A stretch of 49,003 nt of DNA from Candidatus Anoxychlamydiales bacterium (GTDB lineage Bacteria > Chlamydiota > Chlamydiia > Chlamydiales > SM23-39), in NCBI GenBank assembly GCA_011065045.1, contig JAAKFN010000001.1, positions 1 to 49,003 of the forward strand, given 5' to 3'. Numbering within the stretch: the stretch's first letter is position 1; each line of letters opens with the position of its first letter. The notes beneath the pieces were generated by a model. It worked only from the letters and a program-made list of their open reading frames with translations. It made no database searches and was not told the DNA's origin. This document shows, piece after piece, positions 1-49,003 of the stretch. The position numbers and the translations under genes are program-made.

Positions 1-88
1 ATCAGATGGCACAAAAGATGTTATTCAAGAATCTCATTCAAATGATTATGGAGTAACTTTTTCTATTCCAAAGGTAGTTTCTAATTAA
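1..88 (+). CDS. 3' end of a BNR/Asp-box repeat protein (partial, runs off window start)
   Basis: Frame starting at nt 2 reads SDGTKDVIQESHSNDYGVTFSIPKVVSN then TAA at 86-88. This is the same terminal blade pattern (DG.KDVIQ..S.D.G.TFS) as the C-termini of the ORFs at 255..1619 and 5369..6739. Confidence 0.7.
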   Translation, partial: SDGTKDVIQESHSNDYGVTFSIPKVVSN

Positions 89-104
89 ATTTGAAGAAGA
101 ATTT

Positions 105-128
105 ATAGGCGCTTAATTAAGCGCCTAT
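105..128. terminator. Perfect 24-bp palindrome ataggcgcttaattaagcgcctat (possible hairpin terminator)
   Basis: Self-complementary over its full length, with a GC-rich stem core in an AT-rich spacer just after the stop at 86-88. No clear T-run follows, so its role as an intrinsic terminator is tentative. Confidence 0.35.
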
Positions 129-254
129 GAGTAAGAATGTATTTCATTTATCGAGAATCTTAAAGAAAGGATTCCAATGCAAAATATAAATTGTCTATTA
201 ATAAATTTTTTTTTAATATTCTTTCAATTTTTTAAAAAATTGAAAGGTATTTTT

Positions 255-1619
255 ATGAAATCTAAGCTTAATTTATTTGCTTTGCTTTTGATAATTTTGA
301 ATTTTTTATCAACGGATAAACTTTTAGCTTTGGTTGAAAATGCTAAAAATCCTCAGATAATAACTAATGGAGATGGTAAATATGTTTATGCTATCTGGGC
401 TAAAAATGATTCTGAAAAAGATATTATTCAAATAACTATATCTTCAGATTATGCTCAAACCTGGCCAGTCCCTGATGATCTTTCAACTACTGGACAAAAT
501 GCTGCTATGGCTTATTTAGCAAATGATATCTATCAAAGATTTATATATGGAATATGGACAAGATCAAACGGCTCCAATGATATAGTTCAATTCTCTTATT
601 CAAAAGGTTATCCATTTGAAAACTGGTCTTCTCCAATTAATCTTTCAGATACTGGAGAAAATGCGAATAATCCAAAAGCTGTAACTAATTTTATTGGAAA
701 AAATATTTATGCAATTTGGGCACGATCAAATGGCACAAATGATATTATTCAATTTTGTAAATCTACAGATTTTGGTCAAAATTTTTCAAGTGCAATTGAT
801 TTATCTATAGCTGGATTTTCTGCTACTAATCAGCAAATATCTACAAATGAGAATCAAAATTTTGTTTGCACTGTTTGGCAAAGATCAAACGGCACAAATG
901 ATATTATACAATTTAGAAATTCTTTAGATTATGGAGAAAATTGGAGCTCGATTGCAGATTTATCAACTTCTGGGCAAAATGCAAACAATCCTCAAATAAA
1001 AACAACAGATAATATGCTTTATACTATTTGGATTAGATCAAATGGTACAAATGATATTGTTCAGCTTCGCTCATCTATCTTTACTGGAAATAGTTGGTCC
1101 TCTGTACTTGATTTATCAACTTTAGGACAAAATGCAATAAATCCTCAAATTACAGCAGATCAAAGTGGAAAAAAAGCTTATGCAATCTGGGTAAGATCAA
1201 ATGGCTCAAATGATATCATTCAAATGTCTTACACTTCCGATTTTAGCGCTACTTGGTCCAGCCCAATAGATTTATCAGCTACTCTTCAAAGTGCAGAAAA
1301 TCCTCAAATAATAACAGATGATATGGGGCAAAATATTTATGCAACTTGGGTAAGATCAAATGGCTCAAATGATATTATACAAGAATCCCATTCAATTGAT
1401 TTTGGAGCTACGTGGAGTTCTCCCATAGATTTATCTGATACTCTTCAAAATGCAAAAAATCCTCAAATAACCGTATCAGATGATGGCGTCAAAACTTATA
1501 TAGTTTGGACAAGATCAGATGGTATAAAAGACGTTATTCAAATGTCATCATCACAATTTTATGGATCTTCTTTCTCAGATCCTCAAAGCATATCGAATTA
1601 TATAACTGTTTATAAATAA
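255..1619 (+). CDS. Secreted BNR/Asp-box repeat beta-propeller protein, subtype A (sialidase-like fold)
   Basis: Hydrophobic leader MKSKLNLFALLLIILNFL. About nine tandem ~45-50 aa units contain NPQI.., IYAIW.RSNG.NDIIQ and the Asp-box-like S.DFG.TWSSPIDLS. The ORF track begins at 177, but the ATG at 255 directly precedes the signal-like segment. Confidence 0.8.
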   Translation: MKSKLNLFALLLIILNFLSTDKLLALVENAKNPQIITNGDGKYVYAIWAKNDSEKDIIQITISSDYAQTWPVPDDLSTTGQNAAMAYLANDIYQRFIYGIWTRSNGSNDIVQFSYSKGYPFENWSSPINLSDTGENANNPKAVTNFIGKNIYAIWARSNGTNDIIQFCKSTDFGQNFSSAIDLSIAGFSATNQQISTNENQNFVCTVWQRSNGTNDIIQFRNSLDYGENWSSIADLSTSGQNANNPQIKTTDNMLYTIWIRSNGTNDIVQLRSSIFTGNSWSSVLDLSTLGQNAINPQITADQSGKKAYAIWVRSNGSNDIIQMSYTSDFSATWSSPIDLSATLQSAENPQIITDDMGQNIYATWVRSNGSNDIIQESHSIDFGATWSSPIDLSDTLQNAKNPQITVSDDGVKTYIVWTRSDGIKDVIQMSSSQFYGSSFSDPQSISNYITVYK

Positions 1620-1635
1620 TTAAGGAGAAAAAAAG

Positions 1636-3075
1636 ATGATTTATAAATTTTTTTTTTCAAGTAATAAATTTCGATTGTTTATTCGTAATTTATGTTTTTT
1701 TTCATTCATGCTCTCTTCATTTTTTACAATAAATGCCTTTTCTGAAGTTGTTTGGCAATTGCCCCCTGAGCAGAGAAGTCCGTCGGCGCTGGATTCTACT
1801 GACCAAGTTATAGTTACCGATGCAACAGGTGCCAATGTTGCTATTATTTGGCGAGGGGGTAATACAGCTGTCCAGGCAGCAATTTCAAATGATTTTGGAG
1901 TTAATTGGACATCTCCTTTCAATCTATCAGCAGCTGCAGGCTCTTTCACAAACGCAGAAGATATAACCATGTCAAAAAGTGGACAATATATCTATGGTAT
2001 CTGGCCAAGAAACGCAGCAGGAGTTCTTCAGATTGAACTTTCTAGATCTATAGATTTTGGTGTTAGCTGGACTCCAATAGGTTCTGTTAAAGTTTTATCT
2101 GATACGTCTTCAGCAGGGGTCCAATCGCATGTAGCAACAGATAGTTCAGGGCAGTTTGTTTATGCAATTTGGCAACAAGTAGTTGGTGCAGATAATATAA
2201 TTACAACATCTAGATCAACTGATTTTGGAGCTAATTGGACTCTGCCTGGATCTGCAATCGCTTTATCAGCCGCTGGAGAGGATGCTTCTGGTTCAGAAAT
2301 CACAACAAATGGTTCTGGTCAATATGTATTTGCCATATGGAAAAGAGTTGATGGAGGTGCTGCTAAAACAAGAATTCAAACATCTAGATCTGTAGATTTT
2401 GGAGCTAGCTGGACTCCAGTTGGCTCTGTTATTACTCTTTCTGCTGATGATCAAAATGCAACTAACCAAAGAATTATGACAAGTACTTCTGGAAAGTACG
2501 TTTATGCAGTATGGGAGAAAATAATAGATGGATCAAATACAAATATACAGTTTGCAAGATCTACAGATTTTGGAGCCACTTTTTCTAGCACTGTAAATAT
2601 TGTGTCGAGTATTGGGAAAGCTACTAAGCCAGAAATAGCAATCGATGATACTGGACAATATGTTTATCTAGTTTATCGGGTAGACACCGGTGGAAGGATT
2701 CTATTATCAAGATCTACAGATTTTGGAGCTACCTTTTCTTCTCCTATAACCGTTTCATCAGGTAGCTCAAATAATAACCCTGCGATTACAACTGATAAAA
2801 CTGGTAAAAATGTTTATGTTATTTGGAGTAGTACAGGTTCTGCAAAGGATGCAAGCTCTTCATCTGATTTTGGTCAAACTTTTTCTGCTCCTGAAACATT
2901 AACAGGTAGTTCAGAGTCTTTTATAGATGCTTCTATAACAACGGATAGTAGTGGAAGATATGTTTATGCAGCATTTGATATAGCAGATCCTAGTTTTTCT
3001 GTAATTATTCATTCAATAAGAGCTTTAGATCAATTATTATTAACTACTCCGATAATACGGGTATTTAGGGAATAA
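1636..3075 (+). CDS. Secreted BNR/Asp-box repeat beta-propeller protein, subtype B
   Basis: aaggag RBS upstream of the ATG and a hydrophobic N-terminus. Asp-box motifs recur: SNDFGVNWT, SIDFGVSWT, STDFGANWT, SVDFGASWT, STDFGATFS (x2), SSDFGQTFS. Each is preceded by D.[ST]GQYVYA.W. Confidence 0.8.
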   Translation: MIYKFFFSSNKFRLFIRNLCFFSFMLSSFFTINAFSEVVWQLPPEQRSPSALDSTDQVIVTDATGANVAIIWRGGNTAVQAAISNDFGVNWTSPFNLSAAAGSFTNAEDITMSKSGQYIYGIWPRNAAGVLQIELSRSIDFGVSWTPIGSVKVLSDTSSAGVQSHVATDSSGQFVYAIWQQVVGADNIITTSRSTDFGANWTLPGSAIALSAAGEDASGSEITTNGSGQYVFAIWKRVDGGAAKTRIQTSRSVDFGASWTPVGSVITLSADDQNATNQRIMTSTSGKYVYAVWEKIIDGSNTNIQFARSTDFGATFSSTVNIVSSIGKATKPEIAIDDTGQYVYLVYRVDTGGRILLSRSTDFGATFSSPITVSSGSSNNNPAITTDKTGKNVYVIWSSTGSAKDASSSSDFGQTFSAPETLTGSSESFIDASITTDSSGRYVYAAFDIADPSFSVIIHSIRALDQLLLTTPIIRVFRE

Positions 3076-3076
3076 A

Positions 3077-4090
3077 TTAGATATCTAATGATAAGCTAAA
3101 TGTCAACCCATTGAATTTTAAATTATTTCTAGAGACTGTTTTAACAGCTGTTGGATCTTCATCCATAAATCTTTTTAACTGAATCTGATCCCAAAAGTGT
3201 AAAAATTCATATCCAACTTTAATCGATAATTTATTTACGGTATTTTTAAATGATCTATCAAAACTTAACCCAAAAGCGATATCGGTATTTGGTTGAACTT
3301 GGTATGTTTTTTCTTTGATAGTATATCTAGTAAAAGCGGATACTTCACCAGGAGATTTTTGAGATAAATCTACTCTTCCATAAAGCAGCGCAAAATTAGT
3401 TTTTGCATAAAAAGAGTAATGGGATGTTATAATAAAATCAGCTGCATATCCTGCTTTTACACCAACTCCTAAGTAATCATTTTTAGCTCTTACGGTAGTT
3501 ATTGTATTTGCTATATCATATGCTATTTTATATTTTTGATTTATTATTGCTCCTCTAACACCTATCGAAGGTTTAGATATGTAATATTTACTAACTAGGT
3601 ACGGTTTTGATATATTTAAATCTAAAGTATTAAAATCACCAGATAAACTAGCAGATGCTCTAATGCCATTTAAAAAATTGGGAGGTAGAAATAAATTGTA
3701 TATCGTGCCTCTAACATTTGTATCGGAGGCTCTTTTCATTTTTATATAAGTCCATGTTAAATCCAAATATTTTTCAGTTATTGATGTTTTTGATAGAGAA
3801 AATCCAAAAGTTATTCTAAGTCCTGGATTGAATTTTTGTTCATTTCTAAATTTTTTCGAACCATCATTAACTATTTCGGCATACTCTATACCATCTTCGA
3901 AAAAGTTCATAAGAAGATAGGTTAATTCAGTAAAATGTTTTTTTGGATAGATCGGTTTTGAATAAGTTAATGGCCAAATACTGCTGGATCGGTTTTTATA
4001 ATTACATGTTTGTCTACACGATTGTTTTTCTTCTGAGAAACAAAAAATATTTAAGCTTAAAAAAAATAATAAAAATAAAAAACTTTTCAT
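3077..4090 (-). CDS. Outer-membrane beta-barrel porin-like protein (MOMP-like candidate), paralog 1
   Basis: Signal peptide MKSFLFLLFFLSLNIFCF, alternating hydrophobic beta-strand-like pattern, and a C-terminal ...LTFSLSLDI. It is strongly similar along its full length to the adjacent 4220..5233 ORF. Confidence 0.6.
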   Translation of the reverse strand: MKSFLFLLFFLSLNIFCFSEEKQSCRQTCNYKNRSSSIWPLTYSKPIYPKKHFTELTYLLMNFFEDGIEYAEIVNDGSKKFRNEQKFNPGLRITFGFSLSKTSITEKYLDLTWTYIKMKRASDTNVRGTIYNLFLPPNFLNGIRASASLSGDFNTLDLNISKPYLVSKYYISKPSIGVRGAIINQKYKIAYDIANTITTVRAKNDYLGVGVKAGYAADFIITSHYSFYAKTNFALLYGRVDLSQKSPGEVSAFTRYTIKEKTYQVQPNTDIAFGLSFDRSFKNTVNKLSIKVGYEFLHFWDQIQLKRFMDEDPTAVKTVSRNNLKFNGLTFSLSLDI

Positions 4091-4126
4091 AGTACCTATA
4101 ATTGTTTAGTGTAAAAAAAAAATGTA

Positions 4127-4163
4127 AAATTGTCTATTATTTGTAAGAAAAATAAATTATTTT
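4127..4163 (-). promoter_or_regulatory. Conserved 37-bp upstream element of OMP paralog 1
   Basis: aaattgtctattatttgtaagaaaaataaattatttt is identical to 5271..5307 and lies at the same distance (37-38 nt) upstream of each OMP start codon. Confidence 0.5.
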
Positions 4164-4219
4164 TTTATTAATATTTTCAAAATCAGAATTTACTAATATT
4201 TAATTAAAATTAAAGTGAA

Positions 4220-5233
4220 TTAAAAATCTAAAGCTAAACCAAATATTAATCCATTAAATTTTAAATTATTTCGAGAAACTGTTTTAACAGCAGTTGGATC
4301 TAGATCCATAAATCTTTTTAACTGAATCTGATCCCAAAAATGTAAAAATTCATATCCAACTTTAATCGATAATTTATTTATGGTATTTTTAGATGATCTA
4401 TCAAAACTTAACCCAAAAGCAATTTCTGAATTCGGTTGAATTTGATATGTTTTCTCTTCAATGGTATATCTAGTTAAAGGGCTTATTTCGCCAGGAGATA
4501 TTTGAGATAAATCTACTCTTCCATAAAGCAAAGCAAAATTTGTTTTAGCATAAAAAGAGAAGTTAGAAGTTATAATAAAATCAGCTGCGTATCCTGCTTT
4601 TAGACCAATTCCTAAATAATCGTTTTTAGCTCTTAGAGTAGCTGTCATATTCACTATTTCATATGCAATTTTATATTTTTGATTTATTAGCGCTCCTCTA
4701 ATTCCAATTGATGGTTTAGATATGTAATATTTACTAACATGATATGGTTTTGATATATTTAAATCTAAAGTATGAAAGTTTCCAGATAAACTTCCAGATG
4801 CTTTAGAAGAATTTAAAAAGTAGGGAGGTAGAAATAGAGTATTTATTGTATTTTCACCATCTATATGAGAGGATCTTTTCATTTTTATATAAGTCCATGT
4901 TAAATCCAAATATCTCTCAGCTATTGGTGTTTTAGTAAGAGTAAATCCAAAAATTATTCTTAGTCCTGGATTGAATTTTTGTTCATTTTTAAAACCTATT
5001 GAATCTCCAGTCACTTTTTCAGCATATTCTGTGCCATCTTCAAAAAAGTTCATAAGAAGATAGTTAAATTCAGTAAAATACTTTTTTGGATAGATGTTTT
5101 TTGAATAAGTTAAAGGCCAAATACTGCTGAATCGTTTTTGATAATTACTAGTTTGTCTATCAATTGTTTTTTCTTCTGAAAAAGAAAAAATAGTTAAACC
5201 TAAAAAAAATAATAAAAATGAATTTTTTTTCAT
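4220..5233 (-). CDS. Outer-membrane beta-barrel porin-like protein (MOMP-like candidate), paralog 2
   Basis: Signal peptide MKKNSFLLFFLGLTIFSF and a C-terminal aromatic residue (...GLALDF). It is a tandem paralog of 3077..4090. Confidence 0.6.
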   Translation of the reverse strand: MKKNSFLLFFLGLTIFSFSEEKTIDRQTSNYQKRFSSIWPLTYSKNIYPKKYFTEFNYLLMNFFEDGTEYAEKVTGDSIGFKNEQKFNPGLRIIFGFTLTKTPIAERYLDLTWTYIKMKRSSHIDGENTINTLFLPPYFLNSSKASGSLSGNFHTLDLNISKPYHVSKYYISKPSIGIRGALINQKYKIAYEIVNMTATLRAKNDYLGIGLKAGYAADFIITSNFSFYAKTNFALLYGRVDLSQISPGEISPLTRYTIEEKTYQIQPNSEIAFGLSFDRSSKNTINKLSIKVGYEFLHFWDQIQLKRFMDLDPTAVKTVSRNNLKFNGLIFGLALDF

Positions 5234-5270
5234 AGTACATTTATTTTCTTCATTGTAAGAAAAACTTGTG

Positions 5271-5307
5271 AAATTGTCTATTATTTGTAAGAAAAATAAA
5301 TTATTTT
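5271..5307 (-). promoter_or_regulatory. Conserved 37-bp upstream element of OMP paralog 2
   Basis: Identical 37-mer to 4127..4163. Confidence 0.5.
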
Positions 5308-5368
5308 CTTTAATTTTTGTAAAATTTTTATTAATATTTTTATAATTTTATTTTTCAATGGAGTTATT

Positions 5369-6739
5369 ATGAAACTTTTAAGAAAATTACGGTTTTTTTT
5401 AATTTTTATATTTTTTAGTTTTTTATCAATAAATAAACTTTGTTGTTTAGTTGAAAATGCAAAAAATCCAAAAATTATTGCTTATAACAATGGGAATATT
5501 TCAGCTATATGGACTAAAAACGATGGGACAAACGATATTATCCAATCGTCTTACTCTTCTGATTTTGGTCAAACTTGGTCAACTCCCATAAATTTATCCG
5601 TTAGTGGAGAGAATGCAGCAGAACCTAGATTTTCAAATGATAATAAAATAAGTAATTTATATGCTATTTGGAAGAGATTTGATGGCTTCAATGATATTAT
5701 TCAATTTTCTTCTTCAAAAGATTTTGGTATAAATTGGATTACGCCAAATAATTTATCAGATCTTGGACAAAATGCTTTTACTTCGCATATTACGACAGGT
5801 ATTTTTAATAATAAAATCTACGCACTTTGGGCAAGATCAAACTCAGCAAATGATTGGGCAAGACCAAGCGCAACAAATGATATTATCCAGTTTATAAAAT
5901 CTGTAGATGGAGGTATAACATGGTCTACAATAAAAGATCTTTCATTAGTAGGACAAGGCGCTTCAAATCCTCAAATATCAATAGATCAACTTCATTTTAA
6001 TTTATCAACTATTTGGAAAAGATCAAATGGAGTGAATGATATTATTCAATTTAGATTTTCTAAAGATTGGGGAGATACTTGGAATGATGAAGTTGATTTA
6101 TCGCATGCAAATAGAAATTCAAAAGATCCTAAAGTGATTTCTATATACAATAGCATCTATGCAATTTGGACTCAGACAGATGGAAGCTATGATGTAATTC
6201 ATTTTAAAGGCTCAAGAGATAGATCTTCCACATGGTTAAATTCTATTGCATTATCTAATGATAGGCAAACAGCTAAACATCCTCAGTTTATAGCTCCTAA
6301 TGGTGGGCAATTTATATATGCAATATGGGCAAGAAATAATGGTGTTAATGATATTATACAACTCATATATTCTTATGATTCAGGAACCACATTCTCTTCC
6401 GTAGTGGATTTATCAACTTCTGGACAAACAGCCAAAAATCCTGAGCTAACTTCAGATGAATATGGAAAATATATTTATACTACTTGGGCAAGATCAGATG
6501 GGCTAAACGATATTATTCAATTTTCAAGATCCATAGATTTTGGAAAAACGTTTTCTTCTGCAATAAATTTGTCACTTTCTGGACAGACAGCTAAAAATCC
6601 ATATATTACAACAGATATTTATGGATTAAATATTTATGTAATATGGGTAAGAAATGATGGAACAAAAGATGTAATTCAAATGGTTTATTCATCAGATTTT
6701 GGAGAGACGTTTTCTAATTCAATAATTATCTCAAACTAA
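5369..6739 (+). CDS. Secreted BNR/Asp-box repeat beta-propeller protein, subtype A (second copy)
   Basis: ggag RBS and leader MKLLRKLRFFLIFIFFSFL. It has the same LVENAKNP start and the same IYAIW.R..G.NDIIQ / S.DFG.TWS blades as 255..1619. Confidence 0.8.
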   Translation: MKLLRKLRFFLIFIFFSFLSINKLCCLVENAKNPKIIAYNNGNISAIWTKNDGTNDIIQSSYSSDFGQTWSTPINLSVSGENAAEPRFSNDNKISNLYAIWKRFDGFNDIIQFSSSKDFGINWITPNNLSDLGQNAFTSHITTGIFNNKIYALWARSNSANDWARPSATNDIIQFIKSVDGGITWSTIKDLSLVGQGASNPQISIDQLHFNLSTIWKRSNGVNDIIQFRFSKDWGDTWNDEVDLSHANRNSKDPKVISIYNSIYAIWTQTDGSYDVIHFKGSRDRSSTWLNSIALSNDRQTAKHPQFIAPNGGQFIYAIWARNNGVNDIIQLIYSYDSGTTFSSVVDLSTSGQTAKNPELTSDEYGKYIYTTWARSDGLNDIIQFSRSIDFGKTFSSAINLSLSGQTAKNPYITTDIYGLNIYVIWVRNDGTKDVIQMVYSSDFGETFSNSIIISN

Positions 6740-6753
6740 AAAGGAAAATACTC

Positions 6754-8094
6754 ATGTTTTTTCAATTTCAAAAATTAATTAAAATAAAAAATGTTAAAAA
6801 ACTTCTTTTTATTATTTTTATGTTCCCAACAATATTTTTTGCTCAAGAAATTTTATGGGATAATGCTATAGATTTATCTGTATCGGGGAGCGATGCTACC
6901 AATGTTCATATAGTAACTTCTAGCTCAGGGCAATATGTTCATACAGTTTGGGAAAGAAGTAATATAATACAATCTAGAAGTTCATCTGATTCTGGACAAA
7001 CATATGGAGTTGTAAAGGATGTTTCTCCTGGTGGTAAATTTACAACAGAGCCGCAAATAACAACAGATAGCTCTGGTCAACATGTTTATATAATATGGCG
7101 TAATCTTTCAGATAATACAATTCAAGTAGCATCTTCATCAGATTTTGGAGCAACCTTTCCGATAGCCTCAATTAAAACTCTAGAGTCAGGTATTTTTATT
7201 AACCCTTTGATTGTCACAGATAGTACAGGTCAGTTTGTTCATACCACATGGCAGGATCTCAGTGGTAATGTAAGTTCTATTTCTTCTTCAGATTTTGGAA
7301 AGACTTTTTCATTTGCACAAAATGTTTCTTTTACCGGGGGAGATTCTATCGAAGAAGTAAAAATAGATACGAATTCAACTGGACAATATGTTTACATCGG
7401 ATGGTCAAACGTTTCTTTGAATAAGATGCAAATTAATGTTTCATCAGATTTTGGCGTTACCTGGTCAGCTCCAACAGTAAGGACGATTCCTGGATCATTA
7501 AAATCTTCTGCTGGATTTGATTTAAGGATAGATAATACTGGACAGCATGGATATATTGTATGGGACGATTCAGGATTAAATATAAACATAAGTAGATCAT
7601 CGGACTTTGGAAATAGTTGGACAACTACAAAAATAATATCTGTCCTTTCTGTAACACGTCCTAGTTTAGATATTAGCGCTGATGGAAAATATGTACATGT
7701 TGTTTGGGTAAACTCTGGAACTACTGAAATATATGTAAGATCTTCATTAGATTTTGGAGCTAACTTTTCTTCTATTAAAACTTTATCAATAATACTTCCA
7801 GTAAATGATCAGCCTAGGATAGCTGTAAATGATATTGGAAATATAGTGCAGATTCTTTGGTATGGAAGTTCCGGTGGAATCGGTTTTATTTTTTCTAGAA
7901 CATCATTTGATTTTGGAAATACTTTTTCGCCTGCACAAACAATAACTTCTATATCTGGGGGTTTCTCTGAGATAGCAACTAATAGATCAGGTAGCCTATC
8001 ATTCAGTATATGGCCTACCGATCAGGGGATTGCGCAAACAAGCGCCGGCACTTTAATACCTGACAATAATATAAAGGAAATAATTAGACCATAG
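6754..8094 (+). CDS. Secreted BNR/Asp-box repeat beta-propeller protein, subtype B (second copy)
   Basis: Hydrophobic N-terminus. SSDFG[AKVN].[FW][ST] Asp-boxes recur, each preceded by D.[ST]GQ[HFY]V[HY]. It occupies the same position after a subtype-A gene as 1636..3075 does. Confidence 0.8.
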   Translation: MFFQFQKLIKIKNVKKLLFIIFMFPTIFFAQEILWDNAIDLSVSGSDATNVHIVTSSSGQYVHTVWERSNIIQSRSSSDSGQTYGVVKDVSPGGKFTTEPQITTDSSGQHVYIIWRNLSDNTIQVASSSDFGATFPIASIKTLESGIFINPLIVTDSTGQFVHTTWQDLSGNVSSISSSDFGKTFSFAQNVSFTGGDSIEEVKIDTNSTGQYVYIGWSNVSLNKMQINVSSDFGVTWSAPTVRTIPGSLKSSAGFDLRIDNTGQHGYIVWDDSGLNINISRSSDFGNSWTTTKIISVLSVTRPSLDISADGKYVHVVWVNSGTTEIYVRSSLDFGANFSSIKTLSIILPVNDQPRIAVNDIGNIVQILWYGSSGGIGFIFSRTSFDFGNTFSPAQTITSISGGFSEIATNRSGSLSFSIWPTDQGIAQTSAGTLIPDNNIKEIIRP

Positions 8095-8130
8095 AGATAG
8101 CTCTAGTTAAAATTAGAACTATCACAGATA

Positions 8131-8661
8131 TCAAAATAAAAAAAGATGATCTAGCTTAATATCATGAATCTCTAATGGGAGTTTTGAATGAGAAAGCTGC
8201 TCTAAAAAACCTACACCTATTTTAATGCAATTTAGATTTTGTAAAAACCTGTCATAGTATCCTCTTCCAAAACCTAATCTATTATTATTTTTATCAAATA
8301 CAATCGCAGGAACTAAAATACATGAAATTTCACTCGGATCAATTTTTTTGCATTTTGTTGGATCTGGCTCTAAGATGTTAAAATTACCTTTTATAAGCTC
8401 TTCATCTGGGTTAGTTACTTCAAAAATATCTAAATTTAAGGCATTTACTTTGGGAAGGTATAGTCTGTTTTCTTCAGCTAGTTTTTTATTTAATGACCAA
8501 AGATTTATCTCTTTTGATTTTGGTGCAAAAGATAAAATTTTAGCAAAATTTAACTTTAAAATTTTTAAGCTTTTTTTAGATGCAAGAGATCTTCTAATAG
8601 GAGAGAGTTCATTTCTAAGTTTTATGAATTCTTTTCTAATGTTATTTTTTTTTAACATCAT
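8131..8661 (-). CDS. 5-formyltetrahydrofolate cyclo-ligase
   Basis: 176 aa with the family C-terminal signature ...VFDKNNNRLGFGRGYYDRFL. Size is typical of MTHFS. Confidence 0.75.
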   Translation of the reverse strand: MMLKKNNIRKEFIKLRNELSPIRRSLASKKSLKILKLNFAKILSFAPKSKEINLWSLNKKLAEENRLYLPKVNALNLDIFEVTNPDEELIKGNFNILEPDPTKCKKIDPSEISCILVPAIVFDKNNNRLGFGRGYYDRFLQNLNCIKIGVGFLEQLSHSKLPLEIHDIKLDHLFLF

Positions 8662-9962
8662 TGAATTGGTTTTCCCTGAGTATATGTAATCTTTTTTATA
8701 AATCTTCCCTCTTTATCAAATAAAGTGGCAGTGCCGTTTCCATTTAATATTGTAGATGTAGGCTCTTTTTGATTTATTTGATAATAAGATCCTTTTGTTA
8801 AAGTCTCATTTTCATATTCTTCTATAAACATAACAGAGCCATTTTCGTACCAAGCAAAATGCGGTCCATTTTTTTTATTATGTACATATTCCTTTTGAGA
8901 TTCTAACTTTAAGTTTTTATACCATGTTTTTACAGTTCCATGAATGTTGTTTGAGCTCCAGGTAATTTCTAGTTTGGGAATTGATTTATTATTTTTGTAG
9001 TTTTTAGGGATTTCATTTCTTTTATAATATTCTGTCTCAATCCCTTCTTTAATATCATCTTTTTGAAAATACTCGTTTTGAAGATGTCCGTCTAATGAAA
9101 AAACTTGAACCATGCCCTCTGGTTTTCCGTTTTTATATTCGATGAGTTTTTTTATGCATTGGTTTTTAAAAATAGCTTTCTCCCCATCACCATTTTTAAT
9201 CGAAGCTATTTTTACTCTAGATTTTTTAAAGTATTGTCCGTTTAGCAGTAGATTGTTTTCATACTCTTCTATAAAAGCTATGTTCTCTTTTGAGAAAAAC
9301 CCGATGTTAGATCCATGTTTAATTCCATTTTTATATGTGGTTTTTAATAAAATCTCTCCAGATTTTGTGTGCTCTTGAACCTCTCCTGTAATCTCATTAT
9401 CTACATAGGGAATAATCTTTTTTATTTGGCCGTTTGAGAAATAATAAATAGCATCGTTTTGAAGCGCACCTTTTTCATAATAAAACTTGGAAATTAAAGT
9501 TCCTTTTTCATTATAAACTAAACTTGCGTTATCAAAAAGCCAGCTCTCTTGATTATTAAAATCAGCTGCTCCAGAAATAACAGTTGCTTCTATTTTAAGA
9601 GCTCCATTTAGATGGTATTCTCTGTATTTACCGAAAGCTCTTGCATTTTTTATATCTAAATATTTCCAGATTTGACCATTTTCATGATAAGAAGTTAGAA
9701 TAGATGTAGTGTTATTACTATCATCTTTATTATAAATTCTTAAAACTTTTTGATAAGGCTGACTCTCTTCAAAATTAGTATTTTGATATTTTTCTAAACT
9801 CTCAACAGATGAGATGGTCTCGCTAATACCATTTCTATCAACTATTTGAATACAACTTATTTCATTTTCTTGATATCTAGGGGAGCAAGAAATTAAGATT
9901 GTAGATATAAAAATTGCTAGTAATATATTTTTTTTATTCATTTTTTTTCTTATAAAATTCAC
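8658..9962 (-). CDS. Lipoprotein with MORN-variant (YwqK-like) repeats
   Basis: Lipobox-like LISC after a hydrophobic leader. G-rich ~23-aa units recur (Y.ENGQI., YHLNGALK, YYFSNGQIKK, YKNGIKHG, WYENGSV), as in MORN repeat variant proteins. It overlaps the downstream gene by 4 nt (operon). Confidence 0.5.
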   Translation of the reverse strand: MNFIRKKMNKKNILLAIFISTILISCSPRYQENEISCIQIVDRNGISETISSVESLEKYQNTNFEESQPYQKVLRIYNKDDSNNTTSILTSYHENGQIWKYLDIKNARAFGKYREYHLNGALKIEATVISGAADFNNQESWLFDNASLVYNEKGTLISKFYYEKGALQNDAIYYFSNGQIKKIIPYVDNEITGEVQEHTKSGEILLKTTYKNGIKHGSNIGFFSKENIAFIEEYENNLLLNGQYFKKSRVKIASIKNGDGEKAIFKNQCIKKLIEYKNGKPEGMVQVFSLDGHLQNEYFQKDDIKEGIETEYYKRNEIPKNYKNNKSIPKLEITWSSNNIHGTVKTWYKNLKLESQKEYVHNKKNGPHFAWYENGSVMFIEEYENETLTKGSYYQINQKEPTSTILNGNGTATLFDKEGRFIKKITYTQGKPIQ

Positions 9963-10584
9963 GTTTAAAAATTTTCATGTTTAAAGAGAATATATTTTCT
10001 CTTTGTTTGTTTAAGGTAAAGCTTTTGATTAAAAGTTGAGGCAAAAGAGCCTCTGGAATGTATTTATCAATTTGAACATCTTCAATTATGGATAAAAGCT
10101 TTTGAAGATCAACATCATCTATCTCTAAATTCTTTAGCTGCGATAATTCTGATTCCTTAATAAAGGCAGCATTTTTTATGTTTTCTTCTAAAAATTTAAG
10201 TCTGTTTTTATCGCTATTTATAAAAGTTATTCTTTTTTTGATTTGAGAGCTGTTTGAGAATGCCGGGTGGAGCAAGAGGCTTGTTAAAATTGACTTTTCA
10301 CTATCTAAAAATGTCAAACTCTCTAGCTTGTTTTCAACAAAACATTTATCAAATGAAGTTCTCTTTTCTATAAAATCTTTTATCTCTTTTCTTCTAGCTA
10401 TTGTGTTAACAGATTTTTCTTTTAAATAACGTAATTTTTTTTCTGAGTTATTTAGCTTAGAAAATTTATAAAATGAAAAAGTTAAAACAAAAACTATTAA
10501 AATTGAGAAAGTTAAAAGTACAAAAATTAATTTGTTTTTGTAGATGCAGACTTTTCCAATTTTTCTATAAATATCGCTTAACAT
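9934..10584 (-). CDS. Hypothetical single-pass membrane protein
   Basis: Long ORF with an N-terminal TM segment (LIFVLLTFSILIVFVLTFSF) followed by a charged coiled-coil-like region. It lies in an operon with its neighbours. No family recognised. Confidence 0.5.
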   Translation of the reverse strand: MLSDIYRKIGKVCIYKNKLIFVLLTFSILIVFVLTFSFYKFSKLNNSEKKLRYLKEKSVNTIARRKEIKDFIEKRTSFDKCFVENKLESLTFLDSEKSILTSLLLHPAFSNSSQIKKRITFINSDKNRLKFLEENIKNAAFIKESELSQLKNLEIDDVDLQKLLSIIEDVQIDKYIPEALLPQLLIKSFTLNKQRENIFSLNMKIFKREFYKKKNE

Positions 10585-10593
10585 TTATTTGCT

Positions 10594-12087
10594 TCATTTT
10601 TTTGTGTTTTTTAAATAAAAAGTAGCCCTGTAACTATCATCTTTAGTTTTCCATGAGATCTTATGACTCAGGTTAACTAGCCCTTGACCTTTCGATAAAG
10701 AATCATAAAAGCTTCTAGCTAGAGATGGTTTTTTTGTTTTGATTTCTATATCTATTTTCGCTAAGTAAGGATCGTTTTTTGTAAAAGCTGTTGGAAATTT
10801 TTCTAAAACATAATTAAAAGATGTAATCTCTGCATCTTTTAAATATTCATGGTTATTTAGCCAATTTAGTGTTTCACTAACGCTTGGTGCACTTAAAATA
10901 TATGGAAAGTTTTTGTTCTCAATTTCAAGTTTCTTTTCAAACGCATTTAAATCATCATAAAAATTTTTAGAAATCTCTTTTTTTTGAACTCCTAAATAAC
11001 TGTTTTCTGAATTTCTAATAAAGTTAAGTCTTTGCTGTAAAAAACTCTCTTTTTCTTTTAATAAGTGGTTTGATCCAAAATTTATCAAAAAGCAAAAAGC
11101 TAAAATAAATAGAGTTAAAAAAAGAGTTTTTTTACCAATATTTTCAATTTTTTTGCTAGCTGTAAATTCTCGCTCTCGAAATTGCAGAGATAAAGAATCC
11201 CTTTTCAAAGAATCTAAAGAAAGACCAATACATATTGCAAACTTTTTATATTCTACTTTTTTTTCTAGGAAAGGGCTTTTTATAATTTTGGTAACCTTAT
11301 CGTTTTGTAGAAACTCTGAAATATTTGAAAAAGAGGTTATATCACCTGTTATGATCATTGGATGTTTTTCTTCTACAGACTTACAAAAATAGATAAAAGA
11401 TTTTTCTATCTCTTTTTTTAGATGGGTTAATTGAATTTTTAATTTACTTTTGCTACTTAGCTTTAAAATATCGATTTTTGAGTTTTTTGATCCTTTCTCT
11501 TCTTCGTGTGAGTTCATTAATTTATTCGTTCCAATTTTTATGCTATAAGTTTTTATAGGTTGGTTGTCTTTCATCAAAATACAGGTAGTTTTACTCTTTG
11601 CTACATGAACCAAAAAAGAGCTGTTTATATCTTTAAAATAAAAATTTATAAATCTAATTAATGCCTGAGATGCTGAAGTGACTCTATCTGGATCGATATT
11701 TATGTGCTTTAACCTAGATAAATGTTTGCTTAACAGCTCTTTTGTTGTAATAAAAAATTTTAACTTTGATTCGTTTTTAAGATTAATAGTTGATATGACA
11801 ATTTTATCAGTATCTAGTGTTGAAATAGAATCTTCATGAAACTTTATAGCCTTTTTTATAAAAAAAGAATTTTTTACATTAAAATCAGCGCTCTTTATCA
11901 ATACATCAGATCCATCTAATGCTGAAGTAATTAAAAAATTATCTTTATTAGATATGTAAAGCTTTTTTACATCGCTATTTGGTATGTCGCTTATATCTAA
12001 AGATTTAATGCTGATTAAATCTTTGTTTTTACTCATGATAGATAGGTGTATTACATCTGAATCTAGATCTATCCCAATAGCTTTCAT
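10594..12087 (-). CDS. Hypothetical bitopic membrane protein with a PilM/GspL-like N-terminal start (tentative)
   Basis: The N-terminus AIGIDLDSDVIHLSI resembles the phosphate-1 strand of actin-like ATPase folds (PilM/GspL cytoplasmic domains). There is a single TM (LFLTLFILAFCFLINFG) near residue 330 and then a ~150 aa tail. Architecture only. Confidence 0.4.
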   Translation of the reverse strand: MKAIGIDLDSDVIHLSIMSKNKDLISIKSLDISDIPNSDVKKLYISNKDNFLITSALDGSDVLIKSADFNVKNSFFIKKAIKFHEDSISTLDTDKIVISTINLKNESKLKFFITTKELLSKHLSRLKHINIDPDRVTSASQALIRFINFYFKDINSSFLVHVAKSKTTCILMKDNQPIKTYSIKIGTNKLMNSHEEEKGSKNSKIDILKLSSKSKLKIQLTHLKKEIEKSFIYFCKSVEEKHPMIITGDITSFSNISEFLQNDKVTKIIKSPFLEKKVEYKKFAICIGLSLDSLKRDSLSLQFREREFTASKKIENIGKKTLFLTLFILAFCFLINFGSNHLLKEKESFLQQRLNFIRNSENSYLGVQKKEISKNFYDDLNAFEKKLEIENKNFPYILSAPSVSETLNWLNNHEYLKDAEITSFNYVLEKFPTAFTKNDPYLAKIDIEIKTKKPSLARSFYDSLSKGQGLVNLSHKISWKTKDDSYRATFYLKNTKK

Positions 12088-12236
12088 TAAAAAAATCCTA
12101 ACATTTAAAAGCTTTCAATTTTAACTCTTATAGCTATTAATAGGAAAGTCCAAATGAAATTTTAAAAGGTCTGTTTTTTCATGACATTAATATGTTTTAT
12201 GGGTAAAATTGAACCAAAGTAAAAAAAAATGTTATT

Positions 12237-12488
12237 ATGATTGCTCAAAGTATTAGACTTCTTTTCTCTTGTTATACAATTTTTTTAATTCTTAGAGTTG
12301 CAGGCTCTTGGATTCCTCAGCTAAGAGAACATAATTTCATGAGATTTATCGCTTATTATACGGATCCATATTTAAATATTTTTAGAAGAATTGTTCCCCC
12401 TATCGGAGGAAAGATTGATGTATCTCCTTTAATTGGTTTTTTGATTTTGCAGTTTTTAGAAAAAATTGTTCTTAATTTTTTAAAATGA
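12237..12488 (+). CDS. yggT: YggT family membrane protein
   Basis: 83 aa with two hydrophobic segments and a YGGT-type core ...DPYLNIFRRIVPPIGGKIDVSPLIGFLILQ. Confidence 0.7.
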   Translation: MIAQSIRLLFSCYTIFLILRVAGSWIPQLREHNFMRFIAYYTDPYLNIFRRIVPPIGGKIDVSPLIGFLILQFLEKIVLNFLK

Positions 12489-13453
12489 GTTTCAAAAAAG
12501 ATTTCTTTATTGGCTCTTTAAAACTTCCTCATAATATCATTTATGCTCCTCTTGCTGAATATACAGATTTTGCTTATCGAAGATTAATCAGAAATTTTCA
12601 TACAGGTCTAATGTTTTGTGAAATGATTAAAATGGAAGCCTTAGTCAGAGAAAAATCTACAAAATTATTAAAATATACTAAAAATATGATGCCAATTGGC
12701 GCTCAGCTTTTGGGATCCAATTCAAGTGTTGCCACAGATGCTGCAAAAAAATTAGAAGATTTGGGTTTTGATATAATCGATTTTAATTGCGGTTGCCCTG
12801 TTCAAAAAGTTACAAAAGATGGTTCTGGCTCTGCAATGCTAAAAAATCCAAAACTCATTTTTGAAATTTTAGAAAAAATAGTAAAAGCAGTGAATATTCC
12901 AGTTAGCATAAAAATTAGACTAGGCTGGGATGATAATTCTATCGTTGCAAGTGAAATTGTAAAAATAGCTATCGATGCTGGCGCAAAAATGATTACTATT
13001 CATGGTAGAACAAGAAAGCAAGGATATTCCGGCAAAGCTAATTGGGACTACATTAAAGAATGTAAACAGGTAGCTAAAAATGATATCCTAGTTATCGGAA
13101 ATGGAGATTTATATACTCCAGAAGATGTAAAGAGTATGTTTGAATCAACGAGTGTTGATGGTGTTATGATAGCAAGAGGAATGCTCTCAACTCCATGGCT
13201 TAGCTCTGATATTGAGAGTCATTTTACTAAAAAAGAGAGGGCAAATGTTTCAAGAAAAGAAGTTCTTTTAAAATATATTTCATATCTAATAGAAGAGAAA
13301 AAAGAAAAAGCTGTTTTTGATTTGAGAAGAATTAGCGGATGGTTTTTAAGGGGCAGTAGAGATATTAAATCTTTAAGAATTGGTATAAATGGAGCAACTT
13401 CCATTGATGAATCAATAGAATTAATTGATAGTTTTAACTGGGAAGATAAATGA
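12485..13453 (+). CDS. dus: tRNA-dihydrouridine synthase
   Basis: Contains APLAEYTDFAYR, the catalytic-Cys motif IDFNCGCPVQKV, and ITIHGRTR. Length is 322 aa. Its start overlaps the yggT stop. Confidence 0.85.
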   Translation: MSFKKDFFIGSLKLPHNIIYAPLAEYTDFAYRRLIRNFHTGLMFCEMIKMEALVREKSTKLLKYTKNMMPIGAQLLGSNSSVATDAAKKLEDLGFDIIDFNCGCPVQKVTKDGSGSAMLKNPKLIFEILEKIVKAVNIPVSIKIRLGWDDNSIVASEIVKIAIDAGAKMITIHGRTRKQGYSGKANWDYIKECKQVAKNDILVIGNGDLYTPEDVKSMFESTSVDGVMIARGMLSTPWLSSDIESHFTKKERANVSRKEVLLKYISYLIEEKKEKAVFDLRRISGWFLRGSRDIKSLRIGINGATSIDESIELIDSFNWEDK

Positions 13454-13731
13454 AAGAGATAGTTCAGCTACACGTAGTTTTTATAGGAAATGTTCAAGGT
13501 GTTTTTTTTAGACAGCATGTGAAAGAATTCGCAGAAGAATTAAAACTCACTGGATATGTGAAAAATTTAAAAGATGGTTCTGTTGAAGTTTTAGCGATAG
13601 GGGAGAAAGAAATTTTAGAGAAATTTATAAAGGCAATAGAAAAAAAACCAGGTCATGGATCAATTGATAGTATAGAAGAGAATTTCACAAAAAATGAGCT
13701 TTCATTTGATTGTTTCGAAATTCGATACTAA
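13450..13731 (+). CDS. acyP: Acylphosphatase
   Basis: 93 aa with the signatures V.IGNVQGVFFR and L.LTGYVKNLKDGSVEV. Confidence 0.8.
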   Translation: MKEIVQLHVVFIGNVQGVFFRQHVKEFAEELKLTGYVKNLKDGSVEVLAIGEKEILEKFIKAIEKKPGHGSIDSIEENFTKNELSFDCFEIRY

Positions 13732-14069
13732 CGATATTTATCATCTTTATCAAATCGATTACCAGGCTCTACCTTAGCATAGTTATCTAAAGCTCTCTCT
13801 GCAGCATAAGCGCCATAAGCTTCATCATAATCCAAAACATCTATACGTGGAGATTTATTAAAATCTACTTTTATCAGATAATTTGAAAAATAATCAACAT
13901 ATGGATAGCTACAACCACAAGGAAGATTTTGCTGAAAGTATTCATGAACTTTTTCGCTTGTATTTAAAACAAGATTTTCATCTGGTGCATTTCTAGATGC
14001 ATGTTTCCACAATGCATAGATAGCATTTACATATGACATTCCCTCTGGAACTGTTGTTTGAAAAGACAT
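13728..14069 (-). CDS. Hypothetical protein
   Basis: 113-aa ORF convergent with acyP and not overlapped by a better ORF. No family recognised. Confidence 0.45.
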   Translation of the reverse strand: MSFQTTVPEGMSYVNAIYALWKHASRNAPDENLVLNTSEKVHEYFQQNLPCGCSYPYVDYFSNYLIKVDFNKSPRIDVLDYDEAYGAYAAERALDNYAKVEPGNRFDKDDKYR

Positions 14070-14259
14070 CTTTGTTTTTCCTCTTATAATAAGTTAATTA
14101 AATTGAATGAATAAAATGTTAAATTATTGGAATAATAATTGCAAGGTTTTTTTGTGTTTTAAAGTATATAAAATTTTTTTTCCTTTTTATTTAAATAAAA
14201 TGTACTTGGGATATCGCTAACTAGTTTTAGAATTATTTTAGTGATTTCGAAGAAAACCA

Positions 14260-14760
14260 TTAATCAAAGTCTTCATCACTTTCAAGTTTTTCTTCAAAAA
14301 TTTTTAGAAGTCTTTGAATATTGTGCTTAGTATCTATAAATTCTTCTTTATTCTTCTCTTTCTGTTTTAAAGTATTTGTCTCTTTTTCATTTAAAAAATC
14401 TATAAAATCATCGATAGATTTGGTTTGAGCAAGCATGTTTTTTGCTTGAAAAGCTAAAGAATTATCAGAGGTTATTACAGTTATTTGAGAAGGTGTTTTT
14501 GATAAAAAGACTCTTTCTAAAATATAGTCATCAGCGGTTTGTCCTTTTGGAGTAAATATAATTTTTAAACGACCCGCTTCGCTTTTATGAGCTACGATCT
14601 CTTCTTGATGATGAGCATCGAATATTAGATGAAAATTTAAGTTTAAATAAGATGCTTTTTCCTGAAGCATTTGGATAACTAAATTTCTTTGAGTTTGTAT
14701 GTTTTTTTCACTGTGAAAAAACTTAAATAAAAGATTGTAACCATCTATGAGATATAACAC
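14260..14760 (-). CDS. NYN/YacP-like PIN-fold RNase domain protein
   Basis: The N-terminus MLYLIDGYNLLF followed by ...LIFDAH... and TSD matches the YacP/NYN (DUF901) pattern. Confidence 0.6.
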   Translation of the reverse strand: MLYLIDGYNLLFKFFHSEKNIQTQRNLVIQMLQEKASYLNLNFHLIFDAHHQEEIVAHKSEAGRLKIIFTPKGQTADDYILERVFLSKTPSQITVITSDNSLAFQAKNMLAQTKSIDDFIDFLNEKETNTLKQKEKNKEEFIDTKHNIQRLLKIFEEKLESDEDFD

Positions 14761-15428
14761 TATTTGGTTACTTGGATACTTTCAATAGTAATAGCTATCT
14801 TATCTAATGCTTTTCTTCTATGTGATATTTTGTTTTTAACAGCTTCTTTCAGTTGAGCGAATGTTTGATTATAATCGTGTTTTACAAATAAAGGGTCGTA
14901 TCCAAACCCCCCTCCTCCTCTTTCTTGAGTCTCAATTCTACCCTCGCATTTTGCACACACAGATTTTTTTAATCTCTCGGGAGATGCAACTGCCATACAA
15001 CATTCAAAATATGCATAAAGATCTTTATCTGAGAGATCAACTAATTTTGAGAGGAGTTTTTTTCTGTTTTCACTATCTGTAGCTTTTTCTCCAGCATATC
15101 TAGCAGAAAAAACGCCAGGCTCGCCGTTGAGAGCCGGAATTACTAAGCCAGAGTCATCTGAAATTACCCACCTGTTTAATGCTTTAGCTGCATGGATTGC
15201 TTTAGCATTGGCATTATCTGCAAAAGACTCTCCGGTCTCTTCTGGAGGAATGTATTTTGGAAAATCTATTAAACTTAAGAGATCAATGTTTGGAGTAATT
15301 TCATTTAAAATCGTTTTGATTTCTCTTATTTTGTGGATGTTTTTACTAGCAATCACTAGTTGAAAACTTTTAATATTGTTTTGATCTAAATTTTCATTTT
15401 CCATTTTTTTGCCTAAATTTTTGTGCAC
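14760..15428 (-). CDS. rdgB: Non-canonical purine NTP (dITP/XTP) pyrophosphatase RdgB/HAM1
   Basis: Motifs LVIASKN..K..E, E.G.SF..NA..KA, DDSGL, GEPGV.SARYAG, GGFGYDPLF and SHR. The true start may be the internal ATG 24 nt downstream (MENEN...). Confidence 0.85.
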   Translation of the reverse strand: MHKNLGKKMENENLDQNNIKSFQLVIASKNIHKIREIKTILNEITPNIDLLSLIDFPKYIPPEETGESFADNANAKAIHAAKALNRWVISDDSGLVIPALNGEPGVFSARYAGEKATDSENRKKLLSKLVDLSDKDLYAYFECCMAVASPERLKKSVCAKCEGRIETQERGGGGFGYDPLFVKHDYNQTFAQLKEAVKNKISHRRKALDKIAITIESIQVTK

Positions 15429-15473
15429 TTAAATAAAATATACAGAAAATAAGATATTTTGGAAACGGACTCT

Positions 15474-17624
15474 TTATTCAAGGACGCTTCTTATATCTGT
15501 TATTGTATAAGTTTTTGATTCATATTCGAATTTTTCGCCAATGGTTTTTCCAATAAGTTCTTTTGCTAGTTTAGATTGAAAAGATAAAATGTTTTTATCA
15601 ATATCAGCCTCAACAGGTCCTAATATTGTAAAAGTATTTTTTTTACCCTTATCATCAGATGAACTTATTATCGTTCCTATGCTTACTTTGTCAGTTTCAA
15701 TAATATCTTTTGTTAATATTCTGATGTTATTTAAGAGGTCAGCAAAGGTTTTTAAATCAGTTTGAAGTCTCGCTCTTTTCTCCAAAGCTGCTTTATATTC
15801 AGCGTTTTCCCTTAAATCACCGAGTGCTCTTGCTTCTTCAATCTCTTTTGCGTTATCTAGCATTTCAATGGTTGATATGTGAGTGATTTTCTTTTTTAGA
15901 TCTAATAAGCCTTGCTCAGTTGCCCAAATAACAGTTTCTTCAACAATCTCATTTTTGTAATCTGATAGATCTGGGAAAACAACTTTTGCAAGTGAGTGAA
16001 TAATTTTAATATCATGATCATCCAAAATTCGACATTTTGTCGCTAAAAGTAAAAACTCTTTTGCCTGATTTAAAGTCGCAATATTCATGACGCTTTGAAT
16101 CATTTCATAGCGTTTTGCTGTAATTAGTGAGAGCATTTTTTTAGCAAGATCTTTGTACTCTGGTTTATTCTCTAAATAATCTAAGAGAATTAAAAAGCTT
16201 TCAAAATATTTGGTTTTTCCATCCTTATTTGAAAGAGGATAGTCTCCCTCTTTTGCAAAAAAAGCTTTTTGAAAATACCACACAAACGCTGCAGGATACA
16301 ATAGAGGGTGCTCCGAGAGCTCTTTTATTTTATCTGTTAACTTATCGGTTTTTGCTTTCATTAGCTCTTGCAAGATGTAGTCTCTTAAAACATTTTGTTC
16401 TAATGAGAAAAAAAGATCTAAAAATATAGCTTCCCAATCACTTTTGTATTTTCTAATAGAGATTAAAAAACGTTTTTTAAAACTAACAATATCGATATCT
16501 TTTAAAATATCCATAGGGCAGGAAGTTTCTTTAATAATTTCATCGATTTTTATTAGCTCTTTGTCCACTTTTAAAGTATCTAAAAAGAAATGAATTTGTA
16601 TTTTTTCAGATTTAGTTAAATCTTCATGACCCAAAACATCGGCAAGTTTGATAGTTAATGAATTTTTAAAATCTTCATTCTTTGACATTTGAGGGAAATC
16701 TCTTAAAAAAGCGTGAATCATTTGAATGATTTCTTTGGGTTTTGGCTTCGCTTCTAAATTCCTATATAAAACCTCTTCGTGGTTTATCTCCTTTTCTCTT
16801 AATGAAAATGGCTCACTTAACTTTTTAGGGGACTCTAGTTTTTTGTCTTTTTTAATTTTTGATCTAGTATTTTGCCACCATCTATTCCACTCTTTAGAAG
16901 GAATTACTAAATCACAAATAGCCTCTTTTATATCAGCAGCATTTTGTGGCCCTAAATCTTTTATTAAAAGTTTGACTATCTCTATCGGATTTTCTTTTGC
17001 TTGTTTTTCTAGTAGATCAGGGTTTCCAAATCTTCTAGATAAAAAATGATCGTCTTTTAGAGGAACTAGAGTTTTTAAAGCATTTTCAAAAGATAAGCTT
17101 TTATGACCTACTACATATTCAAATTCTAAATTCATCTCTTCTCTTAAAAGAGACAGATCTAAAATCTCTCCAGTACCCCACCCAGCTTTATGAAAAACAA
17201 ACTTGCCCTTTTTCATATGAGTTAAAAGCTCAAATTTACTAATGGCTCCTTGATAGTTTTCTCTAGAACGAAGACCGATGAGTCTTATTTTTTCATTAAA
17301 TAGAGGGTCTTTTGAATATTTCATTTTTAAATGATCGTAAACTATAGATGCTAGCTCCGCATCATTTTTATTTTGCAAATCACAGATCAATCTTAATATC
17401 TCATTTTTTTCATCTTCATCTTCTAGCTTTTCCCAAAGGAAAATGGCCCTGTTAACATGCTGACCAAAATTCTCAGCTAGATCGGATTTTTCTGCCTCTA
17501 GAAGCAAACTTTTCAATTCTTCATAATTTACTTCATCGCTAAAACAATACTCTTCGAAGATTTTTAAAAAGCCTTGATAATCATTTGACTTAATTTTTTC
17601 TATAAATTGTTTTAAATATGTCAT
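15474..17624 (-). CDS. greA: Transcript cleavage factor GreA, long form with ~550-aa N-terminal extension
   Basis: The C-terminal ~150 aa carry GreA hallmarks (ARALGDLRENAEYKAALEKRARLQ), then a small C-terminal domain. The very long N-terminal extension matches what is known for chlamydial GreA (~715 aa). Confidence 0.75.
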   Translation of the reverse strand: MTYLKQFIEKIKSNDYQGFLKIFEEYCFSDEVNYEELKSLLLEAEKSDLAENFGQHVNRAIFLWEKLEDEDEKNEILRLICDLQNKNDAELASIVYDHLKMKYSKDPLFNEKIRLIGLRSRENYQGAISKFELLTHMKKGKFVFHKAGWGTGEILDLSLLREEMNLEFEYVVGHKSLSFENALKTLVPLKDDHFLSRRFGNPDLLEKQAKENPIEIVKLLIKDLGPQNAADIKEAICDLVIPSKEWNRWWQNTRSKIKKDKKLESPKKLSEPFSLREKEINHEEVLYRNLEAKPKPKEIIQMIHAFLRDFPQMSKNEDFKNSLTIKLADVLGHEDLTKSEKIQIHFFLDTLKVDKELIKIDEIIKETSCPMDILKDIDIVSFKKRFLISIRKYKSDWEAIFLDLFFSLEQNVLRDYILQELMKAKTDKLTDKIKELSEHPLLYPAAFVWYFQKAFFAKEGDYPLSNKDGKTKYFESFLILLDYLENKPEYKDLAKKMLSLITAKRYEMIQSVMNIATLNQAKEFLLLATKCRILDDHDIKIIHSLAKVVFPDLSDYKNEIVEETVIWATEQGLLDLKKKITHISTIEMLDNAKEIEEARALGDLRENAEYKAALEKRARLQTDLKTFADLLNNIRILTKDIIETDKVSIGTIISSSDDKGKKNTFTILGPVEADIDKNILSFQSKLAKELIGKTIGEKFEYESKTYTITDIRSVLE

Positions 17625-17810
17625 TTGTATCCTTAACTAGTTAAATTAATCCGTAAATTATCAGTATATGACAATTTTATATAATTTTCAAACAAAAGAT
17701 TTAAGATATAATTAAGAAATATTAAAGATATTTTTAGGTTATGTTAAAATAAATTTGCATAATATTTTATTTTTTGTTATAGTTTTTAACTATTTATCTA
17801 AATTAAACAA

Positions 17811-19946
17811 ATGAAAGTATTTTTTTTATTAATATTTATATTAGTTTATGCGTGCTTTGTAAACGGGGCGTTTTGCAATGTTGATTCATATTTTGAACAT
17901 TTAGACAAAGTAAAGAAAGTTGAAAGTAAAATAAATAAGAGTCTGCCTTTTACTTATAATCAGATGTGTCTAGGAGGTTATTTTGCTATGCCATCTGCAA
18001 AAACAAATGATCCAGGCACTTTTGCATTTTGTTATTCTAATAGCTCTCCTTATCAGATCCTCAGTGCAAATTTTCAGTATTTCGATCGAGTAGAACTCTC
18101 TGGTAATTTTTGGATTTTTAAAAATGTATTAGAGCCAACTTTTGGGAAAATGGGATTCGGTGATGATGCAGATAGAGCTGCAAATATAAAATTTGCTCTA
18201 CTTAAAAAAAAAGATGGATTTGAGTTTTTACCTGAAATTGCTATTGGGTTAAATGATTTTTATGGATCAAAGAGGTTTTATTCAAAATACGTAGTTGTAA
18301 CAAAAGAGTTTTTTGATCAAAATTTTGAGGCGACTATCGGTTATGGTGGAGGAAGGATTAAAGGTTTTTTTGCGGGCCTTTCATATTTCCCATTTTTAAA
18401 AAAATCAAAGTATTTAAAAAACCTGAGCTTTTTAGCAGAACTAGATGCAAACGATTATAAAAATCATGATAGAGAACATCCAAAAGGTAGAGAGCAAAAT
18501 TTTCCGATAAATGTAGGACTTAATTTTTCCTTTTTAGATGTTTTTCAATTCTCCGTAAATTCTCTTAGAGGTAAAGAAATAGCAGGTTCTTTAACCGCAT
18601 CTTACAATATTGGAAAATCTAACGGGCTTTTTCCAAAATATCTAGACCCTCCTGTTTTTTCAGATTTTAGAAATCTTGATTTCTCAAATCTAAAAGAAGA
18701 AAAAGATTTTTCAAAAAATCTAGCCTTAGCTTTTAAAGATGAGGGATTAGATCTCATGAAGGCTTCTGTATTTGTTGATTCTAATGATAATAAATGCCTA
18801 GCTCTAAAAATTATTAATCAACGATATAGAAATGAGAAAATCTTAAAATTAAGAATACAAAATGTTTTAAGTTTTTTCCCATTAGATGATTATTATAGCT
18901 TAGTTGCAAGGGTGGAATCAGAAGGTATAAATCTTCATGAATACTCATTTAAAAAAGAGTATTTAAATTCTTTTAAAGAAAAAAAAATGGGGAGATTTGA
19001 ACTCGATGCTTTAACTCAAATAAAGGATTATTCATTAAAAGAAGATGAAAGTTTTTCAAAAGTTTTATATCTCAGAAAAAAAAGCCCCTACTCTTTATCT
19101 GTTCGTCCAAAAGTGAATGCTTTTTTCGGAGCTTGCAAAGGGAAATTCAAATATGACGCAGGATTTTTAGCAAACCTAGATGGTTATCTATTCGATGAGC
19201 TTTATTATAATTTGCAGCTAAGTTACATAGCGAAACAAGCAAGCGCTCAGGTTGGAAGCAAGGATATTTACAACCCATCTCAAATTATCAATGTTAGATC
19301 TGATTTTGTAAAATATTTTGAAACTAATTCATTTCATGTTGATACTGCTTTTATTCAAAAAAACTTCAATTTGAAAAAAGCTTTTTTTGCAAAAGTAGCT
19401 CTCGGTTATTTTGAAATAGCTTATGCAGGACTTGCTTTAGAGACTTTATATTATCCAATAAATTCAAGTTTTGCTTTTTCAATAGAGGCTGCAAATGTCT
19501 ATAAAAGAAAATATAGTGGGTTAAATTTTCAAAAAAAAATAAGAAAATTTAATAATGATAAAGAGGAATTTGAAAAATTTATAGGCTTGCAATATTTTTT
19601 GAATTTATATTTTGATGTAAAACCGCTTGACTTAACTTTTAAAACATCTATAGGTCAGTTTTTAGCAAAAGATAAAGGTATTAAATTAGAGATTTTAAAA
19701 TATTTTAAAAGTGGATTTGAGTTATCTACTTGGATAACTTTTACAGATAAAATCGATATCGTTAACTCTAAGAGGTATTTCGATAAAGGCTTTTCTTTTA
19801 GAATTCCTTTAGATCTTTTTATGAATAAGTCTTCTCGGAAAAGATTTAATTTTAAGATGTCTGAGTGGCTTAGAGACGTTGGAGCAAAATCTCAGACAGG
19901 AAAAGAATTGTACATGATCATTCATGATGAGAGAAATTCTTTGTAG
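17811..19946 (+). CDS. YjbH/DUF940-like outer-membrane protein (tentative)
   Basis: 711 aa with a signal peptide. Segments such as IGLNDFYGSKRFYSKYVVVTKEF, LGYFEIAYAGLALETLYYP and YFDKGFSFRIPLD resemble conserved YjbH-family blocks. This is recalled from the family pattern, not aligned. Confidence 0.45.
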   Translation: MKVFFLLIFILVYACFVNGAFCNVDSYFEHLDKVKKVESKINKSLPFTYNQMCLGGYFAMPSAKTNDPGTFAFCYSNSSPYQILSANFQYFDRVELSGNFWIFKNVLEPTFGKMGFGDDADRAANIKFALLKKKDGFEFLPEIAIGLNDFYGSKRFYSKYVVVTKEFFDQNFEATIGYGGGRIKGFFAGLSYFPFLKKSKYLKNLSFLAELDANDYKNHDREHPKGREQNFPINVGLNFSFLDVFQFSVNSLRGKEIAGSLTASYNIGKSNGLFPKYLDPPVFSDFRNLDFSNLKEEKDFSKNLALAFKDEGLDLMKASVFVDSNDNKCLALKIINQRYRNEKILKLRIQNVLSFFPLDDYYSLVARVESEGINLHEYSFKKEYLNSFKEKKMGRFELDALTQIKDYSLKEDESFSKVLYLRKKSPYSLSVRPKVNAFFGACKGKFKYDAGFLANLDGYLFDELYYNLQLSYIAKQASAQVGSKDIYNPSQIINVRSDFVKYFETNSFHVDTAFIQKNFNLKKAFFAKVALGYFEIAYAGLALETLYYPINSSFAFSIEAANVYKRKYSGLNFQKKIRKFNNDKEEFEKFIGLQYFLNLYFDVKPLDLTFKTSIGQFLAKDKGIKLEILKYFKSGFELSTWITFTDKIDIVNSKRYFDKGFSFRIPLDLFMNKSSRKRFNFKMSEWLRDVGAKSQTGKELYMIIHDERNSL

Positions 19947-20051
19947 CTTAATATATGTATTGATCTGTTTTCAAATTAATACCAAAGATAGAAGACTGTA
20001 AATTTAAAGATTCCAGATAAGGTTTTTATAGTGTTGCATAAGTCTTTTGTA

Positions 20052-20154
20052 ATACCATTTCTAAAAATTAGTTATCAAAAATAATTTTAAAGTCGTCTCT
20101 ACATTGAAAAAATAAAAATAAAGTTTTTTAACTATTGTTTTTTAGAAATGGTAT
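20052..20154. mobile_element. 103-bp MITE-like element, copy A (16-bp perfect terminal inverted repeats ataccatttctaaaaa)
   Basis: Its reverse complement matches 22309..22411 at 101 of 103 positions. Its own two ends are perfect inverted repeats of each other. Confidence 0.75.
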
Positions 20155-20215
20155 CAGTTTGCTGATTGCCAAGTCCTTTTAAGGGGGGCTAGGGCTTTAA
20201 GCGCGCCAGGAACGT

Positions 20216-20494
20216 TTATTGACACTGCCCTGTCTTTAAAATGAAGTCTACAGCCTCTTTAAACGTGCATTTCATAACTGACATTACTAAAGCTATTATA
20301 CTGTCTCCTCTGCAATTACATCCAAAACACTTATATAAGTTAGTTTTTACATCAAAAGATAAACTTTTAGTTTTTTCATCATGTCCATTAAAGCAATAGG
20401 CTTTTTTATCAGTTCCAATTTCTAATCCTAGGCTTTCAGCCACCTCTAATATGGGGGTGAACTTAGCTCTGTCTTTTGTTTCTTTATCAATCAT
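20216..20494 (-). CDS. CHC2 zinc-finger (DnaG-primase-type) domain protein
   Basis: C.NGHDEKTKSLSF...YKCFGCNCRGDSI fits the CHC2 pattern CP.H.EKTPSF...CFGCG..GD.I. It is only 92 aa, i.e. the finger without a primase catalytic domain. Confidence 0.65.
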   Translation of the reverse strand: MIDKETKDRAKFTPILEVAESLGLEIGTDKKAYCFNGHDEKTKSLSFDVKTNLYKCFGCNCRGDSIIALVMSVMKCTFKEAVDFILKTGQCQ

Positions 20495-20691
20495 TTTAAG
20501 TTAAGCTCGCCTTGTTGTTTATGGTTACCCTTTTCTTTTAAGTTTGAGAAGAACGATTCTAATATATAATTTACGGCTCTTGCTCTTGAGAATTTATTTT
20601 GCCAACGCCAGTTTTCTAAAATCTCAAATAGATGTGCATCAAATGTCATGCAGATGTTTTTTGTTTTCCGTTTACCTCTTATGTTACTCAT
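20491..20691 (-). CDS. Small ribbon-helix-helix-like DNA-binding protein (tentative)
   Basis: 66 aa, a basic N-terminus, then ICMTFDAHLFEILE...SRARAVNYILESF (beta-strand/helix/helix pattern of CopG/Arc type). Overlaps the downstream gene by 4 nt. Confidence 0.4.
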   Translation of the reverse strand: MSNIRGKRKTKNICMTFDAHLFEILENWRWQNKFSRARAVNYILESFFSNLKEKGNHKQQGELNLK

Positions 20692-20937
20692 TTTTGTTCT
20701 TTAAGTGTGGTTCATAAAGTACTAAAATAAATAATAATTCCCTAGAAATTCTTATAGATCAGCTACTCGCCGCTGCTTGACCATTCAAATTTTGCACAAA
20801 GTCGAGTTAATCTAACATACAGATTTATAAAAAGTTATGAAAAAAAACCACATCGCAATTGCCTTTTTTAAATTTTAATTTGATAGAAAATATTTTTTCT
20901 TTAATAATAGAATGTAAATTTTAAAAGGCGGTGATTT

Positions 20938-21345
20938 ATGAGCGCTTCATCTTCTACAGAGAAGACAGATCAATCTTTAAAAGAAGGCTTTGCGGCTGGT
21001 GTATTCTCTGCCTGGGGAGCTCAAGCTGCAGGGGAGTTTGTAAAGGATCGGATATTTGGTCCTGTAAAAAAAACATCCATTGCATTTGCAGAAAATTTTA
21101 GAAGAGGAGATGCTATTTCTTTAGAAAGGAAACAAGAGTTTCAATTCTATATGGAAAGTCAAAAAGAACAAGAAAACTATTTTCGTTTAAAACGTGAAGT
21201 GACTAAATTAGCATTAGAGCAAAAGATTGATCCTTTTATGCTAATTAGAGTAATGGAAAAGCAACAAGAATTATCATATTTGTCTGGTAGAGAATGTACA
21301 ATATTGTCACAAGTGAAAAAATCAATAAATGAGGAAAAAAAATAA
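20938..21345 (+). CDS. Hypothetical protein (cassette gene)
   Basis: 135-aa ORF with an RBS-like aaggcgg upstream. Visibly higher G+C than the surrounding DNA. Its stop overlaps the next ATG (TAATG). Confidence 0.5.
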   Translation: MSASSSTEKTDQSLKEGFAAGVFSAWGAQAAGEFVKDRIFGPVKKTSIAFAENFRRGDAISLERKQEFQFYMESQKEQENYFRLKREVTKLALEQKIDPFMLIRVMEKQQELSYLSGRECTILSQVKKSINEEKK

Positions 21346-21428
21346 TGAAGAGTACAGAAATTTATATCCCGCCACCTCCATACGGAGAGTACATAAAATA
21401 TCTTGCAACAGGGACAATTATTATTTAA
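21345..21428 (+). pseudogene. Truncated 27-aa paralog of the N-terminus of the 21575..21910 ORF
   Basis: MKSTEIYIPPPPYGEYIKYLATGTIII* aligns with MIQTQTYLPNIPWSEYGKYVVVGTGIFL.... It is part of a ~230-bp degenerate tandem duplication. Confidence 0.5.
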
Positions 21429-21574
21429 GCAGCAAACAACAGAATTAGCTCTCCAACGAAGGCTGATCCATTCTTGATCATTAGAGTGTTGGAAGAGTAA
21501 CAATGTAAAGAAGATCTAGATGGAAAAGATATTGCAATATTAAGACAAATTCAAGAAAAAATAGAGGAAAAAAC

Positions 21575-21910
21575 ATGATACAAACACAAACTTATCTTCC
21601 CAATATTCCCTGGAGTGAGTACGGTAAATATGTAGTAGTAGGGACTGGAATTTTTTTAACCGCCTATCCAATAAAAAAAGGTGTTGAAAATGCGCTAGAA
21701 AAAAAGGTAGATGATGTTGCCTCCCGATCCCGATTGGCACACGTTGCAAGTACTGTCTACGGAGGAGGAATTGCGTATCTATTGAAAGCAATATATTCAA
21801 AGTCTTTACAAGTTCCAGAAGTGGTTATTTTAGCTGGAGGTTTCCTTGGCCTCATTGGGTCTTCTTCATGTCTTTGGAAAAGATGTTTGAGTCGGGCAAG
21901 AAAACAATAG
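21575..21910 (+). CDS. Hypothetical small membrane protein (cassette gene)
   Basis: 111 aa with hydrophobic segments (YVVVGTGIFLTAY, VVILAGGFLGLIGSSS). The paralogous fragment upstream supports this strand over the overlapping minus-strand ORF. Confidence 0.5.
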   Translation: MIQTQTYLPNIPWSEYGKYVVVGTGIFLTAYPIKKGVENALEKKVDDVASRSRLAHVASTVYGGGIAYLLKAIYSKSLQVPEVVILAGGFLGLIGSSSCLWKRCLSRARKQ

Positions 21911-21934
21911 AAGGCTCTCTCAAAGGTATTTAAG

Positions 21935-22261
21935 ATGGTTGCTCAAACTATCGACACTTATAAACCTATCGGGATTTATGATTATACTCATACAAATGGG
22001 AAAGAATGGCAAATACGCTTTGAAAGACCAATTAATAAAGAACAAGCTAAGAAACCAAATTCAATTAGAGCGTATACAGCTGATTTAACAAAAAACCCCC
22101 CTCATGTATCGATGATATTTGCTACGAACATTATACTTGAGAACGGCGAAGCTATTTCAAGCCTTCAAACACACGAGCAAAATCTTGTTATTGATGACTT
22201 GATCCGTGGAACCAGAAACATCACAGTTGTAGATAGCTTCCTGGGGCAACTGATCCAATAG
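21935..22261 (+). CDS. Hypothetical protein (cassette gene)
   Basis: 108-aa ORF with no family recognised. It ends 48 nt before MITE-like copy B. Confidence 0.45.
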   Translation: MVAQTIDTYKPIGIYDYTHTNGKEWQIRFERPINKEQAKKPNSIRAYTADLTKNPPHVSMIFATNIILENGEAISSLQTHEQNLVIDDLIRGTRNITVVDSFLGQLIQ

Positions 22262-22308
22262 AATGAGTCCCCGCAACAATCATTTTGATATTTTATAAAT
22301 GCAATTTT

Positions 22309-22411
22309 ATACCATTTCTAAAAAATAATAGTTAAAAAACTTTATTATTATTTTTTCAATGTAGAGACGACTTTAAAATTATTTTTGATAACTAATTTTT
22401 AGAAATGGTAT
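22309..22411. mobile_element. 103-bp MITE-like element, copy B (inverted relative to copy A)
   Basis: Has the same 16-bp terminal inverted repeats. It differs from the reverse complement of copy A at 2 positions. Confidence 0.75.
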
Positions 22412-22508
22412 AATTAGCGGTCTATATGTATGAATATGGCCAATTAAATTTCTTCATTACAAAACCAACTAAATTTGGTAATATGGATAGCAAAGGAAAT
22501 ATGATCAG

Positions 22509-22673
22509 ATGCCGTTAAGTGGGAAAAAGATGGCTATGCTAAAATAAAAGACGGAATAAGGAAGCCACATGAAATATAGAAAGGATAATAAAACAGTAAT
22601 TATTCCTAATCATAAAGAATTAAAAAGAGGATTAGAAAAAGCTTTGTTAAAGTTTTTAAAGGAGATCAAATAA
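22509..22673 (+). pseudogene. hicA: hicA-like toxin gene, disrupted by frameshifts/stops
   Basis: HicA-like pieces lie in three frames: MPLSGKK..., ...WEKDGYAKIKDGIRKPH..., and MKYRKDNKTVIIPNHKELKRGLEKALLKFLKEIK*. The last piece ends in TAATG overlapping the hicB start. No single frame spans the region. Confidence 0.55.
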
Positions 22674-23098
22674 TGCGTTATCATTTTAAAATGCATAAAG
22701 AAGGAAAGAGCTTTTGGGCTGAATGTCTAGAACTTAAAGGCTGTATTACTCAAGGAAATTCTAAGGCAGAATTATTAGAAAATATGCAAGAAGCTCTTAA
22801 TTTATACTTAGAAGAGCCTGAAAATTCTTCATATTTAGCTCCTTTACCAAAAAAAATAAAAAAAACTACTGCTTCTATAATTGAAGTTCACGTAGATCCT
22901 GAAATTGCTTTTTCATTTCTGGTTAGATATTACAGAATTAAAAATAATATGACTCAAGCTGAATTAGCTAAAGAACTTGGATTTAAAAGAATTTATAGTT
23001 ATCAACGCCTTGAGAGAAAATGTAATCCTACTCTTGAGACTATTTTTATGATAAAAAGTTTTTTTCCTGAATTTTCCATTGATTATGCTCTTTCATGA
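22673..23098 (+). CDS. hicB: HicB-family antitoxin with C-terminal XRE-type HTH
   Basis: The N-terminus YHFKMHKEGKSFWAECLELKGCITQGNSKAELLENMQEALNLYLEE is the HicB/UPF0150 pattern. The C-terminus NNMTQAELAKELGFKRIYSYQRLERKCNPTLETI is a Cro/C1-type HTH. Confidence 0.8.
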   Translation: MRYHFKMHKEGKSFWAECLELKGCITQGNSKAELLENMQEALNLYLEEPENSSYLAPLPKKIKKTTASIIEVHVDPEIAFSFLVRYYRIKNNMTQAELAKELGFKRIYSYQRLERKCNPTLETIFMIKSFFPEFSIDYALS

Positions 23099-23353
23099 AA
23101 AAACTCAGATATTTCCAAAAATTACTAGTTTGAAATTTATTTTTTTATCTTTTACATTACATTTAAAGAATCTGTTTCTTTTAATGCTAAATTTAACTCT
23201 ATTTTCCACGCTCTTCCTTTGTTTGAAAGAGTGACATTTTAATTTAGCCGAAATGTGATTTTTCTACCTAGCTCTAACAAGAATTTGTTTCTTCTTTACA
23301 AAAAATATTTTATTTGTAAACAATGTTTGCAAATTATTTTTTGAAATAAAAAA

Positions 23354-26300
23354 ATGCTGCGTTTATTTTTTGTTTTTTTCTTAGTTAATTTCCATATATT
23401 TGCAAACAATTTTGAAACAAATTTTCAAGCAACCGTTGCAGCAGAACCTTCCGTGATGTTAGAAGGTTGTGTAAACTTAATGACAGGTCAGTTGTACATA
23501 AATGACGTTGATATAATAGCAGAGGGAAAAGAGCCAATTTACTTTTCAAAATCTTATACCAGTATGTTTTCTGCGTATTCTTTAGACGATCTTATTGGTA
23601 GGTGGTCTGAAATTGAAGATGCCGTAAATGAGGGATGGGGAGGGGATAAACATGTGATGGCATATATTGGATATGACTATGAGAGAAAAAAAGATTATTA
23701 TATTAGAGCTAATAGAAGAGCAGATGTATATGATCCAAACGGAACAATGTTGAGTTTTGAGTTTCCTCAAGTTAAACCACCTAAAAAAAAATTTTGGGAC
23801 ACCAAAGAAGAAAAAAAAGAAAAAAAACAAGAATTTGAAGATGAAAAAGCTAAAACAAGACCTTTAAAATTAATAGAAAATCAAAATTTTTATCAAAAAG
23901 CTATTACGAATGCAAAGGATAACTATAAGAATACTACAGCTAAAGCTCATGGAGAGCACAACTTAAGAGTTAAATCACCTAACGGAACAATAAGGCATTA
24001 TTATAGAAAAGATGCCGCTTTTGATCCCTATTCACTTGAATGGGAAATCCTTCCAAATGGGAATAAACTTGAATATATTGTAAAAGATCATGAGCTGAAA
24101 GAAATAAAAAGTAAAAGTCCAAGTGGCAAAATCTATGCTCGGTTAACATTAAATAAAATTTATCAAAAAGATAAAACTTTAGTAGTAGAGACTAATTCTC
24201 AGAAAACAATCAAATATGAATATAAAAAAGAAAAAATAAAAGATGAAAACAAAGAAAAAAAGGAAAAAAGTTTTTTAGGACATAAAACATCTCCATATGG
24301 AGATGAACATTTTGAATATCATAAAAATAAGTTTTTCTTATTAAAAACTTGTATTTACCCTCAAAATAGGCTTTTTCAAATTGAGTATTACGACAATAAC
24401 AAAAAAAAAGACTGGAAAAGGGTCTCGGAGCTCAAATCATATTTAGGTAAAGCTCAAAATTTAAAAACTCTTTATCGAATTTATTATGAACAAATACCTG
24501 AGTTAAACAAAACAAAAGGCCAAACAACTCTCATAGATGCAAATGGGAATCAAACTAAATATTTTTTTTCAACAAAACTTAGATTAGAAGGAATTGAAAG
24601 ATTTGAAAATGTTAATGGTGGGCAGAAGTTTAAAAATTTTGAAGAATTTATTTGGAGGGATAATGGCTTTTTTCTTGGTCAAATATATATCAATGAACAC
24701 AGGCAACGAGTAAAAGCTATAAGAAATATCTATGGTGGGAACACAGGAAACATAATAAGTCAAATAACTTATGGAAATATATCTGGAAAATGTAATAAAT
24801 CTATCGAGCTAGGTAGTGATAATTTGCCCATAGATAATGGGATTGAAATGTATGTGAAAAATTATACATATAGCAATAATAATCAAATCAAATCTGAGAT
24901 CGATCAAAACTCTTTTGGAACTGAATATACCTACCTTACAATGAAAATTCATGGAGAAGATTTTGAAACAAGTTTACCTTTAACAAAATTTACAATTTTT
25001 AATTCAGAGATAAAGAAAAGAATTTTTTATTCATATGATAACGATAATGTTTTAATAGAAGAGATTGAAGATAATGGTGTCTCTCGACAAAAAGAGAATT
25101 TAGAAGGAGTAACTAGAAGGATAATTAAAAGAATAGAGCCTCAGACAAAAGAACCATATGGTTTAGCCGAGTATGTTAAAGAGTATTATTATGACATAGA
25201 TGAAAAAGTAGAGAAGTTTCTAAAAAAAGAAAAATATGAATATTCAAAAAGTTGCAAAGTTATAAAAAAACATGTTTTTGGATCAGACGATGAACTGAAA
25301 TATACTCTAAATTATGAATATGATCCCAGTAATGATAATTTAATTTCTGAAAATGATCCTTTAGGAAGAAAAGCATTTTATAACTATGACAAAAACAGCA
25401 ATAAAATTTATGAAAAGACTTTTACTAACAAGGAAATATATTTTGAATATGATCTATGTAATAGATTAGTTTCAAAAACGATTAAAGATAAGAAGCAAAA
25501 CTACATTGAAGAATATGAATATGATGCTAAGCATAATAAAATTTCTCAAAAGGATTTTTATGGAAATATCACTAGGTTCAACTATGATTCTTTAGGAAAT
25601 GTTATCGAAGAGATTTCTCCAAAGACTGAAGATTGTTTTGGAATAGCTTCTTTTTCCAAAAAGTGTTTTGAATATGACGCGTTTTCTAGACAAATTAAAA
25701 AAACAGATGAAAAGGGAAATTCAACAAATATTTCCTATAATATTTTTGATCAACCAATAAAAATTGAATACCCCGATGCTACTACAGAGGAATTTGAATA
25801 TAACTTAGATGGAACTCTAAAACATCACATAGATCAAATTAAAACAAAAATTGAGTATACATATGATTATTTGAAAAGAGTTATTTCAAAAACAATACTA
25901 TCTCCTACAAATGATGTTTTATCAGAGGAGTTTTTTGAATATGATGCTTTTAATCTTATTTCAAAAACTGATAGGGCTGGAAATATCACAAAATATACTT
26001 ATGATGGAGCCGGAAGAAAGATAAAAGAAGAAGTTTTTTCTGAGGCGCAATCTAATCTTTCAAAAGAAGAGTATTTTTATGATGAACTTGGGTTTTTAGA
26101 AAAAACTTTTAAAGCTGATTCTTTATTTACCATTTATAAAAGAGATTTTCTTGGAAGAGTATTAGAAGAAAAACAAAAAGATATTAATGGTTATGAGCTT
26201 AGAAAAGTTCAACATCAATACGATGATAAAGAGAATAAAAAAATTATTATTTTATATATATCAGAAGGGGAGTCTAAAGAAACAAAGACATTTGATTCAT

Positions 26301-33531: not shown

Positions 33532-33700
33532 TTAACCGAAGTGGTTAAATTATTTTTTCTATAGTATAGGAAAATTTAAAAAAATTAAGCATTTGATTTT
33601 TTTTTAATTTTTCAGATAAAATGTTTTGAGATATTGAAATCTTTAGATTGATTTTGAAAAAAAACGATTTTGCTTAAACCCTTAAATTTATGGTAGCTAA

Positions 33701-35122
33701 ATGATTATAACGTTTGATCAAATTATAACAAATATAGCTGTGGGAGATTTAGATTTACAAAACGATCTTCTTGAGGATGTTAGGAATAATAAGGCTCTTT
33801 TCGATGATCTAATTAAATATTATGAATATTTATGTAGAAATTTAAAATCGGTGCATTCTAATGATTTCAATAAAATGTTTGTTTTGATAAATATTTTAGT
33901 CTTGGCCAAAGGAGACAAAGCATTTAATTGTTTTTTCTCTTTCATAAATAAAATAAATAAACTTGAAGAAACTATATTTTACGAAGAGTTTAACATATTA
34001 GAAGTTTCATGTATTTTATATCAATGCGTAAAGAGCGAGTGGACTCTTTTGAAAAAGATAATTGAGCATCCAAATTTAGAAATGTTTTGGAAAATAATTG
34101 CTGTGGATGCTTTTTGTTATTGTGTGGCAGCAAAAAAAAACCCAAGAACAAATGCAATCAATTATCTCAAAAAAACGCTTTGCAAAAACATTGCTGAAAA
34201 TAAAGAATGCACTCATTTAGTATTTGCTTGTAATTTTATCAACCCTAAAGAGGTAATTGAAGAAATAAAAAATGCATATACAAGATTTTTAGTATCGGAT
34301 GCTATAACTATAGATGAAGTGTTAGATAGTGCAAAAATGCCCATTAAAAAATTAATGAAAGAGTTAAAAGATGCTCTTCCAACTAAAAACGATTGTTTAG
34401 AATCTCTTAGATACATGTTTTCTAGTAAAGGCGATAGAAATGTTGAAAACCCTACTAAACCTGCTGCGAAGAAAAAAAAGAAAGAGGAAAAGAATCTTAT
34501 TAATAATGAAAAGGATTTTTTGAAATCTCCTGTGGTTAATTTTTGCCTTCCTGCGATTCATTTTGATTTAAGTGAGAATCAATTATTGGATGAAATTGAA
34601 AAATCAGATCATGCTCTTTTATTAAAGTTCTTTGATCAAAATAAACCAGATAAAATTAATGAAAAAAGTTTTTCTCTAGTATTGTCGTTAAAAGAAAAAT
34701 ACTCCCATATACCACTGTTTTGGCATTTAATTGATGGAATTTACATGGTTAAAAACATGGTTGATAAATCCATTGAAATATTATTTTATATGGTAGAAAA
34801 ATTTCCAGATGATTTAATGACCAAAATAAAATATGGTGAATATCTTCTTAGGAGAGGAGAGTATGATAAAATTGCTAAATTTTTTGATAATAAATTCACT
34901 TTGCAATCCTTATATCCTGAAAAAGAGAGCTTTTTTATAGAGGATTTTCAAATATTTTCAAGTTTTATGATAGCATATTTTGCTACAATTGGAAAATTTA
35001 AAGAGGCTGATTTTTATTTAAATGGCTTGAAGCAGTTCTCTGATAATAAACAGGTAATTTCAGATCTAGAAGAGATGGTAGGAGATCTTCTTCACCGTCA
35101 TAAAAAAAAACTTTTAATTTGA
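33701..35122 (+). CDS. Hypothetical protein
   Basis: 473-aa ORF with a lysine-rich linker (KPAAKKKKKEEK) in the middle and a helical-repeat-looking C-terminal half. No family recognised. Confidence 0.5.
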   Translation: MIITFDQIITNIAVGDLDLQNDLLEDVRNNKALFDDLIKYYEYLCRNLKSVHSNDFNKMFVLINILVLAKGDKAFNCFFSFINKINKLEETIFYEEFNILEVSCILYQCVKSEWTLLKKIIEHPNLEMFWKIIAVDAFCYCVAAKKNPRTNAINYLKKTLCKNIAENKECTHLVFACNFINPKEVIEEIKNAYTRFLVSDAITIDEVLDSAKMPIKKLMKELKDALPTKNDCLESLRYMFSSKGDRNVENPTKPAAKKKKKEEKNLINNEKDFLKSPVVNFCLPAIHFDLSENQLLDEIEKSDHALLLKFFDQNKPDKINEKSFSLVLSLKEKYSHIPLFWHLIDGIYMVKNMVDKSIEILFYMVEKFPDDLMTKIKYGEYLLRRGEYDKIAKFFDNKFTLQSLYPEKESFFIEDFQIFSSFMIAYFATIGKFKEADFYLNGLKQFSDNKQVISDLEEMVGDLLHRHKKKLLI

Positions 35123-35321
35123 TTGATTCTAAGTTTTAAATTTAACGATTATTGTAAATTCCTATAGATTTTTCTGTAAGCCTCTAATTTAAAATAAAGC
35201 AAGTAATTCCCGTTAAAAAAAATCGCAATGTTGATTTTGAGGTGTTATTCATCTGGGATTTATTTAATTTAGCTTGGTTTTCAAAGCTCTGCCATAAGTT
35301 ATTGCATACAAGTGATATAAA

Positions 35322-35372
35322 GCTATAGCCGGCGAAATCTCTATGATTTGAGTAGATTTCGCTGACTATAGC
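35322..35372. promoter_or_regulatory. Imperfect long hairpin (gctatag-ccg-gcgaaatct / agatttcgc-tga-ctatagc)
   Basis: 7+9 bp stems separated by a 3-nt internal mismatch, with a 13-nt loop. Confidence 0.35.
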
Positions 35373-35444
35373 GCTAAAATGAGCTGTTTTTCAAAAAAAC
35401 ACTTGATTTTTAATGATATTTCTGTAAAATATGATGTTAAACCA

Positions 35445-35475
35445 GCGAAAACTACCTAATATTAGGTGATTTCGC
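35445..35475. promoter_or_regulatory. Hairpin/operator-like palindrome gcgaaaact-acctaatattaggt-gatttcgc just upstream of the ATPase RBS
   Basis: Perfect 14-bp palindrome acctaatattaggt flanked by the gcgaaa/tttcgc arms also used in the 35322..35372 hairpin. It ends 20 nt before the ATG at 35495. Confidence 0.4.
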
Positions 35476-35494
35476 CCGTAATAGGACGAAAATA

Positions 35495-36955
35495 ATGAAA
35501 AAAATTTGTGGAAGAGAGAAAGAACTTAAAATTTTACAAAAAATACTTTATTCCGAAAACCCAGAATTTTTAGCAGTTTATGGAAGAAGAAGGATAGGAA
35601 AAACTTATTTAATAGATCGGTTTTTTCAAGATAAAGGAATCTATTTTCATTTTACAGGGGTGAAAGGTGCTTCGACAAAGGAACATCTTAAACTATTTAG
35701 TTTTGCTTTAGAATCACGTTTGGTAATTGATGAAAAAGCACCGAATATTAAAACGTGGATTGAGGGTTTTAATTTTTTAAGAAAAAAAATATCAAAGATA
35801 GATAAAAACAAAAAAATTATTATTTTTTTCGATGAACTTCCTTGGATTGATACTCCAAAATCAGGATTTTTAAAATTTTTGGAACATTTTTGGAATGATT
35901 TTTTTTCGCGTAGACCTAATTCAATATTAATTGTATGTGGATCATCAGCTTTTTGGATGATTGAAAAAATTATACATAATAAAGGGGGGTTGCATAATCG
36001 TTTAACAGCAACCATACATTTGGAAGCGTTCAATTTAGGAGAAACTGAAAAATTTTTAAATTTTAAAAATATTGAATTAAATAAAAAACAAATTATTGAT
36101 TTATATATGGTTACGGGAGGAGTTGCTCAATATTTAACATATGTTGAAAGGGGGCAATCAGTAGCACAGATAATTCAAAATTTATGTTTTAAAAAAAACG
36201 CACCTTTAATGAAAGAATATCACGAACTTTTTGCTTCACTATTTGATGAACATAGTGAACATTTAGTTATTATAGAAGCTTTAGCAAATAAAAGATCTGG
36301 ACTAACTCAATCAGAAATTTTAAAAATAACAAAAAAATCTTCTGGAGGGTCTTTTTCAAAAATTTTGGAAGAATTAAAAGAGGCTGGATTTATTGATTTT
36401 ATTCCTGCATTTAACAAGAAAAAGAAAAATGGTAAATTTTTTTTAGTTGATGAATATTCATTTTTTTATCTTATTTGGCTTAAAGATTTTTCTAATTCTA
36501 ATTTTCAACCTTTAATGGAAGATTATTGGTTAGTCATGCAAGGAACAGCTAAATATGCTGTGTGGTCAGGATTTGCCTTTGAAACACTTTGTAGAACACA
36601 TTTATCGCAAATCATAAAAGCTTTAAACCTTCAAGTTGTAGCTATTAATGCTGTGAATTGGAGTTATATTTCTAAAAATAATAAAGATCGTGGAATTCAA
36701 ATAGATCTTATTATCGATCGAAGAGATGGCTGTATGAATATTTGCGAAATTAAGTTTCATAATAAAGAATTAACGTTTAGTTTCGAAGATGTAAAAAAAA
36801 TTAAATATAGAAGAGAAAATTTTAGAGAAGTATCTAAAACAAAAAAAGTTTTATTTAATACTCTGATATCAATTTATGGGGCAAAAAATAATTCTAATTT
36901 CCAAGAAGCATTTGATAATCAAGTGTTCATTGATGATCTTTTTAATACCTTTTGA
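35495..36955 (+). CDS. ATPase_2 (archaeal-type AAA) / DUF234 family ATP-binding protein
   Basis: GRE.EL..L, Walker A YGRRRIGKTYL, Walker B IIIFFDELPW, and a winged-helix-like middle (SGLTQSEILKITKKSSGGSFSKILEELKEAGFI). The C-terminal IDLIIDRRDG..NICEIKF is DUF234/restriction-endonuclease-like. Confidence 0.7.
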   Translation: MKKICGREKELKILQKILYSENPEFLAVYGRRRIGKTYLIDRFFQDKGIYFHFTGVKGASTKEHLKLFSFALESRLVIDEKAPNIKTWIEGFNFLRKKISKIDKNKKIIIFFDELPWIDTPKSGFLKFLEHFWNDFFSRRPNSILIVCGSSAFWMIEKIIHNKGGLHNRLTATIHLEAFNLGETEKFLNFKNIELNKKQIIDLYMVTGGVAQYLTYVERGQSVAQIIQNLCFKKNAPLMKEYHELFASLFDEHSEHLVIIEALANKRSGLTQSEILKITKKSSGGSFSKILEELKEAGFIDFIPAFNKKKKNGKFFLVDEYSFFYLIWLKDFSNSNFQPLMEDYWLVMQGTAKYAVWSGFAFETLCRTHLSQIIKALNLQVVAINAVNWSYISKNNKDRGIQIDLIIDRRDGCMNICEIKFHNKELTFSFEDVKKIKYRRENFREVSKTKKVLFNTLISIYGAKNNSNFQEAFDNQVFIDDLFNTF

Positions 36956-37039
36956 TAAATTTGATAAAAACCTTGCCCATTGCTGATAAAAGTTAAAAGA
37001 GATATTCTTAAATTATTAAAAAATTTGGGAGACTCTAAA

Positions 37040-38659
37040 ATGGTTACTACAGAAACTTTTACTAAAGAACAAATCGACATCTTAAAAAAATATGTCACGA
37101 ACACTTCGAGTAATATTTTCGTTTTAAAAAACCTTCCAGAAGTTATTAAAGGAGCTTTGTTTTCTAGATATTCTAGATCTTCATTAGGCTTAAGATCTCT
37201 TTTATTAAAAGATTTTATATTAAATGATGAGATCTCTTTTTCTCAGTTTGATCAAAGCAAAGATGAAAAAGAAGATGATGGATTAGCTGTTGAAAAGGCT
37301 AACAACTTTTATGATAGAATTTTAGATGGTTTTGGTGATGATTCAATAGGGGAGCTTGGCGGAGCTCATTTAGCTGTAGAAAATGTTTCTATTCTCGCTG
37401 CTAAAATTATTGAAGATTGTAGAATAGGCGGATCTCCTTTAGAGAAATCTACAAGATATATCTATTTCGATAAAAAAGTTGATGGTGAATATCTTTTTTA
37501 TAAAGAGCCAATTTTAATGACCTCTGCTTATAAAAAAATATATTTAGATACTTGCAATCACCTTTTTGATACCTATTCAAAATTGATTCCACCACTCACT
37601 AAAATAATAAAAAAAGATTTTCCAAGAGAAGAAAAAGTTTCTGAAGTTGCATATAAAGCAGCTCTTAGAGCAAAAGTTTTGGATTGTTTAAGAGGGCTTC
37701 TTCCAGCATCTACTTTAACCAATTTAGGAACTTATGGAAATGGTAGATACTATGAGAATTTAATTAGAAAATCCTCAACTCATAGTTTAGCTGAAATGCA
37801 AGAGATATCAAGAGATGTATATTCAGAGCTTTATAAAGAGATGCCATCTTTTGTAAAAAGAGCGGACCTTTCAAGCAAATATCAAATTTCTTATACAAGT
37901 TTTATTGAAAAGACTAGACAAAATCTGCAAATCTTATCAGATGAACACTCAAAATTAGTTGAAGAACACACAAACCCTGGTATATATTTAATAAATTCAG
38001 ATCCAGACGCGGTTGCAAAAGTAGCTGCTAGTCTGCTTTTTGAATTTAATCAATCATCTCTAGGAGCCTTTCAAAAGTATGCAAAAAGTTTATCTAATGA
38101 AGAGATTATAAGAATTTTTGAAGCTGCCTCTGTTCATAGAGAAAACAGAAGACATAAATCTTTTAGAGCTTTAGAAAATGCACCATTTACTTTTGAGATG
38201 GTAGCTGATTTTGGGATATATAGAGATCTTCAAAGACATAGAATGTTAACTCAAGAAAGGCAGCTTTTAACGTGTGATAACGGCTATTTTATTCCTAAAG
38301 AAATTATGGGAACAGAAATGGAAAAAGATTATGAAAATGCTATGAAAAGAGCAAAACAGACATATGACACCATTGCAGGTGAGCTAAAAGAAGAAGCTCA
38401 ATACATTGTTCCAATGGCATACAATTTACATTGGTATTTTAATATAAATTTAAGATCTCTTCAGTGGCTTTGTGAACTTAGATCAGGCGCTGCAGGACAT
38501 CAAAATTATAGATATGTTGCTCAAGAAATGGCAAAACAGGTATGCAAAAAATTTCCTGAATTTGAAAACTTTTTTAAATTTGTGGATTTTGAAGGTTATT
38601 CTTTAGGACGAATGGATCAAGAAATCAGAAGAGTAGAAAAAACTAGGGCGAGACGATGA
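37040..38659 (+). CDS. thyX: FAD-dependent thymidylate synthase ThyX, long (chlamydia-type) form
   Basis: ALFSRYSRS near the N-terminus and YRDLQRHRMLTQERQ (ThyX RHR motif region). Roughly 540 aa, like the long chlamydial ThyX. The ATG at 37040 is preferred over the ORF-track start at 36980. Confidence 0.7.
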   Translation: MVTTETFTKEQIDILKKYVTNTSSNIFVLKNLPEVIKGALFSRYSRSSLGLRSLLLKDFILNDEISFSQFDQSKDEKEDDGLAVEKANNFYDRILDGFGDDSIGELGGAHLAVENVSILAAKIIEDCRIGGSPLEKSTRYIYFDKKVDGEYLFYKEPILMTSAYKKIYLDTCNHLFDTYSKLIPPLTKIIKKDFPREEKVSEVAYKAALRAKVLDCLRGLLPASTLTNLGTYGNGRYYENLIRKSSTHSLAEMQEISRDVYSELYKEMPSFVKRADLSSKYQISYTSFIEKTRQNLQILSDEHSKLVEEHTNPGIYLINSDPDAVAKVAASLLFEFNQSSLGAFQKYAKSLSNEEIIRIFEAASVHRENRRHKSFRALENAPFTFEMVADFGIYRDLQRHRMLTQERQLLTCDNGYFIPKEIMGTEMEKDYENAMKRAKQTYDTIAGELKEEAQYIVPMAYNLHWYFNINLRSLQWLCELRSGAAGHQNYRYVAQEMAKQVCKKFPEFENFFKFVDFEGYSLGRMDQEIRRVEKTRARR

Positions 38660-39855
38660 AAAAGTTAAAACTTCAATCTGGAAGTGTTTTGGGTGGCATG
38701 CTACTCATTGCAGGTAGCTGCATTGGAGCTGGGATGTTAGCTCTTCCGGTATTGTTGGGGCTTACAGGTTTTTTTCCTTCAATAATACTTCTTTTAGTAG
38801 CTTGGGTTTTTATGACCTTTACAGGGCTTTTATTAATTGAAGTTAATGGTTGGTTTCATGAAAGAGTAAATATTATATCGATGTCTGAAAAAGCTTTTGG
38901 AAGAGCTGGTAAAATAATTAGCTGGGTATTATATCTATTTTTATTTTATTCGCTTTTAGTTGCCTATATTGCTGGTAGTGGAAAACTATTTTCATCATTT
39001 CTACCGTTTGCTATATCTCAAAATTTAACAAGTATTTTCTTTGTTATTTTCTTTGGTGTTATAGTTTATTTTGGAACAAAGGTTGTTGATTTTTCAAACC
39101 GTCTTTTAATGATAGGATTAATTGTAACCTATCTATTTATGATATTTTTAGGTATTTCAAAAATTCAGTTCTCTCTTTACACACACGTGAGTTTTAAATA
39201 TTTCTTATTACCACTCGCTGTTTTAGTTACTTCTTTTGGTTTTCATAATATGATTCCAACTGTGACCTCTTACATGAAAGGAGATCTTCAAAAAACAAAA
39301 AAAGCAATACTCGGGGGAAGTTTTTTTGCTCTTTTAATTTATCTATTTTGGATAATTTTAATTTTAGGAATTGTTCCGGTAGGTGGAAAATTTGGGTTAT
39401 ATGATGCGTTTATAGAGGGCAACGAAGCGACGATTTCACTTAGAAATGTTTTGCAATCTAAACTAGTTGTAACATTCGCTGCTTGGTTTTCCTTTTTTGC
39501 AGTTGTAACCTCTTTTTTAGCTCAATCCTTAGGTCTCATGCACTTTATAGCAGATGGTCTAAAAGTAAAGCCTGATCATAAAAATAACTGGTGGCTTATA
39601 ATTTTAGCAATTCTGCCCCCAACTATTTTTGCGCTTTCATACCCGGATATTTTTTTTAAAGCTCTTGGGTTTGCAGGAGCATACTGCGCTGTTATAATAT
39701 TTTGTATATTTCCCGCTTTAATGACGTGGATAGGTAGATACATTAATAAAGAAACAAGCTCATATCATGCAAAAGGCGGAAAAATTTCTTTAATATTGGT
39801 TTTACTATTTTCTTTTGTTATAATAGTTAACCAGCTCATTTCTTCTTTTAGGTAG
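38656..39855 (+). CDS. Aromatic amino-acid permease, Mtr/TnaB/TyrP (HAAAP) family, copy 1
   Basis: 399 aa and about 11 TM segments. N-terminal signature GGMLLIAGSCIGAGMLALPV. Size and topology are typical of the family. Confidence 0.75.
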   Translation: MKKLKLQSGSVLGGMLLIAGSCIGAGMLALPVLLGLTGFFPSIILLLVAWVFMTFTGLLLIEVNGWFHERVNIISMSEKAFGRAGKIISWVLYLFLFYSLLVAYIAGSGKLFSSFLPFAISQNLTSIFFVIFFGVIVYFGTKVVDFSNRLLMIGLIVTYLFMIFLGISKIQFSLYTHVSFKYFLLPLAVLVTSFGFHNMIPTVTSYMKGDLQKTKKAILGGSFFALLIYLFWIILILGIVPVGGKFGLYDAFIEGNEATISLRNVLQSKLVVTFAAWFSFFAVVTSFLAQSLGLMHFIADGLKVKPDHKNNWWLIILAILPPTIFALSYPDIFFKALGFAGAYCAVIIFCIFPALMTWIGRYINKETSSYHAKGGKISLILVLLFSFVIIVNQLISSFR

Positions 39856-39880
39856 ATATTAAACAAAAAGGTGCGAACCT

Positions 39881-41119
39881 ATGATAAAGACAAATAAATT
39901 TTTGGGATCCATTTTATTAATTTCAGGAACGACAATTGGTGCTGGAATGCTAGGTCTTCCTGTAATAACTGGTTTTGCAGGCTTTTTCCCAACTCTTTTT
40001 GTTTTGTTGTTCTTCTGGGGCTATATGCTAATTACTGCTTTTTTATATTTAGAAGCAAATCTATCCGTTAAAGGAAATGTGAATCTAGTTACCATGGCAG
40101 AGCATACCTTAGGTTTTTGGGGTAAAGCTGTAGCTTGGGTATTTTATTTATTACTTTTATATTCTCTAACAGCTGCTTACATGGCAGGATCTGCTCCTTT
40201 ATTTACAGAAGCTATAAAATATTTTACAGGATATACCCTTCCTCTATGGGCAGGGCCTCTTCCCTTAGTTGCTATTTTTGGAGTTTTCGTTTATTTGGGA
40301 TCTGCTAGCTCTGATTATATAAATAGGATATTGATGTTTGGGCTTATCGCTGCTTACTTAGTTTTGGCGATACTGCTTCCATCTCATACAGATTTTGATT
40401 TGATAAAGCATGTAGATAAAAAAGCTCTTGTATTTAGTTTTCCTATTTTATTAACCTCTTATGGGTTTCATATAATTATTCCAACGCTTACAAATTATAT
40501 GCGCCATGATGTCAAAAAAATGAAGCTAGCTTTGGTAATAGGTAGTTTAATTCCTTTAATAATCTATGTTGTATGGGAGTTTTTAGTATTAGGAACAGTA
40601 AAGCTAACAGGAGATAACTCTCTTGCTCAAATGTATGTAGAAGGGCAAGGATCAACAGCTCCTCTGATTAATAATTTGATTAACGTATTAAAACTTCCTT
40701 GGGTTGCTAAAATTGCTAATATTTTCTCTTTTTGTGCGATCATCACATCTTTTATTGGAGTGACACTTAGCTTAACAGACTTTTTATCAGATGGCTTTAA
40801 AATCAAAAGAAACAAAAAAGGTAGGCTCTTAGCTTGCGTCTTAACTTTTTTACCACCGTTAATCTTCTTATATGGTTATCAAAGAGTTTTTTTAACAGCT
40901 CTTCAATTCGCTGGAATTTTTGTTGCAGTGCTACTGTGTATTCTGCCAGCTTTAATGACATGGAAAGTGAAAGAAGCGAAATTTTATCAATCCTTTAAAG
41001 GACGAGTTTTACTAGTTGTTGTTATTTTAATTGCTCTTGCGATAATTGGATTAGATATTTTAGAGGAGATGGGGTTACTCAAAAATCTTATCAGCGGATA
41101 TCTGAATCAAAATGTTTAA
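39881..41119 (+). CDS. Aromatic amino-acid permease, Mtr/TnaB/TyrP (HAAAP) family, copy 2
   Basis: 412 aa with GSILLISGTTIGAGMLGLPV. It is collinear with copy 1 (tandem paralogs). Confidence 0.75.
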   Translation: MIKTNKFLGSILLISGTTIGAGMLGLPVITGFAGFFPTLFVLLFFWGYMLITAFLYLEANLSVKGNVNLVTMAEHTLGFWGKAVAWVFYLLLLYSLTAAYMAGSAPLFTEAIKYFTGYTLPLWAGPLPLVAIFGVFVYLGSASSDYINRILMFGLIAAYLVLAILLPSHTDFDLIKHVDKKALVFSFPILLTSYGFHIIIPTLTNYMRHDVKKMKLALVIGSLIPLIIYVVWEFLVLGTVKLTGDNSLAQMYVEGQGSTAPLINNLINVLKLPWVAKIANIFSFCAIITSFIGVTLSLTDFLSDGFKIKRNKKGRLLACVLTFLPPLIFLYGYQRVFLTALQFAGIFVAVLLCILPALMTWKVKEAKFYQSFKGRVLLVVVILIALAIIGLDILEEMGLLKNLISGYLNQNV

Positions 41120-43100
41120 GTTAACCACAGATTTTGAGCCAAAAGGTGATCAACCTCAGGCTATTGAAAAACTCACAAATGGTATAAAAGAAAAAAAAGA
41201 GAACCAAGTTCTTTTGGGTATCACAGGCTCCGGTAAAACCTTTACTATGGCAAGTGTTATTCAAAAAATTCAGAAACCCACACTAATTTTAGCTCATAAT
41301 AAAACTCTAGCAGCTCAGCTCTATCAAGAATTTAAAACGTTTTTTCCTGAAAATGCCGTTGAATATTTCGTCTCATACTACGATTACTATCAGCCAGAGG
41401 CTTATATAGCTAGAACAGACACTTATATAGAGAAGGACCTAGCTATCAATGATACAATCGATAAGATGAGACTCAGCGCGACTCGCTCTTTAATCGAAAG
41501 AGATGATGTTATAATAGTCTCTTCGATCTCTTGTATATATGGACTTGGTATTCCAGAGTATTACTCTCAAATGATCTTATCTTTAAAAGTAGGGCAAGAA
41601 ATCCGGCGTGATGATGTGCTTCTTCACTTAGTTGAGCTGCACTATAAAAGAAATGATTATGATCTATCTCGTGCAAATTTCAGAGTCAGAGGAGATGTTT
41701 TAGAGATAGTTCCGGCTTACGAAGATGATATAGCTTATCGTATTGAATTTTTCGGAGATGAGATAGAGAGAATATCTATCATAGATCCTTTAACTGCTCA
41801 GATATTTAAAAGAGTAGAAAAAATTGAAATTTTTCCAGGATCTCACTTTGTAACTCCTGAAGATGTAAGATTTTTAGCAATAAATAGCATCAGAAAAGAG
41901 CTAGAAGATAGAATTAATTTTTTCGAAAAAGAAAATAAACTTATCGAAAAACAAAGAATCAAAGAAAGAACCATCTACGATATTGAAATGATGAAAGAGA
42001 TGGGGTTTTGCAAAGGTGTAGAGAATTATTCAAGGCATTTCTCTAAAAGACTTCCTGGGCAGCCATCTCCTTGTCTTATGGATTATTTCCCAAAAGATTT
42101 TTTGATGTTTATAGATGAGTCTCATCAAAGCATTCCTCAAATGAGGGCTATGTACAATGGTGATAGATCAAGAAAAGAGTCTTTAATTGAGTTCGGGTTT
42201 CGTCTTCCTTCAGCTTACGATAATAGACCTCTTAAGTTCGATGAGGTTTTTGAAAAGATAAATCAAGTAATTTATGTATCAGCAACTCCATCTGATTTTG
42301 AAATTACTCAATCTCAAGGTGAAATAGTCGAGCAAATTATAAGACCCACCGGTCTTTTAGATCCAAAAATTGAAATAAAAAAAGCAACAGGTCAAGTAGA
42401 TGATATTTTAGAAGAGATTAGAAAAGAGAAAGAAAAAGGCGGAAAAGTTTTAGTTACAACTCTTACCAAAAGACTATCAGAGGATCTTTCTAAATTTTTA
42501 AACGACATTGATGTTAAAGCAAAATATCTTCACTCAGATATAGATACCCTAGAGCGTATAGCTATCATTAAAGATCTTCGGCTTGGAAAGTTCGATGTTT
42601 TAGTTGGAATCAATCTTTTAAGAGAAGGGCTTGATATTCCAGAAGTAACTTTGGTTGCAATACTCGATGCTGACAAGCAAGGGTTTTTAAGATCAGAGAC
42701 CGCTCTTATTCAAACCTGTGGAAGAGCTTCTAGAAACGTAGAAGGCAGAGTTATCATGTATGCAGACAATGAGACTCTAGCTATCAAACACACTCTTGCA
42801 ATAACTCAAAAAAGAAGAATTATTCAAGAAGAGTTCAACAAAAAGCATGGTATAACCCCTCAAACAGTAAAAAAAGCTAAAATCGAAACCTTAGAAGAGA
42901 CTTTTGGTATAAAAGAAGATATTGAAACAGATGTTAAAAAAATTGATCTTAGAAAAACTCATACAACTAAAGATCTCGAAGCTAAGATAAAAGAGATGAA
43001 AAAAGAGATGAAAAAAGCTGCAAAAGAGATGAGATTTGAAGATGCAGCAAAACTTAGAGACTTGATGCACTACTATCAAAACTTAGAAATAGTTAAATGA
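41112..43100 (+). CDS. uvrB: Excinuclease ABC subunit B
   Basis: F.P.GDQPQAI..L, Walker A GITGSGKTFT, YYDYYQPEAY, DESH, helicase C motifs LREGLDIPEV / QT.GRA.RN, and a C-terminal UVR domain (MRFEDAAKLRD). Confidence 0.95.
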   Translation: MFKLTTDFEPKGDQPQAIEKLTNGIKEKKENQVLLGITGSGKTFTMASVIQKIQKPTLILAHNKTLAAQLYQEFKTFFPENAVEYFVSYYDYYQPEAYIARTDTYIEKDLAINDTIDKMRLSATRSLIERDDVIIVSSISCIYGLGIPEYYSQMILSLKVGQEIRRDDVLLHLVELHYKRNDYDLSRANFRVRGDVLEIVPAYEDDIAYRIEFFGDEIERISIIDPLTAQIFKRVEKIEIFPGSHFVTPEDVRFLAINSIRKELEDRINFFEKENKLIEKQRIKERTIYDIEMMKEMGFCKGVENYSRHFSKRLPGQPSPCLMDYFPKDFLMFIDESHQSIPQMRAMYNGDRSRKESLIEFGFRLPSAYDNRPLKFDEVFEKINQVIYVSATPSDFEITQSQGEIVEQIIRPTGLLDPKIEIKKATGQVDDILEEIRKEKEKGGKVLVTTLTKRLSEDLSKFLNDIDVKAKYLHSDIDTLERIAIIKDLRLGKFDVLVGINLLREGLDIPEVTLVAILDADKQGFLRSETALIQTCGRASRNVEGRVIMYADNETLAIKHTLAITQKRRIIQEEFNKKHGITPQTVKKAKIETLEETFGIKEDIETDVKKIDLRKTHTTKDLEAKIKEMKKEMKKAAKEMRFEDAAKLRDLMHYYQNLEIVK

Positions 43101-49003: not shown

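What the first reader, a model, noticed from the sequence alone, without database searches (positions are those of the whole stretch)
20052..22411. 2.1-kb foreign-looking cassette bracketed by two inverted copies of a 103-bp MITE-like element
The elements at 20052..20154 and 22309..22411 are reverse complements of each other at 101 of 103 positions. Each copy also ends in perfect 16-bp terminal inverted repeats (ataccatttctaaaaa ... tttttagaaatggtat), which is the hallmark of a non-autonomous transposable element.

Between them lie:
- A CHC2 primase-type zinc-finger ORF.
- An RHH-like ORF overlapping it by 4 nt.
- Three or four small ORFs of unknown function.

This stretch is visibly richer in G+C than the flanks. 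One 60-nt line I counted at 20941-21000 has 26 G+C.

The structure could be any of the following:
- A composite, MITE-flanked mobile cassette.
- An invertible segment, since homologous recombination between inverted repeats flips it.
- The remnant of an integrated phage or plasmid replication module.

No transposase or recombinase is present in the window.
Basis: seen in the sequence. Interest (0 to 1): 0.65.

Follow-up and report, generated by a model that had tools for sequence, protein, structure and literature searches.

The report
Mini-transposon pair flanking decayed mobile DNA
Two inverted copies of a roughly 100-bp non-coding transposable element, from a family not previously described in uncultured marine chlamydiae, sit on either side of a broken leftover of a plasmid- or phage-type replication module inside a 17-kb strain-specific island; this is real but ordinary genome litter, with no evidence that it acts as a switch or a working transposon.

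Summary
Window 20052-20154 and 22309-22411 are inverted copies, identical at 101 of 103 positions. Each has perfect 16-nt terminal inverted repeats (ATACCATTTCTAAAAA).

The element is a genuine miniature inverted-repeat transposable element (MITE). At least 13 further insertions (92-106 nt, all intergenic, two subfamilies, plus truncated halves) occur in Anoxychlamydiales genomes and their two source metagenomes. No autonomous parent element was found.

The 2.15 kb between the copies is a mosaic:
- A 0.5-kb block holds a weakly supported RHH-like gene plus the N-terminal quarter of a roughly 350-aa zinc-finger/Toprim primase. The block recurs at 94% identity in another metagenome, without the element.
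- An operon of three small genes has no detectable relatives. It carries a partial internal duplication.

The segment lies at the left edge of a roughly 17-kb island (19947-36977). This island is inserted where three relatives have yjbH directly next to thyX.

My best reading is that the element proliferated and caused rearrangement in dispensable mobile-element debris. A composite transposon or an inversion switch is not excluded but has no support: no second copy of the cassette, no unambiguous target duplication, and no transposase or recombinase in the window.

Novelty: a new member of a known kind. Interest is low.

The parts
20052..20154 (+). Left copy of the element (103 nt, 'A' orientation). 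The A-end (ATACCATTTCTAAAAATTAGTTATC...) faces outward toward yjbH, and the B-end faces the cassette.
   Evidence: It is 17% G+C. It folds as a long AU-rich hairpin, z = -4.95. It differs by 2 substitutions from the family consensus, one of them private.
22309..22411 (-). Right copy of the element (103 nt), the reverse complement of the left copy at 101 of 103 positions. Its A-end faces outward toward hicA/hicB.
20155..20233 (-). Pseudogene tail of the primase (linker region). It is 52% G+C, has in-frame stops, and ends at the inner edge of the left copy.
   Evidence: Translation. G+C. tblastn of primase P0126 runs through this stretch. Homology with L022 ends at 20234.
20216..20494 (-). 92-aa CHC2 zinc-finger ORF. 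It corresponds to the N-terminal quarter of a roughly 350-aa zinc-finger/Toprim primase of mobile-element type.
   Evidence: Pfam PF01807 3.5e-11. PADLOC RTasDnaG-like 6.8e-20, matching profile positions 41-121 of 550. Most of the best matches among 1.8 billion representative proteins are 335-375 aa, with the match at their N-terminus. They carry Zn_ribbon_DnaG plus Toprim_2.
20491..20691 (-). 66-aa putative RHH-like DNA-binding protein, translationally coupled to the zinc-finger ORF through an ATGA overlap.
   Evidence: No sequence-family hit. The AF2 model has pLDDT 74.5, with an extended N-terminus followed by two helices. The top Foldseek hits are CopG, Arc, YiiF and CopA_SO, but only at E > 3. 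Support is weak.
20234..20738 (-). Block shared at 94% nucleotide identity with Logan contig L022 (ERR10503210). There the neighbours are different and no copy of the element is present.
   Evidence: L022 keeps a frameshifted continuation of the primase to about residue 190.
20938..21345 (+). 135-aa ORF of unknown function, first gene of a small operon with no detectable relatives.
   Evidence: No hits in Pfam, PHROGs, NCBIfam or PADLOC. No viral relatives.
21345..21569 (+). Degenerate partial tandem duplication. 21345-21416 is a 24-codon match to the N-terminus of the 111-aa gene, and the 27-codon ORF fragment it belongs to runs to 21428. 21459-21569 is a decayed copy of the C-terminus of the 135-aa gene.
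   Evidence: tblastn: p135 residues 96-132 match 21459-21569 at 43% (E = 9e-5); p111 residues 1-24 match 21345-21416 at 46%.
21575..21910 (+). 111-aa ORF with hydrophobic stretches. A small membrane protein is my inference from the sequence.
21935..22261 (+). 108-aa ORF. The only match in the 5.8-billion-protein collection is itself.
   Evidence: The AF2 model is uninformative at pLDDT 49.7.
22385..22414 (+). Outward-facing promoter-like site: TTGATA, 18 nt, then TGgTATAAT. The -35 box and half of the -10 box come from the A-end of the element, and the rest comes from the flank. It points into hicA(pseudo)/hicB.
   Evidence: Consensus scan, 11 of 12 matches plus TG. The TTGATA-N18-TAT part is present in all 17 copies examined. 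This is a consensus match only; function is not shown.
22509..22673 (+). hicA pseudogene with two in-frame stops and a short internal deletion, next to an intact hicB at 22673-23098. This is flanking context and not part of the cassette.
19947..36977 (.). Strain-specific island of about 17 kb between yjbH and thyX. It contains the cassette, hicAB, a 1834-aa RHS protein with small downstream ORFs, a Fic fragment, a DUF1186 protein and an ATPase_2 protein.
   Evidence: Synteny with L023, L024, L027, L030 and L031. Pfam.

Best explanation
The two 103-bp repeats are copies of a non-autonomous DNA transposon (a MITE). They carry a 16-nt perfect and roughly 30-nt imperfect terminal inverted repeat and have no coding capacity. 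The family is specific, as far as the searchable data show, to Anoxychlamydiales-type chlamydiae.

The copies landed, or one was copied locally from the other, in AT-rich intergenic DNA of a dispensable 17-kb island. That island sits where relatives have yjbH directly next to thyX.

The DNA between the copies is not a functional unit. It consists of two parts:
- A decayed fragment of a mobile element's replication module: a small repressor-like gene plus the first quarter of a zinc-finger/Toprim primase. Intact relatives of this primase sit in an HTH-primase-DnaB helicase arrangement.
- A three-gene operon with no detectable relatives and its own partial duplication.

The left copy marks the point at which the primase gene is cut off, and the rest of the gene is not on the other side of it. 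An element-associated deletion or rearrangement therefore removed the remainder, rather than a simple insertion (inferred).

The element can move only if a transposase is supplied in trans, and none is encoded in the window. The pair may occasionally recombine, because the two copies share 76 nt of uninterrupted identity. The A-end carries an outward promoter-like sequence that might read into hicB. Both of these effects are inferred and not shown.
For: **It is a MITE family**
- The genome-collection scan with the pattern inverted repeat-N56-86-inverted repeat found copies in three Anoxychlamydiales genomes assembled from metagenomes.
- The metagenome scan with the 22-nt A-end found 12 contigs.
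- About 13 distinct insertions have different flanks, fall into two subfamilies and include truncated halves.
- All copies are intergenic.
- There is no Rfam match.

**The primase is a remnant**
- The best homologues are 335-375-aa zinc-finger plus Toprim_2 proteins, matched only over their first roughly 86 residues.
- The closest one (P0124, 60% identity) is encoded between an HTH_17 gene and a DnaB_C helicase gene.
- A 94%-identical RHH plus zinc-finger block in L022 keeps a frameshifted primase up to about residue 190, with no copy of the element and different neighbours.
- A stop-riddled tail reaches the edge of the left copy.
- No primase remainder lies beyond either copy.

**The setting is a variable island**
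- Relatives L027, L030 and L031 have yjbH followed by thyX within 54-225 bp.
- L023 and L024 have a single unrelated gene there.
- Nucleotide homology with the window stops at the yjbH stop codon (19941-19945) and resumes at 36978-36980.

**The element marks rearrangement breakpoints elsewhere**
- L016 versus L018 and L005 versus L015 are 98% identical up to and through the element, then diverge at its end.

**No enzymes in the window**
- No transposase or recombinase domain matched among the 42 window ORFs covered by scans and precomputed annotations.
Against: - No target-site duplication can be read. The ends ATA...TAT are palindromic and invariant, so a 2-bp TA or AT duplication cannot be told apart from the inverted repeat itself.
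- No autonomous parent with the same ends was found.
- The copy number in the source genome itself is unknown. Only this 49-kb window, part of a 75-kb scaffold, was readable.
- The two window copies are each other's nearest relatives (98.1% against 96.1% or less to any other copy). In L008 another inverted pair shares nine private variants. That pattern hints at a shared origin of paired copies, which is also what a composite or replicative-inversion origin would predict.
- All data come from short-read metagenome assemblies, which can misjoin at 100-bp repeats.
Confidence: 0.7

Rival explanations
1. Composite transposon bounded by two MITE copies. A transposase supplied in trans recognises the two outermost inverted repeats and moves the whole 2.36-kb unit, as in TIME-COMPs, integron mobilisation units or MITE-flanked integrons.
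For: - Both outer ends are intact, perfect inverted repeats.
- The two copies are near-identical and are each other's closest relatives.
- Two further independent inverted pairs bracket 1.5-3.8 kb of unrelated genes in related genomes: L008, and L011/L019.
- IS630-family transposase genes or pseudogenes exist in those genomes.
- MITE-bounded composites are documented elsewhere (PMC13367494 and PMC6382973).
Against: - The cassette proteins are on record at this one locus only.
- The one related block elsewhere (L022) lacks the element, and its homology ends inside the cassette.
- The outer flanks (…TTTTGTA and AATTAGC…) show no direct repeat.
- L011 and L019, which carry the same cargo, are orthologous loci and not transposed copies.
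- No transposase is in the window, and no parent element with matching ends was found.
Confidence: 0.12
2. Invertible segment. Homologous recombination between the inverted copies flips the 2.15-kb interior and changes expression of the flanking or internal genes.
For: - The copies share 76 nt of uninterrupted identity. Both differences lie in the 27 nt nearest the cassette.
- Contigs of related strains diverge at the ends of the element, which is consistent with recombination at these repeats.
Against: - No site-specific recombinase matched among the window ORFs scanned.
- The only promoter-like sequence tied to the element points outward from the outer end, so a flip would not reposition it.
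- The interior genes carry their own divergent intergenic region (20692-20937).
- The assemblies on record agree on one orientation, and the inner element parts of the Logan unitig match the window's copy-specific differences. A unitig that stops inside the repeat cannot exclude a minority orientation.
Confidence: 0.08
3. A single 2.36-kb transposon whose true ends are 103-bp long terminal inverted repeats, so that the repeats are not independent elements.
For: The geometry alone fits: two inverted 103-bp arms at the extremities.
Against: - Complete solo copies with both sub-terminal repeats occur at many unrelated sites.
- Each arm is itself bounded by inverted repeats.
- The interior encodes no transposase.
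Confidence: 0.02
4. Assembly artefact. The metagenome assembler joined unrelated contigs through a shared 100-bp repeat, so the cassette does not really lie between yjbH and hicAB.
For: - These are short-read metagenome assemblies.
- The Logan unitig L002 breaks inside both repeats.
- Elsewhere, contig pairs diverge at the ends of the element.
Against: - Two long contigs on record carry the same arrangement.
- The two copies differ at two positions, and those differences are consistent between the scaffold and the independent Logan unitig.
Confidence: 0.05

Closest known systems
Bacterial MITEs of about 100 bp, such as Correia elements (Neisseria) and RUP (Streptococcus pneumoniae, attributed to an IS630-family transposase). 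From my own knowledge, not tested here.
   Same: About 100 bp, terminal inverted repeats, non-coding, dispersed intergenic copies, hairpin-forming, and a candidate outward promoter at one end. A TA or AT dinucleotide at the junctions is compatible with IS630/Tc1-type insertion.
   Different: There is no sequence similarity to anything in Rfam or in the plasmid and phage collections. The parent element and the target duplication are unresolved. The hosts are uncultured Anoxychlamydiales, for which the searchable literature describes no MITE.
MITE-bounded composite structures: TIME-COMPs (PMC13367494), integron mobilisation units, MITEAba12-type elements (PMC6382973).
   Same: Two copies of a miniature element bracket a few kilobases of cargo.
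   Different: In those cases the unit is seen at several sites with flanking duplications and the parent transposase is known. Here there is a single locus, no duplication and no parent, and the cargo is pseudogene debris rather than a selectable gene.
Zinc-finger (CHC2)/Toprim primases of integrative or plasmid-like elements, encoded as HTH/repressor-primase-DnaB helicase modules.
   Same: The 92-aa ORF is 60% identical to the N-terminus of such a primase (P0124). It is preceded by a small DNA-binding-like gene in the same order and orientation.
   Different: Only about a quarter of the primase remains. The Toprim domain and the helicase are absent.
RHH (CopG/Arc/MetJ) repressors.
   Same: The size and the predicted strand-helix-helix layout agree. 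CopG, Arc and YiiF are the top structural matches.
   Different: No significant sequence or structure score was obtained: Foldseek E > 3, and no Pfam or PDB sequence hit.

Membership tests
MITE (miniature inverted-repeat transposable element) | Small size, tens to a few hundred bp, with no coding capacity | tested here: met
   92-106 nt, 17% G+C, no ORF.
MITE (miniature inverted-repeat transposable element) | Terminal inverted repeats | tested here: met
   A 16-nt perfect and roughly 30-nt 80% inverted repeat, conserved in nearly all copies.
MITE (miniature inverted-repeat transposable element) | Multiple dispersed copies at unrelated sites | tested here: met
   About 13 distinct insertions in 3 genomes and 2 metagenomes, plus 2 in the window. 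The copy number in the source genome itself was not measurable.
MITE (miniature inverted-repeat transposable element) | Target-site duplication flanking each copy | tested here: inconclusive
   There is no direct repeat outside ATA...TAT. A 2-bp TA or AT duplication would be hidden in the palindromic ends, and no empty site was available.
MITE (miniature inverted-repeat transposable element) | A related autonomous element with the same ends that encodes the transposase | tested here: not met
   None was found in the genome, metagenome or viral scans. Loci holding only the A-end are truncated copies. The IS630-like genes in L011 and L018 have different ends.
Composite transposon | Two copies of one element bracketing cargo | tested here: met
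Composite transposon | The same unit present at more than one site, or a duplication flanking the whole unit | tested here: not met
   One locus only. The outer flanks are not repeated. The related block in L022 lacks the element.
Composite transposon | A cognate transposase available | tested here: inconclusive
   None was found in the 49-kb window. The rest of the genome was not readable.
Programmed invertible segment (invertase-type switch) | Inverted repeats flanking the segment | tested here: met
Programmed invertible segment (invertase-type switch) | A site-specific recombinase encoded nearby | tested here: not met
   No recombinase domain matched among the window ORFs scanned.
Programmed invertible segment (invertase-type switch) | Both orientations present in the population | not testable with these tools
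   No read data. The assemblies show one orientation.
DnaG-type CHC2 zinc-finger/Toprim primase | CHC2 zinc ribbon | tested here: met
   PF01807, E = 3.5e-11.
DnaG-type CHC2 zinc-finger/Toprim primase | Toprim catalytic domain | tested here: not met
   The ORF stops at 92 aa, the tail is stop-riddled and ends at the left copy, and no Toprim match occurs anywhere nearby.
RHH (CopG/Arc/MetJ) DNA-binding proteins | Strand-helix-helix fold with a significant match to family members | tested here: inconclusive
   Two helices follow an extended N-terminus at pLDDT 74.5. The top Foldseek hits are CopG and Arc but at E > 3. There are no HMM hits.

The most novel reading that the evidence does not exclude
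The element is an active, horizontally spreading MITE of uncultured anaerobic chlamydiae. Its copies are up to 96% identical between this organism and the Anoxychlamydiales genomes found in the genome scan. It characteristically generates inverted sister pairs that bracket, and can mobilise in trans, small gene cassettes. That would be a route for gene shuffling between chlamydial plasticity islands.
Probability: 0.12. Interest if true: 0.45.

Novelty: new member of a known kind. Interest (0 to 1): 0.25.

Why it matters
Chlamydiae are usually regarded as poor in mobile DNA. A conserved family of this kind, together with IS630/IS5 debris, primase and helicase remnants, toxin-antitoxin and RHS loci in a hotspot between yjbH and thyX, shows that environmental anaerobic chlamydiae have active plasticity zones.

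On a practical level, the element is a 100-bp repeat that breaks or misjoins metagenome assemblies of these organisms. Its 22-29-nt invariant A-end is also a convenient marker for finding them.

Beyond that, the locus is ordinary. It adds a family to a known class and reveals no new mechanism.

Tried and rejected
**Searches that found nothing useful**
- blastn of the whole 2.36 kb against plasmid and phage collections gave no match.
- Rfam at permissive threshold gave no match.
- Exact look-ups of YjbH, HicB and the zinc-finger protein, looking for an alternative arrangement or an empty site in the same samples, returned only the same scaffold and one unitig.
- A word-indexed homologue search for the 108-aa protein found only itself. 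For the zinc-finger protein it found only one close relative.
- Viral-contig scans for the 135-aa protein and for the element found nothing. For the primase they found one distant hit.
- The AF2 model of the 108-aa protein had pLDDT 49.7 and was not searched further.
- A literature search for the sample accessions returned nothing.

**Candidate parent elements that did not fit**
- The IS630 pseudogene next to a copy in L007/L011 lies outside the element, and its right end resembles the element only in ...TGGTAT.
- The intact 307-aa IS630-like gene in L018 has unrelated ends.
- Loci holding only the A-end (L009, L017, L012) turned out to be truncated copies and not longer elements.

**Tests of how the primase was truncated**
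- I tested whether the missing part of the primase continues beyond the left copy (simple insertion) or beyond the right copy (past inversion). Local alignments were no better than shuffles, or were inconsistent between two reference primases.
- I looked for the inverted-duplication signature expected from replicative intramolecular transposition at the window and L008 pairs. None was visible (reasoned from the flanks).

**Relatedness of the hosts**
- I tried to measure how related the element-bearing genomes are to this organism. They share no genes with the window, so the horizontal-transfer idea stays untested.
Full report
**1. The observation**

The sequence is as described.
- Window 20052-20154 and the reverse complement of 22309-22411 are identical at 101 of 103 positions. 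Similarity stops abruptly at ATACC... and ...GGTAT.
- The 16-mer ATACCATTTCTAAAAA occurs exactly at the four element ends. Shuffles give a mean of 0.51 matches at up to 2 mismatches, and 0 of 100 shuffles reach the observed 5.
- The inverted repeat within each copy extends imperfectly to about 30 nt.
- Each copy folds into a long AU-rich hairpin, z about -4.4 to -5.
- The ORF inventory is also correct. A 92-aa CHC2 zinc-finger ORF at 20216-20494(-) (PF01807, E = 3.5e-11) overlaps a 66-aa ORF at 20491-20691(-) by 4 nt. ORFs of 135, 111 and 108 aa lie on the other strand.
- The G+C claim is true but weak. The interior is 34.5% against 29.4% for the window, in the top 2.2% of windows of equal size. 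The counted line does have 26 G+C.
- No transposase or recombinase domain matched among the 42 window ORFs covered by scans and precomputed annotations. These are the 39 non-nested ORFs of at least 90 aa plus three shorter ones.

**2. Source**

The window comes from an ENA metagenome scaffold, BAEC19-1_SAMN10402039 scaffold_673, 75 kb. The gene content points to Chlamydiae: a 716-aa GreA, which I know to be a typical chlamydial size, and YjbH homologues labelled Chlamydiae or Anoxychlamydiales.

**3. The 103-bp element is a real MITE family**
- A scan of one genome per species with ACCATTTCTAAAAA-N56-86-TTTTTAGAAATGGT returned five contigs. All are from three Candidatus Anoxychlamydiales genomes assembled from metagenomes: KR126_chlam_5, KR126_chlam_4 and K1060_chlam_1.
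- A metagenome scan with the invariant 22-nt A-end returned 12 contigs. All carry the accession prefixes SDBT01 or SDBU01, and four of them are the same contigs as those from the genome scan.
- After removing duplicates there are about 13 distinct insertions. They are 92-106 nt long and fall into two subfamilies, of 103 and 106 nt. Three are truncated half copies. The ends are almost invariant and the centre is variable.
- All copies lie between ORFs.
- Nothing similar is in Rfam, plasmids, phages or viral contigs.
- The searchable literature has no MITE described for Chlamydiae.

Two defining features remain open.
- The target duplication cannot be read, because the junctions are the palindromic and invariant ATA...TAT. 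A 2-bp TA or AT duplication of the IS630/Tc1 type is compatible but unproven.
- No autonomous parent with these ends was found. IS630-family genes occur in the same genomes, but their ends differ.

**4. What lies between the copies**

The interior is a mosaic.

*Block A (20155-20738).* This holds the 66-aa gene and the zinc-finger ORF.
- An exhaustive phmmer search of 1.8 billion representative proteins shows that most of the best relatives of the 92-aa protein are 335-375 aa long. They match it only with their N-terminal 80-90 residues.
- These relatives carry Zn_ribbon_DnaG plus Toprim_2.
- The closest one (P0124, 357 aa, 60% identity) is encoded in an HTH_17-primase-DnaB_C helicase module.
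- The window ORF is therefore the first quarter of a mobile-element primase.
- Its reading frame continues as a stop-riddled, 52% G+C tail up to the inner edge of the left copy.
- A Logan contig from another run (L022, ERR10503210) carries the same 66-aa gene and zinc finger at 94% nucleotide identity, but only over window 20234-20734. It has a frameshifted primase continuation to about residue 190, a different upstream neighbour (a PDC-S02-type nuclease C-terminus), and no copy of the element.
- The 66-aa protein is RHH-like only weakly. AF2 gives an extended N-terminus plus two helices at pLDDT 74.5. CopG, Arc, YiiF and CopA_SO top the Foldseek list, but at E > 3. No HMM or PDB sequence hit exists.

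*Block B (20739-22308).* This is a divergently oriented operon of three small proteins with no family hits in four libraries.
- The 108-aa protein has no relative other than itself among 5.8 billion clusters.
- Between the 135- and 111-aa genes lies a decayed partial tandem duplication of the junction between them.

**5. The setting changes the picture**
- The YjbH protein has close homologues at 91, 86 and 79% identity, and more distant ones at about 61%.
- In L027 (86%), yjbH is followed after 225 bp by thyX. In L030 and L031 (about 61%), the gap is 54-56 bp. In L023 and L024 (91%), one unrelated SLFN/AlbA_2 gene lies between them.
- Nucleotide homology with the window ends at the yjbH stop codon (19941-19945) and resumes at 36978-36980, the start of thyX.
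- Window 19947-36977 is therefore a strain-specific island of about 17 kb at an ancestral yjbH|thyX junction.
- Besides the cassette, the island holds a hicA pseudogene with an intact hicB. It also holds a 1834-aa RHS protein followed by five small ORFs, a Fic fragment, a DUF1186 protein and an ATPase_2 protein.
- The cassette is the leftmost 2.4 kb of this island and not an isolated insertion into conserved DNA.

**6. How the pair most likely arose and what it does**

The left copy separates the truncated primase from the yjbH flank. The rest of the primase lies beyond neither copy. The junction is therefore a deletion or rearrangement end point rather than a plain insertion (inference).

The same behaviour appears elsewhere. 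L016 versus L018, and L005 versus L015, are 98% identical up to and through the element and diverge at its end. Misjoins by the assembler at the repeat could mimic this.

Inverted pairs recur.
- L008 has 1.47 kb between its copies. L011/L019 have 2.5-3.8 kb between theirs, and are orthologous loci in two metagenomes.
- In the window and in L008 the partners are each other's nearest relatives, at 98.1%. The L008 partners share nine private variants.
- This points to local re-insertion or gene conversion.
- Direct pairs would be lost by deletion, so some survivorship bias toward inverted pairs is expected (inference).

A functional role for the pair is not supported.
- No recombinase was found among the ORFs scanned, and no promoter that I could identify would be repositioned by a flip.
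- The only promoter-like sequence tied to the element (TTGATA-18-TGgTATAAT, 22385-22414) points outward from the outer end toward hicB. It is a consensus match only.

**7. Rivals**
- *Composite transposon.* The geometry and published precedents (PMC13367494, PMC6382973) allow it. However, the cassette is known from one locus only, the related block lacks the element, the outer flanks carry no duplication, and no transposase is at hand. I give it about 0.12.
- *Recombinational inversion.* It is mechanistically possible with 76 nt of uninterrupted identity, but it is untestable here and would have no evident consequence. I give it about 0.08.
- *A single transposon with long terminal repeats.* The solo copies contradict this.
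- *Misassembly.* This is unlikely. Two long contigs on record carry the same arrangement, and an independent Logan unitig carries the copy-specific differences in the expected places.

**8. Verdict**

The repeat pair is real and is a MITE. The family appears to be undescribed and confined to Anoxychlamydiales-type chlamydiae in the data I could search. The so-called cassette is decayed mobile-element DNA plus an operon with no detectable relatives, inside a larger variable island. This is a new member of a known kind, of modest interest mainly to people who study chlamydial genome plasticity or who assemble these genomes.

Noticed in passing
window 19947-36977: A strain-specific island of about 17 kb sits where relatives have yjbH directly next to thyX. 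It carries hicAB, an 1834-aa RHS protein with five small downstream ORFs that might be immunity or orphan modules, a Fic fragment, a DUF1186 protein and an ATPase_2 protein. The closest sister genome has a single SLFN/AlbA_2 gene at this spot, so this looks like a recurrent hotspot.
   Followed up: partly
window 22509-22673: hicA is a pseudogene with two in-frame stop codons and a short internal deletion. The adjacent hicB (22673-23098) is intact. The right copy's outward promoter-like site lies about 95 nt upstream.
   Followed up: partly
window 21345-21569: A decayed partial tandem duplication covers the junction between the 135-aa and 111-aa genes. It consists of a 27-codon copy of the p111 N-terminus and a degenerate copy of the p135 C-terminus.
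   Followed up: yes
L008 7235-7337 and 8809-8911: This is another inverted pair of the element. Its two copies are 98% identical to each other but at most 90% identical to every other copy, and they share nine private variants. The pair therefore arose locally, by a local hop, an inverted duplication or gene conversion.
   Followed up: partly
L016 1120-1222 vs L018 11679-11781; L005 739-841 vs L015 123-220: Contigs from the two related metagenomes are 98% identical up to and through the element, then diverge at its end. This indicates either element-mediated rearrangement between strains or assembler misjoins at the repeat.
   Followed up: partly
L011 (=L007) 432-1624; L018 9959-11446: The genomes that carry the element also hold several other remnants near copies: an IS630-family transposase pseudogene abutting a copy, an IS5-like fragment, an intact 307-aa IS630-like gene, and a truncated DnaB_C helicase (122 aa).
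   Followed up: partly
L023 7450-7640: The intergenic region downstream of yjbH in the sister genome contains three copies of the motif TTTTACTGTATTATT(G/A)TG. This may be a set of operator-like sites upstream of the SLFN/AlbA_2 gene.
   Followed up: no
window 177-8094: This stretch holds a cluster of paralogous genes: three BNR-repeat proteins (1636-3075, 5369-6739, 6754-8094), a 480-aa ORF of similar size with no Pfam match at E <= 1e-5 (177-1619), and two tandem Legionella_OMP-type outer-membrane proteins (3077-4090, 4220-5233).
   Followed up: no
window 35495-36955 vs L023 91-1551: The island's ATPase_2 gene is about 67% identical at the nucleotide level, over about 0.4 kb, to an ATPase_2 gene that sits at a different position in the sister genome, upstream of the NYN/YacP gene. 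It is either a relocated gene or a paralogue.
   Followed up: no
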